Below, one piece after another: positions 1 to 64,000 of a stretch of 64,000 bases of DNA. Below the pieces are notes generated by a model that did no database searches, had not been told where the DNA came from, and saw only the letters and a list, made by a program, of their open reading frames with translations. Made by a program: the position numbers and the translations under genes. The stretch comes from Halomonas sp. (GTDB taxonomy: Bacteria; Pseudomonadota; Gammaproteobacteria; Pseudomonadales; Halomonadaceae). Within the stretch, counting starts at the first letter, position 1, and every line of letters begins with the position of its first letter. The stretch is taken from NCBI RefSeq assembly GCF_014859505.1, contig NZ_JACUUD010000002.1, positions 4,166-68,165 of the forward strand, read 5' to 3'.

Positions 1-182
1 GGTCGCTGGTGGCCGGCCCGGACCGCGACTACCTGTGGATCCTGGCCCGCACCCCGACCCTGCCGAAGGCCACCTACCGCGATCTGGTGGAACGCGCCGA
101 GGGCCTGGCCTTTCCGCTGGAGGAGCTGATCAAGGTGGAGCAGGGCGAGGCCTGCGACCCCTGGCGCGAGGAGGCCCGATAG
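1..182 (+). CDS. blc: Lipocalin (Blc-like), 3' part only; 5' end lies outside the window
   Basis: Manual translation of frame 3 gives SLVAGPDRDYLWILARTPTLP...EEAR* (TAG at 180-182). The YLWILAR-TP motif is typical of bacterial lipocalins. Confidence 0.75.
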   Translation, partial: SLVAGPDRDYLWILARTPTLPKATYRDLVERAEGLAFPLEELIKVEQGEACDPWREEAR

Positions 183-183
183 C

Positions 184-1203
184 GTGTCCAGTCACGACAT
201 GACCCAATCCCCCGGGCTTGCGAGCTGGCTTGCGGCCAGCATCGAGGAGGCGGACTTTCCCGAGCAGGGCCGGCTCCCCGGCGGCCACTTCCGCCGGCTC
301 GGCCACGGGGTGCTGGCGCTTGAGCCCGACCGGCCCGGGCCGGCGGCCCGGGCCTGTGTGTTCTCGGTGGGCATCCACGGCAACGAGACCGCCCCCATGG
401 AGCTGCTCGAGGGCGTGCTCGCCCGCCTGGCGGGCGGGGAGCTGCGCCTCGGCGCGCCCACCCTGCTGCTGCTCGGCAACCCCGAGGCGACCCGCCAGGG
501 GATGCGCTACGTGGGCACCAACCTCAACCGGCTCTTCCGCCGGGAGCTCGACGAGACGGGCATGGAGCCCGACCGGGCGCGGGAGCTGATGGCGGCGGTG
601 GACGCCTTTTTCGCCCGCCACGGGGCCCTGGCGCGGCTGCACTACGACCTGCACACCGCCATCCGCGACAGCCGCTACCCGCGCTTCGTGGTCAGCCCCT
701 TCACCGAGCGCACGCCGGTGGAGGCGGCACAGTGGCGCTGGCTCGCCGCCGCCGACATCCAGGCGGTGCTCCACCAGCACCGCCACAGCTGGACCTTCTC
801 CCACTACAGCAAGCACACTCATGGCGCCCAGGCCTTCACCCTGGAGCTGGGCCGCGCCCTGCCCTTCGGGCACAATGACCTGGCACCGCTGGCGCCCATG
901 GGCGCGCTGCTGGCGGCGCTGCTCGAAGGGCGCGAGCCAGCCGCGGCGCCAGCGGAGCGCATGGCCTTCTTCCGGGTCGCGCATGAGCTGATGCGCGAGT
1001 CAGAGGCGTTTCGCCTGGCCTTTCCCGACGACACGCCCAACTTCACGGCCTTCGCCACCGGCACCCTGCTCGCCGAGGATGACCAGGCCGGGGAGACCCG
1101 GGTCGGCGAGACGCCGCTGGCCGTGGTCTTTCCCAATGCCGGGGTGGAGATCGGCGCCCGCGCCGCCCTGCTGGCACACCCCGAGCCACCGCCGTCGGGC
1201 TGA
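184..1203 (+). CDS. astE: Succinylglutamate desuccinylase
   Basis: Zn-binding motif SVGIHGNETAP, NLNRLF, HYDLHTAIR and FTLELG; 339 aa. Confidence 0.88.
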   Translation: MSSHDMTQSPGLASWLAASIEEADFPEQGRLPGGHFRRLGHGVLALEPDRPGPAARACVFSVGIHGNETAPMELLEGVLARLAGGELRLGAPTLLLLGNPEATRQGMRYVGTNLNRLFRRELDETGMEPDRARELMAAVDAFFARHGALARLHYDLHTAIRDSRYPRFVVSPFTERTPVEAAQWRWLAAADIQAVLHQHRHSWTFSHYSKHTHGAQAFTLELGRALPFGHNDLAPLAPMGALLAALLEGREPAAAPAERMAFFRVAHELMRESEAFRLAFPDDTPNFTAFATGTLLAEDDQAGETRVGETPLAVVFPNAGVEIGARAALLAHPEPPPSG

Positions 1204-1363
1204 GGCCGGCGACACGCCGAGGCCCCGGGGAGCATCGGCAGCAGAAAAACCCTTATAACAACCACAACGGGAGGGTAAAATCTTGCCCCTTTGCCGATCA
1301 GCACTGGACCCGCGCCGCACCTCATCTCGCCCTCCCGCACCGACCGGAGGGTGGGTGCGTCGC

Positions 1364-1378
1364 TGGTATCGCCCTTGC
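1364..1378 (+). promoter_or_regulatory. Candidate sigma-54 (-24/-12) promoter for the ABC operon
   Basis: TGGTATCGCCCTTGC has GG-N10-GC spacing and lies 60 bp upstream of the ATP-binding gene. Arg/polar amino-acid uptake operons are sigma-54 dependent in enterobacteria. Confidence 0.4.
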
Positions 1379-1438
1379 CGAGCAGCGCCGCTTGCCCACG
1401 GCGCGTCGCCGCGGCGACCCTGACCCGGAGCCCATTCC

Positions 1439-2209
1439 ATGGCCGAAACCCCGATTCCGCTGGAAGTGCGCAACATCAAGAAGCGCTTCGGCGATACCGA
1501 AGTCCTCAAGGGGCTATCGCTCTCTGCCCACAAGGGGGACGTGATCACCCTCATCGGCGCCTCCGGCTCCGGCAAGAGCACCTTCCTGCGCTGCATGAAC
1601 CTGCTCGAGCAACCCGACGAGGGGGACCTGATCGTCCACGGCGAGGAGGTCCGCTTCAGGCAGACCCGCCACGGCCGCGAGCCCGCCGACTGGAAGCAGG
1701 TGGTGCGCATGCGGGCCAAGCTCTCCATGGTCTTCCAGGGCTTCAACCTCTGGGCCCACATGACCCTGCTCGAGAACATCATCGAGGCCCCGGTGCATGT
1801 GCTCGGCAAGCCGAAGAAGGAGGCCATCGAGCAGGCCCGTGCGCTGCTCGAGCGGGTGGGCCTGACCGCCCGCGCCGACGCCTACCCGGCCCAGATGTCC
1901 GGCGGCCAGCAGCAGCGAGGCGCCATCGCCCGGGCGCTGGCCATGGACCCGGAGGTGATGCTGTTCGACGAGCCCACCTCGGCGCTGGACCCGGAGCTGG
2001 TCGGCGACGTCCTCAAGGTGATGCACGAACTCGCCGAGGAGGGGCGCACCATGATCGTGGTGACCCACGAGATGAGCTTCGCACGGGACGTCTCCAGCCA
2101 GGTGATCTACCTGCACCAGGGGCTGGTCGAGGAGGCCGGCGCGCCTGACCAGGTGCTGGGCAACCCGCAATCACCGCGCCTGAAGCAGTTCCTGGCCCCC
2201 AAGTACTGA
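1439..2209 (+). CDS. Polar amino-acid ABC transporter ATP-binding protein (HisP/AotP-like)
   Basis: Walker A GASGSGKS, signature MSGGQQQR, Walker B MLFDEPTSALDPE, VTHEM. Confidence 0.92.
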   Translation: MAETPIPLEVRNIKKRFGDTEVLKGLSLSAHKGDVITLIGASGSGKSTFLRCMNLLEQPDEGDLIVHGEEVRFRQTRHGREPADWKQVVRMRAKLSMVFQGFNLWAHMTLLENIIEAPVHVLGKPKKEAIEQARALLERVGLTARADAYPAQMSGGQQQRGAIARALAMDPEVMLFDEPTSALDPELVGDVLKVMHELAEEGRTMIVVTHEMSFARDVSSQVIYLHQGLVEEAGAPDQVLGNPQSPRLKQFLAPKY

Positions 2210-2222
2210 GCGGGAGAACACC

Positions 2223-2924
2223 ATGCTGGATCTTCATGGCTACGGCCCACGGCTGTTGGAAGGCGCCGGCGTCACCCTGCAGCTGGCGGTACTGTCGCTG
2301 GCGCTGGCGATCCTGCTGGGCCTGGCGACCGCCAGCGCCAGGATGTCCCGCGGCTGGCTGCTGCAGAGGCTCGCCACCCTCTACACCACGGTCATCCGCG
2401 GCGTGCCGGACCTGGTGCTGATGATGCTGCTGTTCTTCGGCGGCCAGATGGCACTCAACGTGATCACCGATGCGCTCTATGACCGCTTCGGTGTCGACTG
2501 GTACGTCAACCTCAACGCCTTCGCCGCCGGGGTGATCACCATCGGCTTCATCTTCGGCGCCTACATGGGCGAGACCTTCCGGGGCGCCTTCATGGCCGTG
2601 GACGCTGGCCAGATCGAGGCCGGCAAGGCCTACGGCATGTCGCCCTGGCTGGTATTCCGGCGCATCCGCTTCCCGCAGATGATGCGCCACGCACTACCCG
2701 GCATCTCCAACAACTGGATGGTGCTGCTCAAGACCACCGCACTGGTCTCGGTGATCGGGCTCTCCGACATGGTGCGGGTGGCCGCCGAGGCCTCCCGGGC
2801 CACCCATGAGCCCTTCACCTTCCTGCTGCCGGTGGCGGCGGCCTACCTGCTGATCGCCAGCGTCTCGGAGTGGCTCTTCGCCTGGCTCCAGAAACGCTAC
2901 AACATCGGCTTCGGGGGGCATTGA
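2223..2924 (+). CDS. Polar amino-acid ABC permease (HisQ/AotQ-like)
   Basis: YTTVIRGVPDLV and EAA loop GQIEAGKAYGMS; operon context. Confidence 0.9.
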   Translation: MLDLHGYGPRLLEGAGVTLQLAVLSLALAILLGLATASARMSRGWLLQRLATLYTTVIRGVPDLVLMMLLFFGGQMALNVITDALYDRFGVDWYVNLNAFAAGVITIGFIFGAYMGETFRGAFMAVDAGQIEAGKAYGMSPWLVFRRIRFPQMMRHALPGISNNWMVLLKTTALVSVIGLSDMVRVAAEASRATHEPFTFLLPVAAAYLLIASVSEWLFAWLQKRYNIGFGGH

Positions 2925-2925
2925 C

Positions 2926-3654
2926 ATGGATGTCCTCACGACCTGGTTCCACGACCTGATGGCCGGCAATGCCATCTTCACCGCTCAGACCATCGGCTAC
3001 TACTGGGACGGCCTGGTGACCACCACCCAGTTGGTGTTCCTGTCACTGGTGATCGGCCTGGTACTGGCGGTGCCCCTCGCCATCGGCAGAAGCTCCGACC
3101 GCCGCTGGATCAGCCTGCCGATTTACGTCTATACCTACGTCTTCCGCGGCACGCCGCTGCTGATCCAGCTCTACATCATCTACTACGGGGTGGTGTTCTT
3201 CGATGGCATCCAGGAGACCTTCCTGTGGCCGATGCTGCGCGAGGCCTTCTATCCCGCGCTGATCGCCTTCACGCTCAATACCGCCGCCTATACCACCGAG
3301 ATCTTCCGCGGCGCCATCAAGGCCACCGCCCGCGGGGAGATCGAGGCGGCCCGGGCCTACGGCATGTCGGATAGTCTGATGATGCGCAGGATCATCCTGC
3401 CCAGCGCCTTCCGCCGCGCCCTCCCCGCCTACGGCAACGAGGTGATCTTCATGCTTCATGCCAGCGCCATCGCCAGCGTGGTCACCCTGATGGACCTCAC
3501 CGGCGCGGCACGCTTTATCTACGCACGCTACTATGCCCCCTTCGAGGCCTTCCTGTTCGTGGCGGCCATCTACCTCTGCCTGACCTTCGCCATCCTCTAT
3601 TTCTTCCGCTGGCTGGAGAAGCGTCTGCTGGCCCACTTGAGGCCCCAGAGCTGA
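2926..3654 (+). CDS. Polar amino-acid ABC permease (HisM/AotM-like)
   Basis: FRGTPLLIQL and GEIEAARAYGMS; 1 bp after the previous permease. Confidence 0.9.
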   Translation: MDVLTTWFHDLMAGNAIFTAQTIGYYWDGLVTTTQLVFLSLVIGLVLAVPLAIGRSSDRRWISLPIYVYTYVFRGTPLLIQLYIIYYGVVFFDGIQETFLWPMLREAFYPALIAFTLNTAAYTTEIFRGAIKATARGEIEAARAYGMSDSLMMRRIILPSAFRRALPAYGNEVIFMLHASAIASVVTLMDLTGAARFIYARYYAPFEAFLFVAAIYLCLTFAILYFFRWLEKRLLAHLRPQS

Positions 3655-3796
3655 GCCGCTGCAACGGCCGCCGCGCCAGCGTCAAACGCCCGTTGGCAAT
3701 TCCGCCGCCCGGGGCTTTCGGGCCCGGGGCGGCTGGGCTAGAGTCTGCCCGGTAGGCACCCGCAAGGTGCCATTTCTCATCATCAGGAGCTCCTCC

Positions 3797-4564
3797 ATGA
3801 AGAAACTGCTGACCATCTCGATCCTCGGTGCGGCCTTGGCCGCCGGCACCGCCCAGGCCCGCGACTACGACCACGTGCGTATCGGCGTCGACGTGCCCTA
3901 CGAGCCCATGGAGTATCGCGGTGCCGACGGCGAGCTGACCGGCTTCGACATCGAACTGGGCAACGCCCTGTGCGCCGAGATCGGCGTGACCTGCGAGTGG
4001 ATCGAACAGGAGTGGGACGGCATCATCCCGGGCCTGCTGGCGCGCAACTACGACGCCATCATGTCCTCCATGTCGATCAACGACGAGCGCCGCCAGACCG
4101 TGCTCTTCTCCGATTCCTACATCACCATCCCCGGCGCCTGGTTCGCCCCGGAGGGCAGTGAGCTCTCCGAGATCAACGAGGAGACCCTCTCCGGCAAGAG
4201 CATCGGCGTCCAGCGCGGCACCACCTACGACAGCTACGCCACCGACAGCTACGGCCGCATCGCCACCGTCAACCGCTACTCCACCGCCGACGACATGGTG
4301 CTGGACCTGCAGGCTCAGCGCCTGGATATCGTCTTCCTGGAGTACGTGGTCGGCCAGGCCACCCTGCTGCAGAGCGACGAGGGCGACTACCATGTGGTCG
4401 GCGAGATGGTCACCGAGCCCGCGGAGTACTTCGGCGAAGGCTTCGGCATCGCCTTCCGCCAGCGCGACGAGGCCCTGGCCAAGCGCTTCAACGAGGCCCT
4501 CGCCACGCTGAAGGCAGACGGCACCTACGACGAGATCCACGAGAGGTATTTCGGCGAGGAGTGA
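3797..4564 (+). CDS. Polar amino-acid (Arg/Orn/Lys/His-type) periplasmic binding protein
   Basis: Start MKKLL at 3797 after an AGGAG RBS, with a signal peptide; YEPMEY, GFDIELG, WDGIIPGL, GVQRGT, FGEGFGIA (SBP_bac_3 pattern). Confidence 0.9.
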   Translation: MKKLLTISILGAALAAGTAQARDYDHVRIGVDVPYEPMEYRGADGELTGFDIELGNALCAEIGVTCEWIEQEWDGIIPGLLARNYDAIMSSMSINDERRQTVLFSDSYITIPGAWFAPEGSELSEINEETLSGKSIGVQRGTTYDSYATDSYGRIATVNRYSTADDMVLDLQAQRLDIVFLEYVVGQATLLQSDEGDYHVVGEMVTEPAEYFGEGFGIAFRQRDEALAKRFNEALATLKADGTYDEIHERYFGEE

Positions 4565-4573
4565 TCCCAGCCC

Positions 4574-5422
4574 TCAGGGCCAGCTGTAGACGCCGCGATT
4601 GAGGGCATCACGGAAGGCCGAATGGACCTTGTTGCCGCGCAGGGTGGCGCCGCTGTAACCATCGAGGTCCTCCGCCAGGCGCTCAGGCTCGTAGAGGGCG
4701 AAGATGGCGGTCAGCGGCTGGTCCTCCAGTGCCTCGGCCAGCTGCTGGTGCTGCACCCACACCGGGTAGAGGTCCTCGTCATCGTCCAGCGTCCGGTAGT
4801 CGACGCCGCGATAGGCCAGGTGTCGGTAGCTCACGTTCGACAGCCGACCATCGCGCAGGTCGAACTGCACGTTGACCTGCATCTCGCCGCCGTCGCCGAA
4901 CACGCCGCGGTAGCGCCCGTCCAGCGGCAACCCCAGCAGCGCCCGATGCAGGCGCTCGTCCTCGGCGGGCGAAAGAAGTGCCGGCTCGTCGGCGGCCTCT
5001 CCATTGCGCGCCTCGTCGCTCCGGGCGGCGGCCTCGGGCTCGACCGGCTCGCCCGCCTCGTCCACCAGGCGTCCGACCAGGTACGCCTCGAGCATCCCCT
5101 CGGCCCGCGCGCTGTGGGGTACGCCGGGGCGCTTGTTGTCCCAGCCCTCGGTTGCCTCCCGGCCACACCACTCGAGGATCACCGCCGGATCGGTGGGATG
5201 GTTGGACACATAGTCGGTAATGTCGTAGACCCGGCCATGGATGGCCTTCCAGCAGCTCTCGGCGGCGTCATGCTCGGCCAGCTCGCCCAGGGTAATGGGG
5301 TCCAGTCCCTCATCGTCGGCCGCGTCGCGCTCGCTGCTCGAGAGAGCGCTGACCGAGACCAGAGTGAGGAGGCTCGCCACGAAGGCGATGAAGACGGAGT
5401 AGGCGATCTTGTGCATGTTCAT
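4574..5422 (-). CDS. Exported/anchored cytochrome b5-like heme domain fused to a C-terminal FMN-binding (flavinylation-motif) domain
   Basis: Start at 5422 overlaps the upstream stop (ATGA). N-terminal hydrophobic helix; b5 motifs SCWKAIHGRVYDIT, NHPT and PHS; C-terminal DGYSGAT flavinylation motif. Confidence 0.78.
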   Translation of the reverse strand: MNMHKIAYSVFIAFVASLLTLVSVSALSSSERDAADDEGLDPITLGELAEHDAAESCWKAIHGRVYDITDYVSNHPTDPAVILEWCGREATEGWDNKRPGVPHSARAEGMLEAYLVGRLVDEAGEPVEPEAAARSDEARNGEAADEPALLSPAEDERLHRALLGLPLDGRYRGVFGDGGEMQVNVQFDLRDGRLSNVSYRHLAYRGVDYRTLDDDEDLYPVWVQHQQLAEALEDQPLTAIFALYEPERLAEDLDGYSGATLRGNKVHSAFRDALNRGVYSWP

Positions 5423-6714
5423 AGGAAATCGAAGACCTCGCTGTGGATGCGTGAGGCGGGCACCCCCTGGTCGGTGAGCAGCCGCTGCAGGTGGGCATTC
5501 ATGGCCGGCGGGCCGCAAAGGTAGATCTCCCGCTCGGTGAAGTCCGGGCAATGCTCGCGCAGGAAGGCCTCGTCCAGCCGACCTCGCTCTCTAGAGTAGT
5601 GCTGGGTGAAGGCGAACGCTTCCTGGGTCTCGGCGATCCCCTCGAGCTCTTCACGGTAGTAGGCGCGTTCGGGGTCGTGGGCGAGATAGAACAGATGGGC
5701 ATGGCGCTCGGCTCCCGCCCCGACGGCCAGGTCGCGGGCGCCACCGACGAAGGGGGTGATGCCGATGCCACCACCCAGCCACAGCATGTCGCGCTCGGGG
5801 AAGCGCCGCCCGAAGAACTCCCCGTAGGGTCCCTCGACCAGCACCCGGGTCTCCGGCGTCACCGTCTGCAGGGCATGACTGGCGTCGCCCAGATCCTTGA
5901 TGCCGATGCGCAGGCGTGAATCCGACGGCGCCGAGGCGATGGTGTAGGGGTGCTCCTCGCCGCGCCCGTCGGAAAGCGACTCGTCCAGCGGCGAGAGGTA
6001 GACGAACTGCCCCGCCTCATGGCGGATACCGCCACCCTCGGGGCGCAACACCAGCTCCACAACGCCCCGGGCCAGCGGCACCAACTCCTCGACCCGGTAG
6101 GGGTGGCGCCGAGCCGGCGCCACCCCCTTGCGCCAGGCGATGGCGCCGAGCCCGGCGATGCCCAGCAGCCACCAGGGCCATGCCTCACCGGCCAGCAGCA
6201 GGGCGTGCCAGAGCCCCAGCAGCAGCGCCGCCGCCGAGACCAGGTGAAGGCGCTTCCAGCGCTGGTAGTGGGGCTGGCCGAAGAAGTCGAAGGTGGGCGC
6301 CAGGAACACCACCAACGCCACCCAGGCCAGCCAGCCGAGCCATACACTGGCATGGGAAACCGGCGGAAAGAGGGTGGCCACCGCGGCATCCAGTGAGGTC
6401 GGCACCGCCGCCAGCCCCAGCGCCAGGGCGTGGAGCATCACCAGGATGAAGGCGGTGAAGCCCAGCCAGTGATGCAGGTGCCAGAGCCGTGCCAGCCCAC
6501 CGAAGGGCCGATCGAAACCCGGCACCCGGACGCTCACCGCCCCGGCCAGCAGCATCATGGCAAGCCCCAGGATACCGGTCACTCGCCCCACCCAGGTCAG
6601 CCACAGCTCGGGGGGGCCACCAATCCCGCCCAGGCGCGGCATCGCCACCGCGAGCGGCAGCAGCAACAGGGCAATCAGGGCGATATCGCCCGGCCTCAAC
6701 CATCGTCGCATCAT
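5419..6714 (-). CDS. Ferric-reductase-like transmembrane cytochrome b fused to an FAD/NAD(P)H-binding (FNR-type) domain
   Basis: About 6 TM helices with His in WHLHHWLG, MLHAL, KRLHL and LWHAL; then HPYTIAS, GGGIGITPF, YLCGPPAM and HSEVF. Confidence 0.88.
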   Translation of the reverse strand: MMRRWLRPGDIALIALLLLPLAVAMPRLGGIGGPPELWLTWVGRVTGILGLAMMLLAGAVSVRVPGFDRPFGGLARLWHLHHWLGFTAFILVMLHALALGLAAVPTSLDAAVATLFPPVSHASVWLGWLAWVALVVFLAPTFDFFGQPHYQRWKRLHLVSAAALLLGLWHALLLAGEAWPWWLLGIAGLGAIAWRKGVAPARRHPYRVEELVPLARGVVELVLRPEGGGIRHEAGQFVYLSPLDESLSDGRGEEHPYTIASAPSDSRLRIGIKDLGDASHALQTVTPETRVLVEGPYGEFFGRRFPERDMLWLGGGIGITPFVGGARDLAVGAGAERHAHLFYLAHDPERAYYREELEGIAETQEAFAFTQHYSRERGRLDEAFLREHCPDFTEREIYLCGPPAMNAHLQRLLTDQGVPASRIHSEVFDFL

Positions 6715-6797
6715 GCCTCCCTGATTCCACGACTACCCTGACAGTGTCGTCAATCGGTATTAGTCTTCAAGGGGTGCGGCGCCTTGTCACCTTCGGT

Positions 6798-6811
6798 TTG
6801 ATCTGTATCAG
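6798..6811. promoter_or_regulatory. FNR/ANR-like box
   Basis: TTGAT-CTGT-ATCAG (1 mismatch to TTGAT-N4-ATCAA). CATAAT at 6833-6838 gives near class II geometry toward the 6880 gene. Confidence 0.55.
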
Positions 6812-6879
6812 GATACTTTCATCAAGCTGGTCCATAATGCTTTTGTGAACAATCATGGTACGCAGGCACAGGAGATCAT

Positions 6880-8280
6880 ATGAAACAGCATAACAAGGGA
6901 AAGGGAACAGGCCCCTGGCTGGCTCTGGGGGTGCCGATCGCCCTCGGGCTGGCCTGGGTCACCCAGGGCACCGGAGTGGTCGAGAACGATCCCGAACGCA
7001 ACATCTCGATTCCCGCAGAGTTGACCATGCCGCTGCAGGTGCAGGCCGCCTACAACAATAACGATATCTTCTTCAGGTACCGTTGGCCGGCCGAACGCCC
7101 CGGCATCCATCACGACATGCTGGTCTACGAGGGTGGCAAGTGGGTAAGGAAGGGCAGGGGCGTTCCCGGCTCCGAGCCCGATGGTCTTGCCGAAGATCGC
7201 GTCACGATGCTGATGGATGACGGCAGCGTGCCCCAGTTCGGCCGCTACGGCGGCTACCTGACCGTGGGTGCCGGCGCCTCTGGTTTCACCAACGAGGCGC
7301 CCGAGGAGGTGACCAAGTCGCTGCCAGCGACCCGCATGGACCTGGGTGACTGGGCCAGCCGTCAGGATCCGGCGGTCCTCGACGCCCAGCGCGAGGCCGG
7401 CTACTTCCTCGACCTCTGGCACTGGCGCGGTCATCGCTCCAACCCGATAAATGTCTCCGACGACCAGTGGGTAGGCGAAGCGCGCAGCAGCGACGAAGGC
7501 CGGGGTCCCTATTCCACCAACTGGGACGGCGATGCCGGCGAGCCGCTGTGGATGTTCTCGCCAGAGCTCACCGACATGACTGCCATGCGCTGGGAGGACA
7601 TCGAATCCGGCGCCCTGGACTTCGACAGCCGCTACTACCTGGCGGAAAGCTTCGCGGTTCCCTTCGATCCGGAGCATGACTGGCAGGAGGGCGACGTGAT
7701 TCCGCGTCGCCTGCTGCGCGAGCCGGCCGGCTCCCGGGGCAGCATCCGGGTCCACGGCGAGGGCCGCTGGGCCGACGGTTACTGGGACGTGACCCTGGCC
7801 CGGGCGCTGGACACCGGCAGCCCGCTGGATGACAAGATCCTGAGCGACCAGGGCCTCTACTCGGTAGCCTTCGCGGTTCACCGCAACGCAACCGGCGGGC
7901 GCTGGCACCAGGTCTCGCATCCCTACTCCCTGGGGCTGGGACGCGAAGATGCAGACCTGACTGCCAACAAATTTCAGGGCCGCTCGCCTAATTGGTCCAA
8001 TGACTGGAAAGAAGTGACCCTGTTCTATCCGGGTCAGGTCAACTGGCCGCTGCTGGTCAGCCGCGCCCATGCCGGCGCCGAGGACATCGCCGAGGGCAAG
8101 CCGGTACGCCCGCGTCACAGCGAGAAGCAGCTCGCCCTCTACGGGGTGGAGATGGAGTTCAGAGACGCCATTACCCGCCAGTGGGGCCTGACCCTCTTCG
8201 CCGGGCTGCTCGCCATGCTCGGCGTCACCCTCGCCCTGCTGCCAAGCTTCCGTGCCACTCGTCAAGGAGACCGCTCATGA
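6880..8280 (+). CDS. Ethylbenzene-dehydrogenase gamma-like (EB_dh/DOMON-type) heme-binding protein with N- and C-terminal hydrophobic helices
   Basis: LQVQAAYN..DIFFRYRW, EDRVTML.DDG, DLWHWRGHRSNP, YWDVTLARAL and YSVAFAVH resemble the EB_dh family. Confidence 0.65.
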   Translation: MKQHNKGKGTGPWLALGVPIALGLAWVTQGTGVVENDPERNISIPAELTMPLQVQAAYNNNDIFFRYRWPAERPGIHHDMLVYEGGKWVRKGRGVPGSEPDGLAEDRVTMLMDDGSVPQFGRYGGYLTVGAGASGFTNEAPEEVTKSLPATRMDLGDWASRQDPAVLDAQREAGYFLDLWHWRGHRSNPINVSDDQWVGEARSSDEGRGPYSTNWDGDAGEPLWMFSPELTDMTAMRWEDIESGALDFDSRYYLAESFAVPFDPEHDWQEGDVIPRRLLREPAGSRGSIRVHGEGRWADGYWDVTLARALDTGSPLDDKILSDQGLYSVAFAVHRNATGGRWHQVSHPYSLGLGREDADLTANKFQGRSPNWSNDWKEVTLFYPGQVNWPLLVSRAHAGAEDIAEGKPVRPRHSEKQLALYGVEMEFRDAITRQWGLTLFAGLLAMLGVTLALLPSFRATRQGDRS

Positions 8281-8828
8281 ACGGCACCCATGCCATGCTC
8301 TCCCACTTCCCGGTGGGCTTCTGGGCACTTTCTACCCTGATGATCCTGGTCGGCGCCTTCATGACCGGCCGCTTGGCCGAGATCAGCCGTGCGGCCCTGC
8401 TGCCAGTGCTGGTACTCAGTCTGTTGGGCGCTCTGGCCGCCATTGCCATCGGGCTTATTGTCTGGCCCATGGAAGCCAACCTGGCCAGCCCACTGACGCG
8501 TAACCATATGCTCATGGCCTTCTGGTCGCTGGGTATCTACACCATGCTCACCGTGCTGGTATGGCGGGCCGGCGATTCCGCCTTCGAGGGCAACCGTCGC
8601 TGGGCGCTGGTGATCCTGGCACTGACCGGCGGCCTGATGTTCTCCTCTGCCGGCACCCTGGGCGGCCACCTGGCAGGCTCCAGCACCGCCTTTTCCCAGG
8701 TGCTCGGCCTGATGGGCTGGGAGGTCTACACCACCTTCTATAGCCCGCTGTGGGTCGCTGCCGTCATGGTGATCATCGGCCTCGTGGCCGCAGTGCTCGG
8801 CCTGAAGGGACAGCGCAGCAGCGACTGA
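8277..8828 (+). CDS. Membrane protein, DUF2231-like (possible heme ligands)
   Basis: Start at 8277 (ATGA overlap); THAMLSHFPVGF motif, 4-5 TM helices, NH and GGHLAG His residues. Confidence 0.6.
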   Translation: MNGTHAMLSHFPVGFWALSTLMILVGAFMTGRLAEISRAALLPVLVLSLLGALAAIAIGLIVWPMEANLASPLTRNHMLMAFWSLGIYTMLTVLVWRAGDSAFEGNRRWALVILALTGGLMFSSAGTLGGHLAGSSTAFSQVLGLMGWEVYTTFYSPLWVAAVMVIIGLVAAVLGLKGQRSSD

Positions 8829-8853
8829 TTCCCTTCTCGCTTCCCGTAACCGG

Positions 8854-8881
8854 CAAGGGCCCCGCTTCGGCGGGGCCCTTG
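8854..8881 (+). terminator. Intrinsic terminator-like hairpin
   Basis: CAAGGGCCCCGC-TTCG-GCGGGGCCCTTG, a perfect 12-bp stem with a UUCG loop. Confidence 0.75.
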
Positions 8882-8882
8882 T

Positions 8883-8900
8883 CGTTTACGCCCCTGTCAC
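8883..8900 (+). promoter_or_regulatory. Possible degenerate Pho box upstream of phoX
   Basis: CGTTTAC-GCCC-CTGTCAC (11-bp periodicity, one good half-site); another GTCAC lies 33 bp downstream. Weak. Confidence 0.3.
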
Positions 8901-8988
8901 CGAAGTAACTCTATTCATACACGCTGATGTCACCCCGCCGGGGCAATCTCTTCCACCAAGATACTCAACCTGTCCCTGGAGAGCCCCC

Positions 8989-11013
8989 ATGCCCCAACAC
9001 CAGCACCCCGGCCACGTCGACTCCATTCTTTCCGCCGGCGACGAGCCCATGAGCAACCCCTCCGCCAACGGCTACTTCGGCGACATCCTCGAGGCCCGCA
9101 TCAGCCGCCGCGCCATGCTGCGCGGCAGCCTCGCCGCCGCCGTTACCGGCGCCATGGCCACCCAGCTGCCCTTCGGCAGCGCCTTCGCCGCCACCGGCGC
9201 CAGCGCCCCGGCGCCGAGCCTCGGCTTCAAGGCCGTGCCGGTCAGCGCCGCCGACAGCGTGGTGGTGCCGGAGGGCTACCGGGTCAGCGCCATCCTGCCC
9301 ATGGGCACCCCGGTCAGCGGCGCCATGCCCGCCTGGTCCCCGAGCGCCAGCGGCGAGGCCCAGGGCCACCAGGTGGGCAGCCACCACGACGGCATGCACT
9401 TCTTCCCGCTGGAGGGCAGCTCCCGTGACGGCCTGCTGGTGATGAACCACGAGTATATCGAGCCGCGCTTCCTGCATGCCGCGGCCGCCGGCCTGGCGCT
9501 GGACCGCAGCGGCTTCCCGCAGAACGCCGATGGCAGCCGCGACGACGACCAGGTGCTCAAGGAACTCAACGCCCATGGCGTGACCCTCGTGCGCATCCGC
9601 GAGGATGACACTGGCCAGTGGCAGGTGGTGGAGGACGCCCGCAACCGTCGCGTCACCGGCCTCACGCCGATGCGCCTGGCCGGGCCGGTGGCCGGTACCG
9701 AGCATGTGGTGACGAAGTACAGCCCGGACGGCACCATGACCCGCGGCACCCTCAACAACTGCGCCCACGGCGTCACCCCCTGGAACACCTACCTGGCCGC
9801 TGAGGAAAACTGGGCCGGCTACTTCGCCAACACGGACACCGAGATCGATCGTCGCCAGGCCCGTTACGGCATCGAGACCCGCGACACCGGCCGCTACCAG
9901 TGGCACCGGGCGCAGAGCGGTGCCGACGAGTACGTGCGCTTCGATGCCAGCACCCGCGGCGCCTCCCCCGCCGAGGACTACCGCAACGAGCCCCACGCCT
10001 TCGGCTGGATGGTAGAGATCGACCCCATGGACCCGGCGGCCACGCCGATCAAGCGCTCCCACCTGGGCCGCTTCGCCCACGAGGGGGTGATCTTCGCCCC
10101 CGCGGTGGAGGGCCAGCCGGTGGTGGCCTACTCCGGCGACGATGCCCGCTTCGAGTACATCTACAAGTTCGTCTCCGCCCGCCCCTACCACGCCGCCACT
10201 GCCGACGGCTCCCTGCTCGACGAGGGCACTCTCTACGTGGCCAGGTTCCACGAGGATGGCCGCGGCGAGTGGCTGGCCCTGGCCCCGGGCGAGAACGGCC
10301 TGACGCCGGAGAACGGCTTCGTGGACCTGGCCGACATCCTGGTCAACACCCGCGCCGCCGCCGACCAGGCGGGCGCCACGAAGATGGACCGCCCCGAGTG
10401 GGGCGCGGTGGACCCGATCACCGGCCAGGTCTACTTCACCCTGACCAATAACACCCGCCGCGAGGCGGGCGACGAGGACGCCGCCAACCCCCGCGCCGAC
10501 AACAGCTTCGGGCATATCATCCGCTGGCAGGAAGAGGGCAGCCATGCCGGCACGCGCTTCGCCTGGGACCTCTTCGTGCTGGCCGGTGACGGCGACGACA
10601 GCCGCGACCTGGCCGGCGAGCCGCTGGATCAGGAGGCGATCTTCGCCAACCCCGACGGCCTGTGGATCGACGCCGATCGTCGGGTATGGATCCAGACCGA
10701 TATCAGCGAGCGAGTGATGAACACCGGCATCTATGAGGTGTTCGGCAACAACCAGATACTGGCCGCCAATCCCGAAACCGGTGAGATCCGGCGCTTCCTG
10801 ACCGGCCCCGTCGGCCAGGAGATCACCGGCGTGGTGACCACCCCGGACCGTCGCACCATGTTCGTCAACGTCCAGCACCCGGGCGCCACCACCTCGGCCG
10901 AGGCCTTCGCCGCGGGCGAGCTGGTGAGCCACTGGCCGGAGGGCGGCAGCGCCATCCCGCGCTCGGCAACCCTGGTGATCACCCGGGAGGACGGCGGCAT
11001 CATCGGCGCCTGA
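8989..11013 (+). CDS. phoX: PhoX-family alkaline phosphatase, Tat-exported
   Basis: Tat motif SRRAMLRG; HHDGMHFF, MNHEY, GTLNNCA.G.TPW.TYL..EEN, GRFAHE, MDRPEW, NPDGL, EITG, FVNVQHPG. Confidence 0.92.
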   Translation: MPQHQHPGHVDSILSAGDEPMSNPSANGYFGDILEARISRRAMLRGSLAAAVTGAMATQLPFGSAFAATGASAPAPSLGFKAVPVSAADSVVVPEGYRVSAILPMGTPVSGAMPAWSPSASGEAQGHQVGSHHDGMHFFPLEGSSRDGLLVMNHEYIEPRFLHAAAAGLALDRSGFPQNADGSRDDDQVLKELNAHGVTLVRIREDDTGQWQVVEDARNRRVTGLTPMRLAGPVAGTEHVVTKYSPDGTMTRGTLNNCAHGVTPWNTYLAAEENWAGYFANTDTEIDRRQARYGIETRDTGRYQWHRAQSGADEYVRFDASTRGASPAEDYRNEPHAFGWMVEIDPMDPAATPIKRSHLGRFAHEGVIFAPAVEGQPVVAYSGDDARFEYIYKFVSARPYHAATADGSLLDEGTLYVARFHEDGRGEWLALAPGENGLTPENGFVDLADILVNTRAAADQAGATKMDRPEWGAVDPITGQVYFTLTNNTRREAGDEDAANPRADNSFGHIIRWQEEGSHAGTRFAWDLFVLAGDGDDSRDLAGEPLDQEAIFANPDGLWIDADRRVWIQTDISERVMNTGIYEVFGNNQILAANPETGEIRRFLTGPVGQEITGVVTTPDRRTMFVNVQHPGATTSAEAFAAGELVSHWPEGGSAIPRSATLVITREDGGIIGA

Positions 11014-11030
11014 CGGCTCACCTCCCCCGA

Positions 11031-11068
11031 ACGCAAGCGGCCCCGCCATCTGGCGGGGCCGCTTGCGT
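11031..11068. terminator. Bidirectional terminator hairpin between phoX and purK
   Basis: ACGCAAGCGGCCCCGCCA...TGGCGGGGCCGCTTGCGT, a long perfect stem between convergent genes. Confidence 0.75.
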
Positions 11069-11113
11069 GGAGCCTGACAGGAAACGGCGCATGAACCGCG
11101 CCGTGGCACCGGC

Positions 11114-12241
11114 CTATTCGAAGCTGAAGCGGGGCTTGGGGGCCTCGGGCAGCAGAGCCGCGCAGGCACGCACCCGCTCCATCAGCGCCTCGTGGGTCGG
11201 CGCCACCAGATTGACGTGGGCCAGCTTGCGCCCGGGGCGCTCGCTCTTGTCGTAGCGATGCAGGTGGGCGTCCGGCAGGGCGAGGATCGCCGCCGGGTCG
11301 CCCTCGCGGCCGATCACGTTGACCATGCAGGTGGGCAGTCGCGCGGCGGTGTCGCCCAGCGGCAGGCCCTGGATGGCGCGCAGGTGGTTCTCGAACTGGC
11401 TGGTCACCGCGCCGTCCATGGTCCAGTGCCCGGAGTTGTGCACCCGGGGCGCCATCTCGTTGGCCAGCAGGCTGCCGTCGGCGCACTGGAAGAGCTCCAG
11501 GGTCAGTACCCCCACGTAGTCGAGCTCGTCGAGCAACGCGCGGATATAGCCGTCGGCGATCTGCTGCACGCTGTCGTCCAGGTCCGGCATGGGGGCCACG
11601 GAGTAGCGCAGGATGCCATCCACGTGCTGGTTCTCGGCCATGGGGTAGAAGACCACCTCGCCGTCGCGGCCACGCACGGCGATGATCGACACCTCGCGCA
11701 CGAACTCCACGAAGGACTCCACGATCAGTCGCGGATGGCCGATGGCGCGCCAGGCTTCCGCGGCCTCGGCCGGGTCACGCAGCACCGCCTGGCCCTTGCC
11801 GTCGTAGCCCTCGGTCACCGACTTGGCCACCACCGGGCAGCCCAGCTCCCGGGCCGCGGCCGCAAGCTCGTCGGCGTGCTCCACCAGGCGGTAGGCCGGG
11901 GTGGGGATCCCAAGCCGGTCGAACAGGGCCTTCTCCTCGGCGCGGTTCTGGCAGACCCGGATCGCCTCGCTGGAGGGGTAGACCGGCCTGACCTCCTCGA
12001 TGGCCTGCACCAGCGAGACCGGCAGGTGCTCGAACTCGTAGGTGACGAGGTCCACCCTGGCCAGGAAGTCCTCCAGCAGATGGTGCTGGTCCGTATGGAT
12101 CATGACATCACCGATGCCGGCGCTGGGGTGGCCGGTGGTATCGAGGAAGGTGAAGCGGTTGGCCAGGGGGTAGCCGGCCAGGGCCAGCATGCGGCCGAGC
12201 TGGCCGGCACCCAGGACACCGATATTCATGGTTTTTTCCAT
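11114..12241 (-). CDS. purK: N5-carboxyaminoimidazole ribonucleotide synthase
   Basis: GVLGAGQLGRML, TYEFEH, GYDGKGQ, NEMAPRVHNSGHWT, RKLAHVN; start 12241 after GAGGAG. Confidence 0.95.
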   Translation of the reverse strand: MEKTMNIGVLGAGQLGRMLALAGYPLANRFTFLDTTGHPSAGIGDVMIHTDQHHLLEDFLARVDLVTYEFEHLPVSLVQAIEEVRPVYPSSEAIRVCQNRAEEKALFDRLGIPTPAYRLVEHADELAAAARELGCPVVAKSVTEGYDGKGQAVLRDPAEAAEAWRAIGHPRLIVESFVEFVREVSIIAVRGRDGEVVFYPMAENQHVDGILRYSVAPMPDLDDSVQQIADGYIRALLDELDYVGVLTLELFQCADGSLLANEMAPRVHNSGHWTMDGAVTSQFENHLRAIQGLPLGDTAARLPTCMVNVIGREGDPAAILALPDAHLHRYDKSERPGRKLAHVNLVAPTHEALMERVRACAALLPEAPKPRFSFE

Positions 12242-12251
12242 AACCTTCTCC

Positions 12252-12761
12252 TCACTCACTGTCGGGCCGGGGATCAGGATTATCGAGCACCGTCTGTGTC
12301 TGCTCGGCGCGGAACGCCTCCACGGCGGCGCGCACCGTCGCGTCCTGCAGGCCGACGATCTGCGCCGCCAGCAGGCCCGCGTTGGTGGCGCCGGCCTTGC
12401 CGATGGCGAGCGTGCCCACGGCGATGCCTCCGGGCATCTGCACGATGGAGAGCAGCGAATCCAGGCCCTTGAGCGCCTTGGATTCCACCGGCACTCCGAG
12501 CACCGGCAGCGCGGTCTGGGAGGCCACCATGCCCGGCAGGTGAGCCGCCCCGCCGGCGCCGGCGACTATCACCTGCAGGCCCCGCTCGGCGGCGGACCTG
12601 GCGTAGTCGAACAGCAGGTCCGGCGTGCGGTGGGCGGAAACGACGCGGGTCTCGCAGGGAACGCCCAGGCGCTCGAGCATCACCACGGCGTGTTCCATCA
12701 CCGGCCAGTCGGACTTCGACCCCATGATCACGCCAACCTTCGGCGACTGTTCGGACTGCAT
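12252..12761 (-). CDS. purE: N5-CAIR mutase
   Basis: [34 protein letters not shown]. Confidence 0.96.
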
Positions 12762-12852
12762 GGATGCTCCTCGGCAACGGCCTCTGTACGGAAAAGAGTG
12801 CGGAAAGGAAAGCCGCACATTCTAGCCGCGCGGCCCTCCCCCGTCACCTTGA

Positions 12853-14877
12853 CTATCCGGACAGCTCGGCCTCGCGCCGGCTGGCCAGCCAGTTGCCGCC
12901 GATGGCCACGACCATCACCGCCACCCCGATAGCCTCCACCAGGAAGTTCGGCCAGAACACCGCCACGATGGCGCCGGCGATGGCGATGCGCGGGAGCCAC
13001 GACATCCGCGTGAAGAGATAGCCCTCCAGGGCCGCAGCGAAGGCCCCCAGGGCCAGGATCGCGATCAGGCCGTTCCAGGCCACCACCGCCCAGGGGCCAC
13101 CCACGATGATCTCCGGGTTGAAGACCATGAACAGCGGGATCAGGTAGAGCCCCTTGGCGAACTTCCAAGCCTGGAAGCCGGTTTCCATGGGCTTGGAGCC
13201 GGCGATGGCCGCCCCGGCGAAGCCGGCCAGCGCGATCGGTGGGGTCACGTTGGAGTCCTGGGAGTACCAGAACACCACCAGGTGGGCGATCAGCAGCGGG
13301 ATACCGAACTCGGCGGTCAGCGCCGGCCCCACCAGCACGATCAGCACGATGTAGCTCGCAGTGACCGGCAGGCCCATGCCCAGCACCAGGCTGGCCAGCA
13401 GCACCATGACCAGCGCCAGCACGATATTGCCGCCGGAGAAGGCCAGCATCATGGAGGAGAATTTCAGGCCGAGGCCGGTCAGGCCCACGATGCCGACGAT
13501 GATGCCGGCCACGGCACAGGCCATGGAGACCGCCACGGCGTTGCGGGCGCCGAGCTCCAGGCCCTGCACCAGCTTCTTCCAGCCGGCCCACAGCGTCGTA
13601 CCGATGCTGGCCAGGGTCACCTGCTGGCCCTGGCGAGGCGCGACGAACAGGAACCACACCGCATAGCGCAGCACCGCCACGGCGAGCATGGTGACCACTG
13701 CATAGAAGCCCACCCGCATCGGCGACATGTGCATCACCAGCAGCCACACCAGCACGCCAAGCGGCAGCAGGAAGTGCCAGCCCTCCTTCATCACCTCGCG
13801 CACCTGGGGCAGCTCGCTCTTGGCCATGCCCTGCATGCCCTGCTTGAGGGCGATGATATGCACGAAGAGATAGACGGTGGCGAAGTACATGATGGCCGGC
13901 AGCACGCTGACCTTGACCACCTCCAGGTAGGAGACGCCGGTGTACTCGGCGATCAGGAAGGCCCCGGCGCCCATCAGCGGCGGCATGATCTGCCCGCCGG
14001 TGGAGGCGGCCGCCTCGATGCCGCCGGCCTGCCTCGGCTGGAAGCCCAGGCGCTTCATCAGCGGGATGGTGAAGGCCCCGGTGGTGACCACGTTGGCGAT
14101 GGCGCTGCCGGAGATCGAGCCCATACCCGCCGAGGCGATGACCGCCGCCTTCGCCGGCCCACCGCGCTGGCGCCCGGTGGCCGCGTAGGCCAGGTCGATG
14201 AAGAACTTGCCGGCGCCGGTGATCTCGAGGAAGGCGCCGAACAGCACGAAGATGAAGATGTAGGTGGCCGCCACCCCCAGCGGCAGGCCGAAGATCCCCT
14301 CCTGTCCCAGGTAGAGCTGGCCCACCACGCGGTCGATGTTGTAACCGCGATGCTCCAGGATGCCGGGCAGCCACTGCCCCAGCCAGGGCAGCTCGCCCCG
14401 GGGGCCGGCGAAGGCATAGAGGATGGCGACGGCACCGATGATGGTCATGCCCAGGCCCACCGCGCGGCGGCTGGCCTCCAGCACGGTCACGGTGGCGATA
14501 CAGCCGACGATGATGTCGGTCTGGCTCCAGAACCCGGCACGGAGGAAGATCTCGTCCAGGTAGATCACGAGGTAACCGCCGGTCAGCAGGGCCCCGGCCA
14601 GGAACAGGCAGTCGATGGTCCAGCCCAGCACGCCGCGTTTGCGGTGGGGGCCGAAGACCGGAAAGATCAGGAAGGCCAGCAGCATGATCAGCATCAGGTG
14701 AATGCTGCGCTGGTAGAAGAGCCCCAGCGGCTGGATGCCGGCCGAATAGAGCTGGAACAGGGAGAGCCCCACGGCCACCAGGGTGATCAACCAGAGGATA
14801 GGACGCGCCTGGATGGCGTTGCCCCCGGGCACGGTGACCTCGGGCGCGGTGGCGGTGGACTTGGCAGGTTCGCTCAT
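12853..14877 (-). CDS. TRAP transporter fused 4TM/12TM permease (TAXI type)
   Basis: GGPAKAAV, SISGSAIANVVTTG.FTIP, EAAASTGGQIMPPLMGA, LGMGLP, TPP motifs; 674 aa. Confidence 0.93.
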   Translation of the reverse strand: MSEPAKSTATAPEVTVPGGNAIQARPILWLITLVAVGLSLFQLYSAGIQPLGLFYQRSIHLMLIMLLAFLIFPVFGPHRKRGVLGWTIDCLFLAGALLTGGYLVIYLDEIFLRAGFWSQTDIIVGCIATVTVLEASRRAVGLGMTIIGAVAILYAFAGPRGELPWLGQWLPGILEHRGYNIDRVVGQLYLGQEGIFGLPLGVAATYIFIFVLFGAFLEITGAGKFFIDLAYAATGRQRGGPAKAAVIASAGMGSISGSAIANVVTTGAFTIPLMKRLGFQPRQAGGIEAAASTGGQIMPPLMGAGAFLIAEYTGVSYLEVVKVSVLPAIMYFATVYLFVHIIALKQGMQGMAKSELPQVREVMKEGWHFLLPLGVLVWLLVMHMSPMRVGFYAVVTMLAVAVLRYAVWFLFVAPRQGQQVTLASIGTTLWAGWKKLVQGLELGARNAVAVSMACAVAGIIVGIVGLTGLGLKFSSMMLAFSGGNIVLALVMVLLASLVLGMGLPVTASYIVLIVLVGPALTAEFGIPLLIAHLVVFWYSQDSNVTPPIALAGFAGAAIAGSKPMETGFQAWKFAKGLYLIPLFMVFNPEIIVGGPWAVVAWNGLIAILALGAFAAALEGYLFTRMSWLPRIAIAGAIVAVFWPNFLVEAIGVAVMVVAIGGNWLASRREAELSG

Positions 14878-14887
14878 GGGCGTCTCG

Positions 14888-15385
14888 TCAGGATGTGGAT
14901 GCCGAGGTGCGCAGGTGGATCATCACCCGCTCGCCGGCGGCCTGGTCGCTCAGGCTCAGCCGACGCCCCTCGTGCAGCAGTCGATGGTTGACCTCCGGGG
15001 ATCCGACCCGGAGGCGATAGCGGTTGCCGGGCACCGGCTCGTCGATCTCCTCGATCCAGTAGCCGCCCTCGCCGTCGGAGACCTGCCGCCCCCGGCCGGG
15101 CACATGGCCGAGGCCCGCGGCGAAGTCGGGTTGGTGGCTGCGCTCCAGCACCATCAGGCCCTCGCGGTGGCGATAGCAGTCCTGCACGCGGATCCCGGTG
15201 ACCGAGTGGTTCCACTCCAGGCACCAGGCCTCGCCCTCGGGCATCGGCAGCGAGGCGATCCGCCGGCCGTTGTCGGCGGTGACCTCGAGCCAGCCCTCGC
15301 CGCTGGCCTCGCTCGCCAGGGCAAGCAGCAGACACAGCGCAAAGGCCGCCGGCCCGAGGGCACGGCGGCTGACAGCATGGATCAT
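14888..15385 (-). CDS. DUF1850-like small protein of TAXI-TRAP operons
   Basis: Signal-like N-terminus, W.HSV, FAAGLG; sits between the TAXI receptor and the fused permease. Confidence 0.7.
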   Translation of the reverse strand: MIHAVSRRALGPAAFALCLLLALASEASGEGWLEVTADNGRRIASLPMPEGEAWCLEWNHSVTGIRVQDCYRHREGLMVLERSHQPDFAAGLGHVPGRGRQVSDGEGGYWIEEIDEPVPGNRYRLRVGSPEVNHRLLHEGRRLSLSDQAAGERVMIHLRTSASTS

Positions 15386-15417
15386 GGAAGGCATCGGGGT
15401 GCCCGGTTCGGGTCGCG

Positions 15418-16377
15418 TTACGGGCGCTGGTGGTCCTGGACCTCGACGCCGATCTCCTCATAGTAGCGCAGCGCGCCGTCATGGAAGGGGATCGGGGTGG
15501 AGTCGATGCTGAACTCCACGGTGGTGTCGTTGGCCGCCGGGTGCACCGCGATCAGCTCGTCGGTGTTATCGAACAGCAGCTTGGTGATCTGGTAGGCCAG
15601 CTCCTCGTCCATCTCACTGCTCACCGCCAGCACGTTGGGAATGCTGATGGTGTGCACCGCCTCGTCCATGCCGTCGTACATGCCGGCGCGCAGGTCGTAG
15701 GGCGCGAACACGGGCTCCGCCTCGCGGGCGTTGGCAACTTGCTCGTCGGAGAAGCCGACCAGGCGGATATCGCGGGTGGTGGCCAGGTTGAGGATCGAGC
15801 TGGTGGGCGGGCCCACGCTCCAGAAGCCGGCATCGATGTCGCCGTCGCGGATGGCGTCGGCGGTCTCGTTGAAGTTCAGGCGCTGGGGGGTGAAGTCGTC
15901 GTAGGTGATGCCGTTGGCTTCCAGCAGGGCGCGGGCGTTGAGCTCGGTGCCGCTACCCGGGGCCCCCACCGAGACGCGCTTGCCGCGCAGGTCCTCGAGG
16001 GTATGGACGTCGGAGTCGGCCAGGGTCACCAGCTGCACGGCGTTGGGGTAGACCGAGGCCAGGGCACGCATGTTATCGAGCGCGCGGCCCTCGAAGTCAC
16101 CGGTGCCGTTGTAGGCCTGGTAGACGGTATCCGCCAGCGCCAGCGCCAGGTCGGAATCCCCGCGCCACACCAGCCCCATGTTCTCCACCGAGGCGCCGGT
16201 GACCTCGGCCACGGCGCTGGCCCCCTCGATATGCTTGTTGATCATCTCGGCCAGGCCGCCGCCCAGCGGGTAGTAGACCCCGCCGGTACCGCCGGTGGCG
16301 ATGGAGAGCTGCTGGGCGGCGGCCAGCGGGGCCGTGGCGAGCAGCGAAGCGGCGATGGCGTACTTCATGGCGTTCAT
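15418..16377 (-). CDS. TAXI-family TRAP solute-binding protein
   Basis: IATGGTGGVYYPLGG, TGASVEN, SVGAPGSGTE, IPFHDGA; start 16377 after GGAGG. Confidence 0.92.
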   Translation of the reverse strand: MNAMKYAIAASLLATAPLAAAQQLSIATGGTGGVYYPLGGGLAEMINKHIEGASAVAEVTGASVENMGLVWRGDSDLALALADTVYQAYNGTGDFEGRALDNMRALASVYPNAVQLVTLADSDVHTLEDLRGKRVSVGAPGSGTELNARALLEANGITYDDFTPQRLNFNETADAIRDGDIDAGFWSVGPPTSSILNLATTRDIRLVGFSDEQVANAREAEPVFAPYDLRAGMYDGMDEAVHTISIPNVLAVSSEMDEELAYQITKLLFDNTDELIAVHPAANDTTVEFSIDSTPIPFHDGALRYYEEIGVEVQDHQRP

Positions 16378-16541
16378 GGCAATCCTCCGGGCTGGAACCC
16401 GATTAACTTGTGGGGTTGTTATCGGCGCAGAGGTGGTCGCGCCTGCAGGAAACCTAGCATGGCCCCTGCGTGGGTGGCCAACGGTCATATTTCTACGTTT
16501 CTGGATTCTTTCGGCAATTCCACCAAGGTCGCCCCGCTCGC

Positions 16542-17738
16542 TCAGCCCTCTGCCATCACCTTCACCTGCTCGACGATATGGGCCCCGATGGGAATCGCCG
16601 AGGTCGCCGCGGGCGACGGGGCATTGCCCACGTTGAGGGTGCGCCGGGTGTTCACGAACAGGAAGTCGTCCACCAGCTTGCCGTCCCGGGAGACCGCCTG
16701 GGCGCGCACCCCGGCCGGGTAGGGCTCGAGGTCCTCGAGGGTCAGGCTCGGGCAGTACTTGCGCACCAGCTCCAGGTACCCCCGCTTGTAGAGGGAGTTC
16801 TTCATCTCCACGAGGCCCGGGCGCAGGTTCTTGCCCAGTACCTTGAGGATGCCGGGGTTGGTGAACATCCGCGCCATGTCGGTGAGCGAGATATCGCGCT
16901 TGTGGTAGCCCTCGCGCTTGAGCGCCAGCACCGCGTTGGGACCGACGGTGACGCTGCCGTCGATCATACGCGTCAGGTGCACGCCCAGGAAGGGCATCGA
17001 GGGGTCGGGAATCGGGTAGATCAGGTGGTTGACGATGGCATTGTGCTTCGCCGGTAGCCGGTAGTACTCGCCGCGGAAGGGGCAGATGGTGAAGCCCGGA
17101 TCCTGGCCCAGCAGGCGGATCACCCGGTCGGCCATGAGTCCCGAGCAGGTCACCAGATAGCGGCCGGTGAACTCGCCGGCGCCGGTGGTCACCACCACTT
17201 CATGGCGGCGCTCCTCGAGGCCCGTCACCTCGCAGCCGTAGCGGATCTCGCCGCCCATCCGCTCGAACTCGGCGGCCATGGCGCGGGTCACCGCGGCATA
17301 GTCGACGATGCCGCTGGAGGGCACGAAGATGCCGCCGACCCCGGTGATATTGGGCTCGCGCTCGGCCAGCGCCTCGGCGGAGAGCCACTCGCGCTCCAGG
17401 CCATTGGCCGCGGTGCGCTCCCACAGCGCGGTCATGCGCTCCATCTCGAGCTCGCTGGTGGCCACCAGCAGCTTGCCGCAGGTGTCATAGGGAATGTCGT
17501 GGACGTCGCAGAAGGCCTTGGTGGCCCGGTTGCCCTCGAGGCAGAAGCGCGCCTTGAGGCTGCCCGGGGTGTAGTAGACCCCGGCGTGGATCACGCCGCT
17601 GTTGTGGCCGGTCTGGTGCATGGCCGGTGTGGCTTCCTTCTCCAGCAGCAGCATGCGCCGCTCCGGGTAGGCCTGCTTGAGCTGCATGGCGGTGGACATC
17701 CCCAGGATGCCACCGCCCACGATGACGAAATCGTACAT
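16542..17738 (-). CDS. lhgO: L-2-hydroxyglutarate oxidase
   Basis: MYDFVIVGGGI.G, HQTGHNSGVIHAGVYY.PGSLKA, FRGEY, FLGVHLTR, GVRAQAV, NAPSPAATS. Confidence 0.93.
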   Translation of the reverse strand: MYDFVIVGGGILGMSTAMQLKQAYPERRMLLLEKEATPAMHQTGHNSGVIHAGVYYTPGSLKARFCLEGNRATKAFCDVHDIPYDTCGKLLVATSELEMERMTALWERTAANGLEREWLSAEALAEREPNITGVGGIFVPSSGIVDYAAVTRAMAAEFERMGGEIRYGCEVTGLEERRHEVVVTTGAGEFTGRYLVTCSGLMADRVIRLLGQDPGFTICPFRGEYYRLPAKHNAIVNHLIYPIPDPSMPFLGVHLTRMIDGSVTVGPNAVLALKREGYHKRDISLTDMARMFTNPGILKVLGKNLRPGLVEMKNSLYKRGYLELVRKYCPSLTLEDLEPYPAGVRAQAVSRDGKLVDDFLFVNTRRTLNVGNAPSPAATSAIPIGAHIVEQVKVMAEG

Positions 17739-17822
17739 GCCTTCCTCGCTCCTGCAATGAGACGCCACGCCGTGGTCGCGGCGTGGCCTGGTCAGGATAA
17801 CTCACCCCTTGCGGCGTTTCCC

Positions 17823-18206
17823 TCAGACCTGGCGCGGATTGCGAAGGGTCTTGGCGTGGGTGAGGGTGTTCACCAGCACCGGCTGGAGGGTGTTGCCGCA
17901 CAGGTCATCGAGGACCTTTGCCACCCGGAAGCGCGGCATCGACTTGTACTCCAGCGCCTGGACGGGCCACTCGGCCACGGCCGCCAGGAAGGCCTCGACC
18001 ACCTCGCGGGAGACGGTCAGCTGCAGCAGCCGCGGCGAGGCCGCGGACGGCGCCAGGGTGAAGCCGCGGATGTCGGCGGACTGGATCCAGCTGCCGGTCA
18101 ACACGATCCAGCCCCAGCCGATCATGGCGCCGAAGGCCAGGGCGAGTACATCCTTGCCGGCCAGTACGCGGGTCAGCTGCCCCTGCGACGAGGAATCTTG
18201 GCTCAT
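17823..18206 (-). pseudogene. glaH: In-frame chimeric relic: APC amino-acid permease N-terminus (44 codons, 18075-18206) fused to a glutarate hydroxylase CsiD/GlaH fragment (about 17862-18074)
   Basis: [23 protein letters not shown] is APC TM1. It is followed by [17 protein letters not shown]...[26 protein letters not shown], matching the CsiD N-terminus as I recall it from E. coli and P. putida. Lies directly upstream of lhgO. Confidence 0.82.
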
Positions 18207-18602
18207 GTCGCCCTCTCTTCGTTGTAGTTGTTGCCTTGATGAAAATTTTTCTCCAGAACATCGACAAAAATAGATAACGAAGAATAAATGATGAAGTGTC
18301 GTTCGATATACTTTATGCCAGACCTTGGTCACCGACCTCCCTGACACCTCTCTCCAGCCGTCAAAAAATCCTCGTAAAATTATATAATTCAGTGCTTTAT
18401 ATTCATTTCACGTCAAACTCATCCAGCACGGGCCAGGGCAGATCCGGCACAGGCATCAAGCTCGATATTATGGACGCCAGGGACCAGTGATCGCGTGCGC
18501 ACCCGATCGCCCAAATGCAACGAAAGCATCATGGAATCGCCACTGGCAAAATCGCCGGACAGCCGCCATAGTGTGCTTGTCGAAATCGCCCACTGGAGCA
18601 CC

Positions 18603-18881
18603 ATGAGTACTGCACGTAACACCCTCAGCGTGGATCCTTCCGACCCCCCGCGAAGAAGCCCTGACCTCGACGTCAGGGACCTGGAAAAACGTTCACGCCT
18701 CATGCGCATCGTGAGCAGGCTGATCGCGGTCTCGGACCTCGGCTGCCGAGAGATCGCTCGACGCGCAGGCCTGCCGGCCCAGAAGGTCAGCGATCTGCTC
18801 TCCGGCCGACTGGAGCATCTCTCCGTCGAGGAGCTGCAGATTCTCTACCGCACCATCGACCCCCAGCCGACGGCCCACTGA
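18603..18881 (+). CDS. Small XRE-family HTH protein (HigA/HTH_37-like)
   Basis: REIARRAGLPAQKVSDLLSGRLEHLSVEEL HTH pattern; ATG at 18603 after GGAG; 92 aa. Confidence 0.65.
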   Translation: MSTARNTLSVDPSDPPRRSPDLDVRDLEKRSRLMRIVSRLIAVSDLGCREIARRAGLPAQKVSDLLSGRLEHLSVEELQILYRTIDPQPTAH

Positions 18882-18926
18882 GGCAGTGCTGACGCGAGTC
18901 AGCGTGATAGATCGATGACCTAACAT

Positions 18927-18956
18927 GCGAAGAGCGCCCCGCGGGGCGCTCTTCGC
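18927..18956. terminator. Bidirectional terminator hairpin
   Basis: GCGAAGAGCGCCCC-GC-GGGGCGCTCTTCGC perfect inverted repeat between convergent genes. Confidence 0.7.
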
Positions 18957-18977
18957 GTATCTGCGGCTGACATCACC

Positions 18978-20459
18978 TCAGTCGAGCAGGGTCAGCAGCC
19001 AGTCGTTGTTGGCCCGGATGGCGTCGTACAGCGCACGGCTGCGCGCCTCGAGCTCGGTATCGTCACCCCAGTCGCCGGGGCGCTCGAAGGCCTCGCCGCT
19101 GCGATAGGCGTTGCCCGCCGCGGTGGCGAACCAGGCGATGGCGGCGACCTGGTGGCGCTCGTCGATCACCTCGCCATCCGCCACCGCCAGGCGGCGCTGC
19201 ATCAGGCCGTCGTCACCCAGCTGGTAGTCGAGGGCGGCCTGGAGCAGGCGGTCGCTAAGCTCGCCGATGCCCTCGCCAAGCTCGGGGCGGGTCTCCAGGA
19301 AGCTGGAGGTGCCGTCACGCTCGCGCAGGGTGCCGAAGCCCCCGGTCAGGTGGTTGAGGAAACGCCACTGGCTCTCGGTATCGATCCGCTCGCCGTCGGC
19401 CTTCACACCCTCCCCGGTGAAGACGACCCGCTCGGCCAGGCCCCAGTCGCGGAGCGCCTGGTCACTGTCCAGCAGTGCCAGCGTCATGTCCGCCTTGCGC
19501 TCGAAGAGCTGTGCTGCCAGATCGCGGTCATCCTCCTCCCCGAACACGTACAGGATCTCGTAGAGGGCCTTGTGGCCGCGCACCAGGCTGCCCAGGGTAT
19601 CCAGGTGGTAGGCGCCGTCGTTGTCCAGGTCGTAGATCCGGCGCTCGCCGTCCCAGGCCGCGTCCAGGGTGCCGGCCAGGTTGCGGCTGATCTCGACCAG
19701 GCGCTCCAGGCTGATGCCGTGGGCCGCCTCCATGCGCTCCTCGCTGAGCTGGCCCATGTCGTCGGCGCCGCCCGGCTTGTCCCAGCGCACCCAGGAGTAG
19801 GCCTGGCTGTGCAGCACATCCAGGCCGTGGGCCAGGCTGGCGGCGTCCCGCTCGCTCTCCACGTCCTGGAAGCCGCGCTGACCATAGTGGCTCTGGGTGA
19901 GTCGCTGGGTGATGGCCCCCAGATAGCCCGCCGGGCCGAAGGTGATGGCCTCCTCCAGGCCGTGGTCGGCCCAGCGGCCGGCGCTGTGATGCATGTGGTA
20001 GCTGAAGGCGGCCTGGGCCAGATCGGCCAGGTTCATCTCGCGTCCCGGCACCCATTCGCCCTCTTCCTGCACCATGGTGCCCACCGCACCCTCGTCGGTG
20101 AAGAAGGCCGCCGCCTGCTGCTGGAGGTCGAGCCAGGCCTGCCCCTGGGCCGCCATGGGCGCCTCGGCCAGGTTGGCATCGTAGCCCTCGTGGCCCATCT
20201 CGCTGTCACGCATGATGCGCCCGACGCTGGCCATGGCATGCTGAACCGCCGAGAGGTCGCGATGGTAGAACGCCTCCTGGTAGAAGAGCGCCTCGCCATC
20301 ATCGCCCACCTGGGCAGGGATCGGCAGGTCGACCCCGGAAGCCTCGGGCAGGGTGTCGTAGTTGGCCAGCGCCGGTAGGCTGGCCAGTGCCAGGCCACCC
20401 ATGCCGGCCGCCACGGCACGGCGCAGCAGGGATGGGGTAAAGCGTGAGGTAAGGATCAT
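18978..20459 (-). CDS. Exported acidic hypothetical protein (493 aa)
   Basis: Long ORF with typical codon use; AGGAG RBS before ATG 20459; signal peptide (LLRRAVAAGMGGLALASLPALA); no family recognised. Confidence 0.8.
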   Translation of the reverse strand: MILTSRFTPSLLRRAVAAGMGGLALASLPALANYDTLPEASGVDLPIPAQVGDDGEALFYQEAFYHRDLSAVQHAMASVGRIMRDSEMGHEGYDANLAEAPMAAQGQAWLDLQQQAAAFFTDEGAVGTMVQEEGEWVPGREMNLADLAQAAFSYHMHHSAGRWADHGLEEAITFGPAGYLGAITQRLTQSHYGQRGFQDVESERDAASLAHGLDVLHSQAYSWVRWDKPGGADDMGQLSEERMEAAHGISLERLVEISRNLAGTLDAAWDGERRIYDLDNDGAYHLDTLGSLVRGHKALYEILYVFGEEDDRDLAAQLFERKADMTLALLDSDQALRDWGLAERVVFTGEGVKADGERIDTESQWRFLNHLTGGFGTLRERDGTSSFLETRPELGEGIGELSDRLLQAALDYQLGDDGLMQRRLAVADGEVIDERHQVAAIAWFATAAGNAYRSGEAFERPGDWGDDTELEARSRALYDAIRANNDWLLTLLD

Positions 20460-20504
20460 CGGACTCTCCTTGTTGGCCATGACATCACACGATGCCGAGC
20501 CCTC

Positions 20505-20537
20505 ACCCTAGCGCCCCTTCCTGAAATCCAACTGAAA
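20505..20537 (-). promoter_or_regulatory. OmpR/PhoB-type tandem repeat with -10 element for the 493-aa gene
   Basis: Minus strand TTTCAG-N5-TTTCAG (20521-20537, 11-bp period), then exactly 10 nt, then TAGGGT (-10-like, 20505-20510). Confidence 0.55.
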
Positions 20538-20542
20538 GGCGT

Positions 20543-21874
20543 TCACGGGGCCAGGGGCAGGGTCACCACCAGCCGGGTTCCCTCCCCCGGGGCGGAGAAC
20601 AGCCGGGCCTCGCCGCCGTGCTGGCGCGCCACCTCGTCGATGATGGCAAGCCCGAGCCCGGCGCCCCCCTGGTGGCGCTGGCGGGAGGGGTCCCCGCGGT
20701 AGAAACGCTCGAAGGCGCGCCGGCACTGCTGTTCGCTCATCCCGGGACCGCTGTCGGCGATCTCCAGGCGTGCCCGGCCCGCCTCGGCCAGCAGGCTGAC
20801 GCTGATGGCACCTCCCGACGGGGTATAGTCCGCGGCGTTATCCAGTCCCGCCCCCACCAGGCGGGCCAGCAGGTCGGCGTCGCCCACCACCCGAAGCCCC
20901 TCGGCCAGGTGCGAGGTGAGCGACTGCCGATGCGCCTCGATCCGGGGACGCCGCAGGCGGAGCTGGCGATCCACCACCTCACCCAGGGCCAGGCGCTCCC
21001 GGCGCAGCGACAGCCCGCCGGCATCCATCCTGGCCAGCAGCAGCAGCGCCTCCGCCAGCCGCCCAAGGCGACGCACTTCGTCCCGGGCATCCACCAGGGT
21101 CTGGTGGTGGAAGTCGTCCAGGCGCTCGCGGCCCTCCCGCTCCACCAGGGCCAGGGCGGTGTTCATTACCGTCAGCGGCGCGCGCAACTCATGGGAGGCG
21201 CTGGCGATGAACTCCCGCTGCTGGCGCAGGGCCTGCTGCAGCGGCTGCAGGCTGCGGTCTGCCATCCACCAGCCGCCGAGGCCCGCCAGCACCACGAAAC
21301 CCAGCGCCAGGAGCAGCAGCAGCACCAGCAGCTGTTCCAGGTGAGCCAGGCTGCCGCCCACGTCGGTGGCGGCATAGACGCTGCCGAGATAGCGCCCTTC
21401 TGCGTCCTTCACCGGATGGCGCAACAGGGCCAACTGGAGGACTCCTTCCTCGTCCGCGAGGATCTCCTCGAAGACCACCTGATCGCGGGGCAGGGCGTTA
21501 CTCTTGAGCAGCGCCAGCACCTCGTCGCGCAGCGAGGGGCGCGTCTCGTTGCCGTGCACCAGTCGCGAATCAGGACCCAGCACGTAGTAGAAAGCGGTGC
21601 GATGGGGGCGAAAGCCGATGGTGACGTCCTCGGGGCCACGCCGGCCGGCCACCCAGGCCTCCAGATCCGGCTGGTGGACTTCCGCCTCGCGCTGGGCGAG
21701 CTGAACCAGCTCGCTCTTCAGTGACTGCTTCACCAGGGCCGAGTGCATCAGGTAGCCCACCAGCAGCACCGCACAGAGCCCCAGCGCCATGCCCAGGGCG
21801 TAACGCCAGGCGAGGCGCCGCCGGCAGGCGTCGAGGTGAGCGAGATCGTGGAGGGAAGCTGACGGTCGGGACAT
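20543..21874 (-). CDS. Sensor histidine kinase (2 TM, HisKA + HATPase)
   Basis: H box ASASHELRAPL, N box LDNAADYT, DSGPGM, FERFYRGD, GAGLGLAI. Confidence 0.93.
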   Translation of the reverse strand: MSRPSASLHDLAHLDACRRRLAWRYALGMALGLCAVLLVGYLMHSALVKQSLKSELVQLAQREAEVHQPDLEAWVAGRRGPEDVTIGFRPHRTAFYYVLGPDSRLVHGNETRPSLRDEVLALLKSNALPRDQVVFEEILADEEGVLQLALLRHPVKDAEGRYLGSVYAATDVGGSLAHLEQLLVLLLLLALGFVVLAGLGGWWMADRSLQPLQQALRQQREFIASASHELRAPLTVMNTALALVEREGRERLDDFHHQTLVDARDEVRRLGRLAEALLLLARMDAGGLSLRRERLALGEVVDRQLRLRRPRIEAHRQSLTSHLAEGLRVVGDADLLARLVGAGLDNAADYTPSGGAISVSLLAEAGRARLEIADSGPGMSEQQCRRAFERFYRGDPSRQRHQGGAGLGLAIIDEVARQHGGEARLFSAPGEGTRLVVTLPLAP

Positions 21875-21880
21875 GGGGCC

Positions 21881-22558
21881 TCAGGCCTCGTCGGCGAAGC
21901 GGTAGCCCAGGCCGCGCAGGGTCACGATGGGCTGGCGGGCAGCGACGCGTTCCAGCTTGCGGCGCAGCAGGCGCAGGGTGGCGTCCAGGGCGTTATCGGT
22001 AACCGCCTGGTCATGTCCCCACAGGCGTTCGTAGATCAGCTCCCGGGGCACGCTGTGGCCGGCGCGACGCATCAACAGCTCGAGCAGCTGGAACTCCCGC
22101 TGGGTCAGCAAGACCGTGCGGCCACCATGGGCGACGCGCCGCTCGTCACACTCCAGGGTCCAGGCCCCGACCTGCAGGCGGCGGTCGCTCAGAGGACGAC
22201 TGGCACGACGCCCCAGCGCCTCGAGCCGAGCCAGCAGCTCCTCGGGCTCGAAGGGCTTGAGCAGGTAGTCGTCGGCCCCGGCGGCAAAGCCCTCGAGCCG
22301 ATCCTCCAGGGCGTCCCGGCCGGTCAGCATCAGGATGCCGCCCTCGAAGCCATCGGCGCGGGCCCGCTCGCACAGCGAGACACCCTCCTCGTGGGGCAGC
22401 ATCCAGTCCAGCACCAGCAGGTCGTAGTCACCCTGGGCCATCAGCGCCGCCGCCATCCGCCCATCGTGGGCCACGTCCACGGTGTGCCCCGCCTGGCGAA
22501 GCAGGTGGTCCAGCAGCCGCGTCAGGCGCTCGTCGTCATCCACCAGCAGCAGATACAC
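21881..22558 (-). CDS. OmpR-family response regulator
   Basis: GTG start after GGAG; LLVDDD, LDWMLP, ADDYLLKPF, LTQREFQLLELL, TLRGLGYR. Confidence 0.93.
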   Translation of the reverse strand: MYLLLVDDDERLTRLLDHLLRQAGHTVDVAHDGRMAAALMAQGDYDLLVLDWMLPHEEGVSLCERARADGFEGGILMLTGRDALEDRLEGFAAGADDYLLKPFEPEELLARLEALGRRASRPLSDRRLQVGAWTLECDERRVAHGGRTVLLTQREFQLLELLMRRAGHSVPRELIYERLWGHDQAVTDNALDATLRLLRRKLERVAARQPIVTLRGLGYRFADEA

Positions 22559-22642
22559 CCTCAACTCCCTGTCGCATCCAGCACGATATCGCCTTTCGAG
22601 GCTCATGCAAAACGTGAAGAAATACAATAGTCTAGCCCAAGG

Positions 22643-22659
22643 ATTAAGGAAGTATTAAG
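22643..22659 (+). promoter_or_regulatory. OmpR-type tandem repeat upstream of ttrB
   Basis: ATTAAG-GAAGT-ATTAAG (11-bp period), 17 bp upstream of the FNR box. Confidence 0.55.
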
Positions 22660-22676
22660 AGCCGGCTAACATTCTC

Positions 22677-22690
22677 TTGATGCATATCAA
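22677..22690 (+). promoter_or_regulatory. Perfect FNR/ANR box for ttrBCA
   Basis: TTGAT-GCAT-ATCAA. TAGGCT at 22713-22718 places the box at about -41.5 (class II). Confidence 0.8.
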
Positions 22691-22787
22691 CCCCATCGAC
22701 CTTGGTCGCAGGTAGGCTTTCCGGTGTCACCCCCTTTCTTCCTGTCGCAGGGCGATCCCCCGCGACACCCAGGCTACCGGAGGCGCC

Positions 22788-23567
22788 ATGGACCACCTTC
22801 GCCGCTCCCTTCTCGGCCAGCTGGCCCGCCTCAGCGCGGGTGCCGCCCTGATACCGCTCTCGAGCGTTGCCAGCGCCGGCATCAACAGCCAGCCGCCGCG
22901 CCGAGAAGGCGACCCCACCAAGCGCTACGGCATGCTCATCGACCTGCGCCAGTGCATCGGCTGCCAGGCCTGTACCGTGTCGTGCCATATCGAGAACGAC
23001 GCCCCCATGGGCAAGTTCCGCACCACCGTCTCCCAGTACGAGGTGGAGCATCAGGAGACTGGCGAGCTGGCCACCTTCATGCTGCCGCGCCTGTGCAACC
23101 ACTGCGAGAACCCGCCCTGCGTGCCGGTCTGCCCGGTGGAGGCCACCTTCCAGCGCCAGGACGGCATCGTGGTAGTGGACAGCGACCGCTGCGTGGGCTG
23201 CGCCTACTGCGTCAACGCCTGTCCCTACGACGCCCGCTTCATCAACGACAGGACCCAGACCGCCGACAAGTGCACCTTCTGCGCCCACCGCCTGGAAGCC
23301 GGCCTGCTGCCGGCCTGCGTGGAGAGCTGCGTGGGCGGCGCGCGGATCATCGGCGACATGCGCGACCCCGAGAGCCAGATCAGCCGCATGATCAATGATC
23401 ACCGCGACGAGCTGATGGTGCTGCAGCCCGAAAAGAACACCCTGCCCCAGGTCTTCTACCTCGGCATGGACGAGCGCTTCATCACGCGCCCGCTCGCCGA
23501 GCCGGTAACCCTGGAAGTCCTCGACCCCCACGGCAAGGAGATGGGTTATGAATTCCATGGCCATTGA
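22788..23567 (+). CDS. ttrB: Tetrathionate/selenate reductase-type 4x[4Fe-4S] subunit B
   Basis: Tat-like LRRSLLG; CIGCQACTVSC, CNHCENPPCVPVC, CVGCAYCVNACP, KCTFC...PACVESC. Confidence 0.88.
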   Translation: MDHLRRSLLGQLARLSAGAALIPLSSVASAGINSQPPRREGDPTKRYGMLIDLRQCIGCQACTVSCHIENDAPMGKFRTTVSQYEVEHQETGELATFMLPRLCNHCENPPCVPVCPVEATFQRQDGIVVVDSDRCVGCAYCVNACPYDARFINDRTQTADKCTFCAHRLEAGLLPACVESCVGGARIIGDMRDPESQISRMINDHRDELMVLQPEKNTLPQVFYLGMDERFITRPLAEPVTLEVLDPHGKEMGYEFHGH

Positions 23568-24744
23568 GCTGCTCGCTCCCCGCTACGCCATCGCCTGGTA
23601 CCCCTGGGCGGTGCAGTACTTCTTCCTGATCGCCATCTCCTACGCCACCCTGTGGCTGGCAGCCCCGGCGCTGGTGTTCGGCCAGCAGCGCTGGCTGCCC
23701 ACCGCACGCCTGGCCATGCTGGCCTGCCTGACCACCACCCTGGTGGCGCCGGTGGCGCTGCTCGCCGACCTGCACCAGCCGCTGCGCTTCTGGCACTTCT
23801 ACGCCTACTCCACCTCCAGCTCCTGGATGTCCATCGGCAGCCTGCTGCTGCCGCTCTACGTGGTGGGCGTGCTGCTGCTCGCCTGGCTGGCCTGGCGCCC
23901 CGCCCTGCAGGCCAATCGCCAGGCGCCCGGCCTGCCGGGCCTGGTGGCGCGCCTGCTGTCGTTCGGTACCGCCCCTACCCCGCGCGCGGCGCTGGTACTG
24001 GTGGGCCTGGGCACACTCGCGCTCTCCACCGGCATCATGCTCTACACCGGCGCCGAGCTCGCCGTGGTCAAGGCGCGTCCGCTGTGGAACACCGTCTGGC
24101 TGCCGCCGATGCTGGTCACCACCGGCTTTATCGCCGCCGCCGGCCTGATCCTGGTGCTCAACCGGGTCAGCGGCCTGCGAGACCAGGCCAGCAGCGGCCA
24201 GATGCTCAGGGTGCTGCTGGGCGCCTGCGTGGTGGCCGGCATCATAGCCGGCAGCTGGTTCCTGGACGGCATCAACGCCAACGTCGGCTCGGTGGCCGCG
24301 GCGCTCGATTCCGTGCGGGCGAGCCCCTCCTGGCGCAGCACCGCCCTCTGGGGCGGCCTGACCGGGGTGGCCCTGTTCGGCGCCGTGCTCACCCTGCTCA
24401 CCCGCCCCGCCGCCCGCCACCCGGCCCTCTTCGCCTGGGCCTGGGTGCTGGGCCTGGTGGCCATCCACATGGGCTGGATGTTCCGCTGGGTGGTGCTGAT
24501 GGACGTGCAGCACGTGGCCCGCAACAGCGCCGGCTTCCACCACTACGGCATCCCCGCCGGCTCCTCCGGCCTCCTCGGCATCGTCGGCACCTTCGGCCTG
24601 TGGCTCGCCGCGGCCCTGGTGATCGACCTGCTGATCCCCTGGCGCCAGGCGCGTCAGGGCGGCAGCGCCGCCGACGTCTCCTCTTCCGAAAGCAACGCAC
24701 AGCCCGACGCCAAGTCCGTCGAAGGAGCGCCCAGCCATGGCTAA
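23557..24744 (+). CDS. ttrC: NrfD/PsrC-family membrane anchor subunit C
   Basis: IAWYPWAVQYFFL, ALLADLHQPLRFWHF, SWMSIG, YTGAEL, WMFRW; polytopic. Confidence 0.85.
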   Translation: MAIELLAPRYAIAWYPWAVQYFFLIAISYATLWLAAPALVFGQQRWLPTARLAMLACLTTTLVAPVALLADLHQPLRFWHFYAYSTSSSWMSIGSLLLPLYVVGVLLLAWLAWRPALQANRQAPGLPGLVARLLSFGTAPTPRAALVLVGLGTLALSTGIMLYTGAELAVVKARPLWNTVWLPPMLVTTGFIAAAGLILVLNRVSGLRDQASSGQMLRVLLGACVVAGIIAGSWFLDGINANVGSVAAALDSVRASPSWRSTALWGGLTGVALFGAVLTLLTRPAARHPALFAWAWVLGLVAIHMGWMFRWVVLMDVQHVARNSAGFHHYGIPAGSSGLLGIVGTFGLWLAAALVIDLLIPWRQARQGGSAADVSSSESNAQPDAKSVEGAPSHG

Positions 24745-27700
24745 GTCACCCGTCGACACCTCACGCCGCCGCTTCATGAAGGGTGCCGTCGCCGCCGGCG
24801 GTGCCGCCACCTTCGTCGCCGGCTACTCCGACCCCCTGGCCAAGATGGCCAAGGGCGTCACCGGCAGCGCCGGCGAGAAGCCGAAGGACCGCATCCACGG
24901 CAACTCCCTGGCCCCGGAGTACCGGGTCGACCTCGACACCGGCGAGCTGACCCTCAACCCGGACCAGCGCACCGCCTTCACCATCTGCTACGGCTGCACC
25001 ACCCAGTGCGGCGTGCGGGTGCGCGTCGACAACGAGAGCGACCGGGTGCTGCGCGTCTCCGGCAACCCCTACCACCCGCTCTCCGCCGACGACCACCTGC
25101 CCATGCGCACCCCGGTGGCCGAGGCGCTGCGCCACGTCAGCGCCTACGGCGGCCAGGGCCAGGTCAACCGCTCCACCGCCTGCGCCCGCGGCAACGCCAT
25201 GATGAGCCAGTTGGAGAGCCCCTTCCGCATCGACCACTGCCTCAAGCGGGTGGGCGAGCGCGGCGCTCGCCAGTGGCAGAAGATCTCCTTCGAGCAGCTG
25301 ATCGAGGAGATCTGCGAGGGCGGCGACCTGTTCGGCGAGGGCCAGGTGGACGGCCTGCGCGCCATCCATGACCACGACACCCCGATCGACCCGGAGAACC
25401 CGGAGTTTGGCCCGAAGGCCAACCAGCTGATGGTGATGGAGGCCACCGACTACGGCCGCTCCGAGCTGCTCAAGCGCTTCACCCTCAACGGCTTCGCCAC
25501 CCGCAACTACGGCCACCACGGCTCCTACTGCGGCCTGGCCTTCCGCATGGGCTCCGGTGCCGTGATGAACGACCTGGGCGCCAACGCCCACGTCAAGCCG
25601 GATATCCAGAACGCCCGCTTCATCATGTATATCGGCACCGCGCCGAGCCAGGCCGGCAACCCGTTCAAGCGCCAGGGCCGGCTGATCGCCAAGGCCCGTG
25701 CCGAGGGCACCCTGGAGTACGTGGTGGTGGACCCGGCGCTGAACGCCTCCGCCTCCCACGCCGCCGACCACAACCGCTGGGTGCCGATCCGCCCCGGCAC
25801 CGACAGCGCCTTCGCCATGGCCATCATCCAGTGGCTGCTCGAGAACGAGGGCTACGCCAGGGAGTTCCTGGAGCTGCCGGGCAAGGCCGCCGCGGACGCC
25901 GCCGGCGAGGCGACCCACTCCAACGCCACCCATCTGGTGATCGACACCGCCGACCACCCGCGCCGCGGCCACTTCCTGCGCGCCAGCGACCTGGGCCTGG
26001 CGGAGCCCGACAGCGACGCCGACGGCCCCATGGTGGTGGTCGATGGCGAGCTCGTTCACGGCGAGGAGGCGATGGCGGCCGAGCTCTTCATCGACCGCGA
26101 GGTCGAGCTTGCCGACGGGAGCGCCGTGCGGGTGAAGAGCAGCATGACCCTGCTGCGGGAGTCGGCCAACGAGTTTGAGCTGGCCACCTACGCCGAGCAC
26201 TGCGGCATCCCCGAGGCCACCATCGTCGAGCTGGCCCGCCGCTACGCCAGCCACGGCCGCCGCGCCGTGGTCAACTGCCACGGCGGCATGATGTCGGGCA
26301 ACGGCTTCTACGCCGCCTTCGGCGTGCAGATGCTCAACCTGCTGGCCGGCAACTACAACATGAAGGGCGGCAGCGCCGTGGGCGGGGGCCAGTTCAACGG
26401 CTTCAGCCAGGGCCCCCGCTACGACCTGGTGAACTTCCCCGGCAAGCGCGGCCCCCAGGGCGTCTTCCTCTCCCGCTCGCGCTTCCCCTACGAGCGCTCC
26501 TCGGAGTACCGCCGCAAGGTAGAAGCCGGCGAGAATCCCTACCCGGCCAAGGCGCCGTGGCGCTCCTTCGCCCCGCCCACCCTCACCGAGCACCTGCCCT
26601 CGGCGCTGGACGGCTACCCCTACCCGATCAAGGCGCTGATCGGCTGCATGGCCAACCCCATCTACGGCCAGGCCGGGCTCGAGGCGATGATCGCCGACAA
26701 GCTCAAGGACCCGAAGCGCCTGGGGCTCTTCGTGGCGGTGGACGGCTTCATCAACGAGACCAACCGCTACGCCGACTACATCGTGCCCGACTCGGTGATG
26801 TACGAGGTGTGGGGCTTCACCGGCGCCTGGAAGGGCGCGCTGGGCAAGCTGACCACCGCCTGCTGGCCGGTGGTGGAGCCGCGCCAGCAGAAGACCGCCG
26901 AGGGCGAGCCGGTCTCCATGGACAGCTTCTTCATCGCCGTGGCCAGACGCCTGGGCCTTTCCGGCTTCGGCGACGAGGCGATCCCGGATGCCGACGGCAA
27001 CCTGCACCCGCTCAACCGCGCCGAGGACTACTACCTGCGCGCCGCGGCCAACATCGCCTTCATGGACGAGCCGCTGCCCGAGGCCGACGAGAGCGACGTC
27101 GCCCACGGCGGCATCGCCCCGCTGCTGCCGCGCCTCGAGCGCACCCTCAAGGCCGATGAGCGCGGCCGGGTGGCCTACCTCTACGCCCGCGGCGGACGCT
27201 TCCAGGACGCCAGCGACCACTTCCGGGGTGAACGGCTGACCAACGCCTGGCGGCGCACGCTGTGCGTCTACAACGAGGTGGTGGGCACCAGCATCGACAC
27301 CATGACCGGCAAGACCAACCGCGGCGTACCCGGGCACAGCCTGCCGCTGCTGGCCAACAAGCAGACCATGCGCGAGGTGTTCCCGGAGGAGGAGTGGCCG
27401 CTGCTGGCCTTCTCGTTCAAGTCCAACCTGATGAACTCCTACGCCATCGGCAACGAGCGGCTGCGCATGATCAAGCCCTACAACCCGGTGCAGATGCATC
27501 GCCAGGACGCCGAGCGCTACGGCATTGCCCACGGCGACACCATCCGCATCGACAGCCCCGGCGGCAGCGTGGTGGGCCTGGCGCTGGTCAGCGAGAGCGT
27601 GATGCCGGGCTCGCTCGGCATCGAGCACGGCTACGGCCACCGGGATCTCGGCGCCACGCCCCACGTGATCGACGGGGAGTCCCAGCCGGACATGCCCTGG

Positions 27701-27832
27701 CTGCGCGCCGGCATCAACATCAACGACCTGGGCTTCCGGGACCCGACCCGCAACGTGGACGGCACCTGGCTCGAGCCCATCAGCGGCGCCAGCGTGCGCC
27801 AGGGCCTGCCGGTGAGGGTCCGCCGCGCCTGA
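24737..27832 (+). CDS. ttrA: Molybdopterin catalytic subunit A of the TtrA/SrdA clade
   Basis: Tat SRRRFMK; CYGCTTQC...GNPYHP...CARG 4Fe-4S motif; HGSYCG; 1031 aa; B-C-A gene order. Confidence 0.85.
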   Translation: MAKSPVDTSRRRFMKGAVAAGGAATFVAGYSDPLAKMAKGVTGSAGEKPKDRIHGNSLAPEYRVDLDTGELTLNPDQRTAFTICYGCTTQCGVRVRVDNESDRVLRVSGNPYHPLSADDHLPMRTPVAEALRHVSAYGGQGQVNRSTACARGNAMMSQLESPFRIDHCLKRVGERGARQWQKISFEQLIEEICEGGDLFGEGQVDGLRAIHDHDTPIDPENPEFGPKANQLMVMEATDYGRSELLKRFTLNGFATRNYGHHGSYCGLAFRMGSGAVMNDLGANAHVKPDIQNARFIMYIGTAPSQAGNPFKRQGRLIAKARAEGTLEYVVVDPALNASASHAADHNRWVPIRPGTDSAFAMAIIQWLLENEGYAREFLELPGKAAADAAGEATHSNATHLVIDTADHPRRGHFLRASDLGLAEPDSDADGPMVVVDGELVHGEEAMAAELFIDREVELADGSAVRVKSSMTLLRESANEFELATYAEHCGIPEATIVELARRYASHGRRAVVNCHGGMMSGNGFYAAFGVQMLNLLAGNYNMKGGSAVGGGQFNGFSQGPRYDLVNFPGKRGPQGVFLSRSRFPYERSSEYRRKVEAGENPYPAKAPWRSFAPPTLTEHLPSALDGYPYPIKALIGCMANPIYGQAGLEAMIADKLKDPKRLGLFVAVDGFINETNRYADYIVPDSVMYEVWGFTGAWKGALGKLTTACWPVVEPRQQKTAEGEPVSMDSFFIAVARRLGLSGFGDEAIPDADGNLHPLNRAEDYYLRAAANIAFMDEPLPEADESDVAHGGIAPLLPRLERTLKADERGRVAYLYARGGRFQDASDHFRGERLTNAWRRTLCVYNEVVGTSIDTMTGKTNRGVPGHSLPLLANKQTMREVFPEEEWPLLAFSFKSNLMNSYAIGNERLRMIKPYNPVQMHRQDAERYGIAHGDTIRIDSPGGSVVGLALVSESVMPGSLGIEHGYGHRDLGATPHVIDGESQPDMPWLRAGININDLGFRDPTRNVDGTWLEPISGASVRQGLPVRVRRA

Positions 27833-27845
27833 GGCAATCCTGTGC

Positions 27846-27871
27846 CTGTCGAGCGATCAGTCGCTCGACAG
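27846..27871. terminator. Hairpin between convergent ttrA and egtD
   Basis: CTGTCGAGCGA-TCAG-TCGCTCGACAG. Confidence 0.55.
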
Positions 27872-28834
27872 TCAGTCGCTCGAAAGGTAGTGCACGCTGA
27901 ACAACGCCTCGGCGTCGCTCCAGACCGCGCTCGGCCGATAACCGGCTCGCCTGGCCAACGCCTGGAACCCCTTGCGACTGTACTTGCAGGAATTTTCCGT
28001 GTGCAGCGTCTCGCCCCGGGCGAAATCGAAGCGGCACTCACCGAGGACGAGGGTCTGCCGGCACCTGCTGACCAGATGCATCTCGATGCGCGATGACGCC
28101 GCATCGAAGTAGGCGAGATGCCGGAAGTTGCCGGGCTCCACCGCAACGCCCAGTTCGCGGCGCATGCGCTCCAGCAGATTGAGATTGAACGCCGCCGTGA
28201 CACCGGCGGCATCGTTGTAAGCCGCCTCGAGGGCACTCGTGTCCTTGACCAGATCGACCCCGATCAGCACGCCGCTGCCGGGGGGAAGGGCCCGGCGCAG
28301 CCGCGCGAGAAAGGCCTCGGCCTCGACCGGCGTGAAGTTGCCGATGCTCGAGCCGGGAAAGAAGGCTACCACCCGCCGACCCTCGACCCCTGTCGGCAAC
28401 CGCAACCGGGCCGAGAAGTCCGCCCAGGCCGCGTGAACCTCGAGCCAGGGATAGTCGGCCGCCAGGCGACGGGTGCTCTGCAGCAGGAAGTCGCGGGAGA
28501 TATCCACCCCCAGGTAACGACTCGGGCGCAGCGTCTCCAGCAGCAGGCGCACCTTGCGGCTGGCCCCGCTGCCCAGTTCGACCAGCAGCGACTCCGGTCC
28601 GACCAGCGATGCGATCTCCTCGGCGGCCGCGGCGAGGATGCCCTCCTCGGTCCGGGTCAGGTAGTACTCGGGCTGGCGGCAGATCGATTCGAACAGCAGG
28701 GAGCCCCGTTCATCATAGAAGTACTTGGGCGACAGGGCCTTGGGAGAGCGGCCCAGCCCGGCGATCACGTCGTCGCCAAACGACGGCCCCGCTTCGTCGA
28801 CATGCTGGTCATGGAAATGGACGGCTGTGGACAT
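27872..28834 (-). CDS. egtD: L-histidine N-alpha-trimethyltransferase (hercynine synthase)
   Basis: PKYFYD, PEYYLTRTE, VELGSG, FFPGSSIGNF, GVDL, YND..GVTAAFN, RIEMHL, HTENS. Confidence 0.9.
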   Translation of the reverse strand: MSTAVHFHDQHVDEAGPSFGDDVIAGLGRSPKALSPKYFYDERGSLLFESICRQPEYYLTRTEEGILAAAAEEIASLVGPESLLVELGSGASRKVRLLLETLRPSRYLGVDISRDFLLQSTRRLAADYPWLEVHAAWADFSARLRLPTGVEGRRVVAFFPGSSIGNFTPVEAEAFLARLRRALPPGSGVLIGVDLVKDTSALEAAYNDAAGVTAAFNLNLLERMRRELGVAVEPGNFRHLAYFDAASSRIEMHLVSRCRQTLVLGECRFDFARGETLHTENSCKYSRKGFQALARRAGYRPSAVWSDAEALFSVHYLSSD

Positions 28835-28971
28835 CAAGGACCCTCGCTGGCGAAAGGGGCTGGCGGCAGAGGTCGACAACACGCCGACACCGAGATGGCG
28901 TCGCGTTGTCGATTAACCTTTAGACTGTGACGCCAACGCCAATGTCTCACCAATCTAGAGCGAGCCTGACC

Positions 28972-31320
28972 ATGCAGCAACCGCAGCAGCCCCAGGGGTT
29001 ACAAGTGTTACGGGATATCGTGCTGGTCGGCGGCGGCCACACCCACGTCGGCGTCCTCAAGCGTTTTGCCATGCGCCCGGAGCCCGGCGTCAGGCTCACC
29101 ATGATCTGCCGCGACACCCATACCCCCTACTCGGGCATGCTGCCGGGCTATGTGGCCGGGCACTACACCTACGATGACGTGCATATCGACCTGCGCCGCC
29201 TGGCGGAGTACGCCGGGGCACGCTTCTTCCGCGACGAGGCCATCGGCATCGACCACGATGCGCAGACCATCCACTGCCGCTCGCGCCCGCCGGTGCCCTA
29301 TGACTGGCTGTCGATCAATATCGGCTCGACACCCAGCATGAATTCGGTCAGCGGTGCCGGCGAGCATGCGGTGCCGGTCAAGCCTATCCATCAGTTCAAC
29401 GACCGCTGGCAGAGGCTGCTCGAGCGTCTCACGCACCCACACGCCGGGCAGCACCCGGGCCAGACCCGCATCGCGGTCGTCGGCGGCGGCGCCGGCGGCG
29501 TCGAGCTGCTGCTGGCCATGCAGCACCGGCTGGGCAACGAACTCGGCGCCCAGGCCCGCGACCCGAATGAGCTGCGCTTCTCCCTGTTCACCCGTGGCGC
29601 GCAGATCCTGCCGACTCACAACGCACGGGTACGCGCCCACTTCCAGGCCACCCTCAGGCAGCGCGGCGTCGAGGTGCACACTGCCACCGACGTGGTCGAT
29701 GTCGAGGCGGGCCGTCTGCAGACCGCCGACGGCAACTGGCATGCCGCCGACGAGATCATCTGGGTCACCAATGCCGGCGGGGCCGCCTGGCTGCGCGATA
29801 CCCGCCTGGCACTCGACGACGACGGCTTCATCCGGGTCGGCGACACCCTTCAGTCGCTCTCCGATCCGCGCATCTTCGCCGCTGGCGATATTGCCAGCCA
29901 GGTCGACCATCCCCGCGAGAAGGCCGGGGTCTTCGCCGTGCGCCAGGGACGTCCGCTGGCAGACAACCTGCGTGCCGCGGTGACCGGCAAGCCCCTGAAA
30001 CCCTACCGCCCCCAGGCGCGGTGGCTGGCCCTGATCAGCACCGGCGACCGCCATGCCGTGGCGTCACGCGGGGGGCTCTTTCTCGCGGGAGACTGGGTGT
30101 GGCGCTGGAAGGACGGCATCGACCGGCGTTTCATGGCCCGATTCACAACCCGGCTCAACGACCTGCCGCCGATGGAGCACGGCGCCATGCAGGCGCCCCG
30201 GCCCAGCAAGGTAGTCCTCGACGAGGAGGAGAACGCCCAGGCAATCTCGGCCATCGCCATGCGCTGCGGCGGCTGTGGCGCCAAGGTCGGCGCCTCGGTG
30301 CTCTCTCGTGCCCTCTCGACCCTGCAGCCGGTGGACCGGGACGAGGTGCTGGTGGGCCTGCACGCCCCGGACGATGCCGCCGTGGTGCGGGTGCCGCCGG
30401 GCAAGGCCATGGTGCATACCGTCGACTTCTTCCGCGCCTTCATCGACGACCCCTATGTGTTCGGCAAGGTCGCCGCCAACCACGCCCTGGGCGACATCTT
30501 CGCCATGGGGGCCGAGGCGCAGACCGCCACCGCGATCGCCACGGTCCCCCAGGGGCTCGAGGCCAAGGTCGAGGACACCGTCTTCCAGATGATGACCGGC
30601 GCCCTCGAGGTGCTCAATGCCGCCGACTGCGCCCTGGTCGGCGGCCACACCGGCGAGGGGGCCGAGCTGGCCCTGGGCTTCGCCGTCAACGGCCTGATCG
30701 ACGCCGAGGGCGACGGTATCCGGAACGACGGTATCCTGACGAAAGGCGGCCTGCGCGCGGGGCAGGTGCTGATCCTGACCAAGCCCATCGGCACCGGCAC
30801 CCTGTTCGCCGCCCATGCCCGGCTGGGTGCCCGGGGTCGCTGGATCGACGCCGCCCTCGACAGCATGTGCCAGTCCAGCCGCGAGGCCGCGGCCTGCCTG
30901 CGCGAGTACGGCGCCACCGCCTGTACCGACCTCACCGGCTTCGGCCTGCTGGGCCATCTGGTGGAGATGACGCGCCCCTCGGAAGTGGATGCCGAACTCG
31001 ACCTGGCCGCGCTGCCGCTGCTCGAGGGCGCCGAGGAGACCGTCGCCGCCGGGATCCTGAGCTCGCTGCAGCCCGCCAACGTGCGCCTGCGCCGGGCCAT
31101 CCGCGACCAGGCGGCCTGGGTCGAGCACCCCCGCTATCCGCTGCTGTTCGATCCCCAGACCGCCGGCGGCCTGCTGGCCAGCGTGCCCGCCGAGCGCGCC
31201 GACGCCTGCCTCGCGGCCCTGCACGCCCTGGGGTACGCCAGGGCCGCCGTCATCGGCCGCGTCCTCGAGCCCAGCGACTCGCTGGAACCCATCCATCTGA
31301 CGGATGGCGCTAAGACGTGA
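28972..31320 (+). CDS. selD: Pyridine nucleotide-disulfide oxidoreductase domain fused to selenophosphate synthetase (SelD/SenC)
   Basis: N-terminal VLVGGGHTH, YSGMLPG, VVGGGAGGVE, IFAAGD; C-terminal CGGCGAKVG, DDAAV, VDFF, GGHT, DLTGFGLLGHL, FDPQTAGGLL. Confidence 0.92.
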   Translation: MQQPQQPQGLQVLRDIVLVGGGHTHVGVLKRFAMRPEPGVRLTMICRDTHTPYSGMLPGYVAGHYTYDDVHIDLRRLAEYAGARFFRDEAIGIDHDAQTIHCRSRPPVPYDWLSINIGSTPSMNSVSGAGEHAVPVKPIHQFNDRWQRLLERLTHPHAGQHPGQTRIAVVGGGAGGVELLLAMQHRLGNELGAQARDPNELRFSLFTRGAQILPTHNARVRAHFQATLRQRGVEVHTATDVVDVEAGRLQTADGNWHAADEIIWVTNAGGAAWLRDTRLALDDDGFIRVGDTLQSLSDPRIFAAGDIASQVDHPREKAGVFAVRQGRPLADNLRAAVTGKPLKPYRPQARWLALISTGDRHAVASRGGLFLAGDWVWRWKDGIDRRFMARFTTRLNDLPPMEHGAMQAPRPSKVVLDEEENAQAISAIAMRCGGCGAKVGASVLSRALSTLQPVDRDEVLVGLHAPDDAAVVRVPPGKAMVHTVDFFRAFIDDPYVFGKVAANHALGDIFAMGAEAQTATAIATVPQGLEAKVEDTVFQMMTGALEVLNAADCALVGGHTGEGAELALGFAVNGLIDAEGDGIRNDGILTKGGLRAGQVLILTKPIGTGTLFAAHARLGARGRWIDAALDSMCQSSREAAACLREYGATACTDLTGFGLLGHLVEMTRPSEVDAELDLAALPLLEGAEETVAAGILSSLQPANVRLRRAIRDQAAWVEHPRYPLLFDPQTAGGLLASVPAERADACLAALHALGYARAAVIGRVLEPSDSLEPIHLTDGAKT

Positions 31321-32305
31321 GGCCGCAGGCGGCAATGACCCGCGCCAGCCCCGCCCGTTCGGCCTCGGGACGGAACCTCGGCGCCCGCGCCAGCACCTGC
31401 CGGCGGAGACGATCGACGAACGCCGGCTCGGCCTCGGCCTGCAGCAGCCGTTCCCGCAGGGCCGCGGTATCGGCCACCGGGAAGTAGCCGGCGTAGTCCT
31501 CGCCCAGCAGGCCGCGGTTACCGGGGATCGCCGAGGCCAGCACCGGCAGGCCGGCCACGCAGGCCTCGCTGACCACATTGGCGCCTCCTTCCATGCGCGA
31601 GCTGATCACCATCAGCCGTGCCCGGGCCATCCACTGGCGCACCCGCCAGCGAGGCAGGTCGTCGAGCCAGCGGTAACGCCCGTTGCACGCCATCTCCTCG
31701 CGGGCGGCCTCGGCCCACTCCGGGCTATGGGCGCCGCCGAGCTGCACCACGCACAATCGCGACGTCGATGGCAGCTCGCGCACGGCCAGGGCCGCGCGCA
31801 GCGAGTCCTTCTCCTCGCGCAGGTGGCCGGCGACCAGCACCTCGAAGCGGCGACGGATGGGCCCCGGGGCACGGAGCGGCAGGGGGAGGGCCGACTGGTG
31901 GACGACATGCAGACGCGACAGGAAGCGCGCCGGGAGGTCCTCGGCCAGGCAATCATGCAGGCCGATCAGGGCATCGCTCGCGGCGAGGCTGTCGAGGAAC
32001 GGCTCGGGATGGCTGTACTGGAAGCGGTAGACGTCGGTCCCGGTCAGCACCACCACCAGCGGGCACGCCGGAAAGGCAGCGCGACAGGCACGAATGGCCG
32101 CATGGCTGCGCACCGCATGGAGCGCCAGCACCAGGTCCGGTGGCTGGCCGGCAAGGCGGCAGGCATCGGGGCCGTCCTCGGACCCCACCAGGCGGACACG
32201 GCAGCCCAGCTCTCGCAGCAGCCCCGCCCAGCGGGTCGCCGTGGCCCGATTGCCGGCATGCGACCCTCGACCCGCCGGCGTGATCAGGGCTATGTTCAAT
32301 GCCAT
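31310..32305 (-). CDS. senB: Selenosugar synthase glycosyltransferase
   Basis: ITPA...GNRATATRWA, LHAVRS, VLTGTDVY, GHLREEKD, SSRMEGGANV.SEA; neighbours selD and an EgtB-like gene. ATG 32305 after GGAGG. Confidence 0.88.
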   Translation of the reverse strand: MALNIALITPAGRGSHAGNRATATRWAGLLRELGCRVRLVGSEDGPDACRLAGQPPDLVLALHAVRSHAAIRACRAAFPACPLVVVLTGTDVYRFQYSHPEPFLDSLAASDALIGLHDCLAEDLPARFLSRLHVVHQSALPLPLRAPGPIRRRFEVLVAGHLREEKDSLRAALAVRELPSTSRLCVVQLGGAHSPEWAEAAREEMACNGRYRWLDDLPRWRVRQWMARARLMVISSRMEGGANVVSEACVAGLPVLASAIPGNRGLLGEDYAGYFPVADTAALRERLLQAEAEPAFVDRLRRQVLARAPRFRPEAERAGLARVIAACGLTS

Positions 32306-32337
32306 GGTACCTCCAGCACTTCCCTTGCGAGGACGGC

Positions 32338-33699
32338 ATGCTCCCCACACCTTTCACCACACCGCCTACCCCGCCCCGTGCCGCCGACGAATTGGCGTCG
32401 ATGCTCACCGATGCCCGCGAGCGCAGCCTGGCGCTGATGCGGGACACCCTCGCGTCCCGCGAACTCGGCCCGCGGCTGGCGATCGTCAATCCCCCGCTGT
32501 GGGAACTCGGCCACCTGGGCTACTTCCACGACCATTTCGCCCTGCGCGGCCTGTATGGCCTGCCCGACTACCGGCTCGCCGGCGCCGATCGACTGTTCGA
32601 TTCCAGCAGCATCGCCCATGACGACCGTTGGTCGCTACCGCTGCCGTCGCGCGAGGCCACCCTGGACTACCTGGCACGGGTGCAGGAGGCCATGCTCGAG
32701 CGCCTTCCCGACGGCGAGGCCAGTGCTGCCCAGAGCTATGTCTACCAGCTCACCACGCTGCACGAGGACATGCACGGCGAGGCCTTCCTCTACACCCGCC
32801 AGACCCTGGGCGACCCGCCGCCCGCGCTGGGCATGCCAACGCGGGGGGGCTGCCTGACAGAGTCCGCCACCGAGCTCCTCGCCGGGGCCCTGCCCGGGGA
32901 TGTCGACATCCCCGGCGGGTGCCATCAACTGGGCTCCGACGAGACCGTTCCCTTCCGCTTCGACAATGAGAAGCCCCCCATGGAGGTCGAGGTGGCGCCC
33001 TTCTCGATCGCCCGGGCGCCGGTGACCAACACCGAATTCGCCGACTTCGTCGACGACGGCGGCTATGCACGATGCGAGCTGTGGAGCGAGGCCGGCTGGC
33101 GCTGGCGCGGGCAACAGGGCCTGCAGGCACCGGTCTACTGGCGCAAGGGCGACGACGGCTGCTGGGAGGAGCGCCGCTTCGACCGCTGGTTGCCGCTGCC
33201 CCCCCACCAGCCGGTGGTGCATGTCAGCTGGTTCGAGGCCGACGCCTGGTGCCGCTGGGCCGGGCGCCGCCTGCCCAGCGAAGCCGAGTGGGAGGTCGCC
33301 GCCAGCCGGGAGCCAAGCTCAGACGGCCGCTCCCTGGCACCGGGCAAGCGCCTCTTCCCCTGGGGCGACACGCCACCGGTTGCCCGGCTGGCCAACCTGG
33401 ACGGCTGGCGCCTGGCACCGCTGGACGTGGCATCACTGCCCGAGGGCGACAGCGCCTTCGGCTGCCGCCAGATGCTGGGCAACGTCTGGGAATGGACGGC
33501 CTCACCCTTCGGCCCCTTCCCGGGCTTCGCGCCCGAGCTCTACCGCGACTACTCGGCGCCCTGGTTCAAGGAGGGCCGCTACGTACTGCGTGGCGGTGCC
33601 TGGGCCACGCGGTCACGGCTGATCCACAACGGCTACCGTAACTTCTTTACCCCGGAGCGCCGGGATATCCTCGCCGGTTTCCGTACCTGCGCCCCCTGA
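32338..33699 (+). CDS. senA: Selenoneine synthase (EgtB-like DinB + FGE-sulfatase domains)
   Basis: NPPLWELGH, Fe-binding HEDMH, YWR, PVVHVSWFEA, RLPSEAEWE, GNVWEW, LRGG, YRNFF; context. Confidence 0.87.
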   Translation: MLPTPFTTPPTPPRAADELASMLTDARERSLALMRDTLASRELGPRLAIVNPPLWELGHLGYFHDHFALRGLYGLPDYRLAGADRLFDSSSIAHDDRWSLPLPSREATLDYLARVQEAMLERLPDGEASAAQSYVYQLTTLHEDMHGEAFLYTRQTLGDPPPALGMPTRGGCLTESATELLAGALPGDVDIPGGCHQLGSDETVPFRFDNEKPPMEVEVAPFSIARAPVTNTEFADFVDDGGYARCELWSEAGWRWRGQQGLQAPVYWRKGDDGCWEERRFDRWLPLPPHQPVVHVSWFEADAWCRWAGRRLPSEAEWEVAASREPSSDGRSLAPGKRLFPWGDTPPVARLANLDGWRLAPLDVASLPEGDSAFGCRQMLGNVWEWTASPFGPFPGFAPELYRDYSAPWFKEGRYVLRGGAWATRSRLIHNGYRNFFTPERRDILAGFRTCAP

Positions 33700-33777
33700 C
33701 ACGAAACCGTTCGCCCGATTGGGTATCATTACCTGTTCTCGCCGCCCCAGGTTTCTCACACCGAAAGGACTCCCGAC

Positions 33778-34650
33778 ATGTTCCGATGCCCGCCGCTGGC
33801 CCTGGTCCTGCTCCTCGGCACTCTCGTCACCCCTGCCGTGGCGGCCGCCGCCCCCCTGGTCTTCACCGCCATTCCCGACGAGGACGAAACGCGCCTGCAG
33901 CAGCGCTTCCAGTCCGTGGCCGACTACCTCGCCGAGACACTCGACGTCGAGGTGCGCTTCATTCCGGTTACCTCCTATGCCGCCTCGGTCACCGCCTTTC
34001 GCAACAACCAGGTGCAGCTGGCCTGGTTCGGCGGCTTCACCGGCGTGCAGGCACGCCAGCTGGTGCCGGGCTCCCGCGCCATCGCCCAGGGAGTGGAAGA
34101 CCCCGACTACAAGAGCTACTTCATCGCCAACCAGGCCACCGGCCTCGCGCCCCACGACGGTGACAGCGCCCCCGAGGGGCTGCGCGGCCTGACCTTCAGC
34201 TTCGGCTCCCGGAGCTCGACCTCGGGCAGGCTGCTGCCGGAATACTTCCTGCGCGAGCACCTCGGCGCCTCGCCCGACGAGCTGTTCGCCCGGGTCGGCT
34301 TCAGCGGCAACCACAGCCGAACCATCTCGGTGGTGCAGTCCGGCGCCTACCAGGCCGGCGTGGTCAGCTACAAGGCGTGGGAGAACGAACTCGAGGCAGG
34401 CAACATCGACCTCGACCAGGTCCAGGTGATCTGGGAGACGCCGCCCTACCCCGACTATCAATGGACGGTGCGTGGCGATGTCGACGAGCGCTTCGGAAAG
34501 GGCTTCACCGAGCGCCTTCAGCAGGCGCTGCTCGACATGGACGACCCCGACCTGCTGGCCAGCTTCCCCCGCTCGGGCTTCATCCCGGCCGATAACGACG
34601 ATTACCGGGAAATCCTCGAGGTTGCGCAGTCCCTGGGGCTGCTCGACTGA
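33778..34650 (+). CDS. PhnD-like binding protein of the 'putative selenate ABC transporter' type
   Basis: FTAIPDEDET, QLAWFGGFTGVQA, FGSRSSTSGRLLPEY, FSGNHS, TPPYPDYQW. Confidence 0.8.
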   Translation: MFRCPPLALVLLLGTLVTPAVAAAAPLVFTAIPDEDETRLQQRFQSVADYLAETLDVEVRFIPVTSYAASVTAFRNNQVQLAWFGGFTGVQARQLVPGSRAIAQGVEDPDYKSYFIANQATGLAPHDGDSAPEGLRGLTFSFGSRSSTSGRLLPEYFLREHLGASPDELFARVGFSGNHSRTISVVQSGAYQAGVVSYKAWENELEAGNIDLDQVQVIWETPPYPDYQWTVRGDVDERFGKGFTERLQQALLDMDDPDLLASFPRSGFIPADNDDYREILEVAQSLGLLD

Positions 34651-35303
34651 TGACCGTGCTGGCGCTGAAGGATGCCGTCGCCACCTATGGCGAGGTGCGC
34701 GTGCTCGGGCCCCTGAGCCTGACGCTGGCACCCGGCGAACGTGTGGCGCTGGTCGGTCGCAGCGGCGCCGGGAAGTCGACGCTGCTGTCGGTGATGTACG
34801 ACCGCTGGCGCGACCAGGGAGCCGCCCTGATGCCCCAGGACCTGGGGCTCGTGTCGACACTCTCGGTGTTCCACAACGTCTACATGGGCCGGCTCGACCG
34901 CCACCCCTGGTGGCGCAACCTGCTGACCCTGGTGCGCCCGCGGCGACGTGACGTGGCGGAGATCGACGCCCTGCTCGGCCGGCTCGGCCTGGACGACAAG
35001 CGCTGGACACCCTGCGGCGAACTCTCCGGCGGGCAGCGGCAGCGCGTTGCCGCGGCGCGGGTTATCCACCAGGGCGGCGGCATGCTGCTCGCCGATGAGC
35101 CGGTCTCGGCACTCGATGGTCCCCTCTCCGAGGTGGTCCTGACCGCGCTGACCGACGCCTACCCCACCGCGGTACTGGCCATGCACGATGTGGAACTGGC
35201 GCTGCGCTACTGCACCCGGGTGATCGGCATCCAGGATGGCGCCATCGCCATCGACCAGCCCAGCCAGAGGCTGGCCGCCACTGACCTGCTGCCGCTCTAC
35301 TGA
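34650..35303 (+). CDS. ABC ATP-binding protein (PhnC-like)
   Basis: GRSGAGKS, LSGGQRQR, LLADEP, AMHD. Confidence 0.88.
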   Translation: MTVLALKDAVATYGEVRVLGPLSLTLAPGERVALVGRSGAGKSTLLSVMYDRWRDQGAALMPQDLGLVSTLSVFHNVYMGRLDRHPWWRNLLTLVRPRRRDVAEIDALLGRLGLDDKRWTPCGELSGGQRQRVAAARVIHQGGGMLLADEPVSALDGPLSEVVLTALTDAYPTAVLAMHDVELALRYCTRVIGIQDGAIAIDQPSQRLAATDLLPLY

Positions 35304-36790
35304 TGCCGTTGACCGCCACCCGTCGCGTCACCCTGGGGCTGATCCTTGCGGCCGCGGTGTGCCTGCTGTTCGGCGATTTCGAGATCAGTACCCATGACCC
35401 CTGGCAGGCACTGGGCCGCCTGTTCATGGGGCTGGTCCAGCCCGACTTCTCCCGCGTCGACTTCCTCGGCGAGGCCCTGCTGCGAACCGTGGCCTTTGCC
35501 TTCGTCGGCGTGGGGCTCGGCTCGGCGGCGGGCATGCTGCTGGCCCTGCTCTTCCGGCATGCCTGGGTGCGTACCTTCTGCGCCTTCATCCGCGCCATCC
35601 ATGAGCTGTTCTGGGCGCTGATCTTCCTGCAGAGCTTCGGCCTGCACCCGATCACCGGGGTGCTGGCCATCGCCATTCCCTACGCCGGCACCTTCGCCAA
35701 GGTCTATGCCGAGATCCTCGACGAGTGCGACCCGCAGCCGGAACGCAGCCTGCCACAGCGCGCCGGGCGGCTATCGGCGCTGGTCTATACCCGCATCAGC
35801 CAGGCCTGGCCACACCTGGTCAGCTATACCGCCTATCGACTCGAATGCGGCCTGCGCTCGAGCGCGGTGATCGGCTTCGTCGGCATGCCGACCCTGGGGT
35901 TTCATCTGGCAGGCGCCTTCGCCCAGGGCCACTACAGCACGGTTGGCGCACTGCTGCTGCTCTTCTACGCCCTGATCGCCTCCCTGCGGCTCTGGGCGCG
36001 GCCACGGCTGCTGCCCCTCTACCTGGCGGCCTCCCCCTTCCTGCTGGGTACCGGGCTACCGATCATGTGGAGCAATGTCTCGCGCTTCTTCACCGAGGAC
36101 ATCGTGCCGGCCCCGCTGCGCAACGGCGAGGGCCTGGCGGGCCTCTGGCCCTGGTTCGGCGACCTCCTGCTCGGCCAGGCCCTGCCCGGCATCTGGAACA
36201 CCCTGCTGCTGACCCAGATCGCCCTGGTGCTGACGGGCATCCTGGCGATGACGCTGTTTCCCCTGATCTCCCATCATTTCACGGGGCGCCACCTCACCGG
36301 CCGAGTGCGCGGCGCCATGGGACATGGGGTGCTGGTGGTGATGCGCTCCACCCCCGAGTACCTGCTGGCCTTCATCCTGCTGCAGCTGTGGGGGCCCTCG
36401 ATGCTGCCGGCGGTGGTCGCCCTGGCGCTGCACAACGGCGGCATCATCGGCCACCTGGTCGGACGCCGCAGCAACGAGATCCACCTGCGCCAGGACGCCC
36501 CGGGCGGCATCAACCGCTACGCCTACGAGGTGGCACCGCGGGTCTACGGTCCCTTCCTGGCGCTGCTCTTCTACCGCTGGGAGATCATCATGCGCGAGAC
36601 GGCGATATTGGGGATTCTCGGGATCGCCACCCTGGGCTTCTACGTCGACAGCGCCATCCAGGAGCTGCGCTTCGACCGCGCCATGGTGCTCATCCTGATC
36701 ACCGCGCTGCTCAATATCGCGGTGGACATCCTGGCTCGCCGGCTGCGCGCCCACCTGCGCCTGAGCCACACCGCCCGGAGCGAGCCCTGA
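35303..36790 (+). CDS. ABC permease with two tandem PhnE-like domains
   Basis: IRAIHELFWA...LECGLRSSAVIGFVG, then MRSTPEY...WEIIMRETAILGILG; 495 aa. Confidence 0.85.
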   Translation: MPLTATRRVTLGLILAAAVCLLFGDFEISTHDPWQALGRLFMGLVQPDFSRVDFLGEALLRTVAFAFVGVGLGSAAGMLLALLFRHAWVRTFCAFIRAIHELFWALIFLQSFGLHPITGVLAIAIPYAGTFAKVYAEILDECDPQPERSLPQRAGRLSALVYTRISQAWPHLVSYTAYRLECGLRSSAVIGFVGMPTLGFHLAGAFAQGHYSTVGALLLLFYALIASLRLWARPRLLPLYLAASPFLLGTGLPIMWSNVSRFFTEDIVPAPLRNGEGLAGLWPWFGDLLLGQALPGIWNTLLLTQIALVLTGILAMTLFPLISHHFTGRHLTGRVRGAMGHGVLVVMRSTPEYLLAFILLQLWGPSMLPAVVALALHNGGIIGHLVGRRSNEIHLRQDAPGGINRYAYEVAPRVYGPFLALLFYRWEIIMRETAILGILGIATLGFYVDSAIQELRFDRAMVLILITALLNIAVDILARRLRAHLRLSHTARSEP

Positions 36791-36809
36791 TCGCCCCCGG
36801 GACAGGCAC

Positions 36810-36837
36810 GCGCCCCCGCCGATACCGGCGGGGGCGC
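36810..36837. terminator. Hairpin between the ABC operon and frdB
   Basis: GCGCCCCCGCCG-ATAC-CGGCGGGGGCGC. Confidence 0.65.
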
Positions 36838-36895
36838 TGTTGCCTCCCAATCAGCCGCGAGCAGGCTCAGTCGAAGGCCTCCCGGGCCATATCGC

Positions 36896-37675
36896 TTATC
36901 CCGTGGCGATCATTCGCCGCCGCAGGAAGGCGATCTGGGTCTGCAGGGTGAGGTCCTTGGGACAGACATCCTGGCAGCCGAGCAGGGTCATGCAGCCAAA
37001 CACCCCGTCGTCGTCGCCGATGAGTTCGTAATAGTCCGCATCGGTGCGATCGTCACGGGGGTCCAGGCGGAAGCGGGCGATCTTGTTGAGCCCCACGGCG
37101 CCGACGAAATCCTCGCGCATCAGGGCGGTCCCGCAGGCGGCCACGCAGCAGCCGCACTCGATGCAGCGGTCGAGCTCGTAGATTTCCTCGGCAAGCGATG
37201 GCTCCATCCGTTCCTCGAGGCGATCCGGATCGATCTCTTGCTGGCCATGGACCCAGGTCTCCAGGCGTTCGCTCATGCCTCGCATCCACTGGCCGGTATC
37301 CACCGACAGATCGCCGATCAGCTTGAACGCCGGCAGCGGGGCCAGGGTGATCTCCTCGCCGAGGGTCTGGGTCAGGGTCCGGCAGGCCAGACCGGGGCGC
37401 CCGTCGATCAGCATGCCGCAGCTGCCGCAGATGCCCGCCCGGCAGACGAAATCGAACTGCAGGGAGGGCGCGTACTCATCGCGAATGGCATTCAGGGCGA
37501 TGAAGAGCGTCATTCCCGGCGTCTCATCCAGTTCGAAGGTCGCCATGTGGGGATGGCTATCCGGGTCCCGGGGATTGTGGCGCAGGATCTTGAACGTCAA
37601 TCGACGCCCTGATGCCACCCGGGATGAATGAGAGGTCGAAAGAGAGGTGGAATCCACTGGGGAATCAGTGCTCAT
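36896..37675 (-). CDS. frdB: Fumarate reductase/succinate dehydrogenase Fe-S subunit
   Basis: [12 protein letters not shown]...[27 protein letters not shown]. Confidence 0.92.
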
Positions 37676-39653
37676 GGGTGTCATCCTCGAGCCGTTGGTT
37701 GGGGCCTCGGTACCTGGGTGGCAGCAGTTCTTCGAAGGGCATCAACGCCCGCTGCAGCTCGACACGGTCCGCATCGGCATGTTCCGCCTGAACGCGCTCG
37801 ACCTCGGCCGCGCGTTCCGGGGTGTCGGGGTGATCGATGTGATTGCGGACCCCATAGCCGCGGAATCCCGGCGGCATCTCCATGCCCATCACATCGATGG
37901 CCTCGTAATCCAGGTGCGGCAGGCTGTCGGCCTCGTCGGGCCAGGTCGCCAGGGTCCGCTTCAGCCAATCGCGATCGTTGCGCTGCGGGTAGTCCTCACG
38001 GAAGTGGGCGCCGCGACTCTCCTTGCGCTCCCGCGCCCCCAGGGCCACGCAGAGCGCCACCTTGAGCATCTTCGGCAGGCGATAGGCCGCCACCAGCTCC
38101 GGGTTGGCACCAGGCTCCTGCGAGGCCACCCCGATATGGCGGCTCTTCTCCAGCAGCTGCTCGAGCTCGTCCACGGCCTCGGCGAGTTCGTCACCGGTGC
38201 GGAAGATGCCCACCTTGTCGATCATGATCTCTTCCATGCGCTTGCGGATGGCCACGACACTCTCGGTGCCTGACGTCTTCATCAGCGCATCCAGCTTGCC
38301 CTGCTCGCGACCCAGAAAGTCGCGGACCAGGCTGGTGGAGATATCGATGTCGCTGGCAGACGAGGCACAGAAATCGGCGATGAATTCCGCAACGATCATG
38401 CCCGCGACCACCGTCTCTGCGACTGAGTTGCCCCCCAGGCGGTTGAAGCCGTGCATGTCCCAGCAGGCGGATTCCCCGCAGGCAAACAGCCCCTTGAGGG
38501 TCTGGCTTTGGCCGGTATGGTCGGTGCGGATCCCGCCCATGGAGTAATGCTGGGTGGGCCGAACCGGGATCCAGTCCACGGCGGGGTCGATGCCCAGGAA
38601 GTAGCGGCAGATGTCGGTGACCTCACGCAGATTCTTCTCCACATGGGCACGACCGAGCACGGTGATGTCCAGCCAGAGATGGTCGCCGTAGGGCGACTTG
38701 ACCCCCTTGCCCTTGCGGATGTGCTCGGTCATGCGCCGCGACACCACGTCCCGCGAGGCCAGCTCCTTCTTTTCGGGCTCGTAGTCGGGCATGAAGCGAT
38801 AGCCGTCCACGTCGCGCAGGATGCCACCGTCGCCGCGGCAGCCTTCGGTGGTAAGGATACCCGCGGGAACGATGGCGGTGGGATGGAACTGGACCGCCTC
38901 CATGTTGCCGAGGGCCGCTCGGCCGGTTTCCAGTGCCAGGGCCACGCCGGTGCCCTCGCAGATGATGCCGTTGGTCGAGACCTTGTAGATACGCCCGTAT
39001 CCGCCGGTAGCGATGACGGTGGCCCGGGAAACGAAGGCGGTGAGCTCGCCGGTGATCAGGTCGCGGACGATGGCGCCATAGCAGCGGCCGGCGTCATGGA
39101 TCAGCGCCAGGGCCTCCATCCGCTCCATCACCGGAATGCCATTGGCGACGGTCTGATCCCCCAGGGTGAACAGCATGGCATGGCCGGTACCATCGGAGGT
39201 GTAGCAGGTCCGCCATTTCTTGGTGCCACCGAAATCCCGGGCGGTGATCAGGCCGTGGGCGGCCTCGCTCTCGGTGATCACCACCCGCTCGGCATTGATC
39301 ACGCTCTCGCGGTCGCCCTTCTGTACGCGGTTCCAGGGCACTCCCCAGCCGGCCAGTTCGCGGATCGCCTTGGGCGCGACATGGGTGAACATCCGCACGA
39401 CTTGCTGATCGGCTCCCCAGTCGCTGCCACGCACCGTGTCACCGAAATGCACATCCTCATTGTCGCCCCTGCCCATGGCGTTGCTGCCGAGGCTCGCCTG
39501 CATGCCCCCCTGGGCCGCGGCCGAGTGCGAGCGTTTGGCCGGCACCAGGCTGAGCACGATCACATCCTGGCCACGCTGCTTGACGCCGATGGCGGTGCGC
39601 ATTCCCGCCAGGCCACCGCCGATGACGAGGACATCGGTATAGACCAGCTTCAT
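37665..39653 (-). CDS. frdA: Fumarate reductase flavoprotein, Wolinella/Campylobacter type
   Basis: Start [17 protein letters not shown]; SHSAAAQGG (covalent FAD His), [35 protein letters not shown]. Confidence 0.93.
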
Positions 39654-40426
39654 GACAATTCTCCGAGGGGGGGGACAGGCAGCATCGGGTGCTCCGCCGG
39701 CACTGATGACGCCCATGACAAGACCGGCTGCCCAAAGTGATCCTGCTGGGTCAGGCCGATCTTGATGAAGGCGGCCAGGGAGGCCAGCCCGAGCGCCAGG
39801 AAAAAGACCGTGACCCCCCACTTGGCACGCTTGAGCTTCCTGCGACTCTCGACGGGGTTGCTGCCGGTCAGAAAGCCCCACTTGACCGCCAGGCGGTAGA
39901 GGCCGATGGAACCGTGCAATTCCACGGCCAGCAGCAGCAGGAGGTACAGCGGCCACATCCATTCGGAGACCACCCGATTGGCCGAGCCATAGGCGCCGAT
40001 GGTGTCGGGGCGAGTCATCATGATGTAGAGATGAACCGACCCGAGAAAGAACATGGCGAATCCGGTGAAGACCTGGACGAACCAGAGCGTCGTATCCTCA
40101 TGCCCCATGCGCTTCATGTGATCATGGAAGGTGCGGTACTGGCGGTAGCTGGAGGGAAACTTGCGCAGCGCCAGAAGCGCATGCAGCACGAACAGCGCAA
40201 AGACTCCCATGGCCGCCATGGAGACAATGACGGGATAGGTCTGCTCGAAGATCAGCGAGCCCTCCATCCAGCCCGCTACCCGATCGAAGGCATCGGCGCC
40301 GAGCAGGATCGAAGCGACGAAGAACATGTGGAACCACATGAACAGCGCCAGCACAAGCCCGCTGAGGCTCTGCAACAGATCGAGCCGGGCAGGCATCCTG
40401 CTTTTCGCCTTCGTGATCGATTTCAT
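39650..40426 (-). CDS. frdC: Diheme cytochrome b anchor, Wolinella-type FrdC
   Basis: [12 protein letters not shown], four His (FMWFH, VLHAL, SVHL, VELHGS), [10 protein letters not shown]. Confidence 0.88.
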
Positions 40427-40482
40427 CTACCAGGCCTCACGGTGTTATTGATGACCGGACTTTTCCTCCGGAACGCCAACTC

Positions 40483-40524
40483 AAAATAACCCTTAAAGCT
40501 GGGTATCGGCTTGATATTGGTCAA
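40483..40524 (-). promoter_or_regulatory. FNR/ANR box with class II -10 for frdCAB
   Basis: TTGAT-ATTG-GTCAA at 40511-40524. Minus-strand TATTTT at 40483-40488 falls at -12..-7 if the box is at -41.5. Confidence 0.7.
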
Positions 40525-40621
40525 GTGTAGCCCAGGAAATACATGCGGTAGCGATGTCAAGGTGAATGCTGTCTCCATCCTCGACCGGACATGCAGCACC
40601 GATGTGGCGCGAGACCCGGGT

Positions 40622-41524
40622 TCAGGTCCTGCGCGGCTTGTTGCGCAAGGCCTCGAAGCCGATGATGACGTCCAGCAGCTCGGTGGTGATCTCATCCTGG
40701 CGCACCGACCTCAGTTGCCCCTTCACCTCGTCCAGGCGCTCGTCCACCGACTGCTCGGCCTGCTGCATCAGGGCCAGCCGTGCGGCATTCTCGGTGACCA
40801 TGGCCTCCGCCGAGGCGCGAAAGACACTGGCGAAGATATGGCTGCGCAACAGCGCGGCAAATAGCTCGGCGCTGGGCATCGAATAGTCGGGCAGGGAGCG
40901 GGATTGCCATGGCCGGTCGGCGAGTTCCGCCAGGAACGCCTGCCCGAGGGGCAGCAGCGGCACCACTACCGGTTCGTGCTGCCCGCGACCGGCGCGCCGG
41001 GTAAAGGCCAGCGCGACCTCCCGGTTGTGAGGCTCACCGAGCCCGATGTCGTCCAGCCGGGTGACGATGCTGCCCGCCAGGCGCCCGATGCCATCCGCCG
41101 AGGCCGGTGGCAGGAAAACGCTCTCGGGGCGGAGTCCCTGCCCCGCCAGGGCATCATTCATCTGGACGCCGACACACAGCACCCGAAGCGCACAGCCTTC
41201 GGGCGTCATCGGCGCGAGTTCCGCCTGCACCTTCTCGGCGAGCAGCTCGTTGTAGTTGCCGCACAGGCCATGGTCGGAGCCGAACACCACCGCGATGCTC
41301 TCGGTCGGTTCCGCTTGCGGCAAGGCGATGGGGCCGGTTCTGGCGACGAAGGCCCGGAGTCCGCTTCGCACCGTCCGATGATAGGCCTCGACGGACCTGG
41401 CGGCGCGCTCATAGGGCACGGCGTTGATGGCCGAGATGGTCTTCATGGTGTGCACGATCCCGCGGATGCTGGTCAGCGTATCAAGGCGGCGGGACAGGAC
41501 CTCAAGTGTCTGCGTCACGGCCAT
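40622..41524 (-). CDS. atpG: N-ATPase gamma subunit
   Basis: [42 protein letters not shown]. Confidence 0.9.
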
Positions 41525-43034
41525 CCTCCGATATCCCCAGGGCGCTGCGGGCCACCGCGAGGATCGCGGCGCGATCCTCGTCGCCCAGGGGCTGGTTGTC
41601 TGCGATACGCGTCGCGACCCCTGCCAGGGCGTCGCCCACCGACGCCCTGGCCTGTGCCATGGCGGCCACCACCTGGGTCTCCGACAGCCCGTCGAACATG
41701 CCCTCCATCGCCGCCAGCAGCACCAGCAGCTGCTCCACCGCCGGCACCGGCTCCCGCTCGGGCTGTCGCAGTGCCGCCCGGACCGCCGCGCCCCGGCTCA
41801 GTCTCGCTCGGGTGGCATCATCCAGCCGGGTGCCGAAGCGGGCAAAGTCCTCCAATTCCTCGAACTGGGAGAGGGCGACGCGCAGGTTGCCGGCGACATC
41901 CCGGAACGCGCGATGCTGGGCCTTGCCGCCCACCCGCGACACCGACACCCCGAGGTCCACCGCCGGGAACTGGTTCTTGCGCACCAGCCGGGGCGACAGG
42001 TAGATCTGGCCGTCGGTGATCGAGATGAGGTTGGTCGGGATATAAGCCGACAGGTTTTCCGCCTGGGTCTCCACCACGGGCAGGGCGGTGATCGAACCGC
42101 CCCCGGCCTCCTCGGTGAACTGGCCGGCCCGCTCCAGCAGCCGGGCGTGCACGTAGAAGATGTCGCCGGGAAACGCCTCGCGCCCCGGCGGGCGCCGCAG
42201 CAGCAGCGAGAGTTCCCGATAGGAGCGGGCGTGGTGGGTGAGGTCGTCGAAGACGACCAGCACGTCCCGGGCCTGGTCGGCGAAGTACTCCGCCATCGTC
42301 ATCGCCGCATAGGGGGCGATATACGCGAGGCCCGGCGCGTCTTCATCGCCGGCGACCACCACGATGGTCTTCGCCAGCTGCCCGCTCTCCCTGAGCGTCT
42401 CGATGACCCTGGCCACCGCATCCCCGCGCTGGCCGATGGCGCAATAGATACTGAGGACCTCCGACCGGGCCTGGTTGAGGATGGTATCCACGGCGATGGA
42501 GGTCTTGCCGGTCTGCCGATCACCGATGATCAGCTCCCGCTGCCCCAGGCCGACCGGCACCGCGGCATCGATCGCCTTGAGGCCCGTCGCCAGCGGGCGA
42601 CTGACGGCCGCGCGGGCGAGGATGTCCGGCGCCCGGGCCTCCACCGGCCGCTCGGCCACGGCGGACACCTTGCCCCGGCCGTCCCGGGGCTGGCCGGTGG
42701 CATCGATCACGCGGCCGACCAGGCCCGGCCCCACCGGCACACTGATCACTTTGTGGGTGCGCCACACGTCCTCGCCGGCGCTCACCCGCTCCGACGGACC
42801 CAGCAGCACGACACCCAACCGGCCCGGCTCGAGGTCCAGCACCACGCCGCGAACCCCCGAGGCAAAGACCAGCAGCTCGTCCGCCAGGGCACGCCCCAGC
42901 CCGGATACCACGGCGATGCCATCCCCCACCGCCGCCACCGTGCCCACCTCGGCCAGCACCGGCGACGGGGGCGGACTATCCAGCAGGAGGTCGATGAAGT
43001 CCCGGGCGTCGGGCCGCCGCGATTCATCCACCAT
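41502..43034 (-). CDS. atpA: N-ATPase alpha subunit
   Basis: [46 protein letters not shown]. Confidence 0.95.
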
Positions 43035-43794
43035 GATCGTTCACCCTGCCCGACACGCCGCTGGTCAGGCGCTCTTCCAGCAGGCCGACCAGTTCGTCGG
43101 TGTAGGTGTCCACCGTCCAGTCGAGCTGGATGCTGCCGATGCGCAGCACCAGCCCGGGGGACTGGTCGTCATCCGTGGCAAAGCGCACGGTAAGCCCGGG
43201 CAGCCGGGCCTGGAGTGCGGCCTTCACCTCCTGCCGAGCGCCCTCCGGCAGCGGGGCATGGGTGGTGACCACCGCTTCCTCGGCGTTGTCGGCCGCCGCG
43301 GCCAGCTCGTCCGACAGCGGCGCCAGCCGGCTGACCACATGCCGGGCGATGTGCTCCTCCAGGCGCTCGTCGGCCAGGTCGTGCAGCGCCCGGCCCGCCA
43401 GCTGGTAGAGCGTCTCGGCACTCGCCTTGTAGAGTTCCGTCGTGAAGCGCTCCCGTTCACGGGCCAGGTGCGCCTGCGTGTCCTGCCGCTCCTGCGCCAG
43501 CTTCTCGCGGGCCTCGGCCAGCAGGGCGTCCCGCTGCTGCTTCGCTTCCTCGTGTACCCGTTCCGTCAGGGCGGCCTGATCGGCCTGCAGCTGCTGTCTC
43601 TGGGCCACGAAGTCCGCCTCGGCGACGGCCGCCTTCTGCTGGGCGCGCGCCGCCTCCCCCATCCGTTCGGCAATCTCGGCCTCGCGGGAATCGATGCCCT
43701 TGAGGATCGGCTTGTAGAGAAAGCGCTTCAGCAGCCAGACCAGCACCAGGAAGTTGGCGATCTGTGCAAGGACCGTGACCCAGTCGATCGACAT
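43024..43794 (-). CDS. atpF: N-ATPase b subunit with a delta-like C-terminal extension
   Basis: [27 protein letters not shown], coiled coil; 256 aa; there is no separate atpH. Confidence 0.88.
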
Positions 43795-43797
43795 GGC

Positions 43798-44085
43798 TCA
43801 GCCTGCCGCCGGCTGGGTGGCTTGCAGGAAGGCGTCCATGAACGGATTGGCGAACAGCACGATCATCGCCACCACGAAACAGTAGATCGCGGTGGATTCG
43901 ATCATCGCCAGGCTGACGAACAGGGTCCGCGACAGGGTGGAGGCCGAGTCCGGCTGCTGGGCGATGGCGCTCAGGGCGGCGGCCGCGGCGCGCCCCTCCC
44001 CCAGCGCCGGGCCCAGCGCACCGAACGACACCGTCAATCCCGCAGTGAGGATGGAAATGGCTGCAATCATGGCTGCATCGGTCAT
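43798..44085 (-). CDS. atpE: N-ATPase c subunit
   Basis: GPALGEGRA (helix-1 Glu), AQQP loop, MIESTAIY. Confidence 0.93.
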   Translation of the reverse strand: MTDAAMIAAISILTAGLTVSFGALGPALGEGRAAAAALSAIAQQPDSASTLSRTLFVSLAMIESTAIYCFVVAMIVLFANPFMDAFLQATQPAAG

Positions 44086-44804
44086 CGGTCTTGCTCCTTA
44101 TGATGTTCACGTGCGCTGTCGAGATCCTGGCCGGGCTTGTTGATGACGGCCGTGGCCGACGAGATATAGACGGTCGCCAGGATGGCGAAGATGTAGGCCT
44201 GGATCAGGCCGGTCAGCAGCCCCAGCACGTCCATCACCACGGGAAAGAAGAACGGCGCCAGGCCCAGCAGGATCCCGGCGATCACCGCGCCGCTCATCAC
44301 GTTGCCGTAGAGGCGGATGGCCAGGGAGATGCCCCGGGAGAACTCACTGATGATGTTGAAGGGCAGCATGACGATGGAGGGCTGGATATAGGTCTTCAGG
44401 TAGCCGCCGATGCCCTGCCGGCTGATGCCGAAGAGCGGGACGGCGATCAGCACCGACAGGGCCAGGGCCGCGGTGGTCGACAGCGAGGCCGTGGGTGGCG
44501 AGAAGCCCGGCACGACCAGCAGCAGGTTCGACAGGGCGATGAACAGGAACAGCGTGCCCGAGAAGTAGAGGACATGGCGCGACGAATGCGGCGAGATCTC
44601 CTCGACCTGCCGCTGGATCCCGGTGACGATCACCTCCAGGGTCGTTCGCCAGCGATTCGGCGGCACGTCCGGCCGCAGTTTCCGGGTCACGAGCATCGAG
44701 GCGACGGTCAGCGCGGCCATGACGACCCAGGTATTGACCACGGTCTCGTTGATGCCGAGGCCCCAGAGCGTGAAGACCGTCGTCTCGTCGGGTGTCAGTT
44801 GCAT
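44082..44804 (-). CDS. atpB: N-ATPase a subunit
   Basis: PPTASLST, LPFNIISEFSR.ISLAIRLYGN, GLIQAYIF. Confidence 0.92.
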   Translation of the reverse strand: MQLTPDETTVFTLWGLGINETVVNTWVVMAALTVASMLVTRKLRPDVPPNRWRTTLEVIVTGIQRQVEEISPHSSRHVLYFSGTLFLFIALSNLLLVVPGFSPPTASLSTTAALALSVLIAVPLFGISRQGIGGYLKTYIQPSIVMLPFNIISEFSRGISLAIRLYGNVMSGAVIAGILLGLAPFFFPVVMDVLGLLTGLIQAYIFAILATVYISSATAVINKPGQDLDSAREHHKEQDR

Positions 44805-45097
44805 CCTGCCTCCTTTGGCCGGGGTAACCGCGCCACCAGGGTGGCGATGAAGCGCACCAGGAAGAAGGCGAGCGCATAGCCGGCGAACGCCCAGCCCAGG
44901 GTTCCCCCCTCGGTCACCAGCCACCCGGCCGACAGCAGCAGGCCGATACGCAGCGCGGCACTGGGCAGCAGGACCGAGACGGGCCGGGCCAGGCGCAGTG
45001 CCAGGCGGACACTCAGCGCCAGGCCCACGAAGTAGAGGATACTGACGGCGACACCGGTGCCGAAGCCGGTGACCAGGACATGCCAGTCAATCGTCAT
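44795..45097 (-). CDS. atpR: N-ATPase AtpR-like small membrane subunit
   Basis: About 100 aa with 3 hydrophobic helices, YFVGL and S..LR; located between atpQ and atpB. Confidence 0.75.
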   Translation of the reverse strand: MTIDWHVLVTGFGTGVAVSILYFVGLALSVRLALRLARPVSVLLPSAALRIGLLLSAGWLVTEGGTLGWAFAGYALAFFLVRFIATLVARLPRPKEAGCN

Positions 45098-45391
45098 GAT
45101 GCTCACTCCCGTTGTCCTTGACTTCCTTGCTGGCCCAGGCCCAGGCAATGAAGCTGCCCAGAGCCACGCCCCCCAGGATCAGGGCGAGGGTCCACTGAAA
45201 ATCCTGTGGCATGCGACGATCCAGCCACAATCCAAGAAAGGCGCCGCCCACCGTGGGCACCGCGACGGACCACCCGATCATGCCGAAGACCCCGAGCCCC
45301 CGCAGCGGGCTTGCTCCGGGGTCATCCCGTGCCCTCTTCAGGCGCCGGGCACGACGGCCGATGTCCTCCACCGGAGACTTCCGCCGCCGGG

Positions 45392-45395
<4 letters not shown>
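45087..45395 (-). CDS. atpQ: AtpQ (AtpZ/AtpI-like) membrane protein
   Basis: GVFGMIGWSVAVPT..GA..GLWLD, WTLALI. Confidence 0.82.
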
Positions 45396-47310
<1,915 letters not shown>

Positions 47311-47458
47311 TCAGACCTATGGCCGGGGGAGGCAGTCCGCGGGGCAAGGATCTGACGAGGGGGCCGCGCGAAAGCATGGCTTCCACGCGGAACAAGGTGT
47401 CAGGCGCCGGTCAGGAGACGTGGGCAACCGGCGGGGGGGAAGGGTAGTGCGTGACAGG

Positions 47459-49144
47459 TCACTCCGGCAGGTCGGTCACCGCCCCGGTGGAAGCGGAGCT
47501 GACGGTCCTCGCGTACTTGGCCAGCACGCCGCGGGTGTAGCGTGGCGCCGGCTGCTGCCAGGCAGCGCGGCGGCGCATCAGCTCCTCGTCGGAGAGATCG
47601 ACCACGATGGTATCGGCCTCGGCGTCGATGGTGATCACATCGCCATCCTCCACCAGCGCCAGGGGGCCGCCGTCGAAGGCCTCCGGCGTCACGTGGCCCA
47701 CCACGAAGCCGTGGCTGCCTCCGGAGAAGCGCCCGTCGGTGATCAGCGCCACCTCGCTGCCGAGCCCCCGGCCCATGATCGCCGAGGTCGGCGTGAGCAT
47801 CTCGCGCATGCCCGGCCCGCCCTTCGGGCCCTCATAGCGGATCACCACCACGTCCCCGGCCACCACGGTGCCATCGTTGATGCGCGCCTGGGCCTCCTCC
47901 TCGGAGCCGAACACCCTGGCGGTGCCGGAGAAGCGCGTGCCCTCCTTGCCGGTGATCTTGGCCACCGCCCCCTCGGGGGCCAGGTTGCCGTGCAGGATGC
48001 GCAGGTGGCTCTCCGCCTTGATGGGGCTGTCCAGCGCCGCGATGATCTTCTGATCCTCGGGGTAAGGCGCCACCTCGGCCAGGTTCTCGGCCAGGGTCTG
48101 CCCCGTCACCGTCAGGCAATCGCCATGCAGGAGGCCGGCGTCGAGCAGGAGCTTCATCAGCGGCTGGATGCCGCCGATAGCCACCAGCTCGCTCATCATG
48201 TAGTGGCCGCTGGGGCGCAGGTCGGCCAGCACCGGCACGCGCCTGCCGATGCGGGTGAAGTCCTCCAGGGAAAGCTCGACACCGATGGTGCTGGCCATGC
48301 CGATCAGGTGCAGCACCGCGTTGGTGGAACCGCCCAGCGCGATCACCACGGTGATGGCATTCTCGAAGGCCTCGCGGGTCATGATGTCCGAGGGCTTGAT
48401 GTCATGTTCGAGCAGCTTGAGCACCGCCGCGCCCGCCGCCTCGCAGTCATCGCGCTTGTCCCGGGAGACGGCGTTCTGCGCCGAGCTGCCCGGCAGGCTC
48501 ATGCCCAGCGCCTCGATGGCCGAGGCCATGGTGTTGGCGGTGTACATGCCGCCGCAGGAGCCCGGCCCGGGGATCGCCGTCTCCTCGATCTGCTTGAGCT
48601 CGATCAGGTCGATGTCGCCGCGGCTGTGGGCGCCCATGGCCTCGAACACCGAGACGATGTCGGTGTGGCCCTTGCCGGGCAGTATGGTGCCGCCGTAGAC
48701 GAAGACGCTGGGCCGGTTCAGCCGCGCCAGCCCCATCAGGCAGCCCGGCATGTTCTTGTCGCAGCCGCCGATGGCCACCAGGCCGTCGAAGCCCTCGCAG
48801 CCGGCCACCGTCTCGATGGAGTCGGCAATCACCTCCCGGGAGACCAGGGAGTACTTCATGCCCTCGGTGCCGTTGGCGATGCCGTCGGAGATGGTGATGG
48901 TGTTGAAGATCACCCCCTTGCCCCCGGCGGCGTCCGCGCCGTCGCTGGCGTGGCGGGCCAGCTCGTCGATATGGCTGTTGCAGGGGGTGAGGTTGCTCCA
49001 GGTGGAGGCGATGCCCACCTGGGGCTTACTGAAATCCTCGTCGGTGAAGCCGACCGCACGCAGCATGGCGCGGCTGGCCGCCTTGCCGGGGCCGTCCACC
49101 ACCGGGGCGGAGTGGCGGCGGGGATCCTTCGGGGTATCGCTCAT
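47459..49144 (-). CDS. ilvD: Dihydroxy-acid dehydratase
   Basis: [58 protein letters not shown]. Confidence 0.95.
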
Positions 49145-49251
49145 GGCAGGGCTCCTGTGAAGATGGCGAGAACCTCAGAGGGTGGCCCGCATTTCCGGGC
49201 CTGACAACCGCTAAGGCACGAGATCACTTCAACCCATGCGAACCGGCCCGC

Positions 49252-49947
49252 TCAGCGTGGCATCACCGCATCGTGGAAGGCGCGCTCCTTCGCCACCGTC
49301 TCGCGAAAGCACTCGGCCATGCGGGCGAAGGCGCCCTCATCGAGCGTCTCCGCCTCCTCGTCCAGGCGGCGGCGCAGCCAGGCCACGAAGTCCTGGAAGG
49401 CCGGGTTGTCGTGCAGGTCGATCCACTCCCCCACTAGCGGGTGGAGGCCCTCGGTGCGGGTGATCCTCAGCGCCCACGCCAGATAGATCCACTCGGTGAC
49501 TACCAGGGCCGCGAGGATCTCCGCATAGCCGCCGGCGCGGCCGGTCTCGCGCAGCAGCGCCTGGAAGGCGCGGGTCTCGGGCAGGTAGTCCGGCGCCTCG
49601 CGTCGGGCGTCGGGCACCTCGAAGGCCTCGAAGGTGCGCTGGAAGGTGCTGTTCTCGTCGCTGGTCAGCATGCCCATGAACTGCCCCAGCACCACCCGGT
49701 CTTCCATGCTCGGCGCCCGGCCGATGGCGAAGCCGATCAGCGCGGTGAAGGGGTCCACGAAGCCGTAGTCCTGCACCATGTAGGCGGCGAAGTCGTCACC
49801 CGAAAGCCGCCCCTCGGCCATGGCATCGAACAGCGGATGGTTCACGGTGGCGGACCAGTCGGGCTCGCTGATCGCGCGCAGCCAGTCGGTGATGCGCGGT
49901 GCTTCCTGTGCCGTGGCCCAGGCGTTCCAGTCGGCGCGAGTGGTCAT
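49252..49947 (-). CDS. tenA: TenA-family thiamine-salvage protein, apparently lacking the catalytic Cys (TenA_E-like)
   Basis: HPLF, YMVQDY.F, AALVVTEWIY where B. subtilis TenA has LPCYW, EWIDLH, ERAFHD; under a TPP riboswitch. Confidence 0.8.
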   Translation of the reverse strand: MTTRADWNAWATAQEAPRITDWLRAISEPDWSATVNHPLFDAMAEGRLSGDDFAAYMVQDYGFVDPFTALIGFAIGRAPSMEDRVVLGQFMGMLTSDENSTFQRTFEAFEVPDARREAPDYLPETRAFQALLRETGRAGGYAEILAALVVTEWIYLAWALRITRTEGLHPLVGEWIDLHDNPAFQDFVAWLRRRLDEEAETLDEGAFARMAECFRETVAKERAFHDAVMPR

Positions 49948-51350
49948 CGGGCATCTCCGTCACTTGCCAGTTGGAATCTCGGCCCCGGACGCAGTCCGGC
50001 GATCAGCAGGCTGGCCAGGGTGGAGGCGAGCAGCGCCCCCAGGAAGGGCGGAAGCGTCGGGATGCTGTCCGGGAAGGTGGCGGCCAGCACCCCGGCGGAG
50101 AGGCTGCCCAGGGTGATCCAGCCCGGCAGCACCGCGCCGAGCAGGCCCGCCACGCCACCGGCCACCGCGGCGAGCGGCGACATGCGCCGCCACAGGCCCA
50201 GCAGCACCGGCACCACGATGGCGGCACACAGCAGGTCGGCGATCAGGAACAGGCGCAGCACCGAGAAACCCTGCAGGGCCACCCACACCACCGGCAGCAT
50301 CAGCGCCACCGTGACCAGGCGTGCGCCCCGCACCGAGAGTCCGCGCCGGCCGGCACTGGCCACCGCCATGGAAGCGATGGCGTTCTGCAGGGTGTCCACG
50401 CTGGAGGCCACCAGGGTCACCGCCAGCACCAGGGCCGGCAGGCCCAGCCAGGCCGGCGCCGCGGAGAGCAGCGCGAAGAAGGGAATCGGCGGCTCGCCCA
50501 GGGGCAGCGCGTGCATCGCCGCCAGCATGCCGAGCCCCCCGATGGCCATCACCACCAGCAGGCTGCTTGCCGCACCCAGCAGCGCCCCGCGGCCCAGGGC
50601 GCGGTCGTTCTGGGCGGCCCAGATGCGCTGCCAGTAGCCCTGGTGAAAGAGGTTGGCTGCGGTGACGGCGATCACCAGGGTGAGCGCCACGGAGAGCGCG
50701 CTGCCGGCAGGAATCGAGGGCATCACCGCCCCGGCCGGCATCGGCGGCAGCCACCACCAGGCCACGCCGCCCACCAGCACCAGCAGGGCCAGCAGCAGCC
50801 AGGCCTGCCAGCGGTCGGTGGCGAGGCTCGCCCGCAGCCCGCCCAGGGTGGTGTACACCAGGGTGACCACCGCCACCCCGAGGATCACCAGCGCCGGCGG
50901 CACGTCCGAGAGCAGCGCAGCGATGGCACCGATGGCGGTCAGCTCGGCGGCCAGGAAGATCGCCATGTAGGCCACCGAGACGAAGGAGACCCAGCGCCGC
51001 ACCCCGGCGCCGTAGCAAGACTCGGCGAACTCGCCGATGCTGCGCCCTTCCGGCAGGTAGCGGCGGATCGCCGGGCCGTAGAGCCCCAGCACGATGAAGG
51101 GCAGCGACGAGCCGATGGCGTAGCCGGCCAGCGCCACCGGCCCCACGAAGGCACCGATCTCCGGTGGCGCGAAGAGGATCCAGGCCCCCATGCTGGAGGC
51201 CAGGAACGACAGGCCGATGGCCTGGGCGCCCTGGGAGTTGCGAGCGGTGACGTAGTCATCTAGCAGGCCGTCGGCCCGGCGGGCTCGCAGGCCCAGGAAA
51301 GCAAAGCAGAGCAGCGCCGCGCCGAGCACGGCAGACGTCAGGTAGGGCAT
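49944..51350 (-). CDS. Sodium:solute symporter-family transporter (probable thiamine-precursor uptake)
   Basis: About 13 TM helices, SFLASSMGAWILF.P.E, YT..GGLRAS..TD..Q, WQRIWAA, SSVDT; first gene after the TPP riboswitch. Confidence 0.85.
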   Translation of the reverse strand: MPYLTSAVLGAALLCFAFLGLRARRADGLLDDYVTARNSQGAQAIGLSFLASSMGAWILFAPPEIGAFVGPVALAGYAIGSSLPFIVLGLYGPAIRRYLPEGRSIGEFAESCYGAGVRRWVSFVSVAYMAIFLAAELTAIGAIAALLSDVPPALVILGVAVVTLVYTTLGGLRASLATDRWQAWLLLALLVLVGGVAWWWLPPMPAGAVMPSIPAGSALSVALTLVIAVTAANLFHQGYWQRIWAAQNDRALGRGALLGAASSLLVVMAIGGLGMLAAMHALPLGEPPIPFFALLSAAPAWLGLPALVLAVTLVASSVDTLQNAIASMAVASAGRRGLSVRGARLVTVALMLPVVWVALQGFSVLRLFLIADLLCAAIVVPVLLGLWRRMSPLAAVAGGVAGLLGAVLPGWITLGSLSAGVLAATFPDSIPTLPPFLGALLASTLASLLIAGLRPGPRFQLASDGDAR

Positions 51351-51354
51351 GTCG

Positions 51355-51452
51355 CGCTTCCTCCGCCGGTATGAACCGGATCAGGTCCAGGGTCGGCGCT
51401 TGGCCCTCTCAGCCCCCGCGGATGCGGCGGATGCGGCGGGACTCCCCTGGCG
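51355..51452 (-). ncRNA. TPP (THI-box) riboswitch
   Basis: Minus strand CCAGGGGAGTCC...GGGCTGAGAGG...ACCCTGGACCTGATCCGGTTCATACCGGCGGAGGAAG, the canonical TPP core; the SD GGAGG lies in the aptamer 3' side. Confidence 0.93.
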
Positions 51453-51556
51453 ACAAATGGATGAGTTGTGCACACCCGCCGCTGTCGGCACAGCAGCGGG
51501 TCGGAGGCATCATAGCGAGGCCGCGGGTTGGCGGCCAGCCAGCCTGCAGCGCAATG

Positions 51557-54500
51557 CTAGGCGGGCCTTGCCGCCTCGAAGAGTTCTGCAGGCATTGGGT
51601 ACTCCAACTCCCAGGTCATCGCAATGGGGCGGTCACCCTCGTAGCTGCGCAATGCTTTGGCCGGGCCGAGGAAGAGAAAGGGAGCCGTCTCCTTGTCTTC
51701 AATTCTCTTCGTAAGGCGCGCAAAGAAGAGGATGGTGTAGCCGCGCTCCGCGAAGTGAAGGTAGTTCTGACCGGTGGGGCTTTCCTGCGTAACCGTGGAC
51801 TGGCTTTCCCAATGCAGCAGCGTGCGGCTGATGGGGTAGTCGCGATAACGCGTGGTAGGGGAGAAGTCTTTTTCATCCTTTTGAAAAGTGATGAGGTGGA
51901 CATAGGCCCGAAGATGCTTGGCATTCAGCCGCCCCTGGCCGGTAGGCCCGGGCTTTTCCAGGCTGGACAGGCCTAAGGCAGCCTTTATCTCTGCGGTGCC
52001 ATAGGCGCCGTGCAGTAGTAGCTCACAGTCGAAAGGTAGTTCGCTTAACCGTTGCAGAGGCACCTGCTGATGAGCCCGCCGCCAGGCGGCAATCTCGGCA
52101 GCATCGGCCGCGATGCTTGGGTTAGCGCACCACTTTCGCAGTGACTGCTCGAGACTGTCGACACCGACCAGTCCCCCTTTCTGGCCCCACAGCAGGTAAT
52201 GCAAAGCCGTTTGTTTCGGGGTGTCATAGCGTCCCAGAGCCTCCTCGACGCCCTCAGGCTGGCCTAGGATCTCCACGGCCGAGAGGAGTTCGGGATCGCT
52301 GCGAAGCGCGATGCGCGGCAGGGCCTTGCGCGCCTGGTCGATATCAGGATCCTCGGGTGAGGCTTGGCGTTCGGCCAGTGCTTTCCACTCTGACCAACTT
52401 CGGCGTGACAACACCTGCACTGGTGTCAGCCCGCTCACCTCCAAGAAGCGCCCAAAGGTGAGCGGTTTCCCGACCTCTTCGGACCAGGTGCGCAAGGTTT
52501 CAGGGATAAACTGGTTCAGATCAGCCAGCACCGAGCGAATCTTGTTAATGACCTGCTCCCGAGCCACTCGCTCAAGCTGGATGCTACAGCCGGGCGGAAG
52601 GCTGGGAAAATCGGCTTCGACCTCACGATCTAGCCGCTGGCGTTGCCCGGAGAGCAGCGCAGTGAACTTGGTATCCAGCCGGTAGCGGCGATGGGTCTGC
52701 CCCACGAAGTCCAACACGGTGAGACACTCCTTCCCCGGTGCATGACGCAACCCTCGCCCCAACTGCTGCAAGAACACCGTCAGGCTTTCGGTTGGGCGAA
52801 GGAACATCACCAGGTTGATATCCGGCACGTCGACACCTTCGCTGAGCACATCCACGGTAAACAGGAAAGGCAGCTTGCCCTCTCGAAACTCCCGGAGGCG
52901 CTGGGCACGGATCTCCGCCGGGGTATCACCGAGCAGCACGGCGGCTCGATAGTCATCACCCAGAGCTCTGAAGCTTTCAGCCATATACTCGGCGTGTCGC
53001 ACACCGGCGCAGAAACCTACTGCCCGCAAGCCTCGGAGATCGGGCTGGTAGCGCTCCAATGCTTGCCTGACGGTATCGACGCGCTGTCGAGCACGAAAGT
53101 CATCGCCGGTAAGGAGGTTCTCAAGCTTCCGGGCGTCATAGCGTCCATTCTGCCATAGGCTATCGTCACTGAGATCGATGCTGTCGCTGACGCCGAAGTA
53201 ATGAAAGGGGCACAGCAGCTTCTCTTCCAGCGCCTCAGGGAGGCGAATTTCCGCGGCATACTCACCGCCGAAGTCCGGCAAGATACTGCTACCATCCATT
53301 CGTTCTGGAGTGGCTGTCAGGCCCAGCAGCAGCCGCGGGCTCAGCTCATCGAATAGCGCTCGATAGCTGCTGGCGGCACCGTGATGGGCCTCATCGATCA
53401 CCACAAAGTGGAAGTGATCAGCACCGAGCCTTTCCCAAGGACGCTGCCGATTCAGCGTCTGCACCGAGGCAAACAGGTGGCGGTGCTCGGTTGGCGTCTG
53501 TCCACCCACCCAGAGTTCACCGAAGTTCTGATCACGCAGCACAGTGCGAAAGCAGGCCAGGGCCTGCTCCAGGATCTCCTTGCGATGTGCCACAAACAGC
53601 AGCGGCACCTGGCGCCCCTCGCGGCCGCAGAACTGTCGATAGTCTAAAGCCGAGATGACGGTCTTCCCGGTACCGGTAGCTGCCACGACCAGGTTCCGGA
53701 AAGAACCACGCTGACGCGCGGCGTCAATCGCCTCCAGTATCCGCAATTGGAAAGGACGCGGCGTAATCTCGGCAAAGAAGGTTACCCCGTCTCGGTCACG
53801 CTGCTTATGCACCGCGATCGCCTGCCGAAATCGATCAAAGTCTGCCTCGGTATAGGGCTCAAATTCATCGCTCTCCCAGTAGGCAGAAAATTCGGCGGCG
53901 AACCGCTCCAGGATGTGCCCCATATCCTGTTCGGTAGCCTTAACGGTCCACTCTAGCCCCTGAGTCATCGCCGAATGCGACATATTTGCCGAGCCGATAT
54001 AGGCCGTTGAGTAGCCGCTGTCTCGGCGGAAGTGGTAAGCCTTGGCGTGGAGACGCGTACCGCCGGTATCGTAGGAGACGCGCACGGTGACATTAGGCTG
54101 TCGGGTCAGCCACTCCAGTGCCGTAGGGTCACTTGCCCCCATATAGCTGGTGGAGATCAGACGCACCGGCACCCCTCGATCGGCTAGACGCTCGAGGGCC
54201 GGCATCAGCAGCCGCAACCCTGACCATTTAATAAACGAAACCAGAATATCGACGCTATCCGCCGTCGCCATTTCGGCGCGAAGCTCATGCTCTAACGGCG
54301 GATCATGGCCTAAACCGGTGAGCAACGCGCTCGTTCCAAGCGGTGTGTGCGAACGAGGCAGGGATTCTTGTCCGCTAACGAGCTCTGTAAGCACCGACTT
54401 TTCAGTACTCAGCAGACGCTTTCGAGTCAGGTAGTCGAGCCCGTCGGTGGCCGAGACCAGCTCAATGATACGGTTAACCAAACGTAGACGCTCCTTGGCA

Positions 54501-54676
54501 TCTACGATCCGCAGGGCTCGATGGAGTAGCTGACCGATAAACTGGGAGTAGGCATGAGGGGCTGTTTCATCATCAAGGGCACGAAGCACAGGCTTGAGCT
54601 CAGGGTGCTCATCCAACTGTACCTTTAATTCCTCATCGAGCAGCCGCTCATACAAGCCTTCCGGTAGCCGATCCAT
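51557..54676 (-). CDS. PLD-nuclease + SF2 helicase + DUF3427 protein (SauUSI-like type IV restriction enzyme)
   Basis: LHAKAY...YIGSANMS (PLD), AATGTGKT, VIDEAHH, GLTATPER, DVLSEGVDVP, QQLGRGLR; C-terminal FSPTTRYRDYPIS..LLHWESQ; more A/T-ending codons than its neighbours. Confidence 0.82.
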   Translation of the reverse strand: MDRLPEGLYERLLDEELKVQLDEHPELKPVLRALDDETAPHAYSQFIGQLLHRALRIVDAKERLRLVNRIIELVSATDGLDYLTRKRLLSTEKSVLTELVSGQESLPRSHTPLGTSALLTGLGHDPPLEHELRAEMATADSVDILVSFIKWSGLRLLMPALERLADRGVPVRLISTSYMGASDPTALEWLTRQPNVTVRVSYDTGGTRLHAKAYHFRRDSGYSTAYIGSANMSHSAMTQGLEWTVKATEQDMGHILERFAAEFSAYWESDEFEPYTEADFDRFRQAIAVHKQRDRDGVTFFAEITPRPFQLRILEAIDAARQRGSFRNLVVAATGTGKTVISALDYRQFCGREGRQVPLLFVAHRKEILEQALACFRTVLRDQNFGELWVGGQTPTEHRHLFASVQTLNRQRPWERLGADHFHFVVIDEAHHGAASSYRALFDELSPRLLLGLTATPERMDGSSILPDFGGEYAAEIRLPEALEEKLLCPFHYFGVSDSIDLSDDSLWQNGRYDARKLENLLTGDDFRARQRVDTVRQALERYQPDLRGLRAVGFCAGVRHAEYMAESFRALGDDYRAAVLLGDTPAEIRAQRLREFREGKLPFLFTVDVLSEGVDVPDINLVMFLRPTESLTVFLQQLGRGLRHAPGKECLTVLDFVGQTHRRYRLDTKFTALLSGQRQRLDREVEADFPSLPPGCSIQLERVAREQVINKIRSVLADLNQFIPETLRTWSEEVGKPLTFGRFLEVSGLTPVQVLSRRSWSEWKALAERQASPEDPDIDQARKALPRIALRSDPELLSAVEILGQPEGVEEALGRYDTPKQTALHYLLWGQKGGLVGVDSLEQSLRKWCANPSIAADAAEIAAWRRAHQQVPLQRLSELPFDCELLLHGAYGTAEIKAALGLSSLEKPGPTGQGRLNAKHLRAYVHLITFQKDEKDFSPTTRYRDYPISRTLLHWESQSTVTQESPTGQNYLHFAERGYTILFFARLTKRIEDKETAPFLFLGPAKALRSYEGDRPIAMTWELEYPMPAELFEAARPA

Positions 54677-54812
54677 GCATTACCCCACTTTCCCTATTCC
54701 AATGCCCACCAAGGTATCAGCAATTGGATAGCATTGGGCGCTCTCCGCCTTCGCGCAGGAAACCTGCGCTCCCACAATGAACCAGCGGCTTCTCAAAGGC
54801 CCTATCCTCCCG

Positions 54813-55400
54813 CTACTTCTCCCGCGGCACCCGGCCCATCAGGTAGAACTCCTCGTTGGGCGGGGTGCCGGCGAGGGTGACCAGGCGGTTGGACATGCCG
54901 AAGAAGGCGGCGATGGCGCCGATGTCCCAGATGTCATCCTGGGTGAAGCCGACCTCCAGCAGGCGGGTTTGCCATTCGTCGGTGAGCTCGCCGACCTCGA
55001 GACCGCTGTGCATGGCGAAGTCGAGCATCACGGTGTGGCGCTCGCTCAGGCCGGCGACGCGGTGGTTGATGGCCACCTGGTCGGCCAGCAGCGGGTCCTT
55101 GCTGTAGATGCGCACCAGGGCACCGTGGGCGACCACGCAGTAGAGGCAGCGGTTGCGGGCGCTGGTGGCCACCACGATCATCTCCTTTTCCGCCTTGGTC
55201 AGGGTGTCGGACTCCCGCTCCATCAGGGCGTCGTGGTAGGCGAAGAAGGCGCGGAACTCCGCGGGGCGATGGGCCAGCATCAGGAAGACGTTGGGGATGA
55301 AGCCGGCCTTCTCCTGCACCGCCAGCATGGCGTCGCGGATGTCCTCGGGCAGGTCCTGGATCGACTCGGGAATGGGAAACTGGCTGATCGGGGTGGTCAT
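54813..55400 (-). CDS. AhpD/carboxymuconolactone-decarboxylase-like peroxidase-related protein
   Basis: GFIPNVF..LAHRP, EKEMIVVATSARNRCLYCVVAHG (CxxC), FFGMSNR. Confidence 0.85.
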   Translation of the reverse strand: MTTPISQFPIPESIQDLPEDIRDAMLAVQEKAGFIPNVFLMLAHRPAEFRAFFAYHDALMERESDTLTKAEKEMIVVATSARNRCLYCVVAHGALVRIYSKDPLLADQVAINHRVAGLSERHTVMLDFAMHSGLEVGELTDEWQTRLLEVGFTQDDIWDIGAIAAFFGMSNRLVTLAGTPPNEEFYLMGRVPREK

Positions 55401-55552
55401 GGTGGCTCCTGGGTTGTGCTTGTTATAAGACCATTCCAGTTAACGTCAACGTCATCCTGCTGTCCATACGATCTCGGTTGCAGGCGGCTTCTGAAAGGGT
55501 CTGCGGTTGGCCTGACCTTCGGTGTGATTGGCCGGGAGTCCTTCGGCCTCCA

Positions 55553-55579
55553 TTCGCGCAGCAAAGCTGTGCTCCTACA
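55553..55579 (-). repeat. Single GTAG-type REP-like element
   Basis: Minus strand TGTAGGAGCACAGCTTTGCTGCGCGAA: GTAG followed by an imperfect palindrome, resembling Pseudomonas REPs. Confidence 0.35.
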
Positions 55580-55645
55580 GGGGCGTACAAAAGCACGACC
55601 CCGCCTCTCTCGAGACGGGGCCGCGTTGTCACCGAGCGGAGCGAA

Positions 55646-57145
<1,500 letters not shown>

Positions 57146-57314
57146 GGGCGTGCTCCTCTCTCTACTGTCGCTGCCCGGGGAATCGGCCTTGTTGTTGGAA
57201 CTTGCCGTGGATCACCCTGGCATTAGACTTTGTGTGTATAAAAACACGGAAGGTGATGGAGACGAGTCTATCCAGAGGTCGGATGGCGTGACAACGGGCA
57301 GTCGGGCACATTCT

Positions 57315-57332
57315 TTGTGCATTGATGCACAA
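57315..57332. promoter_or_regulatory. Palindromic operator in the mmsA/LysR divergent region
   Basis: TTGTGCA-TTGA-TGCACAA perfect inverted repeat; probable LysR recognition site. Confidence 0.6.
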
Positions 57333-57367
57333 CAGGCGGCCTGAACAGGCACCAACGGAAGGGCCCT

Positions 57368-58309
57368 ATGCTCGACTGGCAGGATATCCAGATCTTTCTC
57401 GAGGTGGCACGCAGCCAGCGGCTCACCGATGCCGCCCGCCGCCTCGGGCTCGACCACTCCACCCTCTCCCGGCGCACCCGGCGCTTCGAGCAGAAGCTCA
57501 ACACCCAGCTCTTCGAGCGCAGCACCCACGGCTACCACCTCACCGAGGCGGGCCAGCAGCTGCTCGCCCACGCCGAGGAGATGGCCCGCCACGCCTTCGA
57601 GGCCGGCGAGAGCCTCACCGACAAGAACCACCAGATCAGCGGCCAGATTCGTCTGGGGGTGACCGAGGGGTTCGGCACCTGGGTGATCGCCCCGCTGCTC
57701 TCGGCCTTCTGCGAGCGCCACCCCGGGGTCACCCTGGACCTCCTCGCCCTGCCCCGGGTGGTCAACCTGAGCCGCCACGAGGCGGACCTGGCCATCACCG
57801 TGGAGCGCCCGGTGAGCCCGGGCCTGGTGATCTCGCGGCTTTGCGACTACCGGCTGCGGCTCTACGCCAGCCAGGGCTACCTCGAGCGCCACGGCCGGCC
57901 CGAGCGCCTCGCCGAACTGGGCCGGCACCGGCTGATCGGCTACGTGGACGACCTGATCTTCAGCGAGCAGCTCAGCTACCTGGAGCCGCTGCTCGACCCG
58001 GCGGTGGTCGGCCACCCCGGACCGCACTTCGCCATGCGCAGTACCAGCGTCACCACCCAGCTCGCCGCCTGCCTGCACGGGGCGGGGCTGGCGGTGCTGC
58101 CCTGCTTCATGGCCAGCGCCTCGGAGACTCTCGTGAACGTGCTGGAGGAGGAGGTAGCGATCGACCGCCAGTTCTGGATCACCGCCCGCCAAGAGCAGCG
58201 CCGCCTGGCCCGGGTGCGGCTGCTGTGGGACTTCCTGCGCGAGGCGCTGGAGGCCAACCGCGCCTTTCTGATGGGCGAGAGCGGCAAGCTGGTACTTCCC
58301 GCCTCCTAA
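57368..58309 (+). CDS. LysR-family transcriptional regulator (MmsR-like, divergent from mmsA)
   Basis: LDWQDIQIFL...AARRLGLDHSTLSRR...LFERS...LTEAG HTH; EADLAI. Confidence 0.93.
   Translation: MLDWQDIQIFLEVARSQRLTDAARRLGLDHSTLSRRTRRFEQKLNTQLFERSTHGYHLTEAGQQLLAHAEEMARHAFEAGESLTDKNHQISGQIRLGVTEGFGTWVIAPLLSAFCERHPGVTLDLLALPRVVNLSRHEADLAITVERPVSPGLVISRLCDYRLRLYASQGYLERHGRPERLAELGRHRLIGYVDDLIFSEQLSYLEPLLDPAVVGHPGPHFAMRSTSVTTQLAACLHGAGLAVLPCFMASASETLVNVLEEEVAIDRQFWITARQEQRRLARVRLLWDFLREALEANRAFLMGESGKLVLPAS
58072..58282 (+). repeat. Left copy of a 211-bp direct repeat (LysR 3' end)
   Basis: Manual alignment to 60662-60872 shows 11 mismatches in 211 bp, with no indels. Confidence 0.92.
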
Positions 58310-58315
58310 GGCTGG

Positions 58316-60334
58316 CTAGTCGAAGAGGTCGTCCTCGGGGGCGCTCTCCTCGACATGCACCACCACGGCGTTACGTCCCTGGCGCTTGGAAGCGTAGCAG
58401 GCGGCATCGGCACGCGCCTGAATGGCCGCGATGGACGAGTCACCCGCCTGGAAGGCGGTCAGGCCGATGCTACCGGTCACAAAGAACTCCCGGCCATCTT
58501 GGATAACGCTGACCTGGCTCACCACCTCCCTGACCGACTCGGCAATCTTTCTGGCCTGGCTCAGGGTGCAACTCGGCAGCAGCAGGCCGAACTCATCGCC
58601 CCCCTGCCGGGCAAGATAGTCGTTGTGGCGCACCTCCCAAGCCACCACCTGGGCAACCCGGCGCAGCAGCTCGTCGCCTAGGGCGTGGCCACCCTCATCG
58701 TTGACGGGCTTGAAGTGGTCAAGGTCGAAAAGCAGCAGCGCCGAGGGAGTGCCGGTCTTGGTGAAATCGGCCATCGCCTCCTCCAGGCGGCGCTCGAAGC
58801 CGCGCCGGTTGAGCAGGCCGGTAAGCGGGTCGTGCTCGGCTTCCCAGCGCTGCAGGGCCTCCTGCTGTTGCCGCTCGGTGATGTCCTTGACCACGGCCAC
58901 GATGCCCAGGGGAGACTCTTCCTTCCGTACCAGGCACGCATGTACCTCGAGCCACAGCGGCTCACCGCCAGCATCCATGACCCGCAGCTGCCTGAGGAAA
59001 TCGTTGCCCCTGCCCAGGGTATGGCGCCACATGTCGATGGCCCCCTTTCGGTCATCCGGATGAATGCGTGCCAGTAAGGCCTTCCTGGTGGTGCCATACT
59101 CGATGCCCAGCATCTCGACCAGAGCGGGGTTCAGGTAGGTGATCTCGCCATCGAGCTGGGCCACAAACATGCCAGCGGGCGTCGAACCCAGCACGGCGTC
59201 GAGGAAGACTTCCCTGTCGCGCAGGCGAAGTAACGCCTGCCTGCGCTCCTGCTCCAGCCGGTTGAAGGCGTCCGAGACCTGAGTGAGCTCCTGAAGATCG
59301 GTTGCCAAGGCCAGCCGCTGACGCTTACCCTCGCCCACCTCGGCGATCTGCTGCTCCAGGCGGTGAAGCGGTGTCAGCTGACGGCCTACCCACCAGCGGG
59401 TGACCAACAGCATCAGCAGGGCCGCCACCACCCAGGTCCACCAGAGCCGCTCCAGAAACGCCTGCAGGGGCGACATCGCCTCGCTGCGCGGCATCATCAT
59501 CGCCAACACCCAACCGGCCTTCCTCACCTGCCGATAGGCTACCAGCATGGTGTCGCCTTCCAGCACATGTTGGGATTCCCCCTCCCAGCCGTCCAGCGCC
59601 AACTGGAAGTCGGGCGGATCCATACGCTGCAGGGATGCCACGGGACCGCTCAGGGAGCCAGGAATGAACACCGGCTCGCCAGCCGCCGTGAAGATGGCGA
59701 CGTGGCCATTATGCTGAAAGTTCTGGGACGCGATACTGCGCAGGAACTGGCCATGGGAAAGGTTGAGAAGGCCACCTACCACCCCGTTGAAGGTCCCATC
59801 GGCAGTGAAGCGGGGGACCAGCATAAACACCATAGGCTGCTGGCTCGCCCGGCCGATGAAGGGTTTGCTGACATAGGGCCAGGGGGAGTGGCTCAGCATC
59901 TGGAAATATTCGGTATGAGCGGTCTCGAAGCCGATACGGCCCGGATACTCCGGCAGATCGGCGATCACCCTGCCCTGGGCATCGGTGACCATGATGCCCT
60001 CGAAGTGCGCCAGCAGGCTGCGGTTCTGCTTGAGGAGCGGCGCCACCTCAACGCCGCCGTCTCCGGCCAGCTGGTGGGCGACATGAGTCAGTGCCGTAAA
60101 GCGCTGGCCGAACTGTTCCTGAAGCCCACGGCTCAGCACCTCGGCCTCATACCCCAGATAGGAGAGACTCTCCTTTCGCGCGAGCGTCTGACCGATGCCC
60201 CAGGCCAATCCCAGCAACAAACCTATGATGACTAGCCAGGTCACCACCATCCCTACCAGCAGGCGACCCTGCAGCCCCTGCAGACCCTGGCTCAGAGCAC
60301 CAGGCAACCATCGCTTCACGGCACTTCCCACCAT
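58316..60334 (-). CDS. Membrane-bound diguanylate cyclase (Cache-like periplasmic domain, HAMP-like linker, PAS, GGDEF)
   Basis: Two TM helices, IHPDD PAS motif, HDPLTGLLNRRGF, DLDHFKPVND..GH..GD, RHND-x5-GGDEF (I-site and active site intact). Confidence 0.92.
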   Translation of the reverse strand: MVGSAVKRWLPGALSQGLQGLQGRLLVGMVVTWLVIIGLLLGLAWGIGQTLARKESLSYLGYEAEVLSRGLQEQFGQRFTALTHVAHQLAGDGGVEVAPLLKQNRSLLAHFEGIMVTDAQGRVIADLPEYPGRIGFETAHTEYFQMLSHSPWPYVSKPFIGRASQQPMVFMLVPRFTADGTFNGVVGGLLNLSHGQFLRSIASQNFQHNGHVAIFTAAGEPVFIPGSLSGPVASLQRMDPPDFQLALDGWEGESQHVLEGDTMLVAYRQVRKAGWVLAMMMPRSEAMSPLQAFLERLWWTWVVAALLMLLVTRWWVGRQLTPLHRLEQQIAEVGEGKRQRLALATDLQELTQVSDAFNRLEQERRQALLRLRDREVFLDAVLGSTPAGMFVAQLDGEITYLNPALVEMLGIEYGTTRKALLARIHPDDRKGAIDMWRHTLGRGNDFLRQLRVMDAGGEPLWLEVHACLVRKEESPLGIVAVVKDITERQQQEALQRWEAEHDPLTGLLNRRGFERRLEEAMADFTKTGTPSALLLFDLDHFKPVNDEGGHALGDELLRRVAQVVAWEVRHNDYLARQGGDEFGLLLPSCTLSQARKIAESVREVVSQVSVIQDGREFFVTGSIGLTAFQAGDSSIAAIQARADAACYASKRQGRNAVVVHVEESAPEDDLFD

Positions 60335-60661
60335 TTTGATGCCTCACCGGGCATGCGAGGCAGGCTTGATGCCTACACCCAAAAATTGTAACGAACAATC
60401 GCCTTATTATTACATCATACTTAATTAAAAAAATGCCTCTCCACGCCGGCAGGTGCCGGACCTGGCCGCCCGCTGGCAGCGTTCTCGATCAAACCTGCCT
60501 GTCCCGGATATTACATCGGGAGAATCAGAAGCATTCAGATTCTAGGCTCGGTGCGGATGATGATGTTCCGGGCTTGTGGTTGGCTACTTTTTGATCAATT
60601 TCTTGGCCTCAGGGTGCACTTACCCTTCCCCTATATATTTTCTGTGGTTTTTCGCAGACTA

Positions 60662-60872
60662 CCTGCACGGCGCGGGCCTGGCCGTGCTGCCCTGCTTCAT
60701 GGCCAGCGCCGCGGAGACACTGGTGAACGTGCTGGAGGAGGAAGTGGCGATCGACCGCCAGTTCTGGATCACCGCCCGCCAGGAGCAGCGCCGCCTGGCC
60801 CGGGTGCGGCTGCTGTGGGACTTCCTGCGCGAGGCGCTGGAGGTCAACCGCGCCTTCCTGATGGGCGAGAGC
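60662..60872 (+). pseudogene. Orphaned duplicate of the LysR 3' end (right copy of the repeat)
   Basis: LHGAGLAVLPCFMAS...RAFLMGES without an HTH or credible start; preceded by AT-rich DNA. Confidence 0.88.
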
Positions 60873-60897
60873 CGCGAACTGCGGGTGACGGCCCGCG

Positions 60898-62301
60898 TCA
60901 GCCGCGCAGCAGCTGGCGGGACGCCTCGCGCCCGGCGATGGCGCCCATCACCACGGCGCTGAGCAGGCCATTGCCGGAGAGATAGCCGCTGTCGTTCGAC
61001 CCGGACACCCCGCGAGCCGCGCCGCCGGCGGCAAACAGGTTGGGGAGCGGCGTGCCGTCGCCCTTGAGGACCCGGGCCCGGGTGTCCACCTCGAGGCCGC
61101 CCTGGGTGTGGAACAGGGCGCCGGTGACCCTGATGGCGTGATAAGGCGGTTCCAGCAGGGTCTCGGGCGCGAAGTTGCGCCCGAAGCTGTCGGGCTCGCC
61201 GCTCTCGGCCAGGGCGTGCATCTCGGCGAAGGTCGCCTGCAGGGCCGCCGGCGGCATCTCGAGCCCCTCGGCCATGGCCTCCAGGCTGTCGAAGGTGCGC
61301 ACGGCGCCGGCCTCATGGGCATTGCGGTAGTCCTCGAACTCCAGCGCCGCCTGGTGGATGCGGGCATCGAAGAGGTTCCAGGCGATGCCGCCGGGCTGGG
61401 CCAGCACCCGGGCGGCCTGCTCGGAGTAGCCGCCGTGCTCGCTGGAGAAGCGCCTCCCCTCCCGGTTGAGCTGGACGCCCCCGCGCATCATCAGCGCCCA
61501 GGAGATCAGCGTCTGGTGGGGCGTGGCCAGGGAACCGTGCCCCTGACAGGCGCCCAGGTCCTTGAGGCTGGCGCCCATGGCCTCCCCCCACAGCAGGGCA
61601 TCGCCCTGGTTGCCCTCGTGGCCGTAGTAGAGGGCATCCTTCAGCGAGGGGATATGCCGCGCCACCAGCTCGGGGTTGCCGCCATAGCCGTTGCAGGCCA
61701 GCAGCAGGGCGTCGCAGCCGATGGACTCGCGGCTGCCGTCGGGGCGCTCAAGGGTCACGCCGCGCACGCGTCCCTCGTCATCCACATGCAGGTCGACCAC
61801 CCGGGCCTGGGTGAGGATATCGATGCCGGCCGCCTCGGCGGCATTGAGCAGGCAGCCCATCAGCTCCTCGCCCGTGCGTCGCGGCGTGGCATGCATGCGC
61901 ATGCGACTGTGCCCCGGGTAGAGGAAGCCCTCGACCAGGTTGAAGGGAATGCCGTGGGTGTCAGCCAGCCACTCCACGACACGGCCGGAATAATCGGCCA
62001 GGGCCTGGACGATGGCAGGGTCCGCCTCGTGGCCGTTCTTGGCCTGGATGTCGGCGGCCATCAGCTCGCCGCTGTCCTCCACGCCCTTCTCGGCCTGGAA
62101 GCGGGTCCCCGCGGCGGGAATGAAGCCGGAGGACATGAAGGTGCTGCCCCGCGGCAGCGCATCTCGCTCCAGCACAACCAGCTCGATGCCGCACTCGTGG
62201 GCGGCCAACGCCGCCACCAGGCCGCAGGCGCCGCCGCCGATGATCACCAGCGGCAGGTGGGCCTCGAAGACCGATTCTTCGCGGAAGGCCACGATGCCCA
62301 T
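60898..62301 (-). CDS. FAD-dependent oxidoreductase (flavocytochrome c/FAD_binding_2 family)
   Basis: IIGGGACG, GSTFMSSG.IPAAGT, ACNGYGGN, FHTQGGL, LFAAGGAA, GYLSGNGL; start MGIVAF at 62301. Confidence 0.85.
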   Translation of the reverse strand: MGIVAFREESVFEAHLPLVIIGGGACGLVAALAAHECGIELVVLERDALPRGSTFMSSGFIPAAGTRFQAEKGVEDSGELMAADIQAKNGHEADPAIVQALADYSGRVVEWLADTHGIPFNLVEGFLYPGHSRMRMHATPRRTGEELMGCLLNAAEAAGIDILTQARVVDLHVDDEGRVRGVTLERPDGSRESIGCDALLLACNGYGGNPELVARHIPSLKDALYYGHEGNQGDALLWGEAMGASLKDLGACQGHGSLATPHQTLISWALMMRGGVQLNREGRRFSSEHGGYSEQAARVLAQPGGIAWNLFDARIHQAALEFEDYRNAHEAGAVRTFDSLEAMAEGLEMPPAALQATFAEMHALAESGEPDSFGRNFAPETLLEPPYHAIRVTGALFHTQGGLEVDTRARVLKGDGTPLPNLFAAGGAARGVSGSNDSGYLSGNGLLSAVVMGAIAGREASRQLLRG

Positions 62302-63251
62302 CAGCGCGCCTCCTGCCGGCTGGCCCGGAAGGCGTCGAGGATCTCGCCGGCCGGGGCCTGCCAGACCGCCTCGTGGCCGGTGACATGGGCCAGCACCTCC
62401 TCCAGGCAACCGATGCGGTGGGGCTGGCCGACCAGCCAGGGGTGCAGGTTGAGCGCCAGCAGCCGCCCTCCCTCCCGCCGGGACTCCTCCACCAGGAAGT
62501 CGAAGGCGTCCTTGACCTGCTCGACCCAAGAGTCCTCGGAGTGCAGGTTCTGGGCCATCACGAACTGGTCCTCGATCTCGGTGGTCAGCGGCATCATCAT
62601 CAGCGGGCCGTGCTCGGTGGCGAAGGGATAGGGCAGCTCGTCGTTGACCCAGTCGGCGCAGTACTCGATGCCGTTCTCGGCGAGCAGGTCGGGGGTGTTC
62701 CAGCTCTGGTGCTTGGCCGGGCTCAGCCAGCCGCGGACCGGCTGGCCGGTGAGCGCGCGCAGGGTCGCCACCGAGCGGCGCACGATCTCGGCCTCCTCGT
62801 CGCGATCCTGGCCGCCGGTGTGCAGGTGGTCCATGTTCCAGCCGTGGCAGAGGAACTCGCCGCCGAAGGCCTTCAGGCGCTCCAGCAGGTAGGGGGTCTG
62901 CTCGGCCAGCTGGGCGTTGATCGCCCAGGTGGGGCGCACGCCGAAGCGCTCGAAGGCCTGCAGAAGACGGTATATCCCCACCCGGTTGCCGTAGTCGCGC
63001 AGTGAATAGTGGCGCAGGTCCGGGTAGGGCATGGTCATGCCGTTGGGCACCTTGAAGGGCACGCCGCGCTGGTTGAGCGGGTAGAACTGCAGCGAGACGT
63101 TGATCCATACCGCGAGCGTCCTGCCCTGCGGCCACTGCACGGGCGCGCGATCGGCCAGCATCGACCAGGCGTAGCGGTCATGGTCGTAGCCGTGGCGACG
63201 CCAGGGGTAGGTCAGGTACTCCGGTGCGAGGGACGAGTCTTGCGAGGACAT
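62301..63251 (-). CDS. Polysaccharide deacetylase/PuuE-like hydrolase
   Basis: RDYGNRVGIYR, HGWNMDH, GWLSP, DWVNDELP, NLHPWL.GQPHRI. Confidence 0.85.
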   Translation of the reverse strand: MSSQDSSLAPEYLTYPWRRHGYDHDRYAWSMLADRAPVQWPQGRTLAVWINVSLQFYPLNQRGVPFKVPNGMTMPYPDLRHYSLRDYGNRVGIYRLLQAFERFGVRPTWAINAQLAEQTPYLLERLKAFGGEFLCHGWNMDHLHTGGQDRDEEAEIVRRSVATLRALTGQPVRGWLSPAKHQSWNTPDLLAENGIEYCADWVNDELPYPFATEHGPLMMMPLTTEIEDQFVMAQNLHSEDSWVEQVKDAFDFLVEESRREGGRLLALNLHPWLVGQPHRIGCLEEVLAHVTGHEAVWQAPAGEILDAFRASRQEAR

Positions 63252-63254
63252 GGT

Positions 63255-64000
63255 TCAGTGCCTCCCGGCCGCGGCGGCCTTGGCAGCGATGTCGTCCAGG
63301 GCGGCATCGTGGTGGTTATCGAGGTAGTGCCGGGCGATCTCGCGGCCGGTGGCCACCCAGACGTCGCTGTGCCCGGTGATGTACTCCAGCGCCTCCTCGA
63401 AGGCCTTGATGCGATGCGGACAGCTGATCTGGTAGTTGTGGGTCGGGATGCACATCACCGTGCCCGACTCGGCCCCCTCGGCGTAGAGCCGGTCGAAGTG
63501 GCGCTTGAGCATCGTCAGGTAGTGGCGCGGCTCCACCTTGTTCACCGCGTAGACGATGGTGTCGTTCATCTCCAGCGAATAGGGTACCGAGACGAAGCGG
63601 CGCCCCGAGCGCAGCCGGATCGGGGTCGGCTGGTCGTCGTGGAAGAGGTCGCAGGTGTAGATGCCGCCCTCCTCGCCGAACAGCTCCTGGCCCACCTCGG
63701 CGAAGAGGTCCAGGGTACGCTCCGAATGGGAGAGCGCCGGGGCCAGGTAGCCGGCACACTTCTGGCTGGTATGGCGGTGAATGGTCTCGATGCCGTCACG
63801 GATCATCTCCCGCTCCTGGGCCTCGCTCATGCCGTAGGTGTAGCGGGTGTTGTAGATGCCGTGGCTGAAGAACTCCCAGTCGCGCTCGCGGCACATCTCG
63901 ATGATCTCGGGATGATGCTCGCAGAGCGCCACCGACAGCGACACCGAGCCGCGAATGCCGTACTTGTCGAGCAGCGCCATCTGGCGCCGGTGGCCGACCC
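63255..64000 (-). CDS. Second polysaccharide deacetylase/PuuE-like hydrolase; 5' end lies outside the window
   Basis: Open to the window edge (RVGHRRQMALLDKYG); FFSHGIYN, GYLAP, DLFHDDQP, PYSLEMND, PTHNYQISCPHR. Confidence 0.85.
   Translation of the reverse strand, partial: VGHRRQMALLDKYGIRGSVSLSVALCEHHPEIIEMCRERDWEFFSHGIYNTRYTYGMSEAQEREMIRDGIETIHRHTSQKCAGYLAPALSHSERTLDLFAEVGQELFGEEGGIYTCDLFHDDQPTPIRLRSGRRFVSVPYSLEMNDTIVYAVNKVEPRHYLTMLKRHFDRLYAEGAESGTVMCIPTHNYQISCPHRIKAFEEALEYITGHSDVWVATGREIARHYLDNHHDAALDDIAAKAAAAGRH

Follow-up and report, generated by a model that had tools for sequence, protein, structure and literature searches.

In the 64,000-nt stretch of Halomonas sp. DNA analysed here (the window), ttrBCA-like genes for a respiratory reductase lie directly next to genes for the biosynthesis of selenoneine, a selenium antioxidant. 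The locus raises the question of whether these genes act in a single pathway, as was proposed in the initial annotation, or are neighbours for another reason. The reading preferred here, at a probability of about 0.8, is that of two functionally separate systems without a combined selenium pathway, brought side by side by a hypervariable chromosomal slot of Halomonas that houses both. It is based on the identity of the genes, the cassette structure of the slot, distributions that are independent of each other and control signals that are separate; the substrates assigned below are putative. TtrBCA would be an anaerobically controlled, quinol-dependent periplasmic reductase converting tetrathionate to thiosulfate. 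The egtD-senC-senB-senA genes and a TIGR04553 ABC importer would make up a selenoneine cluster of canonical, already published type: a selenium oxyanion would enter through the ABC system, the SelD domain of the senC product would form selenophosphate, the flavoprotein fused to it possibly helping to supply reduced selenium, SenB would produce a selenosugar, and the O2-dependent SenA would couple this sugar to hercynine made by EgtD. The region would then consist of ordinary modules sharing a variable slot.

Gene content and control signals of the block

Family searches identified ttrBCA, egtD, a flavoprotein-SelD fusion, senB, senA and an ABC importer within positions 22788-36790 without any unrelated gene between them, as the initial annotation had stated. 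The genes either overlap or are separated by gaps of 39-105 bp. The block is contiguous, yet its genes alternate between the strands and make up at least five transcription units. Two long plus-strand ORFs, one over egtD (28118-28930) and one over senB (31304-32437), gave no family match and are shadow frames in this genome of 68 % G+C.

The plus-strand genes ttrB (22788-23567), ttrC (23548-24744) and ttrA (24737-27832) encode a four-cluster ferredoxin subunit (Fer4_11), a predicted NrfD/PsrC-type quinol-oxidising membrane anchor (PF03916 NrfD) and the molybdopterin catalytic subunit, respectively. Their best and full-length matches are to the TtrB, TtrC and TtrA models NF011569 (404 bits, cut-off 416), NF011568 (187, cut-off 314) and NF011567 (1326, cut-off 1750; model positions 3-1021 of 1022), all under the NCBI equivalog cut-offs. 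TtrA starts with a twin-arginine signal (SRRRFMK), and the four cysteines of its FS0 cluster as well as the Cys that ligates Mo (C74, C77, C81, C128 and C253 in the numbering of the first sequence of the alignment) are invariant in the alignment. The identity of TtrA is 50 % with its annotated enteric counterpart and approximately 31 % with the ars-linked Citrobacter and archaeal paralogues. A FastTree phylogeny of A subunits that did not contain SrdA placed enteric TtrA as sister (support 89) to the clade with the TtrA of the window. Taken together, ttrBCA most likely belongs to the tetrathionate-reductase clade proper, with tetrathionate, reduced to thiosulfate, as its probable substrate. 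Halomonas is known to form tetrathionate from thiosulfate.

The ttr control region (22643-22690, plus strand) contains the direct repeat ATTAAG-N5-ATTAAG (22643-22659), which occurs only once in the window, and a perfect FNR-type box, TTGATgcatATCAA, at 22677-22690, 98 nt upstream of the ttrB start. The perfect box and the response-regulator-type repeat were located solely upstream of ttrB; no FNR-type box precedes any sen or ABC gene of the block, and a near-FNR box is present by frdCAB (40511-40524). At the other end, a hairpin read from the sequence at 27846-27871, with a perfect 11-bp stem and a 4-nt loop (CTGTCGAGCGA-tcag-TCGCTCGACAG), lies between the stop codons of ttrA and the convergent, minus-strand egtD. 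Other hairpins are found 3' of ttrA in ttr-senC and ttr-ABC arrangements, so that all three arrangements looked at carry one. By these signals, ttrBCA is a predicted autonomous unit with its own FNR box and putative terminator hairpin, convergent with egtD.

The histidine N-alpha-methyltransferase gene egtD (27872-28882, minus strand; TIGR03438, 392 > 291), for the supply of hercynine, directly adjoins senC (28927-31320, plus strand). The latter encodes a flavoprotein domain (TIGR03169, 514 > 310) fused to a Cys-type SelD (TIGR00476, 289 > 125), in which the catalytic Cys/Lys motif CGGCGAK was found. The gene for the selenosugar synthase, senB (31310-32350, minus strand; TIGR04348, 370 > 300), overlaps the senC stop tail-to-tail by 11 bp. 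The selenoneine synthase gene senA (32299-33699, plus strand) probably starts at a later Met than the annotated 32299; its product is distinct from EgtB and OvoA, as it scores 513 with NF041186 (cut-off 420), 320 with the EgtB model TIGR03440 (cut-off 360) and 132 with the OvoA N-terminal model (cut-off 400). The set of EgtD, SenC(SelD), SenB and SenA is thus complete, each protein scoring above its curated model cut-off; the initial annotation was right on this point, and the type of cluster has already been published. The arrangement senC(+)/senB(-)/senA(+) with the flavoprotein-SelD fusion was seen again across diverse phyla. Elsewhere in the genome there is a second, canonical selD-selU pair, and no selA was found in the genome.

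The PhnDCE-type ABC importer (33778-36790, plus strand) consists of a binding protein (33778-34650), a PhnC-like ATPase (34650-35303) and a double-PhnE permease (35303-36790). The binding protein belongs to the family named 'putative selenate ABC transporter' by NCBI (TIGR04553, 392 > 250), which bears out the earlier assignment as an oxyanion importer. Of the 117 genus genomes, 110 encode a TIGR04553 protein, mostly at some other locus.

A variable slot in the Halomonas chromosome

The block lies in a slot with conserved borders. On the left is an HTH_37 (XRE-type) regulator gene (18495-18881, plus strand; PF13744), and positions 18515-18884 form the last backbone segment ahead of ttrB or egtD in all related Halomonas loci. 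On the right is a gene for an IlvD/Edd-family dehydratase (47459-49144, minus strand; PF00920/PF24877), and positions 47461-49190 directly follow ttrA, senC or abcP in relatives. Between the two, optional cassettes occur in the fixed order two-component system, ttrBCA, sen, ABC, frd and alternate ATPase. The two-component cassette (18978-22627, minus strand) encodes a 500-aa protein, a sensor histidine kinase (20543-21874) and an OmpR-type response regulator (21881-22627), with RppB/RppA-like NCBIfam matches below the cut-offs. It was found beside ttr only in the window, in H. mongoliensis and in two further loci; in six other loci it is absent and position 18884 joins 22643. The cassette frdCAB (36896-40426, minus strand), for a Wolinella-type quinol:fumarate reductase (NF010071, NF006383 and NF010072, all above the cut-offs), is missing from three loci otherwise sharing the slot. 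The presence of the alternate F1F0 (N-type) ATPase operon (40622-47283, minus strand; a TIGR03323 gamma-like subunit and ATP-synt_ab subunits) also varies among relatives.

The selenium genes behave in the same manner. Backbone alignment revealed that ttrA is joined straight to the ilvD-like gene in the closest relatives, B. desiderata, H. mongoliensis, C05BenzN and B. kenyensis, the TtrA proteins of which are 94-96 % identical to that of the window. The slots of other relatives carry senC alone, ABC alone, senC with ABC, egtD with senC, egtD-senCBA or the full set; the order never varies, and two genomes have sen and ABC in the slot without ttr. Where such selenium-related cassettes accompany ttr, they are always immediately downstream of it.

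Distribution of the linkage and alternative explanations

Adjacency of ttr and sen was observed in at least 13 species of Halomonas and is therefore not peculiar to this genome, a restriction that the initial annotation had listed among its refuting observations; it recurs in Halomonas alone. Of 80 diverse SelD-fusion loci from outside Halomonas, not one has ttrA, ttrB or ttrC within 10 kb, whereas senB is nearby in 56 of them, senA in 49, egtD in 22 and ABC in 21. Conversely, no sen, selD or TIGR04553 genes were found at the non-Halomonas members of the 80 closest TtrA loci, or at 79 family-wide TtrA loci. Seen from either side, the linkage was not found outside this genus. Within it, 50 of 117 genomes have TtrA and 36 have SenB; the 16 genomes with both correspond to the level expected by chance (odds ratio 1.1, Fisher p = 0.84). 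The fusion protein and TtrA occur together in 27 genomes, slightly above expectation (odds ratio 2.2, p = 0.04, shared ancestry not corrected for).

These data bear directly on the proposal of one respiration-coupled system, in which periplasmic reduction of selenate or selenite by the Ttr/Srd-type enzyme would be followed by import of the product through the ABC system, the SelD-fused flavoprotein would supply selenide, and SenB and SenA would complete selenoneine. The contiguity in at least 13 species and the mild co-occurrence of TtrA with SenC are in line with it, as are the family membership and B-C-A order of SrdBCA and the ars-embedded paralogue discussed below, which shows that a substrate-specific context exists in the family. 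The proposal is nevertheless very unlikely. The distributions of ttr and senB are independent, the full sen and ABC set occupies the slot without ttr in the two genomes mentioned, and the ttr genes of the nearest relatives are without selenium genes. The linkage is absent from the SelD-fusion and TtrA loci outside Halomonas, and TtrA is alike in both contexts: identity between proteins with and without selenium-gene neighbours is 92-96 %, and the two groups intermingle on the tree, on which the selenium-adjacent state requires at least eight changes, and six of the nine members of the clade of the window's TtrA have no selenium genes nearby. The ttr operon also appears separate, with its own FNR box, a terminator hairpin and a convergent egtD. 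Moreover, SenA-type enzymes require O2, whereas FNR-dependent operons are expressed in its absence. The published assays were performed under aerobic conditions (Kayrouz et al. 2022, bioRxiv 10.1101/2022.04.13.486033). In addition, an importer for selenate itself, as which the ABC family is annotated, would make reduction in the periplasm unnecessary.

Coupling could also be looser and not involve selenoneine, with TtrBCA working together with the flavoprotein-SelD fusion, either with ABC or without it, on sulfur/selenium chemistry under anaerobic conditions. One possibility would be abiotic selenite reduction driven by thiosulfate or sulfide that Ttr had provided, the resulting selenopersulfide being handled by the flavoprotein. 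Such cooperation would account for the survival of ttr-senC and ttr-ABC pairs where senA and senB were lost: senC without senB occurs in 17 genomes and is directly downstream of ttrA in 11 of them, ttr is followed directly by a slot-type ABC in at least five genomes, and just the flavoprotein half is left beside ttrA in two. The same patterns would, however, result if a single ancestral gene order had undergone differential deletion, hairpins stand between ttrA and senC and between ttrA and ABC, and six genomes carry senB-less senC without ttr. The stand-alone TIGR03169 flavoprotein gene located 2 kb upstream of ttrB in Pistricoccus would fit this idea, but a serine dehydratase gene lies between the two. 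With no counterpart among the loci compared outside Halomonadaceae and an odds ratio uncorrected for ancestry, this explanation is very unlikely as well. Most improbable is that everything from ttr through the ATPase operon forms one horizontally mobile island, linked by transfer as a unit and not by function or a shared slot. The approximately 19.6 kb (27837-47470) that the window has beyond its closest relatives would agree with this, and the TtrA tree is partly incongruent with taxonomy (Marinospirillum, for instance, falls within Halomonadaceae), but the cassettes occur in many partial combinations and not in an all-or-none manner. The window has no tRNA genes, a search for flanking direct repeats gave none that were convincing, none of the region's annotated genes stood out as an integrase or transposase, and the G+C content is flat (65-73 %) over the block.

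Independent assortment, genus-limited linkage, a uniform TtrA and an autonomous operon thus leave the proposed action of the reductase on a selenium oxyanion, feeding selenoneine synthesis, unsupported. Adjacency by chance of separately acquired modules, which the initial annotation had itself named as the alternative, is the better reading. Counting against it are the constant position of the selenium cassettes directly downstream of ttr, the above-expectation pairing of TtrA with the fusion protein, the senB-less senC genes kept beside ttrA, the catalytic versatility of the family and the sub-cut-off scores of TtrA and TtrC.

Comparison with known systems

TtrBCA of Salmonella enterica and other enterics is reportedly a tetrathionate reductase. 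The enteric and Halomonas systems share the B-C-A order, the Tat signal, the FS0 cysteines, the Mo-ligand Cys, an NrfD-type anchor, the end-to-end match of TtrA to its model and an upstream FNR-type box. Unlike the enteric locus, in which ttrRS is adjacent, the window has no TtrS/TtrR and carries the OmpR-type two-component cassette instead; most Halomonas relatives have no two-component system adjoining ttr.

SrdBCA of Bacillus (Mesobacillus) selenatarsenatis SF-1 is said to be a respiratory selenate reductase. It likewise belongs to the TtrA/SrdA/alternative-Arr lineage of the DMSO reductase family, which is catalytically versatile, has the B-C-A order and is membrane-bound, quinol-dependent and periplasm-facing. 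SrdA was not among the 120 TtrA homologues listed nor in the 80 loci of the family-wide scan; in a comparison that did not include it, the TtrA of the window groups with enteric TtrA before two paralogues of other or unassigned substrate (approximately 31 % identity), and its closest homologues outside Halomonas have no selenium context. Association of ttr with selenium metabolism genes was seen in one genus only and was independent of senB, and is in that sense not conserved.

That gene context can mark the substrate within the TtrA family is illustrated by the TtrA-like reductase embedded in ars genes, presumably of the 'alternative arsenate reductase' branch and carried by plasmids of Citrobacter and E. 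coli such as NZ_CP024882.1. It has three subunits in the B-C-A order, at 31 % identity, and its genes form a tight, divergent unit with arsRDABC, whereas the Halomonas selenium genes are separable cassettes.

The sen cluster was described as senA, senB and senC (= selD) in, among others, Variovorax paradoxus and Amycolatopsis palatopharyngis, with egtD and putative selenate ABC transporter genes in a subset of the clusters (Kayrouz et al. 2022). The reading of the Halomonas genes as a selenoneine cluster is therefore correct but already known. The SenA, SenB and SelD of the window pass the curated NCBI models, and there is no essential difference from the published cluster; the Halomonas copy is located in a variable slot beside respiratory cassettes.

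Gene content of the ttr-sen block

The G+C content of the window is about 68 % and long shadow ORFs are frequent; the real genes were fixed by curated family models. The block opens with ttrB (22788-23567, + strand), ttrC (23548-24744, +), and ttrA (24737-27832, +), which scored 404, 187, and 1326 against equivalog cut-offs of 416, 314, and 1750, respectively, the match being in each case the best one and full-length. These genes are followed by egtD (27872-28882, - strand), senC (28927-31320, +), which encodes a fusion of a TIGR03169 flavoprotein with SelD, senB (31310-32350, -), senA (32299-33699, +), and the genes of a PhnDCE-type ABC importer (33778-36790). EgtD, the SelD domain, SenB, and SenA each score above the curated cut-off, by which the complete egtD-senC-senB-senA set recognized in the initial annotation is borne out. 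The contiguity of the ttr, egtD, sen, and ABC genes also holds, although the units lie on alternating strands. The binding protein of the importer passes TIGR04553, which carries the NCBI name "putative selenate ABC transporter substrate-binding protein". The genes upstream of ttrBCA encode an unassigned protein of 500 aa, a histidine kinase, and a response regulator of the OmpR type; frdCAB and an alternate F1F0 ATPase operon follow the importer. Two plus-strand ORFs, at 28118-28930 over egtD and at 31304-32437 over senB, gave no family match and were set aside as shadow frames. An OvsA/ovoselenol reading was dropped in view of the above-cut-off SenA match and the adjoining egtD.

The stop regions of senC and senB overlap by 11 bp (31310-31320). 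The convergent orientation of these two genes, followed by a divergent senA, is kept across many phyla (80 loci, L132-L211), which indicates that in these lineages the genes of the canonical sen cluster do not form one co-directional operon. A second, canonical selD is located beside selU on another contig of the same genome, in which selA is absent. Given this second copy, the fused SelD is a dedicated extra one, as expected for SenC.

A variable chromosomal slot shared by both modules

Nucleotide alignment of related loci to the window defined a slot bordered by two backbone genes, on the left HTH_37 (18495-18881) and on the right the gene of an IlvD/Edd-type dehydratase (47459-49144). It is filled in a constant order with the unknown protein, kinase, and regulator; ttrBCA; egtD, senC, senB, and senA; the ABC importer; frdCAB; and the alternate ATPase, each of these cassettes being optional. 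In the closest relatives (L052, L053, L054, and L057), position 27836 is fused directly to 47471 and ttrBCA is the sole content, while in L055 the sen and ABC block stops at 36790 and is joined to 47461, and in L059 senC stands alone between the junctions. Two genomes that are both 99 % complete (G005 and G033) carry the HTH gene, egtD-senCBA-ABC, and the dehydratase gene in succession, without ttr. The TtrA proteins closest to that of the window (94-96 % identical) are those of Billgrantia desiderata, Halomonas mongoliensis, and related Halomonas. Apart from the window, only H. mongoliensis, L065, and L101 have the two-component and 500-aa protein cassette (18978-22627) beside ttr. A mobile island was considered and rejected, as a tRNA gene is absent and no meaningful flanking repeats were present.

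An initial survey covered 37 genomes from this GTDB genus; TtrA and SenB were always adjacent when encoded on one contig. The ttr genes were found there alone, with senC, with ABC, with senC and ABC, or with egtD-senCBA with or without ABC; the ttr-less content was egtD-senCBA-ABC. Because both modules occupy the same slot, adjacency is automatic when both are present and is uninformative on function. Among 117 genomes of the genus, TtrA was present in 50, SenB in 36, and the SenC flavoprotein domain in 50. TtrA and SenB occurred together in 16 (odds ratio 1.1, Fisher p = 0.84), and TtrA and SenC in 27 (odds ratio 2.2, p = 0.04, for genomes that are related and not independent), an excess that is at most suggestive. 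The TtrA-SenB distance was 3-5 kb in 13 of the 16 genomes with both; two others were too fragmented, and in G114 the sen cluster lies on two contigs. One contig of this C6/C27 pair carries ttrA-egtD-senC and runs 7 kb past senC, and the other carries senB-senA-ATPase (L219 and L220), the cluster having been split by either an insertion or a rearrangement. The sen genes of ttr-less genomes are 82-90 % similar to those of the window, the same as the sen genes of ttr-bearing genomes.

A TIGR04553 binding protein is encoded in 110/117 Halomonas genomes, irrespective of sen or ttr, and most genomes hold exactly one such ABC copy, either a "core" version at another locus or the slot version (L215-L218). 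The binding proteins of the two versions share 57-64 % identity, and they are suggested to be interchangeable xenologues of a housekeeping oxyanion importer. On contig C47 (1-1779) of the genome studied here, the core ABC is reduced to about 460 bp of the binding-protein gene, two short fragments, and the distal half of the permease; an intact operon of another Halomonas is found at L215:6774-10066. The core copy appears to have decayed by internal deletions, with an assembly artefact possible in this 272-contig genome, which would leave the slot copy (33778-36790) as the sole intact one.

To look beyond the genus, the 80 closest TtrA loci were inspected with 10-kb flanks, including those of Vreelandella, Halovibrio, Marinospirillum, Modicisalibacter, Thiopseudomonas, Stutzerimonas, Marinobacter, Thioclava, Salipiger, and Algihabitans. 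Of these loci, 21 have adjoining selenium genes, and all 21 fall into Halomonas sub-clades in the TtrA phylogeny; a sample of 79 loci drawn from the whole family and from many phyla added only Pistricoccus. In Pistricoccus aurantiacus, a stand-alone TIGR03169 flavoprotein (L294:781-1923; 459 bits, 56 % identical to the SenC N-domain) is encoded 2 kb upstream of ttrBCA, with an L-serine ammonia-lyase (serine dehydratase) gene in between. This case is weak evidence that the linkage arose a second time independently, since the flavoprotein has no SelD domain and the intervening gene is unrelated. From the selenium side, 80 diverse SelD-fusion loci (from Amphritea, sulfur-oxidising symbionts, Thioalkalivibrio, Alphaproteobacteria, Planctomycetota, Entotheonella, and others) had senB as a neighbour in 56, senA in 49, egtD in 22, and ABC in 21 cases; ttrA, ttrB, or ttrC were neighbours in none of the 80. 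The linkage is thus not a peculiarity of this single genome, a possibility the initial annotation had allowed for, but it is still limited to one genus and one slot.

Control signals and the relation between the two modules

Direct sequence reading and pattern searches revealed a perfect FNR-type box, TTGATgcatATCAA, at 22677-22690 before ttrB, together with a direct repeat, ATTAAG-N5-ATTAAG (22643-22659); this combination occurs ahead of ttrB only. The repeat is part of the ttr block, and this block is conserved even in relatives without the two-component cassette. The only other near-FNR boxes in the window are at 6798 and 40511, and in a pattern search of the window none preceded a sen or ABC gene. 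The near-perfect box at 40511-40524, TTGATattgGTCAA, lies in the intergenic region ahead of frdC and would fit a fumarate reductase cassette under anaerobic control. A perfect 11-bp hairpin was found inside the 39 bp that separate the convergent stops of ttrA and egtD, and other hairpins are present 3' of ttrA where the next gene is senC or ABC. A consensus scan found no promoters, and terminator-like sites at background level. With its own FNR box, repeat, and hairpins, ttrBCA has the character of an autonomous unit whose induction probably takes place in the absence of oxygen. Non-heme iron enzymes of the SenA type, on the other hand, require O2, so that physiologically the two fit poorly into one respiration-coupled pathway. 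Published assays of selenoneine enzymes were done aerobically (Kayrouz et al., bioRxiv 10.1101/2022.04.13.486033).

We consider it likely, at a probability of roughly 80 %, that these are two ordinary, separately functioning systems that became neighbours through one shared hypervariable slot: ttrBCA would encode a tetrathionate-type respiratory reductase acting separately from the selenium genes, and egtD-senCBA with the importer would form a canonical selenoneine cluster. If the reductase did feed selenoneine synthesis, as proposed, a respiratory molybdoenzyme would for the first time be tied to a pathway for a selenium natural product. The evidence speaks against this: the TtrA-SenB odds ratio of 1.1, the lack of ttr among the 80 SelD-fusion loci, and the separate control signals make a direct involvement of the reductase unlikely.

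It is also improbable that the Ttr-type reductase moonlights on selenium oxyanions or selenium-sulfur species, cooperating with the slot-type ABC and with the flavoprotein-SelD fusion encoded downstream in an anaerobic module for selenium acquisition or detoxification. Seventeen of the 117 Halomonas genomes have the fusion but no senB, and in 11 of these it directly follows ttrA (examples without senB are L037:8743-11055, L038:8673-10997, and L221:7530-8741); in G103 and G115, the frame beside ttrA is just 395-415 aa long and represents the flavoprotein half alone. Under such a cooperation, lasting ttr-senC and ttr-ABC pairs would have been selected rather than being deletion leftovers, and such pairs do persist in several species, but differential deletion would equally leave them behind. 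Genes that are contiguous within a hypervariable slot need not share a function. As Halomonas species together carry every combination of cassettes, with the full block present for example in Halomonas sp. HK25 and H. korlensis, they offer a natural set in which the hypothesis can be tested cheaply.

Comparison with known reductases and selenoneine clusters

TtrA of the window carries a twin-arginine signal, the four FS0 cysteines, and the Mo-ligand cysteine. It is 50 % identical to annotated enteric TtrA, from a locus with ttrRS, in contrast to 31 % with both a Citrobacter plasmid paralogue within arsRDABC and a haloarchaeal paralogue; enteric TtrA itself is only 30-34 % identical to these two. 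The plasmid operon (L213:4136-8940; Citrobacter and E. coli plasmids) has the B-C-A order, is divergent to arsRDABC with further arsC genes nearby, and probably belongs to the family branch termed "alternative arsenate reductase". In a FastTree phylogeny rooted on these paralogues and built without SrdA, the catalytic subunit of the Bacillus selenate reductase SrdBCA, the window protein falls in a fully supported marine proteobacterial clade whose sister is enteric TtrA (support 89). In the Halomonas part of the tree, loci that have selenium neighbours are mixed with loci that have none, which requires at least eight changes, and 6 of the 9 members of the clade of the window TtrA have no selenium gene; no sequence change in the catalytic subunit thus tracks the selenium context. 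SrdA was absent from the best 120 TtrA homologues listed, all TtrA-like, and Mesobacillus from the family-wide locus scan. A PDB search with TtrA returned only the distant PsrA and ArrA structures, as local matches. We know of no residues that determine substrate in TtrA versus SrdA.

The selenium genes have close counterparts in the literature: 827 senA-senB-senC clusters have been described, of which a small subset includes egtD at the same locus and many have a putative selenate transporter nearby (Kayrouz et al., bioRxiv 10.1101/2022.04.13.486033). Since a sen cluster with egtD and a transporter has already been published, the proposed functional tie between ttrBCA and sen is the only new element, and the region adds a clear-cut case from Halomonas to the known egtD-senCBA-transporter clusters.
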